From: Candidatus Tayloriibacteriota bacterium
GTDB lineage: Bacteria; Patescibacteriota; Minisyncoccia; Phycocordibacterales; PALSA-1337
Assembly: GCA_003151615.1 (NCBI GenBank)
Contig: PLXZ01000005.1
Location: forward strand, 1-62,505
Length of the DNA: 62,505 bases
Direction: 5' to 3'
The notes under the pieces are model-generated. The model saw only the letters and a list, made by a program, of their open reading frames with translations, searched no databases and was not told where the DNA came from. How positions within the stretch are numbered: position 1 is the stretch's first letter; each line of letters opens with the position of its first letter. A program made the translations under genes and the position numbers. Positions 1-62,505 of this stretch are shown in pieces.

Positions 1-1516
1 CGTCGAAGTCGGCGTTGAAAGCCGTACACACGAGTGGGTGAACCTGGATAGCGTTTCCTTCAATCAAAGTGGGTCGGAATGCCTGAATACCGAGGCGGTG
101 CAACGTAGGCGCGCGGTTGAGGAGTACATATTTGTCCTTAATTACTTCTTCGAGAATGCTCCACACCTCAGGAGTGCTGTCGTCAATCAAACGGCCCGCG
201 CCGCGAATGTTGTATGCAAGCTCACGCTTCAAGAGACCTGAAATAACGAACGGTCGGAACAATTCGAGTGCCATATGTTTTGGCAAACCACACTGGTCGA
301 GAGCAAGTTCAGGGCCGACGACGATGACGGATCGGCCGGAGTAGTCCACGCGCTTTCCGAGAAGGTTCTGTCGGAAGAGACCTCGTTTTGATTTCAGGTT
401 ATCAGAAAGTGATTTCAACGCGCGCTTCTGAGCTTGAGCTGCAGCTGCGCCTGTCGCCGCACCGTGACGAATCGAGTTATCGATCAAAGCGTCGACAGCT
501 TCCTGTAGAATTCTTTTTTCGTTTCGGAGAATAACGTCCGGAGCGTTGATTTCGCGAAGTTTGAGCAAACGGTTGTTTCGATTGATGACGCGTCGATAAA
601 GGTCGTTGACGTCAGATGTCGCATAGCGTCCTCCGTCGAGGGCAACCATCGGTCGCAGTGCTGGTGGAATAACTGGAATTCGAGTAAGGAACATCCACTC
701 AGGACGAACACCCGACTTTATCATCGACTTAATGAGTGAAATTCGCTTGTCCAATTTGTCGCTGTCGAGTGCGCTCGCCTTCTCCAATGCTTTTTCCAAT
801 TTTTCAACCAATTTTTTCAAATCTACTTTTTTCAAAACTTCATAGACAGCCTCCGCGCCGATCCCCGCTTCAAAAAGCGATCCGTACTTCATGCTGTATT
901 TATGGAATGCGACTTCGTCCATGACGAGGCCTTCCTCGAGGCTTTCGATTTCACCGCGTGCAGTGACCATCAGCGCCTTCAATGCCTCTTTTGTTTTCTC
1001 GTCGTTTGCGCCTTTTACTTTTGATTTGTATTCGGAATCAAGCTGTTTCAAAAGTTCGTCTTTTTCTTTTTCGTGAACCTTTGTGACCAAATATCCGGCG
1101 AAGTAGACAACTTTTTCGAGATCTCCCGTCGTCATGCCCATGATGAGGCCGACACGTGAAGGCATCGATCGAAGGAACCAGATATGCGAAACAGGAACGG
1201 CCAATTCAATGTGACCCATTCGTTCGCGTCGAACTATCGAGCGCGTGATTTCAACTCCGCACTTTTCGCAAATAATTCCCTTGTAGCGGATGCCGCGGTA
1301 TTTTCCACAGTAACACTCGTAATCGCGGTCAGGACCGAAGATTTTCTCGTCGAACAGACCGCTCTTTTCAGAACGCTGTGTTCGGTAGTTGATTGTTTCC
1401 GGCTTTGTGATTTCGCCGAATGACCAGTCGAGGATTCGATCAGGCGATGCGACGGACAATGTAATAGCATCGAAGTCCTGCGGATCCATCATTTTTCTTG
1501 CTTGTGAATTATTCAT
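1..1516 (-). CDS. rpoC: DNA-directed RNA polymerase subunit beta-prime, N-terminal ~505 aa (gene runs off the left edge)
   Basis: Absent from the ORF track because there is no stop inside the window. My minus-strand translation from ATG 1516-1514 reads [46 protein letters not shown]. It contains the zinc motif [23 protein letters not shown] and ends at the window edge with [10 protein letters not shown], the start of catalytic NADFDGD. It lies 33 nt downstream of rpoB, as in the conserved rpoBC operon. Confidence 0.93.
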
Positions 1517-1549
1517 ATATTTGGTGGTTATTTAGGTTCGAGCTATTAA

Positions 1550-4500
1550 TTATTCATCGCTGCTGTTATCCTCCCCACTTCTGTCGCGATTCACCAGTTC
1601 GACATCCAGTGCGAGACCGCGGAGGTTTTTAAGAAGCACGTTGAACGATGCGGGAAGGTTCGGCTGTTTCAACGTCTCGCCTTTGACGATAGAGTCGAAA
1701 GCCGCGGAACGTCCCTGAATATCGTCCGATTTGATTGTCAGAATTTCACGCAATGTGTGAGCGGCACCATGACCGAGGAGCGCCCAGACTTCCATTTCTC
1801 CGAATCGCTGTCCTCCGCCTTGAGCCTTACCTCCGAGTGGCTGCTGAGTAATGAGAGAGTATGGACCGATCGAACGCATGTGGATTTTGTCTTCAACCAT
1901 GTGGTGAAGTTTGAGGATATACATGTAACCGACGGCGACATTCTGATCAAATTTTTCACCTGTTCGTCCGTCGCGGAGTTCCATTTTTCCGTCTTCCGCA
2001 AAGCCGGCTTTTTTGAGCTCTTCCTTGATTTCAATGTCTGTTGCACCTACGAATGGAGGCACGATAGCCTGATAGTTCAATGTGTGCGCTGCCAAACCGA
2101 GGTGGAGTTCAAGGATCTGTCCAAGGTTCATACGTGATGGCACGCCGAGCGGTGTCAAAATAACATCCACTGGTGTTCCATCCGCCATATACGGCATATC
2201 TTCTTCAGGAAGGATTCGAGAGATAACTCCCTTGTTTCCGTGACGACCGGCAAGTTTGTCTCCGACCGATACGTTTCGCACTTCTGCCACTTCAATATAA
2301 ATTTTCTTGATAATTCCAGATTCCAATTTGTCACCCTTCTCGCGAGAGAAGATTTTAACTGAAACGACGCGGCCGCGCTTGCCTCCTTCCATTCGTTTTG
2401 AAGTGTCTTTCACATCACGTGCCTTTTCGCCGAAGATGGATCGGAGCAATCGTTCCTCAGGAGTGAGCTGTGTCTCGCCTTTTGGAGAAATTTTACCGAC
2501 GAGAATGTCGCCCGGGCGAACTTCCGCACCGACGCGAACAACTCCGTCTTCTGCGAGGTTCTTCAATTTCGCTTCACCGACGTTTGGAATGTCGCATGTC
2601 GTGACTTCAGGACCAAGCTTGGTGTCGCGAACGTTGACGACGAATTCTTCAATATGGATTGAAGTGAATTTGCTGTTTTTAACAACGCGTTCCGACAAAA
2701 TGATGGCGTCTTCGTAGTTGTTTCCGGACCATGACATGAAAGCAACGAGCATGTTCTGTCCGATTGCAATTTCACCTCCGTCTGATGTCGATGTGTCAAC
2801 AAGAACGTCGCCTTTTTTAACATGCTGACCGAGGCTGACAATAGGTCGCTGATGGAAAGCCGTAAATCCGTTTGTTCGGGAGAAATGCACAAGATTGTAT
2901 TCGTGTTTCTTGCCTGACTTTTTGCCGGTCAAAACGACATGACGTGAATCGATAGCTGTAATTTCGCCTTCTTCCGGTGCAACGAAAATACGTCCTGTGT
3001 CGAGAACTGCTTTTGCTTCAATACCTGTCGCGACGAGCGGAGCTTCAGGAATCAAACAAGGCGTAGCTTGTTTCTGCATGTTCGAACCCATGAGTGCTCG
3101 GTTTGCATCGTCGTGGTTGAGGAAAGGAATGAGTGAAGTAGCGATGGAGAAAGCCTGTTCTGTTGAAACGTCGATATAGTCGACTTCGTCTTTTTTCGCG
3201 AGACCCGGCTTGCCGTTGATTCGCACCTCCACTTCATCAGCCGTAATGTGGCCTGACTTGTCATATGGAATTGCGGCATGGGCAATTTTGAAGTTCTCTT
3301 CTTCAAGAGCGTTCATGTACTGGATTTCCTCGGTAATTTTGCCGTTCTTTACCTTTGCATACGGCGTTTCGATCATGCCGAAGTCATTGATGCGTGCGTA
3401 TGTCGAGAGACGCAAAATAAGACCGATGTTTGGACCTTCAGGAGTGTGGATCGGACAAAGGCGGCCATAGTGGGATGGGTGCACGTCGCGCACCTCGAAA
3501 CCTGCGCGTTCGCGTGTGAGACCTCCCGGACCGAGAGCCGATAATGTGCGAAGGTGTTCGAGCTCGGAGAGGACGTTTTCCTGCTGCATAAACTGCGACA
3601 ATTGGTTTGTAGTGAAAAATTCCTTGATACGGGCCTGGAGCGGACGCGGGAAAACGAACTGGACCGGCAATGAAACGTCAGGGTCAACCGTAGACATTTT
3701 GTCCTGAATATTTCGCTTCATCTGAGTCATACCGACTCGCATTTTCTGCTGGAGAAGCTCGCCGACATATCGCACGCGGCGTGAACCGAGGTGATCGATG
3801 TCGTCTTCGGTCGCTTCAGGAGTGTTGTTCAGAAGCACGATATGCTTTACAATCGTCGCAACGTCATCGCTCGAGACGGTTTTTCGTTCGAGATCTTTTT
3901 CTTCCATTGGCTTTGCGAAACGCTTGTTGAAGCGGAAGCGACCGACGCGTGAAAGGTCGTATCGCGTAGGTTCAAAAATGCTTCCGATGAATTCGCGTGC
4001 GTTTTCCGCGGTTGCGAGGTCTCCATCGCGGAGTCTTTTGTGGATTTCAATATACGCTTCGTCCGTCGTGTGAGCGTGGTCTTTTGCGAGAGTGATTTCG
4101 ATTGCGCGTCGTGCCGCTTCGTCGCCCTTGAAGAGTTCAAGAATGGCTTCGTCGGTCTGTGCGCCGTTTCCGCCTGCTTTTGTCGCCTTTTCGCCGAGAA
4201 CGCGGAGGAGTGACGTGATCGGGAATTTACGCTTTCGGTCGATTTTTACGTAGATTGCCCCTTCCGCGTCGCTCTCTACCTCCATCCATACGCCGCGCGC
4301 AGGAATGATTTTTGCCCCGAAGTAGTTTCGGCCCTTGATTTCGTCAACCGTGAAGAAAATACCGAATGATCGCGCGAGCTGAGGCACAATGACGCGTTCA
4401 ATGCCGTTAACGATAAATGTACCGTGCGGAGTCATCAGTGGAAGATCGGCGAGGAACATTTCCTGTTCCTTCGTCGAGTCCAACATTTTATTTTTGAGCT

Positions 4501-4768
4501 TGACCTTGACCTTTATTTGGCCTTCGTATGAAAGCTTGTTGGCCTTCGCATAGTGCTCGTCATATTTCGGGAGCGCGAGCTCGAAATGCGTGAACGAGAG
4601 TTCGAATTTTTTCTCGGCATAGTCGCGCAGAGGCGAGAATTCCTTCAACACTTCTCCGATGCCGGTTTTGACGAGCCAGTCGAACGACGCCATCTGCGAC
4701 TCCACGAGATTCGGCATTGCTGTCAACGGCTCCTTGAAACGGCTGAAATATTTTTTGGTCGTTTTCAT
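1550..4768 (-). CDS. rpoB: DNA-directed RNA polymerase subunit beta
   Basis: 1072-aa ORF starting at ATG 4768. Beta-subunit signatures: GPGGLTRERAGFEVRDVHPSHYGRLCPIHTPEGPNIGL, GRHGNKGVISRILPEEDMPY, KLHHMVEDKIHMRSIGPYSLITQQPLGGKAQGGGQRFGEMEVWAL. Confidence 0.97.
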   Translation of the reverse strand: MKTTKKYFSRFKEPLTAMPNLVESQMASFDWLVKTGIGEVLKEFSPLRDYAEKKFELSFTHFELALPKYDEHYAKANKLSYEGQIKVKVKLKNKMLDSTKEQEMFLADLPLMTPHGTFIVNGIERVIVPQLARSFGIFFTVDEIKGRNYFGAKIIPARGVWMEVESDAEGAIYVKIDRKRKFPITSLLRVLGEKATKAGGNGAQTDEAILELFKGDEAARRAIEITLAKDHAHTTDEAYIEIHKRLRDGDLATAENAREFIGSIFEPTRYDLSRVGRFRFNKRFAKPMEEKDLERKTVSSDDVATIVKHIVLLNNTPEATEDDIDHLGSRRVRYVGELLQQKMRVGMTQMKRNIQDKMSTVDPDVSLPVQFVFPRPLQARIKEFFTTNQLSQFMQQENVLSELEHLRTLSALGPGGLTRERAGFEVRDVHPSHYGRLCPIHTPEGPNIGLILRLSTYARINDFGMIETPYAKVKNGKITEEIQYMNALEEENFKIAHAAIPYDKSGHITADEVEVRINGKPGLAKKDEVDYIDVSTEQAFSIATSLIPFLNHDDANRALMGSNMQKQATPCLIPEAPLVATGIEAKAVLDTGRIFVAPEEGEITAIDSRHVVLTGKKSGKKHEYNLVHFSRTNGFTAFHQRPIVSLGQHVKKGDVLVDTSTSDGGEIAIGQNMLVAFMSWSGNNYEDAIILSERVVKNSKFTSIHIEEFVVNVRDTKLGPEVTTCDIPNVGEAKLKNLAEDGVVRVGAEVRPGDILVGKISPKGETQLTPEERLLRSIFGEKARDVKDTSKRMEGGKRGRVVSVKIFSREKGDKLESGIIKKIYIEVAEVRNVSVGDKLAGRHGNKGVISRILPEEDMPYMADGTPVDVILTPLGVPSRMNLGQILELHLGLAAHTLNYQAIVPPFVGATDIEIKEELKKAGFAEDGKMELRDGRTGEKFDQNVAVGYMYILKLHHMVEDKIHMRSIGPYSLITQQPLGGKAQGGGQRFGEMEVWALLGHGAAHTLREILTIKSDDIQGRSAAFDSIVKGETLKQPNLPASFNVLLKNLRGLALDVELVNRDRSGEDNSSDE

Positions 4769-5153
4769 TGTTGTTACACCCTGGGCGACCTAGCAAGGTC
4801 GGGCTAGGACCAAAGGTGTTAATTATAAAAATTATTAATAAGGGCGCGGCAAACGGGCGAACTAATAATGGTGCGAAAACAACCTAATGCAAACTGGCGA
4901 AACTTTTCCAAAGACGACAAAAAAGATACAACCAAAACGCAAAAAGACGCCGAGGGAGGGCGTATGAGCGCTTTAATTGTTTATTTTATTGTCGGCAAGG
5001 GCAAGAAAAACTTAGAGCAAACCTAAAGAATCAATTTAAAGCCTTGTAATCCTTCATAATCTTCGTCGTAACTCAATCTTGCTGAAGTTGATAAGGAGTG
5101 TAGCAGACGGGTGGTTTCCTGTCAAATATGTGTTACTATGGGTATATTCTATT

Positions 5154-5759
5154 ATGACTATGACCTCCCTTTTCCGAATTCGCGACAGATCAAAAACCGG
5201 AATCGACCAGCGCGGCTTTACCTTGATCGAACTTCTCGTCGTCATTTCCATCATCGGACTGCTGTCGAGTATTGTGTTGGCGGCGTTGAGTTCGGCGCGT
5301 CAAAAAGGGCAATATGCTTCAGTGCAGGAATCGCTAAATGAAATGAGGACCGTATATGAATTGCAATATCTAGCATCAAGTTCCTACGCGGCTATTATGC
5401 CATCTGGAATGGCGAACTCCGGTACAATAAACATTTCTCAGGGGGTCTGCAGCACAAGCGATGTTAATAATTATTGTACGGTGTATCTTACTCCTGTCGG
5501 AGCTACAACCGGTTGTGACACATTATACGGTGTCGCTAGTGCCCAAGCTGACGCGATATGTAAAGATATCCTTACAAAAGAAGGGGCTTCGGGATCATTT
5601 TCTTTTGGAATAATTAACGGTAGTACAAATAACACTGACTATGGTTTTGCTGTACAAAATCAAAGCGGCTTGAGCCAATTTTTCTGTATTAGAAACTCCG
5701 GAAATAGCGCAACGGTAACCACGAGTGTTACAAATTGTTTGGATAAAACGAAATGGTAA
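5154..5759 (+). CDS. type IV pilin / pseudopilin-like protein
   Basis: QRGFTLIELLVVISIIGLLSSIVLAALSSARQKG is the prepilin cleavage/methylation motif (G|FTLIE) followed by a hydrophobic helix. I moved the start to ATG 5154, because the track start at 5079 adds an implausible extension. Confidence 0.8.
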   Translation: MTMTSLFRIRDRSKTGIDQRGFTLIELLVVISIIGLLSSIVLAALSSARQKGQYASVQESLNEMRTVYELQYLASSSYAAIMPSGMANSGTINISQGVCSTSDVNNYCTVYLTPVGATTGCDTLYGVASAQADAICKDILTKEGASGSFSFGIINGSTNNTDYGFAVQNQSGLSQFFCIRNSGNSATVTTSVTNCLDKTKW

Positions 5760-5810
5760 ATAAAAAATTGCGCCCAGGTGATCCCGAGCGCAATATCGTT
5801 TGATGACCGA

Positions 5811-6509
5811 TTAAACTCGTTTGCGATGTTTTTGGTTTAAGAAAAGCAAACCCAAACCTCCGAGTGCTGCGATCGCAGCCGATGACGGTTCAGGAACACT
5901 TTCAGTCACCGGTATTTGGACAACATTTAACATTGCAGGAGTATGCCCATCCGAAGCGTAGGCGTCAACACCCGACGGCGTGTCCAAAGTAAGAGTGTAA
6001 TCAAGTGACACAATTTGAACCCCGCCGTTGGTAATTGACAGTGCGGCAAAAGGTTCTGATGAACTGACTGTGAATGTGCCACTGACCGGGGCACCGCCAT
6101 TTATACTGATTCCGCTTATGGTTTCACTTTCATCATTGGTTCCCTGAAATATGCCTCCGATGTCAAGAGACAACGGTGCTGAATCCAAAGGACTGCTCAT
6201 TTGCCAATTAAATGTCGGCGAATGAAAGCTCGTCGTCGCTGTCAAGGTTGCATCTGGGCCACTGAGATCAAATGACATGTCCCAAACCGTCGGACTACCG
6301 AGTGTCAAATATGTGCTGCTCGATTGTGTTGCCGTGGGATAATCTTGACCCATGGCGATTGAATTATCAATTCCGGCGCTGAAAAACCAGACTGATCCAG
6401 AATAAAACTGATCTTGACTGATCGGCGCGGAACTCTGAGCCCACGTCACCGACTGACTGCCAAAAATGGCAATCGCCAATACCGCAACCGCGATTAGGTT
6501 TTTTTTCAT
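5811..6509 (-). CDS. secreted protein with a PEP-CTERM-like C-terminal sorting signal
   Basis: Signal peptide MKKNLIAVAVLAIAIFGSQSVTWAQ from ATG 6509. The C-terminus VPEPSSAAIAALGGLGLLFLNQKHRKRV has a PEP motif, a hydrophobic helix and a basic tail. Confidence 0.6.
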   Translation of the reverse strand: MKKNLIAVAVLAIAIFGSQSVTWAQSSAPISQDQFYSGSVWFFSAGIDNSIAMGQDYPTATQSSSTYLTLGSPTVWDMSFDLSGPDATLTATTSFHSPTFNWQMSSPLDSAPLSLDIGGIFQGTNDESETISGISINGGAPVSGTFTVSSSEPFAALSITNGGVQIVSLDYTLTLDTPSGVDAYASDGHTPAMLNVVQIPVTESVPEPSSAAIAALGGLGLLFLNQKHRKRV

Positions 6510-6658
6510 AATTAACAAAGGACGATTTTTTTGAGTTTGCAAGGCGTTTTGTTTTCGTTTCCCGAACTCGTCGAGAAACACGCTTTGCGACCGCTGGCAG
6601 TAGTCTACCATGACAAGCGGGTCCAAGTCAATACCCCCGTAACGGTCAGAAAAATGGC

Positions 6659-7048
6659 CTACTTGTTGCCTTTATCGAACTCAAGACAAACCGAGTTGAT
6701 GCAGAAACGTTTCTGCGGTTGACCCGTTTTGGCATCCATCGGACCGTCGTCGAACACGTGGCCGAGGTGCGCACCGCACGTTTTGCAGACGACTTCGGTA
6801 CGATGCATGCCGTGATCGTTGTCTTCGCGCAATTCCACTTTTTCCAAATTGACCGGATCGGTAAAAGAAGGCCAGCCGGTGCCGGAATCAAATTTTGCGT
6901 CAGAACCAAAAAGTTGCGTGCCGCAAATCGCACACTTATACATGCCTTTATCATGATTGTTTACGTATTTGCCGGTGAAAGGCATTTCGGTTCCCTTTTG
7001 TCGGGCTACTTTATAAAGTTCCGGTGAAAGTTCTTTGTCGTTTTTCAT
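6659..7048 (-). CDS. msrB: peptide-methionine (R)-S-oxide reductase
   Basis: KCAICGTQLF, GWPSF, VVCKTCGAHLGHVFDDGP and RFCINS. These are the two CxxC zinc pairs and the MsrB catalytic region. Confidence 0.93.
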   Translation of the reverse strand: MKNDKELSPELYKVARQKGTEMPFTGKYVNNHDKGMYKCAICGTQLFGSDAKFDSGTGWPSFTDPVNLEKVELREDNDHGMHRTEVVCKTCGAHLGHVFDDGPMDAKTGQPQKRFCINSVCLEFDKGNK

Positions 7049-7100
7049 ATTTTGTTATTTTATTATTTAAAAAATTATTTTCTCCGCGAGGCACTTGTTA

Positions 7101-7736
7101 TTAATACCTCATACCTTTGTTCTCGAAATCCTTCAACAGGCTGGCATAGCGCTTCTCCAGTTTTTCGATTTTCGGGCCAATGATTAGATCGCAATACGGC
7201 TGGTTTTTATGATTTTCGTAATAATTTTTGTGATAGTCCTCGGCTTCATAGAACACGGTCAGCGGCTCGACATGCGTGACAATAGGTTTGTCATACGCAT
7301 GATTTTCCTCGAGATTTTCGATAAAATGGTCGGCTTCGGCGCGCTGGCCTTCGTTGGTGTAAAAAATGGCAGAGCGGTATTCGGTACCGACGTCATTGCC
7401 CTGTCGGTTCAACGTAGTCGGATCATGGGTGAAGAAAAAAATGGTCAGGAGGTCTTCGTACGAAATGACATTAGGATCAAATTCAATCTTTGCCGATTCA
7501 GCATGGCCGGTTTTTCCACCATAGACTTGTTCGGATGTCGGATTCGGAACGGTTCCGCCGGTATAGCCCGGAGTCGCAGAGACCACGCCCTTCAATCGGG
7601 CGAACAAAGTTTCCGTGCACCAGAAACAGCCTCCCGCGAAAACGGCTATGTGCGTTCCGTGTTGGCTGTGATGGACTTGGTGGACGGCGTGGGCTTGGTT
7701 TTGGCTTTTGCCTGAATTTGCAGTTGGGTTTTCCAT
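7101..7736 (-). CDS. msrA: peptide-methionine (S)-S-oxide reductase
   Basis: Active-site motif FAGGCFWCTE, plus PGYTGG and HDPTTLNRQGNDVGTEYRS. ATG 7736 is the only start codon I can find upstream of the active site. Confidence 0.9.
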   Translation of the reverse strand: MENPTANSGKSQNQAHAVHQVHHSQHGTHIAVFAGGCFWCTETLFARLKGVVSATPGYTGGTVPNPTSEQVYGGKTGHAESAKIEFDPNVISYEDLLTIFFFTHDPTTLNRQGNDVGTEYRSAIFYTNEGQRAEADHFIENLEENHAYDKPIVTHVEPLTVFYEAEDYHKNYYENHKNQPYCDLIIGPKIEKLEKRYASLLKDFENKGMRY

Positions 7737-8404
7737 TCGTTTATGAGTTTATGATTGCCTGACAAAAGAACCTTCGGAACGCGATACTTCTTTCCCTTAT
7801 ATTCTATCACTTCAGGGCGAGTATAGACATCGGATGCCGCGGTGCGGTTTTCCTCGAGCGAATTGATGTCTCCCAAAACACCCTCGATTTGACGGGATAT
7901 TGTGTCGATCATGACCATTGCAGGCAGTTCCCCGCCGGTCAGGATAAAAGGCCCGACCGAGACGTCCTCCATTTTAAAAGCTTTTTTGACGCGGGCATCA
8001 ATGCCTTCATACCTGCCGCAGACAAAAACAATGTCGGTGTATTTTTTAGCGACAGATTTTACGTATGCAGTATCGGCTGATTTGCCCGACGGAGAAAAGA
8101 AAATAATTTTGACTGAGCGCTTGCCTGCCGGCGTTTTTATTTTTTTGCCGATTGCGGCATCGATTGCTCGAATTACAGGCAAAGCTTCAATCACCATGCC
8201 CGGTCCACCGCCGTATGGTTTGTCATCGACGCGGCGCTCGGCATAGGTCATTTTTTTTGCACTTTTTTTTGTGGATTGAGCAAAATCGCGCGGATTGTAA
8301 AACTTGATTGAAATTTTTTTGTCCTCCTGTGCACGCTTCAAAATCGACTCCGACAAATATGAGTCGAAGCTGTTCGGGAATAGAGTAATAATATGGAACG
8401 TCAT
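7646..8404 (-). CDS. trmD: tRNA (guanine37-N1)-methyltransferase
   Basis: MTFHIITLFPNSFDSYLSESILKRA, GRYEGIDARV, GGELPAMVMIDTISR and LLSGNH. It sits in the rpsP-KH-trmD context. Confidence 0.9.
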   Translation of the reverse strand: MTFHIITLFPNSFDSYLSESILKRAQEDKKISIKFYNPRDFAQSTKKSAKKMTYAERRVDDKPYGGGPGMVIEALPVIRAIDAAIGKKIKTPAGKRSVKIIFFSPSGKSADTAYVKSVAKKYTDIVFVCGRYEGIDARVKKAFKMEDVSVGPFILTGGELPAMVMIDTISRQIEGVLGDINSLEENRTAASDVYTRPEVIEYKGKKYRVPKVLLSGNHKLINEWKTQLQIQAKAKTKPTPSTKSITANTERT

Positions 8405-8416
8405 GTTCCGTTTTTG

Positions 8417-8731
8417 CTAGATCTTCAAATCCGCCATTGCCTCGTCAACTGTTTTCGAAGCCTTTGATTCATGAGGCGTAGCGCCTTCCGGTTCGTTGAT
8501 TTTGAGGTTGACGCGGGAATTATTCTTCATGCCAACAACGCGCAACAAAGTGCGGATGGCCTTTGCCGTATTGCCCGAGCGGCCGATGACTTTGCCCATG
8601 TCCGCGGCATTGACTTCCAATGTCATGAGAACGCCCATTTCATCGACAGTGCGGCTGATTTTGACATCATTAGGATTGTCGACGAGAGCTTTAATAAGAT
8701 AATCCAAAAATTGCTGGTCCTGATTTTGCAT
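8417..8731 (-). CDS. KH-domain RNA-binding protein (KhpA/YlqC-like)
   Basis: GVLMTLEVNAADMGKVIGRSGNTAKAIRTLLRV contains the GxxG KH loop. The gene occupies the conserved position between rpsP and trmD. Confidence 0.8.
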   Translation of the reverse strand: MQNQDQQFLDYLIKALVDNPNDVKISRTVDEMGVLMTLEVNAADMGKVIGRSGNTAKAIRTLLRVVGMKNNSRVNLKINEPEGATPHESKASKTVDEAMADLKI

Positions 8732-8810
8732 GGTTTTTCTTTAATTAATCCAGTAAATAACGCCTTTAACGGTCATTCATCCTTATACTACAATTGTAAC
8801 CTGCGAGATA

Positions 8811-9206
8811 TTACGCCGCAACTGGCGCTTCTGCCTTGACTTCCGTCTTTGTCTCTGCGGCTGGTGTAACCGGCGCTGGTGCAGCTGCCGGAGCGGCTGC
8901 CTTTTCGGCTTCAACCAGCTTTACGATTGGCTTTTTCTTTGGAAGAGCGTTGATTTTCTTGCCTTCGATTGCCTTTTTCGAAACGAGGAAATTATGCACG
9001 GTTACGGAGAGTTGCGCGCCTTTTGAAATCCATTCTTTTATCTTCGGAATATCAAACTGGTCGACTTTGTTTTCGCGGCGAGGATCGTATGAACCGAGAA
9101 CTTCGAGATATTTTCCGCTTTTCGGTCCATTTTTGGAATCGGTCAAAACGAGTCGAAACGTCGGCTCGTTTTTTCGTCCCACACGCTGAAGTCGTATCAT
9201 TAACAT
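8811..9206 (-). CDS. rpsP: 30S ribosomal protein S16 with an Ala/Pro-rich C-terminal extension
   Basis: MLMIRLQRVGRKNEPTFRLVLTDS and YLEVLGSYDPR match S16. The tail EAEKAAAPAAAPAPVTPAAE is extra. Confidence 0.92.
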   Translation of the reverse strand: MLMIRLQRVGRKNEPTFRLVLTDSKNGPKSGKYLEVLGSYDPRRENKVDQFDIPKIKEWISKGAQLSVTVHNFLVSKKAIEGKKINALPKKKPIVKLVEAEKAAAPAAAPAPVTPAAETKTEVKAEAPVAA

Positions 9207-9299
9207 AGTGGGAGTATCTTACCAAAAGACCCGAAAAAAGGCAAACTTCTCCCGCTTTTATGGACTTTTTCACGCCGCCTGCTATAGTTACGCATATAT

Positions 9300-11342
9300 A
9301 TGAAGCAGCAGACTATTACTGGAACGATCAAGACGACGGCCAAAGGTTTCGGTTTCATCGGTGATCCAGAAAACGAGGACAAAGACATCGTCGTCGAGGC
9401 GGGTTCTTTAAACGGAGCATTGAACGGCGACACGGTCGAAGTAACAATAACCGGCACCGGCAAAAATAAAAAAGGTGAAAAGGAAAAGCTCGGACAGGTT
9501 GTCCATGTTGCAACGCGGGCGAAAGAAAACTTCGTCGGAACAATCGATGCTGAGCAAGGCATGTTTTTCATCATTCCTGATGATAAAAAAATGTACACTG
9601 ACATTGTCATTTCCCCTGCCGAAGCCGAACGCATGGCAAAAGCCGGCACTCCCCTTCAAAAAGACCAAAAGGTTCAGGTCAAAATAAATTTCGCGGGCTG
9701 GGCAGATGTAAAGCGAAATCCATCCGGAACCGTTTTGCGAATTCTCGGCGCAAAAGGCAATAATAATGTGGAGATGGAATCGATTGTCCTGGAAAAAGGC
9801 TTTGAATCAAGCTTCCCCCGTCCTGTCGAAGAAGAAGCCGAAGAAATCGAACGCGTTGAAAAAATCATCACGCCGGAAGAAATCGCAAAGCGCCGCGACA
9901 TCCGCGCGACCGAAACTTTCACCATTGACCCGTTCGATGCGAAAGATTTCGACGATGCCATCTCTTTTAAAAAATTGGCGACGGATGCGGCTGGCAAAAT
10001 CCGCTACGAAATCGGCGTGCATATCGCCGACGTATCGCACTATGTCCGCGAAGGTTCAGCACTGGATAAGGAAGCGGTCAAACGTGGCTGTTCCATATAT
10101 CTCGTCGATCGTACTATCCCGATGTTGCCGGAAGTCTTGTCGAACGATGTTTGTAGCTTGAATCCGCACGAAGACAAATTGACGTTTTCGGCGATTTTCA
10201 TACTGGATGACAAAGCGCAGGTTATCGAACGCTGGTTCGGCCGCACCATCATGAATTCGACGCACCGCTTTACCTATGAAACGGCGCAAGCTTCAATTGA
10301 CGGCGATGCGAAACTGGTTGAAAAATATTCAAGTGGCACGCAGACGCCGGCTCTCGCCGAACCGGGCATGAAATATCGCGAACAATTGACGACTTTGAAT
10401 CGTCTGGCAAAAATTCTGCAGAAGGAAAAATTTGCCGCGGGTGCCATCGAATTCGAGCAGGAGGAAATCAAATTCAAGCTCGACCAGGAAGGCCGACCGA
10501 TCGGCGTATATAAAAAGGAACGTCTCGACACGCACAAACTGGTCGAGGAATTCATGCTTCTCGCCAACCGCGAAGTAGCAAAATTTATTTTTGACGACAT
10601 TAAAAGGAAAGGCCCGCGCGATACCGGCGCGATTTACCGCATTCACGAAGCTCCGGACAAAGACAAAATCGCCGATCTTGCGACATTTGCAAAGGCTCTC
10701 GGCTACAACCTGCGCGTAAAGGACGGCGTCGTTACCGCTCGTGATTTGAATCATTTGCTCGAAGAAGTTGAAGGCACCCCGCATGAATCTTTGATTCGAA
10801 CCGCAGCCGTACGTTCAATGCAAAAAGCCATTTATTCGACAAAAAATATCGGGCATTTCGGCCTGGCCTTCGATTTTTACACCCACTTCACTTCCCCGAT
10901 TCGCCGCTATCCCGACCTTCTGGTACATCGCGTTTTGGCGAAACATTTAAACGGCGAACCTTTTGGCGACCGCGACATTGTCGTGTTCCAAAGCATTGCC
11001 GAATCCTCGACCCGCCGCGAAATCGACGCATCCGACGCTGAACGTTCGAGTAAGAAACTGAAGCAAGTCGAATACATGAGCTCGCGTATCGGTCAAACTT
11101 TTGCCGGCACTATTTCAGGCGTGACCGAATGGGGCATCTATGTCGAGGAAAACGAATCCCGCTCGGAAGGCATGATAAAACTGCGTGACCTCGGCAATGA
11201 CTTCTACGAATTCAATTCGAAAACATATTCGATCACCGGCAAACAGAGCGGTGCGAAATTCACCCTCGGCGATGCGATTAAATTCAAAGTCGTCGGCGCG
11301 GATTTGGATAAGAAAATTCTGGATTACGCGTTGGTGAAATAA
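9300..11342 (+). CDS. rnr: ribonuclease R (RNase II/R family)
   Basis: RNB core: FTIDPFDAKDFDDAISF, CSIYLVDRTIPMLPE, HFGLAFDFYTHFTSPIRRYPDLLVHR. C-terminal S1 domain: GTISGVTEWGIYVE. Confidence 0.9.
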   Translation: MKQQTITGTIKTTAKGFGFIGDPENEDKDIVVEAGSLNGALNGDTVEVTITGTGKNKKGEKEKLGQVVHVATRAKENFVGTIDAEQGMFFIIPDDKKMYTDIVISPAEAERMAKAGTPLQKDQKVQVKINFAGWADVKRNPSGTVLRILGAKGNNNVEMESIVLEKGFESSFPRPVEEEAEEIERVEKIITPEEIAKRRDIRATETFTIDPFDAKDFDDAISFKKLATDAAGKIRYEIGVHIADVSHYVREGSALDKEAVKRGCSIYLVDRTIPMLPEVLSNDVCSLNPHEDKLTFSAIFILDDKAQVIERWFGRTIMNSTHRFTYETAQASIDGDAKLVEKYSSGTQTPALAEPGMKYREQLTTLNRLAKILQKEKFAAGAIEFEQEEIKFKLDQEGRPIGVYKKERLDTHKLVEEFMLLANREVAKFIFDDIKRKGPRDTGAIYRIHEAPDKDKIADLATFAKALGYNLRVKDGVVTARDLNHLLEEVEGTPHESLIRTAAVRSMQKAIYSTKNIGHFGLAFDFYTHFTSPIRRYPDLLVHRVLAKHLNGEPFGDRDIVVFQSIAESSTRREIDASDAERSSKKLKQVEYMSSRIGQTFAGTISGVTEWGIYVEENESRSEGMIKLRDLGNDFYEFNSKTYSITGKQSGAKFTLGDAIKFKVVGADLDKKILDYALVK

Positions 11343-11368
11343 GTGGCATTTTTTGCTATACTTTTCGC

Positions 11369-11815
11369 ATGAAAATTGGCTTTGATTTTGTCGGAATAAC
11401 GACTGCTTTTTATTGCCACGACGGAAACGGCAATATTCTGATGCATAAACGAACGACACAATGCCGCGACGAGCATGGCCGCTGGGACACCGGTTCGGGA
11501 AAGCTCGAATTTAATCTTTCGCTCGAAGAAAACGTTTTGCAGGAAGTTCTCGAAGAATACGGCTGCAAGGGCGTCATCGAAGGCCAACTGCCGGCCCATG
11601 ATATTTTCCGCGAACAGGAAGGCGTCAAAACGCACTGGATTGCTGTGCCATTTTTTATAAAAGTAAATCCGGCCGAAGTAAAAAATGGCGAACCGCATAA
11701 AATTGACGAGTTGACGTGGTTTCCGATTGATAAATTACCGAAACCTTTGCATACGGGATTTGAATACACGTTTAATCGATATAAAAAAGATTTTTTGAAA
11801 TATTTTAGGAAATAA
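11369..11815 (+). CDS. NUDIX hydrolase
   Basis: Nudix-box-like GSGKLEF..EENVLQEVLEEYGC in a 148-aa protein. Confidence 0.7.
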   Translation: MKIGFDFVGITTAFYCHDGNGNILMHKRTTQCRDEHGRWDTGSGKLEFNLSLEENVLQEVLEEYGCKGVIEGQLPAHDIFREQEGVKTHWIAVPFFIKVNPAEVKNGEPHKIDELTWFPIDKLPKPLHTGFEYTFNRYKKDFLKYFRK

Positions 11816-11865
11816 AAAAACGCCGTACCCGAAGGTCGTGCGTTGTTCTCTCATTTTTGATTCGC

Positions 11866-12276
11866 TTAATTTTTGATGCCTCCCGCAACTGGGCTACACA
11901 TAATACAGAATAATCCTGCAAGGAAAGTTAGGGGTGCACTAAAAAATAAACAGCCGATATACCAATCAAATATCCATCTGCGAACTGTCACATCAACACT
12001 GCAACCGCCATCTTCACCAGGAACTTCCCCGCTAATACGACCGTTCCCACGAAATACTTGGGCTCTCCAAGACGCATTTGCAGTTAGAAGTATTAGATTT
12101 GGAATAAGCACAGCTAGGAACTTTGCGACAACGTTGCAATCCAACAATGTCATGACGACAATCGCGACCAAAGCCGAAGTTGCATATGCGGCCATACTGG
12201 CAACGATCGCAAGTGTTTTGGCCGACCACTGGGTCTTTAATTTAAATTTCTCCTCAGACCACGTCATTTTTTTCAT
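11866..12276 (-). CDS. hypothetical membrane protein
   Basis: 136-aa ORF with several hydrophobic segments and no domain I recognise. Confidence 0.4.
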   Translation of the reverse strand: MKKMTWSEEKFKLKTQWSAKTLAIVASMAAYATSALVAIVVMTLLDCNVVAKFLAVLIPNLILLTANASWRAQVFRGNGRISGEVPGEDGGCSVDVTVRRWIFDWYIGCLFFSAPLTFLAGLFCIMCSPVAGGIKN

Positions 12277-12419
12277 TTTGTCTTCCTTTCTCTTTCAAAA
12301 AACTATTGTTAAACAAAGGACATCAGGTCACGAGATACTGACGTTTTGTTTTTGTTACATGAAATAATATATCAAAAATACTAATACCTGTCAAGTAAAC
12401 TAATGCGAGGCTTAAATTC

Positions 12420-14711
12420 CTATTTCGCCACTGCAACCGCCTCGTCAAAGGCAATGGAGAGAAGTTTGGAAGCGCCGTCGGAACCCATGGTAACGCCGTA
12501 CAAAACGCCGGCGCGGGACATGGTTTCGCGGTTGTGGGTTATCAAAATGAGCTGCGAATACTGCGACAAACTGGTGATCATGTCGCCGTATTTTCGCGAA
12601 TTGGCTTCGTCAAGCGCTGCATCGGTTTCGTCGAGAATGATAAACGGCGGCGGGTTGACCTGGGAAATTGCAAACAAAAGTGCAATCGAAGTCAGCGCAC
12701 GTTCGCCGCCGGAAAGCATCATCAGGCCCTTCACTTTTTTGCGAGGCAAATTGACATGGATGTCGATTCCCTCTTCACCCTCCTCCTCTTCTTCCATATT
12801 TTCGGACGCTTCTTCATTCATGGCTTCGTCACTTAAATCAAGGTCGGTATCCGGCCGGCGCTTGCGCTTTTTTTCGCGGACGACTTCGAGGGACGCGTTT
12901 CCACCACCGAACATCAGCGAGAAGAAATTCTGGAACTGCGCGTTTATTTTCGAAATGCCGTTCTTAAATTCAACATCAAGACGATTCACCAGATCATTGA
13001 TGAGCTGGACAAGCGATTCCTTTGATTTTTCAAGATCGGCCAATTCGCGTGCCAAAAATACGTCACGTTCTTCGGCTTCCTTGTATTCCTTCATGACGTC
13101 AGCACCGTTGCCTGCACCGGAATCTTCGATGCGGATTTTTATTTTTTCAATTTGACGACGACGATCTTCCTGTTCGTGGCGGGCCGTGGAAACCGCAGCG
13201 GAGTCTGCGACAGAAACCGTCGCGCCAAATTCAATTTTCTCATAATCGATCGCCTCGCGACCAACCAAAATACGCGCATCTTCAATGTCGCGCTTGAACG
13301 ATTCTTCGGCGAGAACGAGCCGGTCTTCGCCATTTTTAATGCCGGCCAACACGCCACGCAATTCATTTTGGCGCGCAATGATTTTAAAGACGTTTTTTTC
13401 GGCTTCGCGGTTTGTATCTTTTTCGAGCTCGATTTTTTGGCGCAAAGCGGTATATTCTTCGTTTGTCGAAGCTTCTTTTTCGGACGCTTTTTTCAAATCA
13501 GCTTCGAGAGCGGCCTTTTTCGCCGACAAATCGCGGCTGTCTTTTTCAAAATCGGCGATGGCGCTCGCTGAATCGGCCGAACCACCACCAGCACGGTGCG
13601 TCGCCACAAATTCCTTTAAAAGTTTTCGGATATCGTCAAGAGAATCAATTTCGAAAACACGTTTGACGATTGCTTCGACGTCGCGCAGATAAATAGTTTT
13701 CGAATCGTCGCGAGACTGTTTTTCGCGCTCTTTTGTTATGGCGCGCGAAACCGCTGAAATTTCACCTTCGATTTTGCCAAGCTCGCGAACCACACCGTCT
13801 TTTTCGCCGCGCGCCGTTTGCAAAGCCTGTTCAAGAGCGATAACTTCCCTGCTTGCCGCATCGGCATTTTTCGACTGCGACAAAATAGTTTTGGCATGCG
13901 TCAAATCAGCGTCAAGTTTCGCCAACTCCGTCGCGGGTGCAGCTTTCTCGCCAGCCAGCCGCGCTTTCTCATACTTTATATATGCCTCCTCGCGCGACAA
14001 ATAGTCTCGGTACAATGTTTTGAGCGACCCGCGCATTTCCTCGACTTTTTCCACTTTCTCGACCTGCTTTTTCAAAAATTTCAAATGCGGAGCGATTTCG
14101 CGACGGAGGGATTCAACCGATTTCATATTTTCCTCTGTTTTCGCAAGCTTGCGTTCGCTTTCCGCTTTTTTGTATTGATAGATTTTCAACCCGAGGGCGT
14201 CCTCGATCATCTCGCGTCGCTCGCGGATATTCGCGTTCAAAATGCGGTCGGCTTCGCCCTGGGAAATAATGTGATGGCCCGATGCGCCAATGTGCGCGCC
14301 TGACAGCAATTCGGCGATATCCTTCAAACGCACAAGTGAGCCATTTATGAAATACTCATTTGAGCTGTCGCGATGAACCACGCGTTCAATCACAACTTCG
14401 TCGAAATCGATGTTGAGCATGCGCTTCGAATTGTCGAAAACGGCCTTAACGCCGGCGAGATTCGGCCGCGATCCGCCACCGCTTCCGCCCGGCCCCGTAC
14501 CTGCACCGCCGTTGAAAATGAGGTCCTCGCCGCGCTTGCCGCGCAATGATTTTATCGATTGCTCTCCCAATACAAACCGAAAAGCCTCGGCCACGTTTGA
14601 TTTGCCCGAACCATTCGGCCCGACCACACCCGTAATCGGCGTATTAAAAGAAAGCGCCGCCTTTTTGGCGAACGATTTGAAGCCGGTAATCTCCAGGGAC
14701 TTGAGATGCAT
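12420..14711 (-). CDS. smc: SMC-family chromosome partition ATPase, unusually short (763 aa)
   Basis: N-terminal head ITGVVGPNGSGKSNVAEAFRFVLGEQSIKSLRG. C-terminal signature and Walker B LSGGERALTSIALLFAI..PFIILDETDAALDEAN. The middle is heptad-rich. Confidence 0.85.
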   Translation of the reverse strand: MHLKSLEITGFKSFAKKAALSFNTPITGVVGPNGSGKSNVAEAFRFVLGEQSIKSLRGKRGEDLIFNGGAGTGPGGSGGGSRPNLAGVKAVFDNSKRMLNIDFDEVVIERVVHRDSSNEYFINGSLVRLKDIAELLSGAHIGASGHHIISQGEADRILNANIRERREMIEDALGLKIYQYKKAESERKLAKTEENMKSVESLRREIAPHLKFLKKQVEKVEKVEEMRGSLKTLYRDYLSREEAYIKYEKARLAGEKAAPATELAKLDADLTHAKTILSQSKNADAASREVIALEQALQTARGEKDGVVRELGKIEGEISAVSRAITKEREKQSRDDSKTIYLRDVEAIVKRVFEIDSLDDIRKLLKEFVATHRAGGGSADSASAIADFEKDSRDLSAKKAALEADLKKASEKEASTNEEYTALRQKIELEKDTNREAEKNVFKIIARQNELRGVLAGIKNGEDRLVLAEESFKRDIEDARILVGREAIDYEKIEFGATVSVADSAAVSTARHEQEDRRRQIEKIKIRIEDSGAGNGADVMKEYKEAEERDVFLARELADLEKSKESLVQLINDLVNRLDVEFKNGISKINAQFQNFFSLMFGGGNASLEVVREKKRKRRPDTDLDLSDEAMNEEASENMEEEEEGEEGIDIHVNLPRKKVKGLMMLSGGERALTSIALLFAISQVNPPPFIILDETDAALDEANSRKYGDMITSLSQYSQLILITHNRETMSRAGVLYGVTMGSDGASKLLSIAFDEAVAVAK

Positions 14712-14717
14712 GGCTCT

Positions 14718-14726
14718 ATTGTAACA
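14718..14726 (-). promoter_or_regulatory. extended -10 promoter of smc (leaderless arrangement)
   Basis: Minus strand: TGTTACAAT, then 6 nt, then ATG 14711. Confidence 0.55.
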
Positions 14727-14840
14727 TGCGCAAACTAAACAAAACCAGTTATGAAGAAGTGATAAAAAGTTCTAAAGAAATAATAAAGTTTTTGTGAAAA
14801 ATATGCTTGCATTTTTTTTCGGGCATGAGAACATATACAC

Positions 14841-15056
14841 ATGAACGCAACTCTGCCACAACCAAAAAAGAAAATGACAATCGACGACCTCGCCGCCATG
14901 TTGAAACGGCAATTTGATTTTGTGGACAAAAGATTTGACGCAATCGATGAAAGATTTGCCCGACTAGAATTACGTTTTGAAAAAATCGATGAGATTGTAT
15001 TACAAGATCATCGACCACGCATCTATGCATTGGAAAAAGAAGCCGGCTTTTGGTAG
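14841..15056 (+). CDS. hypothetical small coiled-coil protein
   Basis: 71-aa ORF (RFDAIDERFARLELRFEKIDE) in an otherwise empty gap between smc and rnc. No homology recognised. Confidence 0.3.
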   Translation: MNATLPQPKKKMTIDDLAAMLKRQFDFVDKRFDAIDERFARLELRFEKIDEIVLQDHRPRIYALEKEAGFW

Positions 15057-15057
15057 G

Positions 15058-15765
15058 TTACCACCCTTTCGCCTCTAATGCCTTCTCGGCGGCCTTCTGT
15101 TCGGCCTCCTGTTTTGACGGGCCGGAACCGGTGGCAATCTGGACGGAACCGAGAAAAATGCCGAGAGTAAACTGTTTGTCGTGGTCGGGGCCCGATTCCT
15201 TGAGCGTTTTGTAGGAAGGCGTCTGCCCTGTCATTTCCTGGGCTTTTTCTTGGAAGCGGCTTTTGGCGTCGAGCCATAATTTTTTGCTGACGATTTCATC
15301 GATGTCGATGACTTCGAGCAAATGCCGCGAAACAAAATTCGCAGCCGCTGAATATCCCTGATCGACATAGACTGCGCCGATGATTGCCTCGACGGTATCG
15401 GCCCAAATAATAGAACGCGCGCGGCCCTTGTCCTTCTCCTCGCCTTTCGACAGAAGCAAATAGTCGTTAATGCCGAGCGTTTCGGCGATGCGCACCAGAG
15501 AAACCGTGTTTACGAGAGCGGCGCGGTACGAAGTCATGTCGCCTTCATTTTTATTCGGATATTTTTTAAAGAGAAAATAGGTAACAACCAATTCCAAAAC
15601 CGCGTCTCCCAAAAATTCGAGGCGCTCATTATGTTCCAAACCCGCGCCCTTATTTTCATTCAAATATGAGCGGTGTGTAAATGCTGTTTTCAGCACATTA
15701 ATGTCGTCGAACCGGACGCCGATATGTTTGGCAAAAGTCTCAAATTGTGGAAGTTTTTTCGGCAT
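15058..15765 (-). CDS. rnc: ribonuclease III
   Basis: RNase III signature ERLEFLGDAVLELVVT. C-terminal dsRBD: GPDHDKQFTLGIF..GSGPSKQEAEQKAAEKAL. Confidence 0.93.
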   Translation of the reverse strand: MPKKLPQFETFAKHIGVRFDDINVLKTAFTHRSYLNENKGAGLEHNERLEFLGDAVLELVVTYFLFKKYPNKNEGDMTSYRAALVNTVSLVRIAETLGINDYLLLSKGEEKDKGRARSIIWADTVEAIIGAVYVDQGYSAAANFVSRHLLEVIDIDEIVSKKLWLDAKSRFQEKAQEMTGQTPSYKTLKESGPDHDKQFTLGIFLGSVQIATGSGPSKQEAEQKAAEKALEAKGW

Positions 15766-15782
15766 TTTTTGTTATGCTCCGG

Positions 15783-16742
15783 CTATTTTGCAGTAACCGC
15801 ATCCTTCGCGGCCAAAATCTGGATGGCTTTGGTCACGATCGGCAAAATGTCATTATAAAAATTCAAATCAAGAATGTCGGCGAGTTTGAACCATTTTCCG
15901 TCGTCGAGGCCGGGTTTTTTCGCCAACTTAATTTCGTCAAAAGCAGACTCAGCCAAAAAGTAGTGCACTTGTTTTCGGAGTTTGCCTTTTTCCGGATCGC
16001 TGGCGATGTATTCATTATTTCCGAGATCCTCGATGATTTTCACGTCGAGCCCCATTTCTTCCTTTACCTTTGCGACGGTGCCCTCGCGAACATCAATACC
16101 TTCAGGAATTTTTCCCTTAGAAAGAGTCCAATGCCCGAAAATATCGTGGACAAAGCCGAGATAGATTTCGCCGGTTTTGGCGCCTTTCTCGCGCGCGAAA
16201 ACCACCGCTCCGCCCAGATTCTGAATCGGCATCTGGTCATATGGAACGTCCTCGATATGTACACGCTTCTTTTTCGGAGCGGTTTCATCCTTGCCCGGCT
16301 CGCCCAATTCCTTGTAAACCGAACCCAAAACGCCGTTGACGAATTTGCCGCTGTTTTCGCCGCCGAATGTTTTCGCCAATTCTATGGCTTCATTGATGGC
16401 TACTTTTGCTGGCACTTCTTTTCTATCGGAAAAAATGAGCTCAAACAAACCGAGACGCAAAATATTGCGGTCAACAATTGAAATCTTGTCGATCGGCCAG
16501 TCCGGAGCGGCTTTTGCGATGATCAAATCGAGCTCTTTCTGCTTCGCCAAAATATTGCCCATGAGCTCCTCCATAAACGACAAATCCCCCATTCCGGGAG
16601 CGAATTCCTTTGCATTGCGGTCGATGATGACCTTCGGGTCGGCGTTTTTTGCAACGTTTGAGACACCGGCTTTTCCGCCGCGAAAATCCCATTCGAAGAG
16701 AGACTGCACGACGACTGATCTTGAAAGGTGTCTATTTGCCAT
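15783..16742 (-). CDS. nusB: NusB antitermination factor fused to a C-terminal Nudix-like domain
   Basis: Residues 1-150 are NusB (SLFEWDF, AINEAIELAKTFGGENSGKFVNGVLG). Residues ~170-319 have a Nudix-fold pattern with a degenerate box, GHWTLSKGKIPEGIDVREGTVAKVKEEMGL. Confidence 0.8.
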   Translation of the reverse strand: MANRHLSRSVVVQSLFEWDFRGGKAGVSNVAKNADPKVIIDRNAKEFAPGMGDLSFMEELMGNILAKQKELDLIIAKAAPDWPIDKISIVDRNILRLGLFELIFSDRKEVPAKVAINEAIELAKTFGGENSGKFVNGVLGSVYKELGEPGKDETAPKKKRVHIEDVPYDQMPIQNLGGAVVFAREKGAKTGEIYLGFVHDIFGHWTLSKGKIPEGIDVREGTVAKVKEEMGLDVKIIEDLGNNEYIASDPEKGKLRKQVHYFLAESAFDEIKLAKKPGLDDGKWFKLADILDLNFYNDILPIVTKAIQILAAKDAVTAK

Positions 16743-16809
16743 GTATTTGTTTTTCTAAAAAGAGCTTGCGATTTTTCCTTATTTTCCTGAAATTCTGCCG
16801 GACTTTTTG

Positions 16810-17007
16810 CTATTTTGTTTCCGGAGTAACTTCTGTCTTAATATTAATGACCTTCTTGCCGCGATACATACCGGTCACGAGATCGGCGCGATGCCGCTGG
16901 TGGACTGCACCTGTTTTCGTATCAGTAGTAAGGCGCGTCGCATCAAGCGCGTGATGCGATCGGCGGTTGTCCCGGTGAGCCCGGGTTGCTCTCATTCGAT
17001 TTACCAT
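16810..17007 (-). CDS. rpmF: 50S ribosomal protein L32
   Basis: MVNRMRATRAHRDNRRSHHAL from ATG 17007. The track ORF starts 72 nt further upstream. Confidence 0.85.
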   Translation of the reverse strand: MVNRMRATRAHRDNRRSHHALDATRLTTDTKTGAVHQRHRADLVTGMYRGKKVINIKTEVTPETK

Positions 17008-17078
17008 AGTCAAAACATAATAACCCAAAGGCCGGTTTTTTGCAAGAACCCCTAATGTACGCCACAATTTATACGTCA

Positions 17079-19229
17079 CTAATGTCCAAGATTATACAAA
17101 CCCGCAATCTCGGCCGCCGACAGGGTGCGGTTGTAGATGCGGACGTCGTCTATGGAACCTTGGAAGTAATTATTGCCATCATGTTGATTTCTTGCAATGC
17201 CGATATAAGTTCCACCAGCAACAGACACATTTGGAGTGGAAGAACCAGCAAATCGTCCATCGACATACAGCGACTCGTTGGTGTTTCCGACGAATGTGAT
17301 AACAGCATTGTGCCATTTTCCATCATTATATATACTAGCCGTGAAAAAACTGGGTGCACTGCTTCCATTCCAACAATCCGCCCCAACCGAACCATTATTT
17401 ACAGCTAAATCAACATTGGCATTATTTGCCGAGTTTTGAAGGGAAAAAGCAACGCTATTAGCGGTAGATTTTGTCTTGAACCATTCTGAAATAGTCGCCG
17501 AAGAATATGTAAGGGAAGAATTGACGACAACATACTGACTCGTCCCATTGAAACTCAATGCCTGGCCGATCTTGCCTTGCGTGGGCGACGTCGTCTGACT
17601 CATATTAGTGAGCGTGCCTGTATTGCCGTTGCCGCTCTTGTCGATAGCCGTCGCGGCTGTAGCGCTGGTCCAAGGAGTCTCCTTGCCATCGAACGTCCAA
17701 TATCCGGCGAGGCCGCTTCCAAGGCTTGAGCCGTTTTGGAGGGATGTGGCAGGGGCGTTGACATGCGTGCCGGCGCTCAAATTGTAAAGCTGTTTTACTT
17801 CGCTCGCCGACAAGGCGCGGTTGTAGATGCGGACATCGTCCAGAGAACCGTTGAGATCCGAATTGCTATCGCGGTAATTGTAGCCGGCGATCCAGTCGGC
17901 CGTGCCATAGGTGATATTGAGCGATGCGGTTTTCGTGCCATCGGCCGCGCCATCCAGATAATATGTTCCCGCGGTGCCGCTCTTAGTGAAGCACACATCA
18001 TGCCATTTTCCATCATTGACCGAGGTGTTGCTTGATCCACTGGCATTGGTAAATCCAAATGATGAGCCGTTGTAATCCCAAAACAACTGTTTGTTCCCCG
18101 TTATCACATATATGCCTTCATTTGTGACATTTGAAGGATTACGGTTGATGTTCATGATGTACTGGTCGCCTGTGGCCGAAGTATTGACCCACGAACAGAT
18201 AGTCATGTTTGAAGACGGTGGATTGGAAAATGTCGCCGTACGCACATAACTGTTGCTCCCATTAAACTTTAACGCCTGGCCAATCTTGCCGGGGACAGGC
18301 GAGGTACTCTGACTCATATTAGTGAGCGTGCCGGTATTGCCGTTGCCGCTCTTGTCTATGGCGGTGGCGGCGGTGGCTGATGTCCATGGGGTATCCTTGC
18401 CGTCGAACGTCCAATATCCGACGAGGCCGGAAGAAAGCGACGATCCGTTCTGGAGAGACGTGCCCGGAGCGTTCGTGAACGCGGTGCCTTGTTTGTAGAG
18501 ATTGGTGATCTCGGTCGCGGAGAGGGCGCGGCTGTAGACGCGGAAATCATCAATCGACCCAGTAAAAAAAGTAGGTTGATTTCTATGACCGATTTGAAGC
18601 GTATCCGCAGTATCGGATGTAAATGTCCCTCCGACGGTATTGTTAGATAATACTCCATCGGTGTAAATTGTGCATGTGCTGTTAGCAACAGTGGTGCTTG
18701 TTGAGGCCACCGCCGTCAAAAGATGCCAATTACCATCATCCACAAGTTTAGCAGTCTGGCATGTCATTGAACTTGGCTTTCCCAAAAACTGCCAACCAGA
18801 TGCTCCCGTAGTCTGTATTTCCCATCCCGCCTGACAGCCTCCTGCAGAACACCCGCCCTTGCTAGCGACTTGAATAGTGCCGGTATTCGTCGTCTTTACC
18901 CAGACGGAAACGGTGAACTTGGCATTTGAATATATGTCAGTCGTCCAGTTTGTATCGACCCATTGTGTTGACCCATTGAAGTTGAGAGCCTGCCCAATTT
19001 TTCCAAAAACCGACGACGGAGAGCTCACAAGCGTGCCGTTGTGTCGATTCCCACTTGAGTCGTGCGCCACGGTTCCCGTCGCTTCGTTGAGAGTCCACCA
19101 ACCGGCAAGGCCATTTTGCGACACCTGATTGTCGGTGGTGGCGGCAAAAGCGGAGGAAGCGCACGCCATATACGCGCAGAAACAGATGATCATCGATGCC
19201 GTTATTTTTATTTGACTGAAATTTTTCAT
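17079..19229 (-). CDS. secreted protein with three LamG / concanavalin-A-like lectin modules
   Basis: Signal peptide, then three repeats of the pattern GL.G(W/Y)WT(L/F)..NGTL..GKIGQAL.FNG..IDD.R.Y.RALSA.E...LY. Confidence 0.75.
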   Translation of the reverse strand: MKNFSQIKITASMIICFCAYMACASSAFAATTDNQVSQNGLAGWWTLNEATGTVAHDSSGNRHNGTLVSSPSSVFGKIGQALNFNGSTQWVDTNWTTDIYSNAKFTVSVWVKTTNTGTIQVASKGGCSAGGCQAGWEIQTTGASGWQFLGKPSSMTCQTAKLVDDGNWHLLTAVASTSTTVANSTCTIYTDGVLSNNTVGGTFTSDTADTLQIGHRNQPTFFTGSIDDFRVYSRALSATEITNLYKQGTAFTNAPGTSLQNGSSLSSGLVGYWTFDGKDTPWTSATAATAIDKSGNGNTGTLTNMSQSTSPVPGKIGQALKFNGSNSYVRTATFSNPPSSNMTICSWVNTSATGDQYIMNINRNPSNVTNEGIYVITGNKQLFWDYNGSSFGFTNASGSSNTSVNDGKWHDVCFTKSGTAGTYYLDGAADGTKTASLNITYGTADWIAGYNYRDSNSDLNGSLDDVRIYNRALSASEVKQLYNLSAGTHVNAPATSLQNGSSLGSGLAGYWTFDGKETPWTSATAATAIDKSGNGNTGTLTNMSQTTSPTQGKIGQALSFNGTSQYVVVNSSLTYSSATISEWFKTKSTANSVAFSLQNSANNANVDLAVNNGSVGADCWNGSSAPSFFTASIYNDGKWHNAVITFVGNTNESLYVDGRFAGSSTPNVSVAGGTYIGIARNQHDGNNYFQGSIDDVRIYNRTLSAAEIAGLYNLGH

Positions 19230-19241
19230 ATTTTTGTATTT

Positions 19242-22200
19242 TTAATTCCCTCCCGAATCGTCGGTCGATGAGGCGACGGAGTCATTGCCCGATGTTGGAT
19301 TGCTTAGTGTCGGCGTTGGAGCGACGGTTGGGCTCGAACTTGCCGTCACGATAGGCGACGATGATGAAATAACAGGAGTGGTTATTGATGGAGTCGTCGA
19401 AGAAGTCGGCGTACTTGAAGCGGCAGGCGCGGTTGTCACGCTCGACACGTCCGACACGGTTGACGAAGCCATAATTGAAGTTGTCGTCGAATCAGAACCG
19501 GAATCAATTGTTGAAACAGGCGCGGATGGTGGCGGCGTCGGAGTCGTGACGGGAGCCGTTGATGGAGCATCCGGAACGGTCATCATAGTTGGAGTGCTTG
19601 AAGCAGTCGACGAACAGGTTCCGAGGACCTTCGCAAATTCACCCTCGACGAGCCGCACGCAATACATGTATCCCGTCGCCTGATCCGTCATTTGCAAACC
19701 GTCTGAAATGCTTGCCGTCTGGGTCGTCAAACTCTGCGTTTCGAGAGTCTGCGTCTGGACATCGTTTGAAATGACTATGCTTGCCGACATTTTATTGACG
19801 ACCCAGCTTCCCGCGGAATTGATTGCCTGACCGCTCGACTGGAGCATTGCGATAACTGCATTCGCAATTGTTTGAATAAATGAATCCGAAGTCGAAAGCG
19901 TCGCCGCGGTCGATGAAGCGATATCCGCCGACGTCGAAGCGAGCGACGCAGTCAATTGTGCGGTTGAAAGTGTCAAAGCCGAAACCTGCGCAGAAAGTGT
20001 CGTCGTGGCATTTGCCAAGGCGAGCGAGTAGGCCTGTAACTGCGCGGAGAGCGACGCCAACGTCGTCGAAGCTTGGACCGTACTCGAAGACGTCGTCATG
20101 ATTTCTCCCTGCTGAGCCTGAACGGCCTTCACCAACGGCGCGATGATACCCTGATAATTCAAGTAATATGTCTGATCCGGCGTCAAATATGTCGACGTAG
20201 TCGTGCCGACGAGATTCGGCGCGAATTTATCAACCTGCTGGGCGATAAATCCGAACTGTTCCTGCATCGAATTCGTACCCGGAATCGAAGGATCCTTCCA
20301 ATAGAACGAAACCGGATTTAAGCTGTTGATCAAATTGAGCGAATCCGCGGCGTCAAGATCCGTGATATTTGTTTTGAGGCGTTGGTCAGAGAATGAGACC
20401 TCGCAGTACACCGTACCGCTCGCCGTCGTGCCGAGACCTCCGCTTCCGCCGTTGCAACCCTTGACGCTTTCATCCGTGACGTTTCCTCCGACGTCAAGGG
20501 CGGATCCCGGCGTCGATGTGCCGATGCCGACGAAACCGCTGTTCAATACAGTAAAGAGACTCGACGAAGCATACGACAGAACCGAAAAGCCCGGCTCGGT
20601 CGAAGTCGCCCAAACAGTCAATGTAGCATTCGGCGCGGTACTGCTGCCAATGTTGACGCTCGGCGTGAGGATGTTTCCTTGTCCGTCAGCCGTACCGAAT
20701 ATTGTCAGCACGGGATTGCCGTTTAGGTTCGCACTGTACGATTCGATCGTGCCCGTCGCCGAAGCGGTCGTGATCGGCAGATCGACCCACGACACTTGAC
20801 CCGCGTCCATATCGAACGACATGTTACCCATTTGAAGGTTCTGGATTGACGTCGCGGTCGAAGAGAGGTCGTACGTCAAACCTCCGTTCCCCACCACCAA
20901 GCCGCCGGAAATTGTCGACGTCGCCGTCGTCGATGCCGCAATGAGATTGTTCGCGCTGAAACTTCCGGTAAATAATCCGTTACCGACAGCTTCAAGTGCG
21001 CTGAACGGCGTCGAGCTTCCAATTCCCACATTCCCATTCGATAAAACAGTGAGAAGTGAAGACGTCGCGCCTGCAGTTGAAGTTGTCGAAGCAATGGTGA
21101 ATATCGGAGTGGTGGATCCGTAGGTACCAAGAACGAAAAACTTGGAATATGGGGTCGAAGTTCCGATTGATATTCGGTCAGTGGACGTGGCGTTGTATAT
21201 CGTCTGGTTGCCGATCGTCCACGCGGAATTGCCGAAAGTAAAACCAAGGGATGAAGTCGAGGTTGTGCCGACCAAACCGTTCGTTGCCCAGAGGAGGCCG
21301 TTGAGATTTGAAGCGAGCTGGGTGGCGCCGCTGATCGAGATGTTGCCGGCAAATGTCGACGTACCGGTTGAGGTCGCGATGATCGTTCCGAACGTTCCGA
21401 TTCCGGCCAGGAGATTCGAGCCGGTGGTAAGGGTTGTGGACGCGCTGGAATTTGAGAAAAAGTTGGGGCCTCCCGAGGAAGTCGTAGCAATAACGTTACC
21501 ATTTGCGTCAACGGCGAGTACGGTCGACGAGAGGTTGGTCAATTTAATTCCCGTCAACGTCGACGTCGCGGTTATTTGAGCAGTGCCCGCGACCGAGAGG
21601 AGCGAGCCGGGAGTCGATGTGCCGATGCCAACTTTGCCGCTCGAAGAAGCCAGAAGGATATTTCCTGCTGCAGAGCCGGACCCGATTGCCCCCGGATTCA
21701 AAGTTATATTGCCTCCGGGAGTTGAAGTACCCGCTGAAGCTCCGCTTCCCGCAGTGAACGTCAACGAGCCGGCAGTACCAGCTGTGGCACTACCTCCCCC
21801 CGTACCAGCATTTCCCGCCGTAAATGAGATCGAACCGCCGTTACCTCCTCCACCGCCACTGTTTACCCCATTGCTGCCATTACCGGATGACAAGATCAGG
21901 GAGCCTCCATGGTTACCATTTCCACCACTGCCACCGTTGGCCCCTCCGTTTCCCGATCTGATGACGACTGTTCCTCCAGTTGCCAAACCGGCCCCGCCAG
22001 CCCCCGATCCCGTATCACCACCCACAAGCGTAATGCCCCCGCCAGAACCGAACGTACTGCCGCTATAGCCTCCAGTACCTCCATAGACCGCAAGACCGTC
22101 GGTTCCATTTCCAGAACCGCTTCCATTCGCAGCATTCACAGACAAGGCAGCAAACGGAGAAGTGGAACCGATTCCCACATTCCCCCCAAACGTCGCCGCA

Positions 22201-24260
22201 TTGGCAAACGTGCTCGTCCCCGTCGTACTCGTCGCATTGATTGTTCCGAACGTTCCGGTTAAAGCGGTGAGTATTGAACCGGTGGTGAGAGACGTCGTGG
22301 CGGAGGAATTGGTGAAGTAGTTGACACCCCCCGCGGAAGTCGTGGCGATGACGTTGCCCGATGGGTCAACCGCAAGAAAAGTACTTGCAAGATTTGATAT
22401 ATTCAGTCCTTGTGTCGTTGTTGTGCCGATGACTGATAAAGCGGTTGCTGGGGTTGTTGTGCCGATGCCGACGTTGCCGTTACTGCTTCCATAAATGAAA
22501 TTACCTATATTTAATTGATTTGAACCAGTGGTGGAAGCAACATCTACACTATAACCAATCACGATATTTCCACTACCCGCCGTTTGGTTGAATCCAGCCG
22601 CCTGCCCAAGAAATACATTGTTTCCTGAGGCGCCAAGTAGATTAAACCCAGCATTTCTTCCTACAGCCGTATTGTTTGAACCAGTCGTTAAATTGTATAG
22701 ACAATTAAATCCGATACATGTATTGCTAAGTCCTAAAGTGGTACTGTGCATTGAAGCTGACCCAATTACGGTATTACCACCACCAGCGGCTCCGATAAAC
22801 GAGGGCATAGAGCCATTTCCAATGGCTGTGTTGTCATTTGATGAGGTTGCGTCAAATAATGCCCCATTTCCTATAGCCGTATTATTACTACCAGAAGTAT
22901 TGACTGGAAGTGAATACCTTCCAATTGCAGTATTGAATTGACCCGTTGATAATGCATTTAACGCATTTTGTCCAAACCCTGTATTATATTGCCCTGTTGC
23001 AGTTGTATTTCCACTACTGCCACCAAAATAAAAGTTTTGAAGCGTCGTGCTAGCTGTGATAGTTCTTGTTCCGTTAAAATCTATATACGAAGTGTTTCCC
23101 GAAACCCTGATATTTCCATTGACATCAAGTGCTTGGGCTGGTGCCGTCGTCCCAATGCCGACGTTGCCGCCGAAATAATTCGTCGCTGATGTGTTTGTGG
23201 CATTCACCGTACCGAATGTTCCTGTGAGAGCAGTCAAGATTGAACCGGTGGTGAGAGACGTCGTGGCGGAGGAATTGGTGAAGTAGTTGAAAATACCAAG
23301 TGAGGATGATGACGTCGTCCCGACAACGCCATTAGTTGCGAAGAGAATTCCGTTTAATGACGAAGCGAGGTTTGTCTGACCGTTAACCGTCAATGCGCCG
23401 GTCGCCGTCAGGTTGCCGCCGAACAAACTGTTCCCTCCGACCGAAAAAAGAGCGCCCGGGGTTGAACTCCCGACACCCACGTTGCCGCTCGGCAAAACAG
23501 TCAAAAATGAAGCGCCGGATGACGAGGCGACGGTGAACAATGTCGTGGTGGCGTTGGTCGTCGAACCTTCGACGGAGAGAAGTGAACCGGGTGTTGACGA
23601 GCCGATGCCGACGTTTCCGTTGGACAAGAGGGCAAACACGCTCTGCGAGGCCGCACCGAAAAATTCCGCTATTTTGCCGGCGCCGGTCTGAAGAATATTC
23701 AAAAATGTCGAGGCTGAACTCGTCGAATTCTGCTGGTCGTTGCGGATGAACTGCTTATCTGAAACTCCGTTCAAGGTCAATGCGACCGTCGAAGTTCCCG
23801 CAAACATTGCCGCGGGCACCGCGCCCAAAATTTTTCGCGGCGTCATTTCGCCGTCGTATGAAGGTGTCGAGCCCGTACCCCCGATGTTCACGCCCAAATA
23901 CAACGTCTGATTAAAATTTACATTCGTAAACGGCGTCGTCGATCCGAGCATCACGCTGAACAATCCATTCGTGATCGTCACGCGCTGATCCGTTCCCGAT
24001 CCGGTACAGGTCGTTCCGTTGTTTGTCGAAAAACAATCCGTCTCCGTCCAAATCGAAGCGCCTCCGGTTGGAACCGTGTACAAATTAAATTGGACATTGT
24101 AATTTCCGTTCGTCACCGCGACGCCCGACGGAGTGGTCAGTCGTCCTTGATAATTTATTTGGTTGTTGAAAGCCGCATGCGCGACATCGGTGGGAAGAGT
24201 AGCCCCGACTGCCAGTCCGAGTCCGACGAAGAAAATAATTGTGAAAAATAATTTCTTCAT
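19242..24260 (-). CDS. giant (1672 aa) secreted tail-fibre-like repeat protein with an intramolecular-chaperone (peptidase S74-like) domain
   Basis: Signal peptide MKKLFFTIIFFVGLGLAVGA from ATG 24260, followed by many GNVGIG(S/T)(S/T)TP repeats. SDQRLKTNITDLD..FGFIAQQVDKFAPNLV..YQGIIAPLVKAVQ lies at about nt 20100-20395. It is followed by ~285 aa of Ala-rich and then S/T/P-rich sequence. Confidence 0.75.
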   Translation of the reverse strand: MKKLFFTIIFFVGLGLAVGATLPTDVAHAAFNNQINYQGRLTTPSGVAVTNGNYNVQFNLYTVPTGGASIWTETDCFSTNNGTTCTGSGTDQRVTITNGLFSVMLGSTTPFTNVNFNQTLYLGVNIGGTGSTPSYDGEMTPRKILGAVPAAMFAGTSTVALTLNGVSDKQFIRNDQQNSTSSASTFLNILQTGAGKIAEFFGAASQSVFALLSNGNVGIGSSTPGSLLSVEGSTTNATTTLFTVASSSGASFLTVLPSGNVGVGSSTPGALFSVGGNSLFGGNLTATGALTVNGQTNLASSLNGILFATNGVVGTTSSSSLGIFNYFTNSSATTSLTTGSILTALTGTFGTVNATNTSATNYFGGNVGIGTTAPAQALDVNGNIRVSGNTSYIDFNGTRTITASTTLQNFYFGGSSGNTTATGQYNTGFGQNALNALSTGQFNTAIGRYSLPVNTSGSNNTAIGNGALFDATSSNDNTAIGNGSMPSFIGAAGGGNTVIGSASMHSTTLGLSNTCIGFNCLYNLTTGSNNTAVGRNAGFNLLGASGNNVFLGQAAGFNQTAGSGNIVIGYSVDVASTTGSNQLNIGNFIYGSSNGNVGIGTTTPATALSVIGTTTTQGLNISNLASTFLAVDPSGNVIATTSAGGVNYFTNSSATTSLTTGSILTALTGTFGTINATSTTGTSTFANAATFGGNVGIGSTSPFAALSVNAANGSGSGNGTDGLAVYGGTGGYSGSTFGSGGGITLVGGDTGSGAGGAGLATGGTVVIRSGNGGANGGSGGNGNHGGSLILSSGNGSNGVNSGGGGGNGGSISFTAGNAGTGGGSATAGTAGSLTFTAGSGASAGTSTPGGNITLNPGAIGSGSAAGNILLASSSGKVGIGTSTPGSLLSVAGTAQITATSTLTGIKLTNLSSTVLAVDANGNVIATTSSGGPNFFSNSSASTTLTTGSNLLAGIGTFGTIIATSTGTSTFAGNISISGATQLASNLNGLLWATNGLVGTTSTSSLGFTFGNSAWTIGNQTIYNATSTDRISIGTSTPYSKFFVLGTYGSTTPIFTIASTTSTAGATSSLLTVLSNGNVGIGSSTPFSALEAVGNGLFTGSFSANNLIAASTTATSTISGGLVVGNGGLTYDLSSTATSIQNLQMGNMSFDMDAGQVSWVDLPITTASATGTIESYSANLNGNPVLTIFGTADGQGNILTPSVNIGSSTAPNATLTVWATSTEPGFSVLSYASSSLFTVLNSGFVGIGTSTPGSALDVGGNVTDESVKGCNGGSGGLGTTASGTVYCEVSFSDQRLKTNITDLDAADSLNLINSLNPVSFYWKDPSIPGTNSMQEQFGFIAQQVDKFAPNLVGTTTSTYLTPDQTYYLNYQGIIAPLVKAVQAQQGEIMTTSSSTVQASTTLASLSAQLQAYSLALANATTTLSAQVSALTLSTAQLTASLASTSADIASSTAATLSTSDSFIQTIANAVIAMLQSSGQAINSAGSWVVNKMSASIVISNDVQTQTLETQSLTTQTASISDGLQMTDQATGYMYCVRLVEGEFAKVLGTCSSTASSTPTMMTVPDAPSTAPVTTPTPPPSAPVSTIDSGSDSTTTSIMASSTVSDVSSVTTAPAASSTPTSSTTPSITTPVISSSSPIVTASSSPTVAPTPTLSNPTSGNDSVASSTDDSGGN

Positions 24261-24261
24261 G

Positions 24262-24681
24262 TTATTGGCCGATGGTTGGGAACGGCTGGGCGATATTTGA
24301 AGGATTGTTTTCAAGGCCAGCCGTCGGATCGACCGTGTCCGAGAGGCTCGTATTCACCGGCATTGAATCCGGTATGTCCTTTGCAATCACTCCGCTGTAC
24401 ATTTCGTACATGCCGAGGGCGACCGCCGCCAAACAGAACGCCATGCAGAACATGAACCAGAAAAAAACAACTTTTATGTCGCTGAAAAAGACTTTTTGGG
24501 CCGGCGCAAAGTGTTGCGTCGTGAAGTATTCCTGGACCTCGCTTTTGCTCACAAACCAGTTTTTCCCAACTTTTCTGCCCTTGACCTTATTTGACCTAAC
24601 GAGCGCACCAATGTAGTCCGGATGATACCCGGAAATCGACCCCGCTTCCTTTAATGTTATAAAATCGTCAAATATGGCCAT
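24262..24681 (-). CDS. excisionase/MerR-like HTH protein with one transmembrane helix
   Basis: ITLKEAGSISGYHPDYIGALVRSNKVKGRKVGKNWFVSKSEVQEYF followed by the TM helix VVFFWFMFCMAFCLAAVALGMY. Its stop lies 1 nt before the start of the giant gene. Confidence 0.55.
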   Translation of the reverse strand: MAIFDDFITLKEAGSISGYHPDYIGALVRSNKVKGRKVGKNWFVSKSEVQEYFTTQHFAPAQKVFFSDIKVVFFWFMFCMAFCLAAVALGMYEMYSGVIAKDIPDSMPVNTSLSDTVDPTAGLENNPSNIAQPFPTIGQ

Positions 24682-24839
24682 GTTGAGAGCTTATTTGGAA
24701 ATCTCGAGTAACTCGAGATTTTATTTAAAGCCCTAGAAACCTACACTTCAATTATATCATTAAAATGGCAAAAACTGGGGATAACTCTGTGGGTAAATTA
24801 AGGATAAAAAGGTATAAACTGTGCGTAAAATTCCAAAAA

Positions 24840-26483
24840 CTACTCGTTTTTCAAATTAAGCACCAAGAGGAGAATTATTAAAATAATAATCAGTTCAAAA
24901 AGCATAAACAGGACCGGCAGAGTGGTGCATAGAAAATTATTACTGACATATGTCTGAAAAAGATAGCTGAACATGTTTTGCGGGACAAATGGAGGGGTCG
25001 GACCGGTCGCGATAAACGTTCCGGTGACGCGAACCCCGCTTCCCCACTGCAAAAAGTTTATTTCAAACGGAGTCGGACCGGTGGGAAGGATTGCCGGAAT
25101 GAAAGCTTCGAGCGATCCGTCATTTAATTTTTCAAAAATAAATGTCTGCTCCGCCGCAGTTCCCTCCGCGACCGTGATCGTCGTTTCTTCCGTATTTTTC
25201 GGAACTATTGACGCCGGAATTTCGACGAGCGTCGGCAGGTCGGCTTCAACCGTGACCGTCGAATTTATTTCCGGTATTAATTTGTTGTTTTGAATAAAAT
25301 TAATCAGGGAAAGAATCGATGAAGTCATTCCCGGCGTACCTCCGCCGAAAATCGGCGTGGATGTCGCGGGCGCCCCGGAAACGAACGGCAAACCGTATTC
25401 CAAAAGAGTTCCCGACGAATGCGCGCCCTCCGTATTGAACGCGAACGCGGAATAATAATATTCCTGTCCGGGAATCGCGCTCGTGTCCAAAACTTCTTCC
25501 TCCGGACCCTGATAGACGAGATACCCTTCGTTCGGATCGCGTGGGAAAAATCGCGTGCCGCGGGTAATCACGACGTAATCGAAATCGGGCTCGAACGGAT
25601 TGACCCAGGTCAGCAAAATATTTCCACCGAACGAAACTTGTCCGGCAAAATCGGTGACGTTGAGCGGGATGCTGTTGGAAATCGGCAATGTCCTGAAAGG
25701 ATATGTAGTGTAAATGACCTGCCCGTACTGGTCCGCTGCGCCGATGACCAAAACATAGTCCGTATCAGGCGCCAGATTATCCAATTCGACCGAATGAGGG
25801 ATGGAATAAGCCGTTTCCGAGCCGGAACCGCTTGCCCCGTCGGCATTAAGGCCCCAGCTCATGCTCGAAATCGACGGCAAGCTGGTATACCAGTTTATGA
25901 CGGCGCTCGAAGTGCCCGTTTCCGATGAAAAATCCTCGAAAAAGAACTGCGAAGGGCCCGACGGAGAGGCTATCGGCTGGGTCGGCGGGGTGTTTGGCGG
26001 CGGTGGCGGCGTTGAATTGAGATTGAACGTGGCGGTAATGACTTCAGTTGTCGTTGCGGTGCAGGTGCCGGTTCCGGGACAAACCGCCGGATCTCCTCCC
26101 ACGCTCCATCCGAAAAAAGTCGAACCCGGATCCGCGACAGCTATCAAAACGGTCGTACTTGCGTTGGGAATATTATTTTCAAAACAAGTCGACCCGCAAA
26201 TAATATTTCCGTCTGAACTTGTGACTGTACCCGAACCGGTGCCATTTTTAATGATGGAAATGCTGTAGGTCGTAGTACTTACCGGATTCAGAACCGTGAG
26301 CGTGATGACGGTTTCGCTCTGCGCGGTCTGCGCGTGAGCCGCCGAAATGCCGGCCATGCCAATAACGCCGGCAAGTGCCACACAAACCATTGCACACACC
26401 ATCGCGCGAGCCGGCGCGAAAAGATAGCGTCGGAATGTTGAATGAGATGTTGAACGCGGGGTTTCGTATGCTCGTTTAAACAT
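24840..26483 (-). CDS. membrane-anchored surface protein (B-repeat-like beta domain plus FN3-like module)
   Basis: Signal/anchor MVCAMVCVALAGVIGMAGISAAHA. GSGTVTSSDGNIICGSTC..STFFGWS, then a Pro-rich linker, an FN3-like module and a C-terminal TM (LPVLFMLFELIIILIILLLVL). The start is uncertain: ATG 26483, ATG 26519 or GTG 26570, all inside or touching IR element copy 1. Confidence 0.6.
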   Translation of the reverse strand: MFKRAYETPRSTSHSTFRRYLFAPARAMVCAMVCVALAGVIGMAGISAAHAQTAQSETVITLTVLNPVSTTTYSISIIKNGTGSGTVTSSDGNIICGSTCFENNIPNASTTVLIAVADPGSTFFGWSVGGDPAVCPGTGTCTATTTEVITATFNLNSTPPPPPNTPPTQPIASPSGPSQFFFEDFSSETGTSSAVINWYTSLPSISSMSWGLNADGASGSGSETAYSIPHSVELDNLAPDTDYVLVIGAADQYGQVIYTTYPFRTLPISNSIPLNVTDFAGQVSFGGNILLTWVNPFEPDFDYVVITRGTRFFPRDPNEGYLVYQGPEEEVLDTSAIPGQEYYYSAFAFNTEGAHSSGTLLEYGLPFVSGAPATSTPIFGGGTPGMTSSILSLINFIQNNKLIPEINSTVTVEADLPTLVEIPASIVPKNTEETTITVAEGTAAEQTFIFEKLNDGSLEAFIPAILPTGPTPFEINFLQWGSGVRVTGTFIATGPTPPFVPQNMFSYLFQTYVSNNFLCTTLPVLFMLFELIIILIILLLVLNLKNE

Positions 26484-26485
26484 CA

Positions 26486-26574
26486 CATCATGCAAATGCG
26501 AATTTAATATTTTCTTCATATAAAAAATGGCTCTAAATCGAGGTTGAAATTTTCGCATTCGCATTTGCACGATG
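26486..26574. repeat. inverted-repeat element, copy 1 (arms 26486-26503 / 26557-26574, 17/18 match, 53-nt core)
   Basis: CATCATGCAAATGCGAAT ... ATTCGCATTTGCACGATG. The core carries AAAAAATGGCTCTAAATCGAGG. Confidence 0.85.
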
Positions 26575-26651
26575 TTGAAGAAAAAAGATTGTTCGCCATA
26601 ATGAATAATGACGTCAATTATACTACAAACACACTTCGGCGAGTTCTCGTT

Positions 26652-28055
26652 TTAGAGGGTAATCGCCGTCACGGTGATCGTCGCTGTGTATGTTCCCGCG
26701 TCCTGCAGCTTTGCGCTTCCCTCTTTTGCCTCGACATCCAGGGTCGTCACCGTTCCTGTCGCGCTGTTCGGCAAGGATGACTGGGCTATTATTTTCGGCG
26801 ACGTTGAAAAACTGTCCCAGCAGGCGAAAGCCGTATTGTTCGAACCTATGTTGCAGGCCGATCCGTTGTTGATGTATTTTTCCACCGCGTCGGCGCTGTT
26901 GACGCTGAAGCCGAACGCCGACGTGTTTGAAGCTATGGCAAAGGCGTAGTCGGGCGTTGGGCTCGATACCGGCGTGTAATCGGAAAAATATGAGCCAGCG
27001 GCCGTTTGCATGGCCGGAGATGAGCTTGCCTGAACGGAAAGCGAATACCCTGCCGGATTGTCCGTTACGATATTGATGGCCAGGGTTCCCGTCGCCGTTG
27101 CGCTTCCCAAGCCGCTTATGTGTCCGAGGTTAAGCGGCGACAACGTTCCAATCGAAATGTACGAAGTGTACATCTGCTGATAGCCGGCGCTCAGGAAATA
27201 ATTGGTGCTCGACGAATTTCCCGTGGCCATTTCCCCGGCCGTATCCTGCTCCTGATATGACGTGCTCGTCGAATAGTCTCCGCCGAAATTGATGGAATTA
27301 ATCGTGATCGTGTAGGAAGGACTTGTCATTTCATTTGCCGAAAGATTGGCGTAATTATAAAGTTGCAGAACGTCCGTCGCCGACAATGCGCGATTGTACA
27401 TGTGCACATCGTCGACTGTTCCGGGAAAATAGTCGCCGGCATATGCCTGGTTGCGCCCGATATTAACGTCAACTCCCGAAGCGGCAATAGACCCGGTAAG
27501 TGTGCTGGAAGCCACCTGTACGCCGTTGATATATGCATACACATGACTGCCGTCGTAGACTCCGGTATAGAGATACCATTTGCCGTTTACCAATTGCTGG
27601 CTCCATGTCGCTCGGCCTTCGGCAGAACCGTTGCCGACGTCGAAAAATCCCGTAGCACCGCCGTTGTTGTACATGAGCTGAAAACCTTTGTTGTCCGAGT
27701 CAGTATGGTCATTGGCCACGATGCGGGGATTGTCGCCCGCGCCTACGTTGCTCGGCTTTATCCACGCCGATACGGTAATTGCCGAATAGTTGACTGTCAT
27801 TGCTGGCACGTCAAAGTATTGGCTCGTTCCATTGAATGAAAGCGCATAAGGGCCGATTTCCCCTGCGACATAGGAAGGAGTACTCACCGAGGTTCCCGTA
27901 TTCGCGGATCCGGAATAATCGATCACGTTGGAGCCGGCGCCTTCATCCATTTTCCACCAACCGACGAGCCCAGTCGAAATGTCGGCGTGCGCGCTGACGA
28001 AAGGCACGGCGAAGAAAACTACCGACAAAAATAATGGGACTGCTTTTTTCATCAT
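26652..28055 (-). CDS. secreted LamG-domain protein with a C-terminal beta-rich domain
   Basis: Signal peptide MMKKAVPLFLSVVFFAVPFVSAHA. LamG pattern GLVGWWKMDEGAG..VDDVHMYNRALSATDVLQLY. The C-terminus ends DAGTYTATITVTAITL. Confidence 0.65.
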   Translation of the reverse strand: MMKKAVPLFLSVVFFAVPFVSAHADISTGLVGWWKMDEGAGSNVIDYSGSANTGTSVSTPSYVAGEIGPYALSFNGTSQYFDVPAMTVNYSAITVSAWIKPSNVGAGDNPRIVANDHTDSDNKGFQLMYNNGGATGFFDVGNGSAEGRATWSQQLVNGKWYLYTGVYDGSHVYAYINGVQVASSTLTGSIAASGVDVNIGRNQAYAGDYFPGTVDDVHMYNRALSATDVLQLYNYANLSANEMTSPSYTITINSINFGGDYSTSTSYQEQDTAGEMATGNSSSTNYFLSAGYQQMYTSYISIGTLSPLNLGHISGLGSATATGTLAINIVTDNPAGYSLSVQASSSPAMQTAAGSYFSDYTPVSSPTPDYAFAIASNTSAFGFSVNSADAVEKYINNGSACNIGSNNTAFACWDSFSTSPKIIAQSSLPNSATGTVTTLDVEAKEGSAKLQDAGTYTATITVTAITL

Positions 28056-28080
28056 TCAAGAAATATTACTTTCTACCGCG

Positions 28081-29148
28081 CTATTTCTTCCGTCTGAATT
28101 CGAACCGGGTGAATATGAAGTAGACGAAGAGGGCTATGACAATGAGACCGGCAAGTATCGGCGCGACAATTTTCCATGGCAACACCCAATACGTTATCGT
28201 CTTCGTGTCAACCAATCCTCCGTAGCCGCGGTTCAACTGCAATGTCGCGGTGTATCTGCCAAATCTGAAATCGGTGTCGGGCCAATTGACTGTCAAATAC
28301 CGCAACGAATCAGGGAGAGCGAAGAACGCGTTCACCGGAATGTCGGCGACGTCCCTTCCAATCATGTTAGTCACGTGGATTTCTCCGTACGGAACGAGGT
28401 ATTCGTTGCCCGTGTTGTTGAAGAGCACTTTGAAGCCGTCAGGCGACTGTGAGTAGATCCATTGCGGAGTGTTGACGCGGAAATCGGAAACGGAACCGCT
28501 CGATGAAGCCACGCCCGCAACCTTTATGAAAAAGAGGACTGCCACCCGTGAAATGATGCGCGTGGTTGCCCCGTTGGCCGCCGTATTGATGTTGACTTGA
28601 GGCTCGTCGGAAACGATGACGGCGCTAAAATAACCGCCCGGTGCTATATTTTTTGGAACAGTCACGGTGACCGGCAAATCGATTCGGTCGCCGAAATTAA
28701 GCGAAAAAGCCGGTACGGCCGGAGTGATGTTGTCTTTGAACGACCACGGGCTTGCCTTGTCGCCGAGCAAAATCACCGGCTGGTCTTCGGTCTGCGACCC
28801 CTGGAAATCTTCGACTGATACGTTAAATTTTGTCGGCTTGCTTATGCGGCTGGTGACGGAAATGTCCTTCGTCACAGTGTCGCCCGGATTGACGTCGATT
28901 TCAATTTTGCCCGGCTCGACAATAAAGTCATTTTTATCGTCGACGCTCAGGTTTGTTATCTGCGGTTTAACGCCGGTCGGAAGGCTCGCTGTTGAAGACG
29001 AATTTACGGTAACGCCTGAAGATGTTCCCAACACCGGTCCGTTCTGCTGGGCCTCGGCAATGGAAAAAGCCCCGACAAAAAAACAAACAGCTGTGAGCGC
29101 GCTGGTCAGAATCTGTACGCCTCTGACTAATGTCTTTTTCTTGCTCAT
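28081..29148 (-). CDS. C-terminally anchored cell-surface protein with CscA-like (DUF916/DUF3324-type) architecture
   Basis: Signal peptide, two Ig-like halves (GGYFSAVIVSDEP, RVAVLFFIKVAG, LFNNTGNEYLVPYGEIHVTN), a C-terminal TM helix and an RRKK tail. The assignment rests on pattern and architecture only. Confidence 0.45.
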   Translation of the reverse strand: MSKKKTLVRGVQILTSALTAVCFFVGAFSIAEAQQNGPVLGTSSGVTVNSSSTASLPTGVKPQITNLSVDDKNDFIVEPGKIEIDVNPGDTVTKDISVTSRISKPTKFNVSVEDFQGSQTEDQPVILLGDKASPWSFKDNITPAVPAFSLNFGDRIDLPVTVTVPKNIAPGGYFSAVIVSDEPQVNINTAANGATTRIISRVAVLFFIKVAGVASSSGSVSDFRVNTPQWIYSQSPDGFKVLFNNTGNEYLVPYGEIHVTNMIGRDVADIPVNAFFALPDSLRYLTVNWPDTDFRFGRYTATLQLNRGYGGLVDTKTITYWVLPWKIVAPILAGLIVIALFVYFIFTRFEFRRKK

Positions 29149-29154
29149 GATTGA

Positions 29155-29832
29155 TTATAGGGCTGTCGCAGTCGCAACGATGGTTGCCTGATACGTCCCC
29201 GAAGGGATGAAGAAATTGTTCTGTTCAGCCGCATAGCAGACCGTTGTGGCCGTTCCGGCAAATGTCGTAGTAGCGGCACGGGTAGCTACCGTAACCGGAC
29301 TTGTCGTGAAGCCCTTGTATTTAAGGACGGTTGAAGTTGCATTGCCGTTTGTGCCTCCGCTGCAGGATGAAGTGGCATTTCCCCATGTCGAAGTCGCTGT
29401 GTCGCCTCCGAATGCCGAGTACCCGAACGCTGCGCCGTTGACGACGCTCCACGTGTTCGGCGCGCCGGTCTGGTAGTCAGCAATCGTCGCGCTGGTTGTC
29501 GTTGCCTGCATAGCTGGAGTCGAAGTGGCGTTGAGGGCGAGCGTGTAGCCGTTTACGTCGTTGGTAACGACGGTCCAGGTGGTGGTGCCGACGGCGCTGT
29601 TCTGCGCGACGCCGATGTGCGTGCTCATGCTTGAGTTTGCCGGAGCACTGATTGAAATGCCGGTATCAACATTGAGGGTAATAACGACGCTCGAAGTCGC
29701 CGTCGTTACCGCATAGGCATTCTGAGGCGAGGAAAACGAAACCGATGCCGCGAATACTGTCACCAAAACAAAAATTCCCGAAGCGCCAAGGAATGAAAGA
29801 ACTCCATACCAAACTTTTTGCGTGCGGATCAT
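29155..29832 (-). CDS. secreted beta-rich protein (WxL/SCPU-like C-terminal pattern suspected)
   Basis: Signal peptide, TTTWTVVTNDVNGYTLAL, and a C-terminus PSGTYQATIVATATAL that parallels the end of the 26652-28055 product. Confidence 0.45.
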   Translation of the reverse strand: MIRTQKVWYGVLSFLGASGIFVLVTVFAASVSFSSPQNAYAVTTATSSVVITLNVDTGISISAPANSSMSTHIGVAQNSAVGTTTWTVVTNDVNGYTLALNATSTPAMQATTTSATIADYQTGAPNTWSVVNGAAFGYSAFGGDTATSTWGNATSSCSGGTNGNATSTVLKYKGFTTSPVTVATRAATTTFAGTATTVCYAAEQNNFFIPSGTYQATIVATATAL

Positions 29833-29962
29833 TTTTTAGTAGTATTAAATAATAGAGGTAGTGGGCAAGCTCAACGGATGTATAATAGCACCATGCCGTA
29901 GGACTGACAAACCCTTTGAAGCCGCGCATGGGGATAAACCTGTGGATAAATATAAAGCAAAA

Positions 29963-30568
29963 ATGATAATTGGAATTGACGAAGTCGGACGAGGACCTCT
30001 TGCCGGTCCCTTGGCCGTGGGTGTTTTTGTAATTAAATCGGCCCGAAAAAGCGTCGACGAAAAACAAATTGCGAAATTATTTCGCGGCGTGAAGGAATCG
30101 AAGCAATTGTCCGAAGCCCGGCGCGAAGAATGGTTTGCCGTCATCGAAACCGCGCGCAACGCCGGCCTCGTCGATTTTTCCGTTCAGTTTCAAAGCGAAA
30201 AAAATATCGATTCGCGCGGCCTGACTCGAACTATCGATAAGGCGATATCATCGGCGCTTCGCGCCGTCAACGCTTCAAAAAACTCTCTCATCCTCCTCGA
30301 CGGCGGATTGCGCGCGCCGGCGCATTTTACAAACCAAAAAACAATCATTCGCGGCGACGAGAAAAAAATCGTCATCGCCCTTGCCTCGATCTGCGCGAAA
30401 GTCCTGCGCGATCGGCGGATGCGCGCGTTCGCAAAAAAATATCCACGCTACAGTTTTGAAATCCACAAAGGCTACGGCACCCGCGCGCACATCGCCGCAA
30501 TCCGCAAACACGGTCCGTGTCCCATTCATCGCCGCAGTTTTCTTAGAACAGTTCTGGCAAAAATTTAG
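29963..30568 (+). CDS. rnhB: ribonuclease HII
   Basis: MIIGIDEVGRGPLAGPLAVGVFV from ATG 29963, plus DSKQL-like GVKESKQLS and IASICAKV. Confidence 0.9.
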   Translation: MIIGIDEVGRGPLAGPLAVGVFVIKSARKSVDEKQIAKLFRGVKESKQLSEARREEWFAVIETARNAGLVDFSVQFQSEKNIDSRGLTRTIDKAISSALRAVNASKNSLILLDGGLRAPAHFTNQKTIIRGDEKKIVIALASICAKVLRDRRMRAFAKKYPRYSFEIHKGYGTRAHIAAIRKHGPCPIHRRSFLRTVLAKI

Positions 30569-30870
30569 GCAAGTTCATATTTTTCGTCAACGCGCCGGAT
30601 CAATTGTGTTTTTTCAAATGTTGCGAGCGTCCGATAGAGCGTCGCAGGATTCGGCAAAACATCGGGATATAAAGTCGCCCGAGGAAGCCGTTTAAAAAGC
30701 AACGCCCGTATTTCTTCAATCGAAACTGGTTCGGTTTTCTGTCGAAAAATATCGAGGACCGCCAGACGGTATGGAGTCCTCTTCAATCTGCACGCAAAAA
30801 GCGTTACCGAGCTGTCAAAACCCCTCGTCATCGCTATCCTCATTTTCTTTTTTTCTTCCAGCGTTTTCAT
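30565..30870 (-). CDS. Fur-family-like winged-helix protein, DNA-binding domain only
   Basis: RTPYRLAVLDIFRQKTEPVSIEEIRALL..PATLYRTLATFEKTQLIRRV. At 101 aa it has no metal-binding/dimerisation half. Confidence 0.5.
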   Translation of the reverse strand: MKTLEEKKKMRIAMTRGFDSSVTLFACRLKRTPYRLAVLDIFRQKTEPVSIEEIRALLFKRLPRATLYPDVLPNPATLYRTLATFEKTQLIRRVDEKYELA

Positions 30871-30970
30871 GATATTACACTAGATAGTACTTTAATTTTA
30901 AAATTTTGTTTCAGAGAAAATAGATCGAAGATACTGGAATGAAAGGTGCCGTGTGACTCTCTTTATTTCT

Positions 30971-31067
30971 TCAACATCATGCAAATGCGAAAAAGTACTT
31001 TTTGATGCCAGAAATATGGCTTAAAACCTCGACTCGAAATTTCCGATTCGCATTTGCATGATGTTGA
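30971..31067. repeat. inverted-repeat element, copy 2 (perfect 21-bp arms, 55-nt core)
   Basis: TCAACATCATGCAAATGCGAA ... TTCGCATTTGCATGATGTTGA. The core carries GAAATATGGCTTAAAACCTCGAC. Confidence 0.9.
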
Positions 31068-31133
31068 TATATTTTTGTTGTGCTAAGGGTTTCCCCTGGG
31101 CCACCTTTGCCTTAGCCGTCGACATCCATTTTC

Positions 31134-31142
31134 TGCTATAAT
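31134..31142 (+). promoter_or_regulatory. extended -10 promoter of dnaE (leaderless arrangement)
   Basis: TGCTATAAT, then 6 nt, then ATG 31149. Confidence 0.55.
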
Positions 31143-31148
31143 TCGCCC

Positions 31149-34100
31149 ATGCCTTCCCGCTTCGTACATCTCCACACCCACTCGCACTATTCCCTTTTGA
31201 ATGCCCTGCCGAAAGTCGACCAGCTCGTCGATGAGGCGAAAAAATACGGAATGTCCGCGCTCGCCTTGACCGACGCCGGAAACATGTACGGCACGATTGA
31301 ATTTTACAAGGAATGCAAAAAAGCCGGAATAAAACCGATCATCGGCGTTGACGCCTACGTTGCCGCACGCACCCGCACCGACATGCAGGCCGGCGTCGAC
31401 AATCGCCGGACGCGCCTCGTCTTGCTCGCGAAAAACATGACGGGCTACGATAATTTAATGAAGCTCGTGACGCGTTCATATTTGGAAGGCTTCTACTACA
31501 AGCCGCGCATCGACCATGAATTAATGGAAGTCCATGCAAAAGACCTCATCGCAATTGCGCCTTCATTTTCGAGCGAAATTTCGCAGGCACTCCGAAATCG
31601 CGACTCGGCAAAAGCGCGCGAACTCGTCGCTTTCCACAAAAAAACGTTCGAACATTTCTACATCGAAATCACGCGTCACCCCGAAATCGACGGACACGAA
31701 TCATTGATGCAGGAGCTCATAAAACTCGCAAAAGAAACCGACACGCCGATTGTCGCCGGACATGATGTCTATTATATACACCCCGACGACAAGGCGGCGC
31801 GCGACACGCTCATGCTCGTCAATACTGCGGGCGATGCGACTGACCGAGGAACGGCCGGAACAACCGGGATCGGAGGCGGGGACGACGAGGAAGATTTTTC
31901 ATTCATTTCTCCGGAACGCGCGGAGGAATTGTTCAGCGACATTCCCGAAGCGATTGAGAACACGGCAAAAATCGCCGAAATGTGTGACGCAAAACTGGAA
32001 CTTGGAAAATGGGTTTTCCCGAATTATATTTTGGAAAGCGGCCGCACCTACGACGACGAATTGCAATTTCTGGCGAATGAAGGTTTCGCAAAACGAAACG
32101 TGCCGAAAACAAAGGAAGCCGTCACGCGCGTCGAATATGAATTGAAAGTCATCCGCGACAAAGGCTACGCTCCGTACTTTCTCGTGGTGTCCGACCTGCT
32201 CAAATATGCTCATGACCACGGCATTCTCACCAACATTCGAGGTTCGGTCGCCGGATCTCTCGCGACATATCTGACCGGAATTACGAATGTGAACCCGCTC
32301 GAATACAAACTTCCCTTCGAAAGATTTTTGAATCCCGAACGTCCGTCCGCGCCCGACATCGACATGGACTTTGCCGACAACCGTCGCGACGAGATGATCG
32401 ACTATGTCCGGCAAAAATACGGCCACGACAATGTGGCGCAGATTGGTACTTTTGGAACAATGATGGCCCGCGGTTCCGTGAAGGATGTCACGCGCGCCCT
32501 CGGTTTTCCGTATGAAGTCGGCGACCGGATTTCTAAATTGATTCCGCTAGGGGCACAAGGGTTTCCGATGACCATCGACCGCGCCTTGAAAGAAGTCTCC
32601 GAACTCCGTTCAATATATGAGAACGAAGCCGACATCAAACGCATCATCGACATGGCAAAAAAAATCGAAGGTTGCGCGCGACACATCTCCGTCCATGCAG
32701 CCGGCGTCGTCATCTCGCCAAAACCTCTGACCAATTACACCCCGCTTCAGTACGATACGAAAGGCGAAAAGAAAATCATCACGCAGTATGACATGTACTC
32801 GATCGAGGAAGCAGGACTCCTCAAATTCGACTTTCTCGGAATTAAAAATCTTTCCATTTTGGCCGATGCCGTCGACCGCGTAAAAAAGATTGAAGGAATA
32901 GACGTCGACATCGAACACATTCCGCTCGACGACAAAAAAACATTTGAAATGCTCGCACGCGGCGAAACGATCGGTTTGTTCCAGCTGAACGGCTCGGGTC
33001 TCACGCGATTTCTCGTCGAATTGAAACCGACGACCATCCACGACATCAACGCCATGGTGGCCTTGTATCGTCCCGGACCTCTCGAAAAAATTCCCGACTA
33101 TATCGAGCGCAAACACGACCCTTCGAAAATCACCTATATGGACCCGCGCATGAAGGACATCCTCGACATGTCCTATGGCGTCATCACGTATCAGGACGAT
33201 GTGCTCATGGTTGCGATTAAAATGGCCGGATATTCGTGGCTCGAAGCCGATAAACTGCGCAAGGCCATGGGCAAAAAAATTCCCAAGGAAATGGAAGCCG
33301 AGAAGGAGAAGCTCATCGCCGGACTCATCAAAAACGGCCTGTCGGAACCAAAAGCGAAAAAAATGTGGCTACTCATCGAGCCGTTCGCCGCGTACGGATT
33401 CAACAAAGCCCATGCCGCGAGCTACGGCCGCGTCGCCTACCAGACCGCCTACCTGAAAGCCAACTTCCCCGCTATATATATGTCTGCAGTTCTTTCCGCC
33501 GATTCGGGCGACGTCGAAAAAATCGCCGAAACCATCGCCGAATGCAAACGCATAGGCATTCCGATCCTGCCTCCTGACGTCAACGAAAGTTTCAGCCAGT
33601 TTACGGTGATCAAGGGCGAAACCGGCAAATCATCAATCATCCGCTTCGGACTCGTGACGATTAAAAATTTCGGTCAAGGCATTGCGACCGCCATCATCGA
33701 CGAACGCAAAAAAACCGGCAAAGGGACGCAACCGCAAGGCGGCAAATTTAAATCGCTCGCCGACTTCATCGACCGGGTCAAGGACCGAAACTTGAATAAA
33801 AAATCGCTTGAAGCCCTCATCAAATCGGGTGCCATGGACAGTTTCGGCTATGACCGCGGCGTTTTGCTCGGCAATATTGAAACCCTGCTCGCCCACAACA
33901 AAGAGCGCGACAAGATGCCCGAAAATCAAGACTCACTTTTTGGACTGATGTCGGATACTTCAACCGTTCCGACACTCAAATTAGCCGACGTTCCGAATGC
34001 AACGCCTGCAGAAAAATTGGCCTGGGAAAAAGAACTTCTCGGCCTCTACATTTCCGGCCACCCTCTCGAAAAATATCAGGAAGCCATCAACAAACAAGCA

Positions 34101-34463
34101 ATCAATATTGCGAAAATAAAGGCTGCCCCGGAAGAAGCCGAAGAAACAGAAATAAAAAAACCGGTTACGCCAACCGTAAAAACTTTTGGAAGACCTGAAC
34201 GAAAACCTTCGGATGCCCCGACCATAATCCTCGCCGTCATCGTCGATGAAATCCGCCAAATCATGACGAAAAATAACGAGCCAATGCTCTTCATAAAAGT
34301 CAGCGACTTCACCGGCACAATCGAGGCTGTTGTCTTCCCGCGCGTCTACCGCGAATTCCGCACGGCCTTCACTCCCGATTCCTGCATCGCAATAAAAGCC
34401 ACTGTCTCCGAACGCAATGGCGAAAAAAGCCTCATCATTGAGAAGGTGAAAAAGTTGGCCTAA
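31149..34463 (+). CDS. dnaE: DNA polymerase III alpha subunit
   Basis: PHP N-terminus FVHLHTHSHYSLLNALPKV, ERPSAPDIDMDF, HAAGVVIS, GLLKFDFLGIKNLS, and a C-terminal OB fold. Confidence 0.95.
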   Translation: MPSRFVHLHTHSHYSLLNALPKVDQLVDEAKKYGMSALALTDAGNMYGTIEFYKECKKAGIKPIIGVDAYVAARTRTDMQAGVDNRRTRLVLLAKNMTGYDNLMKLVTRSYLEGFYYKPRIDHELMEVHAKDLIAIAPSFSSEISQALRNRDSAKARELVAFHKKTFEHFYIEITRHPEIDGHESLMQELIKLAKETDTPIVAGHDVYYIHPDDKAARDTLMLVNTAGDATDRGTAGTTGIGGGDDEEDFSFISPERAEELFSDIPEAIENTAKIAEMCDAKLELGKWVFPNYILESGRTYDDELQFLANEGFAKRNVPKTKEAVTRVEYELKVIRDKGYAPYFLVVSDLLKYAHDHGILTNIRGSVAGSLATYLTGITNVNPLEYKLPFERFLNPERPSAPDIDMDFADNRRDEMIDYVRQKYGHDNVAQIGTFGTMMARGSVKDVTRALGFPYEVGDRISKLIPLGAQGFPMTIDRALKEVSELRSIYENEADIKRIIDMAKKIEGCARHISVHAAGVVISPKPLTNYTPLQYDTKGEKKIITQYDMYSIEEAGLLKFDFLGIKNLSILADAVDRVKKIEGIDVDIEHIPLDDKKTFEMLARGETIGLFQLNGSGLTRFLVELKPTTIHDINAMVALYRPGPLEKIPDYIERKHDPSKITYMDPRMKDILDMSYGVITYQDDVLMVAIKMAGYSWLEADKLRKAMGKKIPKEMEAEKEKLIAGLIKNGLSEPKAKKMWLLIEPFAAYGFNKAHAASYGRVAYQTAYLKANFPAIYMSAVLSADSGDVEKIAETIAECKRIGIPILPPDVNESFSQFTVIKGETGKSSIIRFGLVTIKNFGQGIATAIIDERKKTGKGTQPQGGKFKSLADFIDRVKDRNLNKKSLEALIKSGAMDSFGYDRGVLLGNIETLLAHNKERDKMPENQDSLFGLMSDTSTVPTLKLADVPNATPAEKLAWEKELLGLYISGHPLEKYQEAINKQAINIAKIKAAPEEAEETEIKKPVTPTVKTFGRPERKPSDAPTIILAVIVDEIRQIMTKNNEPMLFIKVSDFTGTIEAVVFPRVYREFRTAFTPDSCIAIKATVSERNGEKSLIIEKVKKLA

Positions 34464-34474
34464 AACGCATAAAA

Positions 34475-34483
34475 TGCTACAAT
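34475..34483 (+). promoter_or_regulatory. extended -10 promoter of thrS (leaderless arrangement)
   Basis: TGCTACAAT, then 7 nt, then ATG 34491. Confidence 0.55.
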
Positions 34484-34490
34484 TTCCGCC

Positions 34491-35783
34491 ATGTCAAAGA
34501 ATACAAACGACGCAAAACCTGAAAATAAGCCCGAAGAAAACATAAAGGACCGCGACCATAAAAAACTCGGCAAAGAACTCGAGCTTTTCTATATCGACCC
34601 TGTTGTCGGCAAAGGCCTCCCCATGTGGCTACCAAAAGGCGCGATCATCCGCCGCGAACTTGAAAAATTCGTCGTTGAAGAAGAAACGAAACGCGGATAC
34701 GAACATGTTTCGACTCCCGACATTGCCCGTCTCGAACTGTATGAAAAATCGGGACACTACCCGCACTACAAGGATTCCATGTACGCGCCAATTGACATTG
34801 ACGGCGAAAAATTTATGCTCCGCCCGATGACGTGTCCGCATCATTTCCAGATGTATCTTTCCCAGCCGCGCAGCTACCGCGATTTGCCGATGCGCATTGC
34901 CGAATTGGCGAAATTATACCGCTACGAACAGTCCGGAGAATTGATGGGTCTCCAGCGCGTGCGTTCGTTCTGTCTTTCCGACGCGCACATTATATGTGCA
35001 AACGAAGAACAAGCCGTCGATGAAATCAGCATGGCCCTCGACCTCATTGAATATGCCTGCGGAGTATTCGGCCTCACATTCGGCGAAAATTATTCATTCC
35101 GTTTGTCCCTCGGCGACCGGGCTGCAAACAGTGAAAACAGCGAAAAATATTTTAAAAACGATGCGGCCTGGGAAAAGAGCGAGTCACTCCTGCGTGCACT
35201 GATGAAAAAGCGAGGCAAGCCTTTCATCGAAGCGAAAAACGAAGCAGCCTTTTACGGACCGAAAATCGACGTGCAGATGAAAAATGTTAACGGCAAGGAA
35301 GACACTGCTTTCACTGTGCAATACGACTTCTGCATGCCGGAACGTTTCGACCTTTCATATATGGGCGAAGACGGCAAAAGCCACCGCGCGTTCGTGGTGC
35401 ACCGATCTTCCATCGGCGCAATCGAACGCTTCACGGCCTTTCTCATCGAACGCTATGCCGGAAAATTCCCCCTCTGGCTCTCGCCGGTCCAGGCAATGAT
35501 TATCCCGATTGCCGGCGAACATCATGCCGAAGCAACTGCTGTCAACGACCTTCTCCGCAACCACAATATCCGAACGAAAATGAACCTTTCGACCGACAGC
35601 TTCGGAAAGAAAATCCGCGCGGCCAAAACCGAGCACATTCCCTACTTCATAATCATCGGTGACAAGGATCTCGCCGCCGGCAAAGTCACTCTCGAATCCC
35701 GCGATCTCGGCCAAATCGGTCAACTTGAAAAGGAAGCCGTTGTCATTCGTTTAGCCGAAGAAATCAAGACGAAGAAGCTCTAG
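34491..35783 (+). CDS. thrS: threonine--tRNA ligase, catalytic core plus anticodon-binding domain only
   Basis: DHKKLGKELELF, MLRPMTCPHHFQMY, RYEQSGELMGLQRVRSFCLSDAHI and FVVHRSSIGAIERF. At 430 aa there is no TGS or editing domain. Confidence 0.9.
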   Translation: MSKNTNDAKPENKPEENIKDRDHKKLGKELELFYIDPVVGKGLPMWLPKGAIIRRELEKFVVEEETKRGYEHVSTPDIARLELYEKSGHYPHYKDSMYAPIDIDGEKFMLRPMTCPHHFQMYLSQPRSYRDLPMRIAELAKLYRYEQSGELMGLQRVRSFCLSDAHIICANEEQAVDEISMALDLIEYACGVFGLTFGENYSFRLSLGDRAANSENSEKYFKNDAAWEKSESLLRALMKKRGKPFIEAKNEAAFYGPKIDVQMKNVNGKEDTAFTVQYDFCMPERFDLSYMGEDGKSHRAFVVHRSSIGAIERFTAFLIERYAGKFPLWLSPVQAMIIPIAGEHHAEATAVNDLLRNHNIRTKMNLSTDSFGKKIRAAKTEHIPYFIIIGDKDLAAGKVTLESRDLGQIGQLEKEAVVIRLAEEIKTKKL

Positions 35784-35837
35784 GTTACACGACGCGGCGC
35801 GATTTCTTTTGATTGTCCGCCCATAGCTTTAAACATC

Positions 35838-35930
35838 ACCATCATGCAAATGCGAATGCGAAAATCTTGGCTTATATTTAGAGCCATATTTTTTAGTAAA
35901 ATATTATTAAATTCGCATTTGCATGATGGT
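35838..35930. repeat. inverted-repeat element, copy 3 (perfect 20-bp arms, 53-nt core in opposite orientation to copy 1)
   Basis: ACCATCATGCAAATGCGAAT ... ATTCGCATTTGCATGATGGT. The reverse complement of its core aligns with the copy 1 core (TTAATA..AAAAA(T)ATGGCTCTAAAT..ATTTTCGC). Confidence 0.9.
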
Positions 35931-35982
35931 TAAGAAAAAGGAGCATCGCTTAGGTTACAGTAGCGAATATCATAAACAAAGC

Positions 35983-36008
35983 AAAAAGCACCCGTATGGG
36001 TGCTTTTT
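35983..36008. terminator. bidirectional intrinsic terminator between thrS and the convergent surface-protein gene
   Basis: AAAAAGCACCC-GTAT-GGGTGCTTTTT. Confidence 0.75.
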
Positions 36009-36032
36009 GTTTGCCGAATTTCGGCGTATCGA

Positions 36033-37259
36033 TTAGATCTTATTTTTGTTGAACAACATGTACATAACCGTACCGAAGAGAACGAGGATGATGAGTACCG
36101 CTACCCAACCCCATGGAATATTTGAGAGGGAGAAGAGTGAAGCAGCCGACAAACCTGAGTTATTCGTATTAGGAGTTACCGTCGCGCTTCCGGAACCGTT
36201 TCCGCCATTGCCGCCCGCACCGATAACAGTGAGAGGAGTACAAGACTGTGAACCTGTCATGCCGTTTGAAGATGTAACGATGACAACTGCCTGCTTGACG
36301 CCCGGTGTCGTGTAAGTCGTAGCGACCGATGACTGCGAGCCTGCGAGACCATTCGTGCCTGACCATGCGTACGTGTATGAACCGCTTCCGCCGGTGACTT
36401 CAACTGACCATGTCACTGGAGTTCCGACCGGAACATTCGAAGCGCCTGAGGCACAACCGATGGTAAGACCATTCGTATTGTTATTGTTTCCGTTGTAACC
36501 GTTTCCGATGAGCACTGAATTCGTACACTGTGCAGTAACCGACTGACCGCTGTTTGAAGTAACTGTTACTTGTGCAGTCTGCTGGCCGTTTGTATTGTAA
36601 GTTGCGTTGATCGAAGGGCCTGAACCGTAGAGGTTGCTTGAGCCGTTCCAAACATATGTGTAGTAACCGCTTCCGCCCGTTACGTTCGCTGACCATGTTA
36701 CCGGCTGGCCGATATTTGCAGAAGTTGTGTTTGCATTACATGTCGCCGCGAGTCCGGTATTGTAATTGTATCCGTTGTTATAGTTATATCCCGTATTGTA
36801 GTTTGTAGGATAGCTATTGTAATTGTAAGAAGGAGTCGTGTATGCATAAGTCGGCGTCGTATTATAGTTGTAGTTACCATAATAAGTAGGAGCTGTCGGA
36901 TAGTTATAAACTATCGGCTGCTGCGGATAAATTGGCTGTGAAATAGGAACGTAACCGCCGCCGATAACCGTAACCGGAACGTTAACATTCACGTTGACGT
37001 TGTTGTTATTGGTGCTGTTTGCCGAAGCCGAAGCGGAAGCCGCAGAAGCAGACGATGAATTCGAATTCGTGGAAGGATAGTATGAGGAACCACCATAATA
37101 TGAATTACCGCCACCATAGCCACCGTAACCTCCATGGCCGCCGTACGCAAATGCAGGAGTCGCAGCCAAAGCAATTGTGCCAAACACAATTACCGCCGCT
37201 GAAAGCGACCCAATTTTTCCCATTTGCTTCGATATTTTTGCTGTGTTGATAATATTCAT
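36033..37259 (-). CDS. secreted G/Y/N-rich protein with two PKD-like Ig modules and a C-terminal TM anchor
   Basis: Signal peptide, a low-complexity GGYGGYGG/NNNVNVNVNV region, two repeats of C..(S/T)..VG.PVTWS..VTGGSG.YTY.W.G, and the C-terminal helix WVAVLIILVLFGTVMYMLF. Confidence 0.55.
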   Translation of the reverse strand: MNIINTAKISKQMGKIGSLSAAVIVFGTIALAATPAFAYGGHGGYGGYGGGNSYYGGSSYYPSTNSNSSSASAASASASANSTNNNNVNVNVNVPVTVIGGGYVPISQPIYPQQPIVYNYPTAPTYYGNYNYNTTPTYAYTTPSYNYNSYPTNYNTGYNYNNGYNYNTGLAATCNANTTSANIGQPVTWSANVTGGSGYYTYVWNGSSNLYGSGPSINATYNTNGQQTAQVTVTSNSGQSVTAQCTNSVLIGNGYNGNNNNTNGLTIGCASGASNVPVGTPVTWSVEVTGGSGSYTYAWSGTNGLAGSQSSVATTYTTPGVKQAVVIVTSSNGMTGSQSCTPLTVIGAGGNGGNGSGSATVTPNTNNSGLSAASLFSLSNIPWGWVAVLIILVLFGTVMYMLFNKNKI

Positions 37260-37288
37260 ATATTTTTTAATTAATTGCTTGTTGAACT

Positions 37289-37317
37289 ATCATATACTAC
37301 TTTGAATAAAAAGTCAA
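37289..37317 (-). promoter_or_regulatory. sigma70-type promoter of the 36033-37259 surface-protein gene
   Basis: Minus strand: TTGACT, 17 nt, TATGAT. The ATG is ~30 nt downstream. Confidence 0.45.
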
Positions 37318-37338
37318 GTACCTCTACCCATATTTCTA

Positions 37339-37402
37339 TAAATATGGCTTAATATTGAGGCTCTATGCCAAAGAATGGCTCAAAATATGGCTGAAAACGA
37401 GG
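37339..37402. repeat. three tandem copies of the element-core motif A(A/T)ATGGCT..(C)GAGG without the IR arms
   Basis: AAATATGGCTTAATATTGAGG, AGAATGGCTCAA and AATATGGCTGAAAACGAGG, with ATGGCT at 37344, 37375 and 37387. They lie upstream of the promoter of the 36033-37259 gene. Confidence 0.6.
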
Positions 37403-37440
37403 TAAAGACCGATGTATAGTCCAACACTACTCCTTATTAT

Positions 37441-39612
37441 TTAAATGTCAATCGTCGCTTTCTTTGCGTTGGACTGGATGAAGGATTTGCGGGCCGGAAC
37501 GTCCGTTCCCATGAGCATATCAAAGACTTTGTCGGCTTCAGAAGCATCGTCAATGTTGACCCGCTTCAATATACGACGTTCAGGATCCATAGTTGTTTCC
37601 CAGAGCTCATCGGCATTCATTTCTCCGAGACCTTTGTAGCGTTGGATTGAGATTTTGGCTTTTTTCTTGCCGTCTTTTCCTGCTGTTTTTCCGTCGCCGT
37701 CTTCCCCGTCTGCTTCATCTGCCGGCGCTCCGGCGGCATCAAGCAATTCCGCGCGGCTCTCCGCATCTTCGGAGTTGTCATTATTAATTTCCTGGACTTC
37801 GTCGATGTCTTTTCCAAGGGCCTTCGTTTTTTCTTCGTCGGAATAGAAGTAGAGAATTTCTTTGCCTTTTTTCACTTTGTAAAGAGGCGGCTGGGCAATG
37901 TAAACATAACCACCATCCAAAAGTGGTCGGAAATATCGATAGAGGAGCGTCAAAATGAGGGTTCGAATGTGAGCACCGTCCACGTCAGCATCGGTTGCCA
38001 GAATAATTTTGTGATAGCGGAGTTTGCTGATATCAAATGTGTCGCCGATTGCAGTTCCAAATGCGAGCACGAGATTTTTAATCTGCTCCGAGCCGAGCAT
38101 ACGGTCCAAACGCGCGCGTTCGATGTTCAAAATTTTTCCGCGCAACGGCAAGATAGCCTGAGTTCGGCGGTCACGGCCGGTTTTGGCGGTGCCGCCCGCA
38201 GAATCTCCCTCCACAATGAAGAGTTCGGACTCTGATGCCTCGCGTGTCTGGCAGTCGGCCAATTTTCCGGGCAATGTCATGCCTTCGAGAGCGCCTTTTC
38301 GCAAAACCGAATCCTTTGCGGCCTTCGCGGCCTTGCGGGCCTTCATGGCCAAAATGACTTTTCCGATAATTGCCCGGGCGTCTTCCGGATTTTCTTCGAG
38401 AAAATTGCTAAACGCATCGCCAAAAACAGTTGCGACTGCCGATTGCGCTTCAACTGAACCCAATTTCGCCTTCGTCTGCCCTTCAAACTGGATTTCGCGC
38501 AGCTTTACGGAAACGACCGCGGTGAGACCTTCCAAAACGTCATCGCCGGTGAAATTGTCTTCGCCGTCTTTTGCCAAATTGTTCTTCTTTGAATATGAAT
38601 TAAGCGTTCGAGTAAGTGCCGTTTTAAAACCGGTAATATGCGTACCGCCTTCAGGATTGTAAATATTGTTCGCGAAACCGAGAACGCGCGCGGAAATGTC
38701 GTCGGCATATTGGAGGGCGACTTCGACTGATTCGACGCCTTCGACTTTCTTTTCCACATAGAAAATGTTTTTGTGAATCGGCTTGAGAATCTGATTGTTG
38801 AATTTGACGAGAGACGCCAAACCGCCTTCGAAATAAAAGGTGTGCGAAGGAACCTGCAAATACAAATCGCGAAGATAGGTGATGTCCGTGTCAAGATCAA
38901 CAGGTTTGCGATTGCCGCTTGCATCCGCCGCGCCCGCTTTTGCGAAAACGCCGTTGGTCGCCTCGCGCGCGTCAATGACGGAAATGCGGAGACCGCGCAC
39001 CAAGTATGCCTGCTGGCGCATGTGCGAAACGACGCGGTTGAAGTCGAAGACGATTCCCTCCTTGAAAATGATCGGGTCGGGCTGGAATGTGACGATGGTA
39101 CCGTGCTCTTTTGTCGAGCCAATTTTCTTGACCTGGGCTTTTCGTTTGCCCTGCTCGTATTCCTGCATGTAAAGACCGCCGTCCTTGTGCACAATCACCT
39201 GCGTATAGACCGAAAGAGCGTTGACGACCGATGCGCCCACGCCGTGCAGACCGCCGGAAACTTTGTAGCCGCTGTCCTCACCGCCGAATTTTCCTCCGGC
39301 ATGGAGAACAGTCATGACCATTTCGAGAGCAGAGACTTTTGACTTTTTATGAATGTCAACCGGAATACCGCGGCCGTTGTCCACCACGCGAACGCGATTG
39401 CCGGGAAGAAGCGCGACTTCAATGTCATTGGCAAAACCGCCCATGGCTTCGTCGCGGGAGTTGTCGAAAATTTCCCAGATCAGATGATGTAGACCGTCGG
39501 GACCCGTCGTACCGATGTACATTCCGGGGCGCTTTCGGACAGGTTCAAGACCCTCCAATACCTGAATGGAATCGGCTCCGTAACTGTCTTTTTTCTCCTT
39601 TTTATCAGCCAT
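37441..39612 (-). CDS. gyrB: DNA gyrase subunit B
   Basis: YGADSIQVLEGLEPVRKRPGMYIG, GGLHGVGASVVNALS, LFIVEGDSAGG and LATDADVDGAHI. An acidic insertion (EDAESRAELLDAAGAPADEADGEDGDG) precedes QRYKGLGEM. Confidence 0.95.
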   Translation of the reverse strand: MADKKEKKDSYGADSIQVLEGLEPVRKRPGMYIGTTGPDGLHHLIWEIFDNSRDEAMGGFANDIEVALLPGNRVRVVDNGRGIPVDIHKKSKVSALEMVMTVLHAGGKFGGEDSGYKVSGGLHGVGASVVNALSVYTQVIVHKDGGLYMQEYEQGKRKAQVKKIGSTKEHGTIVTFQPDPIIFKEGIVFDFNRVVSHMRQQAYLVRGLRISVIDAREATNGVFAKAGAADASGNRKPVDLDTDITYLRDLYLQVPSHTFYFEGGLASLVKFNNQILKPIHKNIFYVEKKVEGVESVEVALQYADDISARVLGFANNIYNPEGGTHITGFKTALTRTLNSYSKKNNLAKDGEDNFTGDDVLEGLTAVVSVKLREIQFEGQTKAKLGSVEAQSAVATVFGDAFSNFLEENPEDARAIIGKVILAMKARKAAKAAKDSVLRKGALEGMTLPGKLADCQTREASESELFIVEGDSAGGTAKTGRDRRTQAILPLRGKILNIERARLDRMLGSEQIKNLVLAFGTAIGDTFDISKLRYHKIILATDADVDGAHIRTLILTLLYRYFRPLLDGGYVYIAQPPLYKVKKGKEILYFYSDEEKTKALGKDIDEVQEINNDNSEDAESRAELLDAAGAPADEADGEDGDGKTAGKDGKKKAKISIQRYKGLGEMNADELWETTMDPERRILKRVNIDDASEADKVFDMLMGTDVPARKSFIQSNAKKATIDI

Positions 39613-39624
39613 ATTATTGGATAT

Positions 39625-39633
39625 ATTATAGCA
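39625..39633 (-). promoter_or_regulatory. extended -10 promoter of gyrB (very short leader)
   Basis: Minus strand: TGCTATAAT, then 12 nt, then ATG 39612. Confidence 0.5.
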
Positions 39634-39679
39634 TTTTCCGTCAATTCAAACACTATTGACTAACCATCAATCCGTTGTT

Positions 39680-41017
39680 TTATCTTACTTCCCAGCCTTT
39701 TGTTTTGACTGCTTCATAGACCTTTTCCATGATCGCATTTGTTTCGACATCAGTGAGAGTTCGGTCAAAAGATTGGAACGTAATGCCGAAAGCAAAAGAG
39801 GTTTTTCCGTCTTTTGAAAATGTGTCGAAAGCGCGGTCGCCGATTACTTTCGCGGTTAACTCGCCCGCATTTTTTTGCAAAGAATCCGCGATAATTTCCT
39901 TGACTGTGTTTTCGGCAATTCCCTCCGGAACCCACACCGCGATGTCGCGACGAATGAACGGCTGAAGAGAGAATTTTTTGTATTCGACCGAGACTGCTTT
40001 TCCAAGATTGAGATCATCGTATGATTTTGGGTCGGGCAATGTTGAAATATATTGACCAAGATTGGTTTCGTACACGTCTGCATCGACTTTGTTTGAATAT
40101 ATGAGTCCGATAAACGGCATAAGCTGACCAAGTACGGAACTGATCTCATCGACGGCTTTTTTCAGTTTTTCAAGCGATTTTTCATCTTTTTTCTTGGTGT
40201 TTTTTACCCCGATGGCAAGCGAGATCTTCTCGCCGCTCGCCGGAAAAATCTTACCGATTTCAAACGCCCGTATGTCGTCGAGTGCCAGCAAATCCGCGTT
40301 TTTCGCATTCATGTCGATGGACTTTGCCATGCCCTCCGCCAAATTCGTGCGCAAATAATTTTTGTCGGTCGCGACGGATTTCTCGATTTCATAATCCCCT
40401 TTTGGCGTGAGGCTGTAGCCGTATATTTCGGAGAAACCTTCAGCAACAAGAATATTGCGGATTTTTTCGGAATAATAAAAAGTTTTTTCGATCACGGGCT
40501 TGAAGTCCTTATTCTTCGGCAAAACCGGCGCAATTTTGTCGTAACCGTAAATGCGGGCGACTTCTTCGGGAATGTCACGCCATGTCTGCAAATCGGCGCG
40601 GTCGGACGGAATGGAAAGAACGAACCCGGCATCTTTTTCCTCGACGCCGATATCCATGCTTTCGAGAATTGCCTTCATTTCAGCGACGGAAATATCCGAA
40701 CCAAGCGCTTCATTTATATCGGCGACTTTGACCGTAATTTTTTCGGCACGATGCGCGGGAACAACGGCCATTCCCGGTTTTCGCTTCAAATTGCAAATCG
40801 CGGAAACCTCCCGGGCAATGCCGTCGATAGATTTGGCGTAACCGGCACGGTCAGGCAAAACCTTTATATCGAGAATCGTGTCGGCATCGGCGCCGTCACC
40901 GACTTTTTCCATACCTTCAATTTCAAACGCATGAAAAGTAACCGCTTCGGCCAATTTTTCAGGCGAAGGCAGTTTGTCGGCAAAATAGCTCTGCAGTTGG
41001 TTATAGGAAACTTTCAT
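39680..41017 (-). CDS. pheT: phenylalanine--tRNA ligase beta subunit, short form (445 aa)
   Basis: The N-terminus MKVSYNQLQSYF..AEAVTFHAFEIEG resembles the B1/B3-4 region. The C-terminal FDX-ACB-like end is AFGITFQSFDRTLTDVE. It is adjacent to pheS. Confidence 0.8.
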   Translation of the reverse strand: MKVSYNQLQSYFADKLPSPEKLAEAVTFHAFEIEGMEKVGDGADADTILDIKVLPDRAGYAKSIDGIAREVSAICNLKRKPGMAVVPAHRAEKITVKVADINEALGSDISVAEMKAILESMDIGVEEKDAGFVLSIPSDRADLQTWRDIPEEVARIYGYDKIAPVLPKNKDFKPVIEKTFYYSEKIRNILVAEGFSEIYGYSLTPKGDYEIEKSVATDKNYLRTNLAEGMAKSIDMNAKNADLLALDDIRAFEIGKIFPASGEKISLAIGVKNTKKKDEKSLEKLKKAVDEISSVLGQLMPFIGLIYSNKVDADVYETNLGQYISTLPDPKSYDDLNLGKAVSVEYKKFSLQPFIRRDIAVWVPEGIAENTVKEIIADSLQKNAGELTAKVIGDRAFDTFSKDGKTSFAFGITFQSFDRTLTDVETNAIMEKVYEAVKTKGWEVR

Positions 41018-41046
41018 GGCTTTCGCGGCTTTATGTGGCCTCTATA

Positions 41047-41268
41047 TTAGCACGGAATAAATCGCGGCACTTTCTTGCCGTCAATCTCAACTTCTTCAAA
41101 CCACATTCGCGCAGGCCGGACCCAGAATTTTGAGGGTGCTGACAAATCCTCGGCGACCGCTTCGTAAACAACCATATCTTCCAGAGTTTCGCTGTGCTTC
41201 GCGACAAAATGAACCCGGTACAAAGTACCCTTTTTCGAGTGTTTGTAGATACCGGGTTTGATTTCCAT
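41047..41268 (-). CDS. DUF1653-like small protein
   Basis: GIYKHSKKGTLYRVHFVAKHSETLEDMVVYEA..WVRPARMW pattern. Confidence 0.6.
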   Translation of the reverse strand: MEIKPGIYKHSKKGTLYRVHFVAKHSETLEDMVVYEAVAEDLSAPSKFWVRPARMWFEEVEIDGKKVPRFIPC

Positions 41269-41287
41269 TTTTTTGCGGAATTATTTT

Positions 41288-42010
41288 TTAAAACTGATTG
41301 ACGAACCGCAAATCTCCCGAATAAATCTGCCGGATGTCGTCGACGCCGTATTTGATCATGAGAAGCCGGTCGATGCCGCCGCCAAAGGCAAATCCGGACC
41401 ATTCTTCGGGATCAAGACCGGCCATTTTCAAAACATTTGCGTGAACAAGACCCGCACCCATGACTTCAAGCCACCGGCCCTTGAAAAAAATGTCCGCCTC
41501 CACGCCCGGTTCGACGAACGGAAAATAGCTCGGACGAAAACGCAATTTGACGTCGTCGCCGAATAATTTCTTGAAGAAATACTCCATCGTCCCCTTCAAT
41601 TCCGCCATCGAAACTTTTTTATCGATATACAATCCTTCCAATTGATAAAACTGCGCCTCGTGCGTGGCGTCGGTCGCTTCGTTTCGATAGACTTTTCCGG
41701 GCACGATGATTTTGAACGGCGGCTTGTGCGACTGCATATAGCGAATCTGCACTGGAGAGGTGTGCGTGCGCAAGACAAGTTTTTCCGCGGCCTTGCCCTC
41801 TTGCTTTTTCGCCGGCTTTATCCAAAACGTGTCCTGCATTCCCCGCGCCGGATGTCCGGCAGGAATGTTTAAAGCGTCGAAGTTATAAAACTCCGTCTCT
41901 AATTCGGGGCCAAGAGCAACCTCAAAGCCTATATCCGCGAAGATCGTCTCGATCTCGCGGATAATTTGGCTCATGGGGTGAAGGTGGCCCTTCGGCGTGC
42001 TTTTTGACAT
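41288..42010 (-). CDS. pheS: phenylalanine--tRNA ligase alpha subunit, catalytic core only (240 aa)
   Basis: GHLHPMSQIIREIE, FDALNIPAGHPARGMQDTF, LRTHTSPVQIR, FRPSYFPFVEPG and GAGLVHANVL. Confidence 0.9.
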   Translation of the reverse strand: MSKSTPKGHLHPMSQIIREIETIFADIGFEVALGPELETEFYNFDALNIPAGHPARGMQDTFWIKPAKKQEGKAAEKLVLRTHTSPVQIRYMQSHKPPFKIIVPGKVYRNEATDATHEAQFYQLEGLYIDKKVSMAELKGTMEYFFKKLFGDDVKLRFRPSYFPFVEPGVEADIFFKGRWLEVMGAGLVHANVLKMAGLDPEEWSGFAFGGGIDRLLMIKYGVDDIRQIYSGDLRFVNQF

Positions 42011-42048
42011 GTCATAACTATATCAAAAACAGCCTGGAAAACCTACTT

Positions 42049-42171
42049 TTAGACTTCAGAACCCTCTTTTTTACCGACCTCGCAACCGCATGAACAAGTA
42101 CCGTCCGGTTTTGTGTGAGCATGACCGCACACCTCGCACTTTTTGCCTTCAGCCTCATTTTTCATTTTCAT
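42049..42171 (-). CDS. possible 40-aa Cys/His-rich small protein
   Basis: My translation: MKMKNEAEGKKCEVCGHAHTKPDGTCSCGCEVGKKEGSEV. It is below the ORF-track size cut-off, I see no clear SD, and it lies just upstream of pheS. Confidence 0.25.
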   Translation of the reverse strand: MKMKNEAEGKKCEVCGHAHTKPDGTCSCGCEVGKKEGSEV

Positions 42172-42307
42172 GGTTGTTTATTATTTTAAATTAGGACACC
42201 TGATAAGCGACCACCTATTAATACGTCTGCCGGACAAAAATATTTCACAAAAATAGCCTCAAAAAGGCATTGAGAAACAACTTCCAAATTATGGCAAGCT
42301 TGGCAAC

Positions 42308-42865
42308 TTAACCGAGATATCTTTCCAAAGCTTCCGCACGCTGGGTTATATATTCTGATTTTTCATGGGCGAAACCTTTCAATTTCTGAAAAAGCTCTTC
42401 CATGGCGAAATTTGAACTCTCAGCGATTTGCTTTGATACAGCTTCAAGTTCACCGGCCTGGTCGAATACATCCCTTAATTTCCATGCCAGACTTTTAAGA
42501 CTTTCAGGGTCGTCATTGGTACCCTTCTGGCCCGGTTGGACGCCAATGGAATCGATGCACGCGCACAAATTCGTGATTGCTTGATTCGTCTGTTCAAGGT
42601 CATGGTCGGAATACACGTCGACATTTTTTAGAGCCGAGAAAATCGCGGACATGGCATCAAGATCCGAAGCGTCGATAAATTCGGTAAAGCCCTGATCGGC
42701 GCGGTTTCTGAGTTCTTGAAGCAAGGGTCCGACCACTTCCGTTAGTTTCTCAACTTCGCCTTTAAATTTAAGCATCTCGGGAGAATGCTCGGGTTTTGCC
42801 TCCGGATTTTGTCCTGCTTCAAGCTGTTCGTCCGGATTTGTTTGTGGAAAGCCTTCGAATGACAT
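42308..42865 (-). CDS. hypothetical acidic helical protein
   Basis: 185-aa ORF with its own TACAAT box 6 nt upstream of the ATG. A terminator lies upstream at 42897-42927. No domain recognised. Confidence 0.45.
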   Translation of the reverse strand: MSFEGFPQTNPDEQLEAGQNPEAKPEHSPEMLKFKGEVEKLTEVVGPLLQELRNRADQGFTEFIDASDLDAMSAIFSALKNVDVYSDHDLEQTNQAITNLCACIDSIGVQPGQKGTNDDPESLKSLAWKLRDVFDQAGELEAVSKQIAESSNFAMEELFQKLKGFAHEKSEYITQRAEALERYLG

Positions 42866-42896
42866 GGGGGTATTGTAACATTAAATAGCGCGTGAA

Positions 42897-42927
42897 ATAA
42901 AAAAGCGGAACCCGTGAGGATTCCGCT
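42897..42927 (-). terminator. intrinsic terminator after the vWA gene
   Basis: Minus strand: AGCGGAA-TCCTCACGGG-TTCCGCT followed by TTTTTTAT. Confidence 0.65.
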
Positions 42928-42978
42928 TGTGTGATTCGACATGCGAATCGAAGAACTGTGTGAACTATTTTTCGTTGC

Positions 42979-43776
42979 TTACGGTGTCGCGAAACCGCCG
43001 GCCGCTTGTTTCGAGAAACTTGCGGCGTTTTGGCTGGCGCGGACTGCCGATTTTGAGGCAATCGCGAATGCCTTGCGGATTTCGCTGGGGCTGTTGCCGG
43101 GCGTCAGGATCCATTCCTTCGGAATGCCCATTTCGGTGAACACTCTTTCGAAGTCGGTGCTGCCGTCGTCAATACCCATACCGCAGATGATGTGATTTTC
43201 CCGCTTCAGAAGGTCTTTGACGACCTTGGCCACTTGCGCGGGAGTTACTTGTGAACCTGAATCCGCTCCGTCGGTTGCGATGATCGTGACCGTCCGGACC
43301 GGGATGCCTGCATTCTCGAAGTCGGTGGCTTTTGCGATCAACGTGGCGAGAATCACCATCGTCTGATCATACAAAGGCGTGCCGCCATTCGGATTGTAAT
43401 TGCTGACGTTCATTTCGACGGCATTGTCGAGCGTGACGAACGGATACAGAATTGTGCCATTCAAGTATTTGCAATGGATTTGAACCCCGTCACCCTGCTT
43501 CGAAGCCTTCAATGCATCGAGAACTGTGTTGTGTCCCGAACGCACCGCCTCGGTGTTACCCGAAACGCAGCGGATGGAACCCGAGTCGTCAATAAGAAGT
43601 TGCACGAGGACAACCTCGGCCGATTGGGTTTCAATCGCCGGTGCGCCGAGCGCTGCCGTGATTTGTTGGCCGACGTCAATGACTTGCAGTGCGCCGAAGC
43701 CGCCTTGGGACAAGAGTCCCGAATCAAGGGCTTCTTCGACGAGCTGTGCCGATTTACTTTTTGAGTTTGTGCTCAT
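42979..43776 (-). CDS. von Willebrand factor A domain protein (TerY-like)
   Basis: MIDAS motif LLIDDSGS, plus GGTPLYDQ and IIATDGADSGS. I placed the start at ATG 43776. The alternative ATG 43884 would translate through a GC hairpin. Confidence 0.8.
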   Translation of the reverse strand: MSTNSKSKSAQLVEEALDSGLLSQGGFGALQVIDVGQQITAALGAPAIETQSAEVVLVQLLIDDSGSIRCVSGNTEAVRSGHNTVLDALKASKQGDGVQIHCKYLNGTILYPFVTLDNAVEMNVSNYNPNGGTPLYDQTMVILATLIAKATDFENAGIPVRTVTIIATDGADSGSQVTPAQVAKVVKDLLKRENHIICGMGIDDGSTDFERVFTEMGIPKEWILTPGNSPSEIRKAFAIASKSAVRASQNAASFSKQAAGGFATP

Positions 43777-43801
43777 ACTACAATTGTTCTTTCTGGGATG
43801 T

Positions 43802-43835
43802 GGCGGGCGCCGAGAATACGGCGCCCGCCCTTTTT
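43802..43835 (+). terminator. GC-rich hairpin plus T-run oriented for the plus strand, inside a minus-strand gene cluster
   Basis: GGCGGGCGCCG-AGAATA-CGGCGCCCGCC then CTTTTT on the plus strand. On the minus strand the stem is followed by ACATCCC. Confidence 0.5.
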
Positions 43836-43865
43836 CGTTTGTTATTGTGAATCGCTTCCAATCAA

Positions 43866-45050
43866 TTAGAGGAAGTCGGGCCATGCGTCAACGGGATCCG
43901 TTGATTTCACGATGTGCATGCCTTCTTGTGCGAACCGCGCGAATGCCTTGTCGGCATCGTCGGTGTAATCAACGAAGAATCCGCCTTGTCCGTTGGAAAC
44001 TGCGACCGGTGAGGTGCAGTCGTCGAGCAGATAGACTTTCTTCGCCAGTTCGGGATCCTGCACTTTGATTTCATTCAGGAGGTCCTGAATTGTCCATGCC
44101 ACGCAGTGACTTTTCGCCTGACCGGCGATGATCACCCGGTCAGAAGTGAGGAGTGTGCGGATGAGCCGCGCATTCTTTTGAGCCCCGATCGAGCCATTCC
44201 GACTGTCGGTCATGACTTCAGGTTGAAGGATGGAATAATTTTCAGTCAAGGGATTTCCGCCCTTGATTTGAAAATCGGTCTGACTCGCCCGCACCCGGTT
44301 ATGGAAGAAGCAAGCTTCCTCGATAGCCGATACGAGCGCCTGACCGATACCTCCCAACATGGCGTGATACGGCCAGATGGTGAGACCGAATTTACCCTGG
44401 GTCTTTTCCAGCGTCTCGCAGTAATGCAGGACGAACTCCTTCAGGCCATTGTATTGCCTGGCGACCGCCGCCGGACTCTTGTCCAGTGACAGTGACCATG
44501 CGATTTCAGGATTCACCTGCCATTCACCACTGCGAAGTGTCGTAGAACTGACTGGCGGATTTGTAACGATCGGCGCCGGATGTTCACCTTTTGCATTCAC
44601 GAAGAAGCATTGGTGAAAAATCTGCGTCGCCGTGTGCGTGTCCATCGTCGGCGCAATCGTGGTGATGAGACCGAGATTGCGATAGATGAACTCGGCCAGA
44701 CGACGATTGTCGTCCACCGCGCCCGTGCCGCTGCGTCCCGCGACGAACAATTCGAAGCCAGGGATGCAGAACGTGTTTTGCGCGTCAACGATCAGCAAGG
44801 AAACGTTCTTCGCGTCCTTCGACGCGAGAGGTATCCCGTGCTGCTTGCGCCATTGAAGTGCGGCCGGTTCGAGACCGGCATAATCAACCCGGCGCACTGT
44901 CCCGACTGTTTTCGGGTCAAAGTGCGGCGGGATAGGTAATGATGTAACAGTATTCGATTTCATAATTAACACTTTCCGTTTTTTGGTTCTTGTTTTTGTT
45001 TTATGCAGCTTCCTGCGTTTTGTTTTACCGCCATTTAATTTCTTCTTCAT
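43866..45050 (-). CDS. nicotinamidase / isochorismatase-family cysteine hydrolase (PncA-like, enlarged)
   Basis: LLIVDAQNTFC (Asp), TMDTHTATQIFH (metal D-x-H..H), IWPYHA, IKGGNPLTENYS (Lys) and IIAGQAKSHCVAWT (Cys). ATG 45050 is 6 nt after the kinase stop and adds a polybasic 29 aa. The alternative start is ATG 44963. Confidence 0.75.
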   Translation of the reverse strand: MKKKLNGGKTKRRKLHKTKTRTKKRKVLIMKSNTVTSLPIPPHFDPKTVGTVRRVDYAGLEPAALQWRKQHGIPLASKDAKNVSLLIVDAQNTFCIPGFELFVAGRSGTGAVDDNRRLAEFIYRNLGLITTIAPTMDTHTATQIFHQCFFVNAKGEHPAPIVTNPPVSSTTLRSGEWQVNPEIAWSLSLDKSPAAVARQYNGLKEFVLHYCETLEKTQGKFGLTIWPYHAMLGGIGQALVSAIEEACFFHNRVRASQTDFQIKGGNPLTENYSILQPEVMTDSRNGSIGAQKNARLIRTLLTSDRVIIAGQAKSHCVAWTIQDLLNEIKVQDPELAKKVYLLDDCTSPVAVSNGQGGFFVDYTDDADKAFARFAQEGMHIVKSTDPVDAWPDFL

Positions 45051-45056
45051 ACGTCA

Positions 45057-46946
45057 CTAACTGATCTTGAGCAGCGTAATCTCCCTGCCAGTGATGGCAT
45101 ACAGACCTTCATTGCCCACAACGAGCGACATGTCGGACGAAACAAATGGTTCCGTATCAGGGAACTTCTTCGATTCGGCGATAGTGCCGTTCTCATTTTT
45201 TATCTGGACAATTCCTTCGTCAGTCGCGCAGAGGAGCATATTGCCCACCGCGCACTTGCCGCGAATCGTCCCGAGCCAGCTGCCGTCATCCGCTTCCGCC
45301 TGGGCATGTCCTTCGACAAGACCATTGGGGCGGATAACGATGCATTGGTTGACCCGGCGACCATTTTCCTGCGAACTCCAGAGAAACCATGCCCGATCCT
45401 TCGAAAAGTAGCATGAGGAGTCGATGAACTGTCCGCGCATTGCCGGCAACTTGACGCTGTCGTTCAATCCGCGTTTGCTCGGGTCGAAAACAAATCCGAC
45501 CCGCAGCCGCCCGGCCCAGTAAAAACCGAAGCCGAACGTTGATCCTGTCCAGAACAAGGTCTGTCCCGGAAATACGTCGCCGATGTATTCATGGGCAAAC
45601 TGCGCCTCATGATTGAGTTGGCCACCCTGCGCGAAGCAGAATGTCCTCTCGTTCGCATCGAAGAGCGGAATGGAACCATTCGCATCAACCGTCAGACGCT
45701 CCTTCTCGGATGCGCCATCAAAGACGATGCACGTGTTGCCCTTGCCGATGAGGGTCCTTGTGCCCGAGATGCGAAAACGCATCGTCGGTTCGAGCACTCC
45801 CCGCAGAACGACTGTGCCGTCTTCGCGGCGGAATTCATTTCCCTCGTAAGCGAGATACCTGAGCTTTCCGCCCTGGTAGGCCGCCGCGAGGATGATGCCG
45901 CGATTCGGATATATGATGGTCGCCTTCACGGTGCCTTTTACGGTAATGGTTTCTTTCTTGATTCCGACGGCGCCAGGGGCGCATACGGGACAAGCAAAGC
46001 GTGCATACTCGAGCGAACACGTCGGACAGACTTTCCATTCCATGTTTTCGAGAATCGGCTCGGGAAAAATCCCGCGCCGATCCTTTTCAAACACTTCATG
46101 AAACGTCTGCAACAAGTCGTCGGGAAGCACGTTCCAATGCACGGCCGGCTTCGGATAACGGACTTCTGGATTGAAGACCGTGATCCTCTGCATCGGACGG
46201 GCATCATGATTAATCCGCTGTCTGGCAGCTTTCGGCTGATAGACGCCGCCATACGGGCCGACGAATAACAATGACTGCATGAGCAGAGCCGCGAACGAAT
46301 ACCAATCCGAGTTTTGGTTGTAAGGTTTCGACAGAAGCGGCGTGTCTTTTTTCGGATCGCACAAGGTCGGGTCCACAAATTTCTGCGTGAATACCCGGCA
46401 ATAGAACGAGCCGAATTGAAACGAGTCGGTATCAATGATGTATACCTCGCCGCCTTTGACCAATCCGTTGAGGTCGTTGAAGTCTCCGATGACGATGCCA
46501 GCCTTATGCAGACCGGTTACGCTGTTCCGAAGATCCTTGAACGCCCCAACTACAGTCCGGTTTGTAATGCCCTTCAAACGCGAGTCGCGTTGACTCAGCT
46601 TGATGAGCAATTCCGCACCGGTCACGAACTTCATGGTATACCCGCAGATCGAGCCCGCCCCCGGACCGGACGCAAGCGTCGCGAGTTCGAGAGGAGCGAT
46701 GACCTTTGCGGGAATACCCTTGGGAAACATCGGGAGTTTGCGCTGATGTTCAATCAGGCGATCCCGCGCCCCTTTCTGTTCATGTTTTTGTTCGGGCGTG
46801 TCGCCGGCATAGTCGGGATGGTCTGGGGTCTTGAAAAGTTTCAAGACCTTGTCCGAACCAACTTCGAAAATGTCGGCTTCTCCGCCCTTGCCAACCGGTT
46901 TCAGCGATCCTACTCGGATGCGCTTTCCGCCAATCAGTATGTCCAT
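45057..46946 (-). CDS. YegI-like Ser/Thr protein kinase with a zinc ribbon and a beta-rich C-terminal region
   Basis: GKGGEADIFEV..VLKLFK (P-loop and Lys), GIVIGDFNDLNGLV (catalytic loop), IIDTDSF (DFG-like) and CPTCSLEYARFACPVC. ATG 46946 lies 2 nt after the PP2C stop. The track start at 46952 is a TTG. Confidence 0.75.
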   Translation of the reverse strand: MDILIGGKRIRVGSLKPVGKGGEADIFEVGSDKVLKLFKTPDHPDYAGDTPEQKHEQKGARDRLIEHQRKLPMFPKGIPAKVIAPLELATLASGPGAGSICGYTMKFVTGAELLIKLSQRDSRLKGITNRTVVGAFKDLRNSVTGLHKAGIVIGDFNDLNGLVKGGEVYIIDTDSFQFGSFYCRVFTQKFVDPTLCDPKKDTPLLSKPYNQNSDWYSFAALLMQSLLFVGPYGGVYQPKAARQRINHDARPMQRITVFNPEVRYPKPAVHWNVLPDDLLQTFHEVFEKDRRGIFPEPILENMEWKVCPTCSLEYARFACPVCAPGAVGIKKETITVKGTVKATIIYPNRGIILAAAYQGGKLRYLAYEGNEFRREDGTVVLRGVLEPTMRFRISGTRTLIGKGNTCIVFDGASEKERLTVDANGSIPLFDANERTFCFAQGGQLNHEAQFAHEYIGDVFPGQTLFWTGSTFGFGFYWAGRLRVGFVFDPSKRGLNDSVKLPAMRGQFIDSSCYFSKDRAWFLWSSQENGRRVNQCIVIRPNGLVEGHAQAEADDGSWLGTIRGKCAVGNMLLCATDEGIVQIKNENGTIAESKKFPDTEPFVSSDMSLVVGNEGLYAITGREITLLKIS

Positions 46947-46948
46947 AA

Positions 46949-47812
46949 TCAATCCTTGGGTTGTGGGCGTCGCCGGACAACGACGAGTGTCGTGTCGTCC
47001 TTGAGCCGCCCATTTTCAATATTCATTTCTTTGGTCTCCCAGTTTGGCCGGGAAACCGAATTGTTGATGAGGTTGAGTCGTCGCCGAATTGCTTCGGGAT
47101 TCTTGAAGAATTGCTCGCCTTCCCAAAACTGGGACAGCGGCCCGACAAGCTCGTTTTTTTTCGAATCCAGTTGCACTGGCATTGAAAGTCCCGAGATTTT
47201 TTTAAAATCCCCGGCCCCGTCAGTGCCGATGCATGCCGATTGCAGTTCTGCCGTCGGCAAGATCCGATGAATTGCGAAGTCGCACAGTTCGGGCGAAATG
47301 TGGCTTTTGACCAAACCGCCATATACGAGATACGGAGGTTCGTTGCCGGGAAACGGACCGATGTGCGTCACTTCCCCGTTCACGGCATAGACGCCGTCGC
47401 CGACTCCGATGACAAATGTCTTTTCCGGAGTAATGACGAGGGCGAGCAGCGTGAACAGAAAATTATCAACCACGAATTGAGAGCGCGATTCGACGGCGAA
47501 GCTTTCGAGAAGCCTGGTCAGAGAAGCGATGATTTCAGCGCGCACCGATAAAAGTGCGTCCTGCAATCCCGCCTCATCAGTCCAGTCAATTCTGGAGAAC
47601 ACGCCCGCTGCGAGATGAGCGCCCAAACGGGCACCCAATTCGCTATACAAGCCGCCGCCATTACCGCCTCCGCATCCGTCCGCGACGACTGCGACAAAAC
47701 AATTGTCGCTTTCGCGCACAGTAAATGCGTCCTGGTTATTCTTCCAAACAAACGGTTTTCTGTGATCGGTGCCCACGATTGAGCCCGCCGACCACTCAAA
47801 TATTTTTTTCAT
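46949..47812 (-). CDS. PP2C-family protein phosphatase
   Basis: NQDAF, AVVADGCGGGNGG, VIGVGDGV and IGTDGAGDF. Confidence 0.8.
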   Translation of the reverse strand: MKKIFEWSAGSIVGTDHRKPFVWKNNQDAFTVRESDNCFVAVVADGCGGGNGGGLYSELGARLGAHLAAGVFSRIDWTDEAGLQDALLSVRAEIIASLTRLLESFAVESRSQFVVDNFLFTLLALVITPEKTFVIGVGDGVYAVNGEVTHIGPFPGNEPPYLVYGGLVKSHISPELCDFAIHRILPTAELQSACIGTDGAGDFKKISGLSMPVQLDSKKNELVGPLSQFWEGEQFFKNPEAIRRRLNLINNSVSRPNWETKEMNIENGRLKDDTTLVVVRRRPQPKD

Positions 47813-47954
47813 GAATTACCTTTCTTTTTTGTTGTGATTGAGAACCTATTTAACTGTCAAAAATCGGTCGTGTATCCGGGCTTTTATCTTGCGACAGAGG
47901 CCCAAAAACTAAATTCGACCTTATCACAAAATACATCTTATGTCAACAGCATGC

Positions 47955-47983
47955 TTGACAGTTTTTGCATATGTGATTAGTAT
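47955..47983 (+). promoter_or_regulatory. candidate promoter upstream of nrtR (a second, leaderless-type TACAAT box lies at 48085-48090)
   Basis: TTGACA, 17 nt, TAGTAT. Its -35 faces a TGTCAA (47941-47946) 8 nt away. Confidence 0.45.
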
Positions 47984-47989
47984 GTCATT

Positions 47990-48008
47990 TAGTGTTCTAA
48001 ATACACTA
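47990..48008. promoter_or_regulatory. dyad TAGTGTTCTAAATACACTA, candidate operator
   Basis: TAGTGT-N7-ACACTA lies just downstream of the TAGTAT box. A related TAGTTCTAAAGAACATACTA is at 49306-49325. Confidence 0.35.
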
Positions 48009-48097
48009 TATAAAAAGCTGCGGGAAAAAGCAAGTGCCCCGCAAATGTGGATAACTTTTAAACGAATATTAACCGCTCTGCCCTTACAATACATACG

Positions 48098-48778
48098 ATG
48101 CAAAATTCAAAGACAAAAGACTATTTCAATCCCGGCGTAACCGTCGACGTGGCCATTTTCACTATTGAAGACGGTAGCCTTAAAATTCTCCTTATAAAAA
48201 GAGCCAACGAGCCTTTCAAAAATAAACTCGCCCTTCCTGGCGGCTTCATTCACGAAGACGAAACGGCTCATGACACGGCATTGCGCGTGCTTGCCGACAA
48301 AGCCGGGGTCGCCGGCGTCTATATTGAACAGCTATATACATTTGACGCACCAAATCGCGATCCTCGCGGACAAATAATGTCCGTCACCTATTTTGCACTG
48401 GTACCCCGCGAAAAAATTAACATAGAGGAAGGAAGGCAGACCGAACAGCCGAAATTTATTGACGTCGAAAAAATTGCCGCTCTTTCATTCGACCATTCCG
48501 AAATACTGGCGTACGCACGGAAACGGCTTCAGGATAAAATCCAATATACGAATGTCATCTATTCCCTTCTGCCGAAGCTCTTCACCCTGTCGCAACTGCA
48601 ATCGACCTATGAAATCATCCTCGACAAAAAAATTGACAAGCGCAATTTCAGAAAAAAATTCCTCCAGCTCGGCCTGCTCGAAGCGACCGAAAAAAAATTC
48701 TCGGAAGGGCGCCAGCGCCCGGCGGTTCTATACCGCTTCAAAAAAACCGGGTTCGCGGAATTAAAGAAGTTTTTTTAG
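48098..48778 (+). CDS. nrtR: Nudix-related transcriptional regulator of NAD metabolism
   Basis: N-terminal Nudix fold with a degenerate box (PGGFIHEDETAHDTALRVLADKAGV). The C-terminal wHTH is typical of NrtR (FTLSQLQSTYEIILDKKIDKRNFRKKFLQLGLLE..RPAVLYRF). Confidence 0.85.
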   Translation: MQNSKTKDYFNPGVTVDVAIFTIEDGSLKILLIKRANEPFKNKLALPGGFIHEDETAHDTALRVLADKAGVAGVYIEQLYTFDAPNRDPRGQIMSVTYFALVPREKINIEEGRQTEQPKFIDVEKIAALSFDHSEILAYARKRLQDKIQYTNVIYSLLPKLFTLSQLQSTYEIILDKKIDKRNFRKKFLQLGLLEATEKKFSEGRQRPAVLYRFKKTGFAELKKFF

Positions 48779-48780
48779 GA

Positions 48781-48813
48781 AAATAAAAAGCGCCCACAAC
48801 TCTGGGGGCGCTT
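48781..48813 (-). terminator. intrinsic terminator after the SLOG-like gene (weaker in the plus direction for nrtR)
   Basis: Minus strand: AAGCGCCC-CCAGAGTTGT-GGGCGCTT followed by TTTATTT. Confidence 0.6.
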
Positions 48814-48834
48814 ATGAAATTTGCCTAAACTTTT

Positions 48835-49290
48835 TTAAACAAGGATTGGAAGGTCATACTCAAACACCGGCAATCCTCGCTTCTTGACCTCCTCAGTTTC
48901 GCGTAGAGATTGTTTTCCATTGCCAATCCTAACAATCAAATCAATCGATCCCAGAAAAACGGAACTTTCATCTCCCCACTCCTCGCCAATGATGAATTTA
49001 TGATCCACGGGAAAAAGCGGATGTTCGGCAGCTTTCGCGCAGGCAATGCCAGTAGTTGTCCAGTGACGCTTCACTGCTTCTTCGTAGGCGATCTTGAGGA
49101 CGCCTACATTTGTAAGCCCAGATACAACATCGATAGGCCTGCCACAATACGTAGCGACAATTTTTCCATAGGCATCCGCGATCATTTCGCGAGCGAGTTC
49201 TTCGTCGAAACGAGTCGGCGGACAATATCCGACAACACCAACAAATACCATATTAGTGTTTTGTTTTTTTAATGTAGCAAGTTGTTCCAT
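48835..49290 (-). CDS. SLOG/LOG-like Rossmann-fold protein (TIGR00725-like pattern)
   Basis: VVSGLTNVGVLKIAYEEA..TTGIACAK..GDESSVFLGSIDLIVRIGNGKQSLRETEE..LPVF. ATG 49290 is preceded by AAGGAGA and a TTGACA-16-TAGTAT promoter. Confidence 0.4.
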   Translation of the reverse strand: MEQLATLKKQNTNMVFVGVVGYCPPTRFDEELAREMIADAYGKIVATYCGRPIDVVSGLTNVGVLKIAYEEAVKRHWTTTGIACAKAAEHPLFPVDHKFIIGEEWGDESSVFLGSIDLIVRIGNGKQSLRETEEVKKRGLPVFEYDLPILV

Positions 49291-49319
49291 ATATTCTCCT
49301 TTGGTTAGTTCTAAAGAAC

Positions 49320-49347
49320 ATACTAGAGGTAAACGAACAATTGTCAA
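49320..49347 (-). promoter_or_regulatory. candidate promoter of the SLOG-like gene
   Basis: Minus strand: TTGACA, 16 nt, TAGTAT, then AAGGAGA and ATG 49290. Confidence 0.55.
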
Positions 49348-49355
49348 TATATTAT

Positions 49356-49384
49356 TTGACATATAACACAAAATAGTGTATAAG
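49356..49384 (+). promoter_or_regulatory. candidate nadE promoter
   Basis: TTGACA, 17 nt, TATAAG. The ATG is ~68 nt downstream. Confidence 0.5.
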
Positions 49385-49451
49385 TACTTCCAGTAAACTG
49401 GCCTGAAAATGGCCATAACATTGAACGTCGTCAACAGAAAAGGCAACAAAA

Positions 49452-51401
49452 ATGAAAGCGAAAAAACAAGAAAACGAAGTCAGTTTTGGATTTGTCAGAG
49501 TGGCTGCAGTGTCGCCCCGGTGCAAAGTCGCCGATGTGGCATTCAACTGCGCTGAAATCATCCGGACGGCGTGTGAAGCGCAGCGCAAAGGCGCTCAACT
49601 CATCACCTTCCCGGAACTCTGCATCACCGGCTATAGCATTCGCGACCTGGTCAGTCAGGACCTTCTCCTCCGAAAGGCGGAAGAAGCCCTGGAAAAAATC
49701 ATGACCGCATCGCGGACAATCAACGCGGTGCTCGTCGTCGGTTTGCCCATGGCAATTGACGGCATGCTCGTGAACGTGGCGGCGGTGATTGATCACGGCA
49801 CGATATTGGGACTTGTCCCGAAATCGTATCTGCCGGAATCCGGCGAGTTTGAAGAAGGCCGCTGGTATCGTCCGGGACACGACCTGCTCTGCAAAGAGGT
49901 CGAACTCGCAGGCCTTACCGTTCCGATTGGAGCGAATATGCTCTTCACTTCGAAAACACTCAAGGGCGCAACCATGGCCATTGAAATCTGTGAAGACGCG
50001 TGGGTGCCGATTCCGCCGGGAGCATTTCATGCCCTGGCCGGAGCGACCATCATCGTCAACCCGTCGGCCTCGAACGAGCTCGTCGGAAAAGCGGCGTATC
50101 GGCGGGATCTGGTGAAGGGTCACTCCTCCACCCGAATCTGCGCCTACGTTTATGCGTCATGCGGACCCGGCGAATCAACGACGGACGTCGTTTTCGGCGG
50201 ACACTGCCTGATTGCGGAAAACAATTCGATCATGGCCGAATCCGAACTCTTCGAGCGAAACGGAACGACGATCATGGCCGACATTGATGTGAAAAAAATC
50301 ATGCACGACCGCGTCATTTCGAAAAGCTTCGGCGAGAACACCCGCGTGGTAAATGCGAGTGCGTATCGGACGGTCAAAATGGACCTGCCGGATATCACTT
50401 CGGCGGACATCATGCGTTCGATCAATGTCCATCCGTTTACATCGGAAAAACCGGGCATGCAAAAATACATCGTGGATACGATCTTCGACATTCAGGTGAA
50501 TGGGCTTATCAAACGGCTCGAATACACCGGGATAAAGAAAGTTGTTCTCGGCCTCTCCGGCGGCAAAGATTCAACGCTCACCTATCTCGTTGCCATCAAG
50601 GCATTCGAGAAAATGGGGCGACCTCTCACCGACATCTACGCAATCAGCATGCCGGGACCCGGGACATCCGATGCGACGAAAGCCTTGGCCAGAAAGCTGG
50701 GCTCGGCTACGTCGTTTGAAGAAATCCCGATCGTCGGCGGCGTGGCTGAACTGCTCGAAAACATCGGGCATGACGGCTCGACGCAGGACATCACCTACGA
50801 AAATGCGCAGGCGCGTTACCGGACATACCTGCTGTTCCAAAAATGCAACCAGTTGGGTGCGCTCCTGGCCGGAACCGGCGATCTCTCGGAGATTGCCAAC
50901 GGCTACTGCACCTTCAACGGCGACCACATCAGCGGCTACAATGTAAATTGCGGGGTCCCCAAAGGCCTCGTGAAATACATGATCCTCTGTGCGATCAGCT
51001 ACTTCAAAAACGGCGCGCTGAAGGACGTCCTCACCGGCATCATGAGTCATCCGGACTCGGCCGAGCTGACGCATGCAGGCAAAGGCACCATTACGCAGGT
51101 GACCGAAGACAAAGTCGGCCCCTACGAATTGGCGGAATTCTTCCTGTATGAGTTCGTGCGCTGGGGTAGCGAGCCGAAGAGAATCCTGTATCTGGCCACC
51201 GCCGGGTTCAAGGGAAAATATTCGGAAGCTGTCGTGAAAAAGTGGCTGAAATCCTTCTACATCCGTTTCTTCAGCAACCAGTGGAAACGCTCGGTCGCCG
51301 CAGACGGACCGCAAGTCGGATCCATCTCGCTCTCCCCTCGCGGAAAATGGCGCATGCCGTCGGACGCGGAGGTTGCGATGTGGCTCGCCGAGCTGGAGTA
51401 G
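49452..51401 (+). CDS. nadE: glutamine-dependent NAD+ synthetase
   Basis: N-terminal CN-hydrolase domain (LITFPELCITGYS, AIEICEDAW) and C-terminal PP-loop synthetase (VVLGLSGGKDSTL). Confidence 0.93.
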   Translation: MKAKKQENEVSFGFVRVAAVSPRCKVADVAFNCAEIIRTACEAQRKGAQLITFPELCITGYSIRDLVSQDLLLRKAEEALEKIMTASRTINAVLVVGLPMAIDGMLVNVAAVIDHGTILGLVPKSYLPESGEFEEGRWYRPGHDLLCKEVELAGLTVPIGANMLFTSKTLKGATMAIEICEDAWVPIPPGAFHALAGATIIVNPSASNELVGKAAYRRDLVKGHSSTRICAYVYASCGPGESTTDVVFGGHCLIAENNSIMAESELFERNGTTIMADIDVKKIMHDRVISKSFGENTRVVNASAYRTVKMDLPDITSADIMRSINVHPFTSEKPGMQKYIVDTIFDIQVNGLIKRLEYTGIKKVVLGLSGGKDSTLTYLVAIKAFEKMGRPLTDIYAISMPGPGTSDATKALARKLGSATSFEEIPIVGGVAELLENIGHDGSTQDITYENAQARYRTYLLFQKCNQLGALLAGTGDLSEIANGYCTFNGDHISGYNVNCGVPKGLVKYMILCAISYFKNGALKDVLTGIMSHPDSAELTHAGKGTITQVTEDKVGPYELAEFFLYEFVRWGSEPKRILYLATAGFKGKYSEAVVKKWLKSFYIRFFSNQWKRSVAADGPQVGSISLSPRGKWRMPSDAEVAMWLAELE

Positions 51402-51438
51402 GGCGATTCGCAAAAACGAAATTGTTTACAAAAACACG

Positions 51439-51467
51439 GGCGCGGAATGAAAATTCCGCGCCTTTTT
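51439..51467 (+). terminator. intrinsic terminator after nadE
   Basis: GGCGCGGAAT-GAAA-ATTCCGCGCC followed by TTTTT. Confidence 0.8.
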
Positions 51468-51607
51468 ATATGCCACTTTTCTATATGACTTAATCATGCC
51501 GGGCCTAAACTATTGACTTTTCTATCATTATATGTTAGTTTCGATCCAGTAAATGTGTGCGATCTGAATTGCACATTAACAAACGAAAACGACAACCCAA
51601 ATACACT

Positions 51608-52879
51608 ATGCCAATCTATGTGAGACTGCGGCCTCAATGGCCCGACGAACCGATTGTTCAAAACCTGACCGACACGGATTTCTACAAATTTCCGATGGGT
51701 CAATTCATCCAGCATTTCTATCCGGATGCCGAGGTCGACTTCGCCCTCAAAAACCGGACGATATCCGTCCCGCTGGCCCGCATCATTCCCGAAGCGCGCC
51801 TGCGCGAGGAATTGGATCATGTGATGAAGCTCCGGTTCACCAATACGGAACTTCATTATCTGCGCGGCACATTCGAATATCAAAATCGGATGTTCGGGGA
51901 ACCTTATTTGGAATCCCTGAAAAACTACGCTCCCCCGCCCTACGAACTGGAATACCGCGAGGATGACATCATCCTGCGATTCCCGGGCAAATGGCGCGAT
52001 TCGACCTACTGGGAAATCTACGGTCTGGAAATCATCAACGAACTCTACTTCCGCGAATTGCTGAAGCAATATTCGACGTTCGACAAGGACGTCCTGTTTG
52101 CCGAAGGCAAAAAACGGCTGTGGGAAAAAATCCAGATTTTGAAAAAAAATCCACGGATCATGTTCAGCGAATTCGGCACCCGCCGAAGGTTCAGCCGCGA
52201 CTGGCAGGACTACGTCGTTGCGGCGCTCGCCGAAGAGCTTGCTCCGTCGCAGTTCCGGGGAACTTCAAACATTTACCTGGCGCAAAAATACGGACTGCTT
52301 CCCATGGGCACCAACGCGCATGAGCTACAGATGGCTGCCGCCGGGCTTTCGCAGGAAACTGACGAAGCCTTGCTGCGGTCGCAAACCTGCATGCTCAAAA
52401 ACTGGCAACACCAATACGGCGACGGCTTGACCATATTCCTCGCCGATACGTTCGGCACGGATTCCTTCCTGAAGCTCATCCCTGCGGACATGCTCCGCGA
52501 TTGGAAAGGCTTCCGCCAGGACTCCGGCGATCCGATTGCTGAGGGCGAACAGTGGATCAAGGCCTACGAGGCAATCGGCGTTGACCCGCGCGGAAAAATG
52601 ATGATTGCGAGCGACGGCCTCGACATCGAGACCATGCTCAAAATCGAAGAACACTTCCGCAATCGCCTGATGGTGAGCTTCGGCTGGGGCACGAACCTCA
52701 CGAACGACCTGGGATTGAAAACCCTGTCGCTCGTGATCAAGGCCCGGACTGCCAACGGCATCCCGCTCGTCAAACTGTCGAACAACCCGGCGAAAGCCAT
52801 GGGACCGGAGGACGCGATCAAACGCTACATGAAGGTGTTCGGCTACGGCGCGCACCAGGCGACCGATTGCAAATATTGA
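51608..52879 (+). CDS. pncB: nicotinate phosphoribosyltransferase
   Basis: NLTDTDFYKFPMGQF, FGTRRRFS, GTNAHE and WGTNLTNDLGLKTLSLVIKARTANGIPLVKLSNNPAKAMG, the last being a PncB-type C-terminus. Start at ATG 51608; the track start is 51557. Confidence 0.88.
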   Translation: MPIYVRLRPQWPDEPIVQNLTDTDFYKFPMGQFIQHFYPDAEVDFALKNRTISVPLARIIPEARLREELDHVMKLRFTNTELHYLRGTFEYQNRMFGEPYLESLKNYAPPPYELEYREDDIILRFPGKWRDSTYWEIYGLEIINELYFRELLKQYSTFDKDVLFAEGKKRLWEKIQILKKNPRIMFSEFGTRRRFSRDWQDYVVAALAEELAPSQFRGTSNIYLAQKYGLLPMGTNAHELQMAAAGLSQETDEALLRSQTCMLKNWQHQYGDGLTIFLADTFGTDSFLKLIPADMLRDWKGFRQDSGDPIAEGEQWIKAYEAIGVDPRGKMMIASDGLDIETMLKIEEHFRNRLMVSFGWGTNLTNDLGLKTLSLVIKARTANGIPLVKLSNNPAKAMGPEDAIKRYMKVFGYGAHQATDCKY

Positions 52880-52896
52880 GAAAGTGAAAATCCAAA

Positions 52897-52924
52897 GGCG
52901 AACGTGCAAACGTTCGCCTTTTTT
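52897..52924 (+). terminator. intrinsic terminator after pncB
   Basis: GGCGAACG-TGCAAA-CGTTCGCC followed by TTTTTT. Confidence 0.8.
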
Positions 52925-53044
52925 AATACCCATACTTCCACTCAAATACCTTGTCCCCACCGCTATTGACAAAAGCCAAAACATGTATTAAGTTAAATCC
53001 AGTTCCGAAACCGAAACAAACAAAACAAGCGTTCCTTTACAATT

Positions 53045-53971
53045 ATGAAACGTATTCCAAAACATACCCATGTCATCATTCCGACCTCGGCCGCGCGTCA
53101 TTTTTTCCCTTCGGACAATGCACCCATGCAATTGCCGGACAAGGCGCGCGTCATTATTCCAACCCCGAACAAGGAAGCTTCATACCGCTTCCCCGACGGA
53201 GAGGTTTATCTCCGAGTTTCCGGCCTCAAACATGCGAGCAAAATCACCATCGTTCACTGCGGATATCCCGACCCGAACGGCGGATTGATGGAACTTTTCA
53301 TGTTGCTAAACATCGTCAGGCTCTACAGCCACGCACGTTGGATTGAGGTGATTTTCACCGCAATTCCCTACGGCCGGCAGGACAAAGCCTACTATGAAGG
53401 CGAGCTGAACATGGCCGAAACCTTGATCAATACCTTGAACAAGCAGTATCGCGTCGCTCGTATTACGACTCTCGATGCCCATTTCGCCAACGAACGTTGG
53501 GTGAGAAAACTGACAGGGGTCGACATAGTCAACGTCAGTATGGCACGATTACTTATGGCTGTTGCAAAGACTGACCATCCGGAAATTGTGTTTATGACTC
53601 CGGACGCCGGTTCCACGCGACGCACCCACATCAAAGAGGGTGCGAAAAAACAACGTGAAAACTCCTTCAGCGTCAAAGTCGCCATGGGCGATCTGTCGGG
53701 TCGCATCAATGGAAAAATCATCGGCGTGGTGGACGACATCCTCTCGACAGGCACGACCCTCGAGAAGTTCCGCCAAGAGACGAAGCGTTTCGGCGCGAAA
53801 AAAGTATTCGCGCTCATTACCCACGGAGTCAATCCGTCGGGCATTCAACGCATCAGGGCCGTATACGACGGCCTCTACCTCACAAACACAATCAATCGTC
53901 CGGGGGAAGCAAACGTCTCGGTGGACAATGAACTCTGGAAAATCATCATGAGGAGCGTCAATGAAAAATAA
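53045..53971 (+). CDS. prs: ribose-phosphate pyrophosphokinase-like protein (divergent N-terminus)
   Basis: RFPDGEVYLRV, IPYGRQDK, TLDAHF, MTPDAGSTRR and VVDDILSTGTTL (PRPP loop). Confidence 0.75.
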   Translation: MKRIPKHTHVIIPTSAARHFFPSDNAPMQLPDKARVIIPTPNKEASYRFPDGEVYLRVSGLKHASKITIVHCGYPDPNGGLMELFMLLNIVRLYSHARWIEVIFTAIPYGRQDKAYYEGELNMAETLINTLNKQYRVARITTLDAHFANERWVRKLTGVDIVNVSMARLLMAVAKTDHPEIVFMTPDAGSTRRTHIKEGAKKQRENSFSVKVAMGDLSGRINGKIIGVVDDILSTGTTLEKFRQETKRFGAKKVFALITHGVNPSGIQRIRAVYDGLYLTNTINRPGEANVSVDNELWKIIMRSVNEK

Positions 53972-54479
53972 AACCACCGCCAATCGTCCCCAGCCGAGTT
54001 ACATCCGCCGGGGACACCAACAATCGAAATCCCGAAAGAAAATCGGCTTCGACCTTCACGGAGTCGTCGAAACAAACGCCGACTTCTTCCGGATTCTGAT
54101 GCGCGACCTCATCCGCCATGGCTGGCAGGTCCATATCATCACCGGCGGCCCGTGGAAATACATGGAAGCGGAGCTCAAAAAGCTCAACGTTCCCTTCACG
54201 CACTTCTTCTCGATCCTCGATCACCATTCGGCGATCGGGACACGAGTAGTGTGGAAAGGGAAACGCGGCTACATTGATCCGCATCTTTGGAACGAAACAA
54301 AAGCCATCTACTGCAAGGTTCACAACATAAAAATGCATTTCGACGATTCGGACATTTACGGGCTCTTTTTTCAAACGCCGTATGTCCGTTATTTTTCGAA
54401 AGACAGCGACCGGGTGCAAAAAATGCACATCGTTCCGGCCAAAGTTCCCGCAGCAAAAAAATCGAAAAAGCGGCATTGA
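53961..54479 (+). CDS. HAD-like hydrolase with a non-canonical motif I
   Basis: IGFDLHGVV (DxHG instead of DxDG), VHIITGG and MHFDDSD. It overlaps the prs 3' end by 11 nt. Confidence 0.4.
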   Translation: MKNKTTANRPQPSYIRRGHQQSKSRKKIGFDLHGVVETNADFFRILMRDLIRHGWQVHIITGGPWKYMEAELKKLNVPFTHFFSILDHHSAIGTRVVWKGKRGYIDPHLWNETKAIYCKVHNIKMHFDDSDIYGLFFQTPYVRYFSKDSDRVQKMHIVPAKVPAAKKSKKRH

Positions 54480-54501
54480 AACAAAGAAACAAATGTCCGC
54501 G

Positions 54502-54531
54502 CCGCATGCTCTCGAAGCATGCGGTTTTTTT
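54502..54531 (+). terminator. intrinsic terminator after the HAD-like gene
   Basis: CCGCATGC-TCTCGAA-GCATGCGG followed by TTTTTTT. Confidence 0.8.
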
Positions 54532-54546
54532 ATTTTCATGGACCAA

Positions 54547-54579
54547 ATAAAAAAGGATTTTCCTTACGGAAAATCCTTT
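54547..54579 (-). terminator. intrinsic terminator after the Nudix gene
   Basis: Minus strand: AAAGGATTTTCC-GTAA-GGAAAATCCTTT followed by a T-run. Confidence 0.7.
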
Positions 54580-54595
54580 ACTGAAAACGATCGAA

Positions 54596-55348
54596 TTAAA
54601 AGTAACCCTGCAAACGTGCCAACGCATATGCCGTAAAGAACTTGCCGTCGCGGGTAACCTGCGCCGCTTGTTCAAACGGAACGATCCAGAGACAGATTGA
54701 CTCGCCCTCTTCCTTGTTGCCGGTCAATTTCCCGGTAAGGGCGTCGATATCGGCCTGCGGCATGATTTTCGTAAAGAGATAAAATCTCATCGTTTCATCG
54801 CACGCACCCGGAGAAACTGCTATAGCCCTCGGAAAAGACAAAGGCCCAAGTTCGGGTATGGCGACATCCGGAGTTAAGGGAGTCAGATCATCCGGTGCAA
54901 TTATAATGCCGGTTTCCTCTTGAATCTCTTTGGCCGCGACGCCGGCGAAGTTATTGTCCCCGTCGAGCATGCCAGCGGGAATTTCAACAAGTTCCACTTC
55001 GCCTACCGGTAAACGGACTTGCTTGGTAAAGATGATGTATTTCTGATTTGTCTCCAGCGAAACAAGAAGCGGCAATACCGCTACCGAGCCTCCCCGCAGA
55101 AAAACGACGTTCGGCCTGATTTCATGATTGGGGCCGTTGAAAGCCTTGACCGACAGTTTTGCAAAAATGACATCGCCATTCGGCTTGTAATCAATCGAAG
55201 CGATGATAACAGATTGAATTGTGATTTTTTCGCTCAAGGAACGAATCCAATTGGTGAAGAGAATTGACGAAACGAATTGATCTCGTTTTGCGACATCTTC
55301 CATTCCGCCAACAAAAAAAACCCGTCCCAGCATAGTGTATAGTTTCAT
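54596..55348 (-). CDS. NUDIX hydrolase, ADP-ribose pyrophosphatase-like
   Basis: Nudix box GMLDGDNNFAGVAAKEIQEETGI with a ~100-aa N-terminal extension. It lies next to nadM. Confidence 0.7.
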   Translation of the reverse strand: MKLYTMLGRVFFVGGMEDVAKRDQFVSSILFTNWIRSLSEKITIQSVIIASIDYKPNGDVIFAKLSVKAFNGPNHEIRPNVVFLRGGSVAVLPLLVSLETNQKYIIFTKQVRLPVGEVELVEIPAGMLDGDNNFAGVAAKEIQEETGIIIAPDDLTPLTPDVAIPELGPLSFPRAIAVSPGACDETMRFYLFTKIMPQADIDALTGKLTGNKEEGESICLWIVPFEQAAQVTRDGKFFTAYALARLQGYF

Positions 55349-55375
55349 ATATTGTAAAGACCGATTGTTTCTGCG

Positions 55376-55404
55376 ACATTATCACACTTCTATGTGATAG
55401 TCAA
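55376..55404 (-). promoter_or_regulatory. candidate promoter of the Nudix gene with an embedded perfect palindrome
   Basis: Minus strand: TTGACT, 17 nt, TAATGT. The palindrome TATCACA-N6-TGTGATA (55380-55399) fills the spacer. Confidence 0.5.
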
Positions 55405-55430
55405 TACTCGCCGCGGCTACGCGCCTTACA

Positions 55431-55952
55431 TTAGATTTTTTTGAATTTCTCCCACTTCTGCTTGAAAAGTTCCTGCATTTCCTGAAGAATTGTCGGATCA
55501 ACCAGATGTTCAAGGGGCCGGCCTGCAATGAGAGCGTCACGAACCTCAGTCGCGGAAGTCTTCAAGGAAGTCCCGTCAAAACGGTTGAAAATGGTGCAAT
55601 CGCGGCCGTCATCAAGAAAAAACCGGATGTCTTCCTGACAGCCTCCGAAAAAAGTGACGTGTCGCGGATCGATTCCGGCGACGCGCAGAATGTCATCGAG
55701 TGCGGAAAGCCATTCCTTGTCATTATGATAGTCGGGCAGACCCACCAATTTGACATCCGGAAACAGTTTTTGTATGAATTGTTTGCGTTCGTGGTATGTG
55801 AAAAAATGACGAAGCGAAAAAGCCGCGTTTGAACTGCCAATGACGAGAAGGCTGTTTTTGGCACCGTGTTTTTTGAGCATCTCCCCGACCACTGCGGCAT
55901 GGCCGTTATGAAACGGATTGAATCTGCCGACATAGACTGCTAATTTCTTCAT
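55431..55952 (-). CDS. nadM: NadM-type nicotinamide/nicotinate mononucleotide adenylyltransferase
   Basis: VGRFNPFHNGH (HxGH motif) and SATEVRDAL (ISxT.IR-like motif) in a 173-aa protein. Confidence 0.8.
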   Translation of the reverse strand: MKKLAVYVGRFNPFHNGHAAVVGEMLKKHGAKNSLLVIGSSNAAFSLRHFFTYHERKQFIQKLFPDVKLVGLPDYHNDKEWLSALDDILRVAGIDPRHVTFFGGCQEDIRFFLDDGRDCTIFNRFDGTSLKTSATEVRDALIAGRPLEHLVDPTILQEMQELFKQKWEKFKKI

Positions 55953-55971
55953 GGGATTATTCTAGCATAAT

Positions 55972-56001
55972 AAAAAAACCGAGACCATTTCCTGGTCCCG
56001 G
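55972..56001 (-). terminator. intrinsic terminator 19 nt upstream of the nadM start codon
   Basis: Minus strand: CCGGGACCA-GGAAA-TGGTCTCGG followed by TTTTTTT. Confidence 0.7.
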
Positions 56002-56180
56002 CTGAGTTAAATCCGAATAACAATTACTCGTAGTGTTTTCATTTTTCAATCCACGGGAGACGAACGCGTTAGCGTACCTTGTCTCACTCGCGCGCACTGC
56101 GTGCACTTCCCTTGTTACAGGGCCTTGTAAGGCAAGGTAGCCTTGGTTGTTGATTTGTTAACGAACTAACTGCTAAATCG
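56002..56180 (-). ncRNA. candidate cis-regulatory leader or independent sRNA upstream of nadM
   Basis: Non-coding stretch ending in the minus-strand terminator 55972-56001. It contains mutually exclusive pairings CAAGG-cta-CCTTG-cctta-CAAGG and several short GC hairpins. The candidate promoter (TTGACA at 56210-56205) is weak. Confidence 0.3.
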
Positions 56181-56250
56181 TATATTGTTATAAAAATATG
56201 AGATTGTCAACTGAAGATGGTCTTAACCAACTAATATCGGGATGGTTACT

Positions 56251-56476
56251 GCGGCAGTTTTTACTCGAAGTTCGAACCTTTTTCGCTGAAAATCCGGAAC
56301 AATGAGGAGAGGGCGGACGGAGGACTGGGGGTGTGGGGGAAGGACTCCGTCCGCCCTCGCTATTTGTTTTTTTTCTGTCACAATCTCAAAAAAGTGGAGT
56401 CGGACGGCACGGCAGGAGGGGTGTGGGGAGGAATGCCGTGCCGTCCTCCGCTGTTTTTGGGGGCGGGCGGGGCGGG
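56251..56476 (+). repeat. left repeat module: 46-nt conserved segment plus two hairpins with G-rich loops plus a G4 motif
   Basis: 56251-56296 matches the reverse complement of 62460-62505 at 43/46 positions. Hairpin 1 is 56309-56358 (14-bp stem, loop GACTGGGGGTGTGGGGGAAGGA, then a T-run). Hairpin 2 is 56402-56446 (13-bp stem, loop GGAGGGGTGTGGGGAGGAA, then a T-run). Confidence 0.85.
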
Positions 56477-56644
56477 AAAAAATCTCTATATCTTATCTTT
56501 TTATAAATTCACAATGTCGAGCTTCCATAAATCATGGGTGGGTGTATAATTACATTACACCAATTTCAAAAAGGTGAGACAAGTCATTAAAAGTCAACTA
56601 AAATTATCAATATGTTCGTATTAAAAACTAACTATGCGATTAAC

Positions 56645-56659
56645 GAGAGAGAGAGAGAG
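56645..56659 (+). repeat. (GA)7 dinucleotide tract in the 5' region of the giant surface-protein gene
   Basis: The sequence GAGAGAGAGAGAGAG read directly. Confidence 0.95.
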
Positions 56660-56706
56660 TAAAAGCTCCCTCTAAAAATTCAAAAATATTTTTTATAGCT
56701 GCCTGT

Positions 56707-59700
56707 TTGGTTTGTTTTTTGATGTCTGTACAAGGCGTTCACGCTTCAACTATAACATATACTCCGTCAAACCTTACTCTCGACTCGACAACAACAATTC
56801 AAGGTCTATCCGATCTTCGGACAGCATCAGGAAATCTCTATCTCAATTGGAACAGACCGGTCGTAGACTCAGACTATATTGGCTATTGGAATTTCGATGA
56901 TGCAAATGGCACCAGTACAGCAGTAGATAGTTCTACACATGCAAATAAGGCCACACTGCAGAATATCACCTCGTACTCTCCTGGTCTCACAACTGCTACA
57001 CCTTATGCGGGAGCAAATGACATTGGTTTTGATTCAGCTAATTATGTATCAGCAGGGAATGTCCTCTTGTATGAAAAGACACAACCATGGACAGCTATGG
57101 GCGCGATCAAGGTATACACGAAACCCCCAGCAGGAGGGGCTGAAATTATCTTTTCGAATGTCAATGCAAGTCCATTTCCTGGATATGAGCTATGGATAAA
57201 TGATGCTGGACAGCTCCATGTTCGAATCGTCAATAACATCTTTACCAATTACATTGGAGTCAAAGGAACGACAGATGTGACAGATAACAATTGGCATTTT
57301 GTAGCGGCATCATATGACGGCTCAGGCACCGCTGCCGGAGTAAAGATATATCTTGATGGTGTGGCACAGACGACGACAGTTGAATCAGATAACTTAACAG
57401 GGTCAAGCGTCAGTACGGGTCCGCTTCTGATTGGTAACCAGACGCTATATGAGAATCAATTTTTTCTTCGTGGATATTTGGATGAATTTTCTCTATCAAA
57501 TATAGTAAGGTCTCCGAGCTATATTTCAACATATTCGACATCAAGCAGTTTGCCTCCTGATGATGCGAACACCGTTCTTTCGTACCACTTCAACCAGACC
57601 TCTGGTACGACCGCTACCGACTCATCTTCTAATGCTTACAATGGCACTTTGACCATGCCGGATATGTTTACTCACTACCCATCGGAATTGTGGCTTGGGA
57701 ATAGGACGCTGCAAGTTATGGGGCATAGCACTGATTATGCAAGTGCGCCCTCTATACCTTTATATAATCTTGGTAGTACATTTACGATCACTATGTGGTC
57801 AAACTCGCTCGTCAACCCTTCTACAGGATTATTGCAAAGGTATCCGAGCTGGGATTTTATGTCTGGATATTCCGGGACTGGTAATTTCTTGTCATGGTAT
57901 GACGGCACCGCTTTTAAACAGAGTGCATATACTCCTGGTATTGGTTGGCATCAGTATGCTGTGAGATTTAATAGTGGGACATTAGATTATCTCGTTGACG
58001 GCAGTATCATAAAGACGCAGAGCGGTGTGGCGACGCCCGCGGTGTCGACTGCAATACTGACTTTCGGTCAGTCAGTTGGGGCCGGAGCATCGCTGACTGG
58101 CTACATCAGTAATACAACTATATCGAGCACGACTCGATCTGATGCGTATCTCCAACAATTTGCCAAGAGATACCCACCATGGGGTATTGCGAATATAAAT
58201 CCATCTGTATCGACTGGTAGTGGCGGCGGTGATTTTGGATCTACAATGAATATTACCGAACTAGATGCTAACTTTAGCCAGCCTTATTTAACTAGTATTC
58301 AATATAGGATTGGTTCGGGAAGTTCTGCCGCCGCCGCGACCGCGGATAAACAAGGTCAATCATTCGCAACACTCAATCCGACGAATTCGATAAATAAGAC
58401 AGGCCGCTATATTGATTACGATGTCAAATTGATTAGTAGTAGCGATACACTTGCGAGTTCGACCCCGTCTCTGTCAAGCATTACGCTGACATATGCAAAT
58501 GCAATCACCCCTCCCACTCTCCTTACGCCCAACTTCTCAGGTGTCACCCAGACTGGTGCTACTGCCTCAAGTTCGATCTCGGCCACGGGTGGAGAAAATC
58601 CCGCGACCGAAGGATTCGCTTGGGGCACGGATACTTCATATTCTATCGGCACCACTTCCGCAAGCGGCTCTTTCGGAATATCAGATTTCCAAAATGCAAC
58701 AACAACTCTCACGTGTGGCACTATTTACCACGTCCGTGCTTACGCCACCAACTCCGGAGGCACTGGCTTTAGCTCTGATGCGAGTACGACGACGAGCCCA
58801 TGCAACGCCACAGCCTACACCTTCGCTGGCCCTCCATCGGGTAATGTCGGTTCCGCCTCGACCAATTTCACAGTGACTCCAAATGGGCCATATACAGGCA
58901 ACATCATCTTGACTCCTACCGGGTCAGGAAGCACGGGGCTTTCCGCGACTACTCTGAGCTTCTCGAATTCTAGTATCGCACAGACATTCACGATCACTCC
59001 GACTGTGGCAGGCTCAATCACACTCACGCCGACTAATAGCGGAAGTCTGACCAATCCCTCGAACCTGACATATAGCGTGAATGCCGTCGTACCCGGTTCG
59101 CCAACGTCTGTATCCGCCGCGACATCAAGTCCGAATCAGGCAACCATCAGCTTCAGTGCTCCTGCATTTGACGGTGGATCCTCGATTCTCTATTATCTCG
59201 CCTCCTCGACTCCTGGGAATTTAACGGGAACCTCTTCAGGTTCTCCCATCACCGTCACTGACCTGACCAACGGCACTTCATACACCTTTGCCGTATATGC
59301 AGTGAACGCGGCAGGCACTAGCTCGCCATCAACAGCCTCGAATGCTGTCATACCTATCGGTGTTCCCGGTGCTCCGACGGGAGTTGTTGCTACGGCCGGC
59401 AATACTCAAGCAGTGGTTAATTTCAGCGCTCCAGTATCAACCGGCGGCAGTCAGATTACGGGCTATACCGTGACATCAAGTCCGGCAAGTGGCACTGATA
59501 CCGATGCCGGCTCTACCACTCTCACTCATACCGTGACGAACCTCGCTAATGGAACGCCATACACTTTCACCGTGACTGCCACTAACATTGTTGGTACCGG
59601 TAGTGCTTCGGGTGCATCATCTCCGATCACTCCTTCGACTGTTGTAGCCGTATCAACTAATGTCATTACTAACATTGCTTCAACGAGCGCCACCTTGAGT

Positions 59701-61230
59701 GGTTCAATCACTTCAACAGGAGGATCTGATGCTAGCCAGCACGGTTTTGCCTATGGTACTGTTGCCGACCTCTCTACGGTAATAGCGACGACTACACTGG
59801 GTTCCCAAATAGGCACTGGCACCTTCACGAGTTCCGTGACTGGTATCACGCCTAATACTACTTACTATGTCCGCGCGTACGCCGTGAACGTCTCCGGAAC
59901 AACCACTGGCTCAATTATTTCTTTCCTTACTTTGCCTACGGTTCCGACACTAACCACTCAAGCTCCGACGGCTGGATCAGGCGTATTCTTCTCTGCTAAT
60001 GGAAATATCACAGCAACCGGCGGAGTGAATGCCACCGTGCGTGGTTTTGTCTACGGCACGACTATAGCGTATGGAGCGACAACTACTGAAAGCGGTTCAT
60101 TCACAACAGGTGCGTATAATGCCACGATTACCGGTCTTGACTGCAATACTCTCTACCATGTGGCTTCATATGCTGTAAATACAGGAGGCACAAGCTACGG
60201 TTCTGACCAGACGATCACCACAGGCGCTTGCACAAAGCCGACAGTTGCCACTTCAACTCCTTCAGGCATCACAACCACAGTTGCTACCCTGAACGGTGCT
60301 ATAACCGACGAAGGTAACGCATCCTCGACTATCGAAGGTTTCAACTGGGGTAATGACACGAACTACGGCCAGATTGCCTCGACGAATGGAATCTTCGGCA
60401 TTGGCACTTTTTCACAATCATTGACGGGACTAACCTGTGGCACCACGTATCATTATCAAGCTTTTGCTACCAATTTCGCCGGACAGGGAACTTCAAACGA
60501 TCAATCATTCACGACTTCGGCCTGCTCGTCTTCTGGCGGCGGCTCTGTTTCAAGCGGTGGCGGCGGAGGCGGGGGATCAGTATCTTTGACTGCTCTCGCA
60601 GCCTTACTCGCCCCTTCGGCTTCAACTACCGCATATCTGAATTCTTTGACTGCTCCTGGATGCCCGACAGGCCTTGTGTGTACACCAAATCAAGTGCCGA
60701 CTCCTCAAACAGTCTCAAATTTGCCTTCAATCAATCTGACTCTAGGTTCTCAAGGAAATGACGTCACGGAGTTGCAAAATTTCCTCATAGCAAACAATTA
60801 TCTTGGTCCAAGATACAATACTGGATACTTTGGTCCCCTTACCATGGCCGCTCTTGCCAAGTATCAAACAGACCACGATATTTCACCGGCTATCGGATAC
60901 TATGGCCCAATTACCCGAGCGACGATCGATGCCACTGTTCCAACGACATCAGCTCCGACAACACCGTCAGCAACTGCGCCGGAAGTCTTCGCTCGTGACC
61001 TATACTTTGGCATTACAGGTTCGGATGTACGAGACTTGCAAAAGTTTCTCAATGCCAACAGCTTTATCATTGCCACCTCGGGCCCAGGCTCACCCGGCAA
61101 CGAATCCGACTACTTTGGTCCGGCTACGCGCGATGCTCTGATTAGGTTCCAAAATTACAATCACATAACTCCGGCGCAGGGATATTTTGGACCGGTTACG
61201 AGGAATATTGTCGATGCGATGATGAAATAG
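56707..61230 (+). CDS. giant (>=1507 aa) wall-associated protein: 2 LamG, FN3 modules, five ~90-aa Ig-like repeats, 2 peptidoglycan-binding domains
   Basis: LamG: YIGYWNFDDANG..LDEFSLSN. FN3: PGSPTSVSAA..GTSYTFAVYAVNAAGTS, present twice. Ig-like repeats: GF.(W/Y)GT..Y..TTL.CGT.YHVRAYA.N..GT. Then a Gly linker and two PG_binding_1-like domains (GNDVTELQNFLIANNYLG..GYFGPLTMAALAKYQ). The track start is a TTG that leaves only half a signal peptide; see the (GA)n finding. Confidence 0.8.
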   Translation: MVCFLMSVQGVHASTITYTPSNLTLDSTTTIQGLSDLRTASGNLYLNWNRPVVDSDYIGYWNFDDANGTSTAVDSSTHANKATLQNITSYSPGLTTATPYAGANDIGFDSANYVSAGNVLLYEKTQPWTAMGAIKVYTKPPAGGAEIIFSNVNASPFPGYELWINDAGQLHVRIVNNIFTNYIGVKGTTDVTDNNWHFVAASYDGSGTAAGVKIYLDGVAQTTTVESDNLTGSSVSTGPLLIGNQTLYENQFFLRGYLDEFSLSNIVRSPSYISTYSTSSSLPPDDANTVLSYHFNQTSGTTATDSSSNAYNGTLTMPDMFTHYPSELWLGNRTLQVMGHSTDYASAPSIPLYNLGSTFTITMWSNSLVNPSTGLLQRYPSWDFMSGYSGTGNFLSWYDGTAFKQSAYTPGIGWHQYAVRFNSGTLDYLVDGSIIKTQSGVATPAVSTAILTFGQSVGAGASLTGYISNTTISSTTRSDAYLQQFAKRYPPWGIANINPSVSTGSGGGDFGSTMNITELDANFSQPYLTSIQYRIGSGSSAAAATADKQGQSFATLNPTNSINKTGRYIDYDVKLISSSDTLASSTPSLSSITLTYANAITPPTLLTPNFSGVTQTGATASSSISATGGENPATEGFAWGTDTSYSIGTTSASGSFGISDFQNATTTLTCGTIYHVRAYATNSGGTGFSSDASTTTSPCNATAYTFAGPPSGNVGSASTNFTVTPNGPYTGNIILTPTGSGSTGLSATTLSFSNSSIAQTFTITPTVAGSITLTPTNSGSLTNPSNLTYSVNAVVPGSPTSVSAATSSPNQATISFSAPAFDGGSSILYYLASSTPGNLTGTSSGSPITVTDLTNGTSYTFAVYAVNAAGTSSPSTASNAVIPIGVPGAPTGVVATAGNTQAVVNFSAPVSTGGSQITGYTVTSSPASGTDTDAGSTTLTHTVTNLANGTPYTFTVTATNIVGTGSASGASSPITPSTVVAVSTNVITNIASTSATLSGSITSTGGSDASQHGFAYGTVADLSTVIATTTLGSQIGTGTFTSSVTGITPNTTYYVRAYAVNVSGTTTGSIISFLTLPTVPTLTTQAPTAGSGVFFSANGNITATGGVNATVRGFVYGTTIAYGATTTESGSFTTGAYNATITGLDCNTLYHVASYAVNTGGTSYGSDQTITTGACTKPTVATSTPSGITTTVATLNGAITDEGNASSTIEGFNWGNDTNYGQIASTNGIFGIGTFSQSLTGLTCGTTYHYQAFATNFAGQGTSNDQSFTTSACSSSGGGSVSSGGGGGGGSVSLTALAALLAPSASTTAYLNSLTAPGCPTGLVCTPNQVPTPQTVSNLPSINLTLGSQGNDVTELQNFLIANNYLGPRYNTGYFGPLTMAALAKYQTDHDISPAIGYYGPITRATIDATVPTTSAPTTPSATAPEVFARDLYFGITGSDVRDLQKFLNANSFIIATSGPGSPGNESDYFGPATRDALIRFQNYNHITPAQGYFGPVTRNIVDAMMK

Positions 61231-61247
61231 ATCGTCAAACTATTTTC

Positions 61248-61970
61248 ATGGATGATCAAACAACGTCAAACGAATTAACTACTGATACACCATCAGCGCT
61301 GCCGGCAAATCCACCAGAATCGGCTCCGACCGCTGTTGATCTGGTTTCTGGCCAATCAGAGGGTTCTGATACCGTCGATATGCCTCCAGAGCCACCAAAA
61401 TCGCCTATAGACGCTCCAAGCACATCTCCCGTTGAAGATCAAAATTCAGGCATAAATCAGTCAGAGAGCGACGAGCCGAAAACACCAGAATCTGCGCCAA
61501 ATGAGCCACAATCTTCGAGTGATGATCAGCAAGTTCCTGCAGCCGATGAATCGACAACAGAACCAGAAAATTTGCCGGAATCTGAACCAACTCAACCAGC
61601 TCCAACACAGCCAATTTCGGTTCAACAGTCGATCCAATCAACCACAGTGCAATCTGCACCCGATTCAGCGCCGACGCCACAGACTCCGACAGCTCCACAC
61701 ACGCAACCGTCGACGCAACAGGATGAAGTCGGCTTCATTCGCTCACTTTTAAACAAAGCAAACGCCAAACTTCTATCAAATAGACAAAAGAAGTTGAATA
61801 AAATCATCCAATTCGCTCAAGAAAAGAAAATTATCAAAAACGATGACATTCAGAAACTTTTGCGCGTCTCTGACACAACCTCGACACGTTATCTTGTAAA
61901 ATTAGTCCAACAAGGTCATTTGATTCGCGTAGGTTTACTACGAGATGCAAAATATCAATTCGTGGAGTGA
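61248..61970 (+). CDS. P/S/Q-rich disordered protein with a C-terminal winged-helix (DeoR-like) domain
   Basis: About 170 aa of low complexity, then KIIQFAQEKKIIKNDDIQKLLRVSDTTSTRYLVKLVQQGHLIRVG. It starts 17 nt after the giant gene. Confidence 0.55.
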   Translation: MDDQTTSNELTTDTPSALPANPPESAPTAVDLVSGQSEGSDTVDMPPEPPKSPIDAPSTSPVEDQNSGINQSESDEPKTPESAPNEPQSSSDDQQVPAADESTTEPENLPESEPTQPAPTQPISVQQSIQSTTVQSAPDSAPTPQTPTAPHTQPSTQQDEVGFIRSLLNKANAKLLSNRQKKLNKIIQFAQEKKIIKNDDIQKLLRVSDTTSTRYLVKLVQQGHLIRVGLLRDAKYQFVE

Positions 61971-61977
61971 AGCCTGG

Positions 61978-62027
61978 CGTGGCTCACTTAATTTTGTCTG
62001 TGGCTCAATTGGTGGAAATGAGCCACG
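61978..62027 (+). repeat. 50-nt hairpin-forming direct repeat, copy A
   Basis: CGTGGCTCACTTAATTTTGTCTGTGGCTCAATTGGTGGAAATGAGCCACG. GTGGCTCA occurs twice in direct orientation and once inverted. Confidence 0.9.
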
Positions 62028-62055
62028 CGGATTTTAGATTCTCTTTCAAACTCCA

Positions 62056-62221
62056 TCGAGAAGCAGTCGACTTTCGCTTTCTATAAATGTTCTGTCAAGC
62101 GGTTGTCTGTGTGGCGGAGCACCTCGCGGTCGCTTCGGCGACGGCGAGTGTTTCCGTGCGAAGCCGTTCGGACAACCGCGAAGACTCCAACCTTTAAAAG
62201 CGAAAGTGGACTGCTTCGAGC
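62056..62221 (+). ncRNA. candidate structured RNA (unknown class)
   Basis: Closing helix 62060-62080 / 62197-62217 (21 nt, one mismatch). Helix 62099-62107 / 62171-62179 (9 bp). Hairpin 62123-62148 is 5+5 bp capped by C(UUCG)G on the plus strand. The strand call rests only on the UUCG loop. Confidence 0.4.
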
Positions 62222-62246
62222 TTACAAACTTCTGCGATAAACTATC

Positions 62247-62296
62247 CGTGGCTCACTTAATCTTGTTCGTGGCTCAATTGGTGGAAGTGAGCCACG
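62247..62296 (+). repeat. 50-nt hairpin-forming direct repeat, copy B
   Basis: CGTGGCTCACTTAATCTTGTTCGTGGCTCAATTGGTGGAAGTGAGCCACG. It differs from copy A at only 4 of 50 positions. Confidence 0.9.
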
Positions 62297-62308
62297 TTCA
62301 TCATGAAT

Positions 62309-62505
62309 CCGCCCAAAAAAAATGACGGCGACAAAAAACAGCGAGGACGGACGGCGACATTCCCCCACACCCCCTGCCGCCGTTCCGTCCGACTCCTTTT
62401 TTTGAAATTGCATAGGAAAAGAAAACAGCGTCGCACAGCGACTCCGCATTTCATTCAGTCGGATTTTCAGCGAAAAAAATTCGAACTTCAAGTAAAAACT
62501 GCCGC
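62309..62505 (-). repeat. right repeat module (inverted copy; reaches the window edge)
   Basis: Read on the minus strand, it has the same 46-nt segment, a small hairpin GTCGC-TGT-GCGAC with a T-run, then a hairpin at 62345-62390 (6+6-bp stem with one bulge, loop GCAGGGGGTGTGGGGGAATGT). T-runs occur on both sides. Confidence 0.85.

Follow-up and report, generated by a model that had tools for sequence, protein, structure and literature searches.

The three inverted-repeat elements in the stretch of DNA analyzed here (62,505 nucleotides, hereafter the window) belong to a Patescibacteria (CPR) bacterium. They are members of a family of small intergenic palindromic repeats that is lineage-specific, being placed by sequence searches in a single narrow clade of the Patescibacteria. 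With moderate confidence we regard it as a new repeat of the REP/BIME/MITE-like kind, the core of which flips by recombination between the arms and which is probably bound by a protein. Outside the window, members were found in L012/L006, L013, L017, and L026-L036. All of these are detected by nhmmer with E values between 1e-16 and 1e-21, and L028 has a diverged member at 4143-4225 (E = 2e-5). None is present in the relatives L020-L024, and the sequence searches found none in one-per-species genomes, viral contigs, phages, or plasmids. The comparison covers only about eight independent loci.

Architecture of the repeat unit

A unit consists of an outer AT-rich flank (F1, F2, or F3), an arm, a core, the inverted arm, and a second flank. 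The 17-nt arm (CATCATGCAAATGCGAA) is made of TGCRAA hexamers (CATCA-TGCAAA-TGCGAA). The AT-rich core has a conserved central motif (RAAAATATGGCTYWAAA) and AAATTTYCG(C)A on its 3' side; all three window copies have exactly 55 nt between ...GCGAA and TTCGC... and share AAA(A/T)ATGGCT(C)(T)AAA as their central motif. Cores are of two homologous classes, with copy 2 belonging to A and copies 1 and 3 to B, and A and B units occur either singly or as an A·B tandem with a 14-bp palindrome (TTCGCAAATGCGAA) at the junction. Allowing at most one mismatch, the arm sequence occurs six times in the window, always inside the three elements, while 0.46 occurrences are expected and none of 100 shuffles reached six; no stand-alone arm or operator sites were found elsewhere in the window.

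All three copies lie where the preliminary description had placed them, and its account of their genomic contexts was correct. Copy 1 (26475-26587, plus strand; nhmmer E = 2e-21) is a single B-type unit with the core forward on the plus strand and comprises the F2' flank TTTAAACATCAC (26475-26486), the left arm (26486-26502), the core (26503-26557), the right arm (26558-26574), and the F1 flank TTGAAGAAAAAAG (26575-26587). Its arms differ by a single mismatch, CATCATG versus the CACGATG variant on the right. Copy 2 (30961-31077, plus strand), a single A-type unit with the core forward on the plus strand, points toward dnaE and away from the divergent gene, which is a small Fur-like gene. It is composed of the F1' flank (30961-30974), the left arm (30975-30991), the core (30992-31046), the right arm (31047-31063), and the F3 flank TTGATATATTTTTG (31064-31077), and contains a perfect 21-bp inverted repeat (30971-30991/31047-31067). 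Copy 3 (35828-35941, minus strand) is a single B-type unit with the core forward on the minus strand; the F2' flank (35828-35839), left arm (35840-35856), core (35857-35911), right arm (35912-35928), and F1 flank GTTAAGAAAAAGG (35929-35941) include a perfect inverted repeat of 20 bp. Copies 2 and 3 are mutually inverted and lie on either side of a plus-strand block (31149-35783) of dnaE (31149-34463) and thrS (34491-35783). The identification of thrS was right; it is of the short type, foreign to the closest relatives.

The asymmetric flanks that copies 1 and 3 had been said to share were confirmed, the left one (TTTAAACATCAC) being identical at 12/12 positions and the right one reading (G)TTGAAGAAAAAAG or GTTAAGAAAAAGG, and the two cores can be aligned only after one of them is reverse-complemented (102 nt, 80% complementary). 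The likeness of copy 2 to copy 3 also holds, with the TTGAAGAAA-type flank on the same side relative to the core. The outer flanks are of at least three types, which were seen in every pairing at the two ends (F2/F1, F1/F2, F1/F3, F1/F1, and F2/F2) independently of core polarity, and they are better conserved than the core (23/25 versus 41/55 identities between copies 1 and 3); therefore they are part of the element and not a target. With the flanks counted in, as they must be, the conserved element measures about 113-117 bp, more than first described.

Inversion between the arms

The locus between dnaE and the Fur-type gene carries orthologues of copy 2 as tandems in L028 and L017, in the same orientation, and in L036, where the tandem is inverted. 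With dnaE on the left and the Fur-type gene on the right, the order is armL-A>-J-B>-armR in L036 and armL-<B-J-<A-armR in L028. The internal segments of 124 nt are 76% identical after reverse-complementing one of them, and 51% otherwise, while the dnaE-side flank (AAATATATCAA/AAAAATATCAG) and the gene flanks retain their orientation. The whole segment between the outer arms has thus really been inverted in situ at least once; depending on the tree, one or two inversions are counted at this locus. Copies 1 and 3 are set apart by a further flip.

One of the two readings in the preliminary description was a family of invertible DNA switches. The flip of the core between the arms is borne out by the comparison across lineages, whereas the notion of a switch found no support. 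A programmed switch is possible; it would require a recombinase encoded elsewhere that flips each core and thereby alters expression of the surface protein (at copy 1) and of dnaE or the Fur-like regulator (at copy 2). Such invertons would fit the conserved segment bounded by near-perfect inverted repeats, the arms common to several copies (a feature of Mpi-type global invertase systems), the real inversion at an orthologous locus, and the surface-protein gene adjoining copy 1, and also the size, since more than 75% of the invertons identified by PhaseFinder are shorter than 300 bases (PMC11602134). We nevertheless consider this explanation unlikely. A Pfam scan of the approximately 47 ORFs of the 62.5-kb window contained no recombinase or transposase, in agreement with the preliminary description, and no such family was present among the called genes of about 150 kb of related loci. 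Promoter-like sites in the cores are no more frequent than expected by chance, copy 3, preceded by a stop codon and followed by a terminator, has nothing to switch, and the arms, on inspection, lack the internal dyad that a recombinase core site would be expected to have. Moreover, the spacings at which Cre- or FLP-type synapsis is known to occur exceed the 55 nt of this spacer. For the L028 strain, eight assemblies made from different samples agree fully in sequence and have a single orientation. The two orientations were seen between lineages, not within a population.

Conservation of the arms and the transcript context

Synonymous sites of the Fur-type gene are saturated (dS of at least 1, dN/dS of about 0.1), and the spacers of L028 are no more similar to those of the other two lineages (0.57-0.63) than the shuffle baseline of about 0.61. 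The arms are 94-100% identical between lineages and the inner segments 76-78%; arms and core are far more conserved than the saturated neighboring spacers. The inverted-repeat character has also been kept by double changes in both arms, namely CATCGTG...CACGATG in L012 and L028 and GAGAA...TTCTC in the L028 variant at the thrS site. Instead of selection, concerted evolution together with exchange between lineages could account for the high conservation of the arms.

Compensatory arm changes would also be expected if the element were a structured RNA, i.e., a small RNA, a terminator, or a UTR regulatory hairpin with its function in the transcript. The stems of copies 2 and 3 are very stable (RNA z-scores of -6.8 to -8.3), copies 1 and 3 are inside probable transcripts, and on the probably transcribed strand the single arm mismatch of copy 1 is a G·U pair. 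However, the family has no match in Rfam, and the consensus fold of 13 units consists of the arms only, the core having no conserved pairing or covariation. The orientation relative to transcription varies (forward in L013, reverse for copies 1 and 3), copy 2 and the elements of L012 and L036 are situated in divergent promoter regions, and an inversion at a conserved locus would change the strand of the RNA. Copy 3 lies between the thrS stop (35783) and a canonical bidirectional intrinsic terminator (35982-36009, no strand assigned), which is conserved with L028, and therefore copy 3 itself is not the terminator. Taken together, we regard a structured RNA as improbable.

Linkage with a Fur-type gene

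The gene divergent from dnaE (30565-30870, minus strand) encodes a stand-alone Fur-family winged-helix DNA-binding protein of 101 aa. The Pfam FUR match (24.8 bits) spans only profile positions 4-63 of 121, which corresponds to the DNA-binding domain alone, and the best Foldseek matches are all DNA-binding domains of Fur/PerR/Zur/Nur. The protein forms a single 50%-identity cluster among 1.84 billion representatives, and the distribution of the gene is as narrow as that of the element. Every homologue found has an upstream element, at a distance of 105-120 nt in all four lineages carrying the gene, and linkage and spacing are kept even after relocation; it is the sole gene that always adjoins an element. 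Copy 2 is the ancient copy, vertically inherited beside this gene. Position and not function could underlie the linkage: should rearrangements break within elements, a neighboring gene would remain beside one.

The strict linkage with constant spacing and the constraint on arms and core might also indicate a cis-regulatory array of operators for the adjacent regulator, fixed and immobile, used for autoregulation and a small regulon, and inverted only incidentally. With its hexamer arrays and its palindrome of 6-2-6 layout (TTCGCA-AA-TGCGAA), the element does resemble the operator logic of the Fur family (Fur, Zur, and PerR boxes). Yet the arms never occur as simple stand-alone operators, the element is upstream of the likely promoter and not over it, 105-120 nt from the start of the Fur-type gene and hence outside the usual operator position, no gene lies downstream of copy 3, copy 1 displaced a promoter when it inserted, and the protein lacks the dimerization and metal-sensing domain. 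An operator array is therefore as doubtful an explanation as a structured RNA.

Gain, loss, and rearrangement of copies

Copy 1 looks like an insertion between a conserved promoter and the ORF of the surface-protein gene (24840-26483, minus strand; 547 aa, 80.8% identity to the L028 orthologue), because L028, the closest syntenic relative, has no copy at that site. A promoter-like box of this gene (TTGTAGTATAATTGACG; 26612-26628, minus strand) is conserved in L028, where it lies 4 nt before the ATG; copy 1 now lies between box and ORF, and the present start codon (ATG 26483-26481) is inside the F2 flank of copy 1. Cutting out 26475-26587 (113 nt) yields an open frame of 548 codons (MANN|RAYETPRS...), and the ancestral start was likely ATGGCGAACAAT at 26599-26588. 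At the thrS site of copy 3, L028 has a diverged family member, L026 a tandem element and a Fur gene, and L025 no copy. Tandem and single forms interconvert, and copies have been gained or lost at sites other than the Fur locus.

The least probable explanation is a classical non-autonomous MITE, the other reading of the preliminary description, in which a transposase acting in trans would insert the element in either orientation into a preferred target represented by the shared flanks: terminal inverted repeats, small size, several copies, and presence or absence at syntenic sites (copy 1 versus L028, copy 3 versus L025) fit it, and its insertion-like aspect stands for copy 1, but none of the three copies has a target-site duplication, no IS with these ends was found in genome, metagenome, viral, plasmid, and phage searches for an autonomous partner, the flanks are element and not target, and insertion does not explain the flipped cores or an orthologous locus at which only the interior is reversed between unmoved flanks.

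Comparison with known systems and possible function

Like the BIME/RIP and REP elements of enterobacteria, the repeats are intergenic mosaics of about 100 bp in which two inverted arms enclose a linker that has a conserved motif at its center. In both, linker and flank modules come in alternative versions, tandem numbers vary, and the elements occupy 3' UTRs and the gaps between cistrons or divergent genes. Unlike in those elements, the arms are not themselves palindromic REP units, the sequences are unrelated, few copies were seen, the IHF consensus is absent, the host is a CPR bacterium, and an inversion of the core is documented. REPIN-RAYT systems (PMC3116915, PMC3337134) share the two inverted repeats and spacer that form a long hairpin, the vertical inheritance with a single-copy gene flanked by repeats, and the persistence within one lineage. 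However, the linked gene here encodes a 101-aa Fur-type DNA-binding domain and not a Y1/HUH tyrosine transposase, no RAYT was seen within the window, and the hairpin loop has 55-124 nt instead of a few bases. Invertons such as fimS and the Mpi-controlled promoters of Bacteroides (PMC11602134) also have short inverted repeats around a segment found in both orientations, the same repeats at several loci, and one copy beside a surface-protein gene; the present family differs in that neither recombinase nor promoter was found, the invertible part has just 55 or 124 nt, and the orientations differ between lineages.

Hairpin-associated small inversions are described for the non-coding DNA of plastids (Kelchner and Wendel 1996, as summarized in PMC12371153), in which the loop between short inverted repeats flips recurrently without a dedicated enzyme. 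There too, flanks are unchanged and stems are maintained. The plastid inversions are recurrent, typically 4-50 bp long, unique, and non-repeated, whereas one or two flips at one locus and one between paralogous copies were found here, with a sequence-conserved loop of 55-124 nt in a dispersed bacterial repeat family.

For the palindromic repeat that we favor, flipping probably proceeds via recombination or template switching between the arms and would be sporadic rather than a rapid programmed switch. The arms are probably recognized by a sequence-specific protein, for which the linked Fur-type protein would be the best candidate. Relatives of this protein read hexamer or 7-1-7 arrays; on the other hand, the window has no stand-alone arm sites, which is unusual for the regulon of a regulator.

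Correia repeat-enclosed elements, which are MITEs of Neisseria, are similar in their length of about 100-150 bp, their terminal inverted repeats of about 26 bp, and their internal variants, but they duplicate a TA target and number in the hundreds, and neither feature was observed for the present family. Their insertions beside gene starts change 5' leaders, and in both cases the stem is a potential substrate of RNase III, a gene for which is present in the window (15058-15765). When transcribed, as in the 5' leader (copy 1) and the 3' UTR (copy 3), the 20-bp stem of the new family would probably act on mRNA processing or translation, like REP and Correia elements.

Anatomy of the Elements

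Re-inspection matched exactly the positions at which the preliminary description had placed three elements, termed here copy 1 (26475-26587, +), copy 2 (30961-31077, +) and copy 3 (35828-35941, -), with the strand denoting core direction. The copies are real, but the element, described before as about 95 bp long with flanks outside it, covers about 113-117 bp once these flanks are included. The inverted arms bracketing the segment are 17-21 bp long. At up to one mismatch the arm 17-mer CATCATGCAAATGCGAA has six sites in the window, all of them element arms, compared to a chance expectation of 0.46. Alignment of all units resolved the 17 nt of the arm into hexamers, CATCA-TGCAAA-TGCGAA. The hexamers are direct repeats (TGCAAA-TGCGAA), and on inspection the arms have no internal dyad symmetry. 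The interval from ...GCGAA to TTCGC... is 55 nt in all three copies. The enclosed AT-rich cores of 55 nt form two homologous classes, A (copy 2) and B (copies 1 and 3), which have the central motif RAAAATATGGCTYWAAA in common, as well as a 3' AAATTTYCG(C)A that in B supplies a third hexamer beside the arm. A and B also occur as tandem units in contigs from related uncultured bacteria (L013, L017/L028, L036 and L026), with the 14-bp palindrome TTCGCAAATGCGAA as the junction between them. Searched with an nhmmer profile of the family, the window yielded no copies beyond these three.

In every copy the arms are followed on their outer side by KTGAWR, and this by an AT-rich tail of one of three types, F1 (AAGAAAAAAG), F2 (ATGTTTAAAG) or F3 (ATATATTT). 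The pairs found on either side of a core are F2/F1, F1/F2, F1/F3, F1/F1, F2/F2 and F3/F1, and between copies 1 and 3 the flanks are identical at 23/25 positions and the cores at 41/55. Because the flanks occur in every combination and are better conserved than the cores, they belong to the element and not to a chromosomal target. The claim that copies 1 and 3 carry reverse-complementary cores within the same flanks held: the two match over 102 nt in that sense only (80%), and on the plus strand the left flank of both is TTTAAACATCAC and the right flank a run resembling TTGAAGAAAAAAG. Flank type is independent of core polarity.

Inversion Between Lineages at the dnaE-Fur Locus

The divergent region between dnaE, with its promoter and start, and a Fur-type gene is common to the window and to two loci from related bacteria, L036 and L028. 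The F3 flank on the dnaE side has been kept in all three, and the F1 flank on the Fur side in the window and L036. Read from dnaE to Fur, L036 has the left arm, A forward, the junction, B forward and the right arm, while L028 has the left arm, B reverse, the junction, A reverse and the right arm; thus, the orientations differ between lineages. Over the 124-nt interior, L036 and L028 share 76% identity when one is reverse-complemented, compared to 51% unflipped. Identity that appears only after flipping, within flanks that have been kept, is the mark of a single in-place inversion across the outer arms. The window has only the left arm, A reverse and the right arm, and this single unit follows from a deletion between short direct repeats at arm and junction. 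The nearest-neighbor order of the three lineages conflicts between the Fur and RNase HII markers, so that the locus records one or two inversions, and the claim is at least one, possibly two. The relation of copies 1 and 3 adds a further flip.

Misassembly of short reads is unlikely, because assembly k-mers are far longer than the arms and the segment itself differs by 24% between the lineages. The L028 strain is represented by eight contigs from different samples, which are identical over 730 nt and show a single orientation, as consensus sequences that could hide a minority state. Rapid switching is therefore not evident.

The sequence of the element has been maintained while its surroundings have diverged. 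In comparisons of L028 with the other two lineages, values of 0.57-0.63, at the shuffle baseline (about 0.61), were obtained for the adjoining spacers, while the arms are 94-100% and the correctly oriented interiors 76-78% identical. Changes in the arms are paired, namely CATCGTG/CACGATG in L012 and L028, and GAGAA/TTCTC in a diverged member that was detected with nhmmer and occupies the copy 3 site after thrS in L028. The elements have thus retained their inverted repeats and much of their sequence, which could reflect selection or conversion between the arms during flipping.

Elsewhere in the window, imperfect inverted repeats of about 170 nt (56251-56421 and 62333-62505; best 55-nt block 87% complementary) flank a 1507-aa fn3/peptidoglycan-binding surface protein (56707-61230) and a 240-aa ORF. 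The right copy runs past the window end, and a 50-nt direct repeat (92%; 61978-62027 and 62247-62296) is situated just inside. This may be another invertible or duplicated segment, far larger than the elements.

Gain, Loss and Neighborhood of Copies 1 and 3

Copy 1 lies at the surface-protein gene (24840-26483, -). In L028, the corresponding site has the box TGTAGTATAATTGACG, and the orthologous gene (80.8% identical) starts 4 nt after it. The order in the window is the same box (26612-26628, with TATAAT at 26617-26622), ATGGCGAACAAT, the 113-nt element and then the ORF. The current start codon (26483) is inside the F2 flank, 3 nt from the stem base. Excision of 26475-26587 in silico gives back an open frame, MANN joined to RAYETPRS..., yet the conserved promoter is the stronger argument for insertion, since frame restoration has a prior of one in three. 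Of the two marks of insertion named in the preliminary description, an empty site in a relative was thus found, copy 1 being absent from L028 at the syntenic site, while a target-site duplication was not: none of the copies is bordered by a direct repeat, whether or not the F flanks are counted in.

TGnTATAAT-like boxes 3-17 nt before the ATG were also seen for dnaE (31135-31143) and several genes of L006, L012 and L013, in addition to the surface-protein gene (26612-26628), and these genes seem to have no leader or hardly any. Upstream of copy 1 (17079-24314), two very large repeat-rich surface proteins are encoded, one of 716 aa with three Laminin_G_3 domains and one of 1690 aa with a Peptidase_S74 chaperone domain; internal DNA repeats, from families D1-D6, are present in both. 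Just downstream of the surface-protein gene, 24262-24681 encodes a 139-aa protein with a weak HTH_17 match (excisionase/MerR-type helix-turn-helix; 24.6 bits, below cutoff), which is not a recombinase and has a counterpart in a similar position in L020.

Copy 3 follows thrS (34491-35783, +; dnaE precedes at 31149-34463). The window is nearest to L028 for almost every gene in the region, and all genes comparable with both L028 and L020 are nearer to L028, with the exception of thrS. Its product is of the short type (430 aa) and is 89.5% identical to that of L020 and 91% to that of L025, but only 52.6% to that of L028 (about 53% to the 598-aa type of L028 and L026). Judged from these comparisons, the window thrS looks like a xenologous replacement, with copy 3 as its probable downstream bound. 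The terminator downstream of copy 3 is conserved with L028. At this site L028 has the diverged member and L026 a tandem element plus Fur, while L025, with the 91% identical thrS, lacks copy 3 and has an unrelated hairpin instead. A 9-bp TAGGTTACA repeat around copy 3 was rejected as a target duplication, since it does not adjoin the ends of the element. Copy 3 was also rejected as a remnant of an element-plus-Fur module, as local alignments of its surroundings to the Fur upstream region and gene did not exceed shuffles (p 0.02-0.8). Because copies edge the replaced thrS and a relocated gene block, a role in local rearrangement is suggested.

In two more distant relatives, L020 (12780-12925) and L025 (1905-2047), the place of copy 3 after thrS is occupied by long hairpins unrelated to the element, with stems of 15-22 bp, loops of about 66-75 nt and no Rfam match; this site seems to accommodate large-loop palindromes readily. 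Further downstream, at 39680-42010, pheT looks shortened or split (445 aa and a separate ORF of 123 aa, compared to 645-655 aa in L020 and L021; pheS 240 aa), and a frameshift, a split gene or a lineage-specific reduction are possible.

The Linked Fur-Type Gene

The gene divergent from dnaE (30565-30870, -) encodes a 101-aa protein that matches the Pfam Fur family in its DNA-binding, N-terminal portion alone (24.8 bits, profile positions 4-63 of 121). Its predicted structure (pLDDT 75) matches almost exclusively the DNA-binding domains of Fur, PerR, Zur, Nur and Mur. The family is tiny, with three other clusters at 90% identity and a single cluster at 50% identity among 1.84 billion representatives. 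It is under purifying selection (dN/dS about 0.1), with dS of at least 1 and thus saturated synonymous sites. An element 105-120 nt upstream accompanies the gene in every contig with a homolog (L026/L027, L028-L035 and L036), including L026, where the gene follows thrS rather than lying beside dnaE. With regard to a Fur-family operator, which would be a palindromic or hexameric box overlapping the promoter of regulated genes, hexamer arrays and a 6-2-6 palindrome are present, but at 105-120 nt upstream of the Fur start and never as stand-alone boxes. The arms and the central core motif (ATATGGCTCTAAA) are strongly conserved across lineages, which points to recognition by proteins. The Fur-type winged-helix protein, co-inherited and equally narrow in distribution, would be the obvious candidate for binding the arms, although the linkage might be positional.

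Distribution

Homologs of dnaE and thrS place the window within the Patescibacteria, among Paceibacteria-like genomes. A search for the arm pair, requiring exact 11-mers in both arms, gave five matches in 185,579 species-representative genomes, all of them unrelated palindromes and none a true copy, four true contigs in JGI metagenomes (L006/L012, L013 and L017), and no match in viral contigs, plasmids and phages. Within about 20 kb around dnaE no copy is present in the relatives L020-L024, whose dnaE is 78-83% identical to that of the window in the homolog search. Rfam gave no match at or above the gathering threshold in the window and seven related loci, and a literature search on invertons or MITEs in Patescibacteria retrieved nothing relevant. 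The element family has not been catalogued previously.

Alternative Explanations

The evidence best supports a family of palindromic repeats specific to this lineage, close in kind to BIME/RIP, REPIN and Correia elements. Its interior would be turned over occasionally by recombination or template switching between the arms, the same process as in the known hairpin-associated small inversions of plastid DNA (PMC12371153).

A recombinase-driven phase switch is unlikely. The flipping core proposed in the preliminary description was borne out insofar as the interior is inverted between lineages at the dnaE-Fur locus, but the searches gave no support for a switch. As had been stated before, the window lacks a transposase or invertase, with no serine or tyrosine recombinase or transposase among its approximately 47 ORFs, and the called genes of the fetched related loci include no Pfam recombinase or transposase family. 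A core promoter consensus scan revealed nothing beyond chance; promoters in this organism resemble TGnTATAAT, and none is present in any core.

The elements share terminal inverted repeats, small size and presence or absence at syntenic sites with MITEs. The suggested MITE with a preferred target does not account for the data, as the flanks are parts of the element and target duplications are missing. Wide searching of the arms did retrieve further copies on the four metagenome contigs, but no autonomous partner: in genome, metagenome, viral, plasmid and phage searches, arm-pair matches (exact 11-mers in both arms) were confined to these small elements, and no parent IS with the same ends was found.

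The arms are not themselves short imperfect palindromes, as those of REP units would be, and a RAYT linkage was rejected because the linked single-copy gene encodes a Fur-type winged helix and not a Y1 HUH transposase; no Y1_Tnp domain is present in the window. Integron attC sites have R''/R' core sites (RYYYAAC/GTTRRRY) and lie in a cassette array with intI nearby. The flank ends match at most 6/7 of these positions, inconsistently, no integrase is present, and the neighbors are housekeeping genes in mixed orientation; inspection gave no consistent match to attC, dif or recombinase core-site anatomy. A structured core RNA is not supported, since the RNAalifold consensus of 13 units pairs the arms only. 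A micropeptide (MQMRMRK...NSHLHD, reverse frame of B cores) is open in 5/6 copies, but is interrupted in the conserved L028 copy, where a stop occurs, and the A cores likewise contain stops. An intrinsic terminator is excluded by the far too large loop, the inconsistent orientation of A- and T-rich flanks relative to transcription and, for copy 3, the canonical terminator that follows it.

Implications

The finding is real and of moderate mechanistic interest, and its main points are the in situ flip and the pairing of a repeat with a Fur-domain gene in a minimal-genome bacterium. The locus is a clean natural case of a short inverted-repeat-bounded segment that has turned over in place in a bacterial chromosome and whose ancestral flanks can still be recognized. 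The repeat and the single-copy DNA-binding gene form a candidate cognate pair, which parallels REPIN-RAYT without a transposase. Copy 1, between the promoter and the surface-protein gene of a probable episymbiont, could alter expression of that gene. It is conceivable, albeit decidedly improbable, that a miniature DNA switch operates in these CPR bacteria, in which the Fur-type protein would read the hexamer arms and, with a host recombinase or via hairpin-mediated strand switching, would set the orientation of the 55-124-nt core, reversibly tuning its own gene, dnaE and the surface protein in a minimal genome. Genomes of Patescibacteria are tiny, and to our knowledge few descriptions exist of repeat families or regulatory DNA elements from this group. 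If flipping is programmed, this would be the first phase-variation system described in Patescibacteria.
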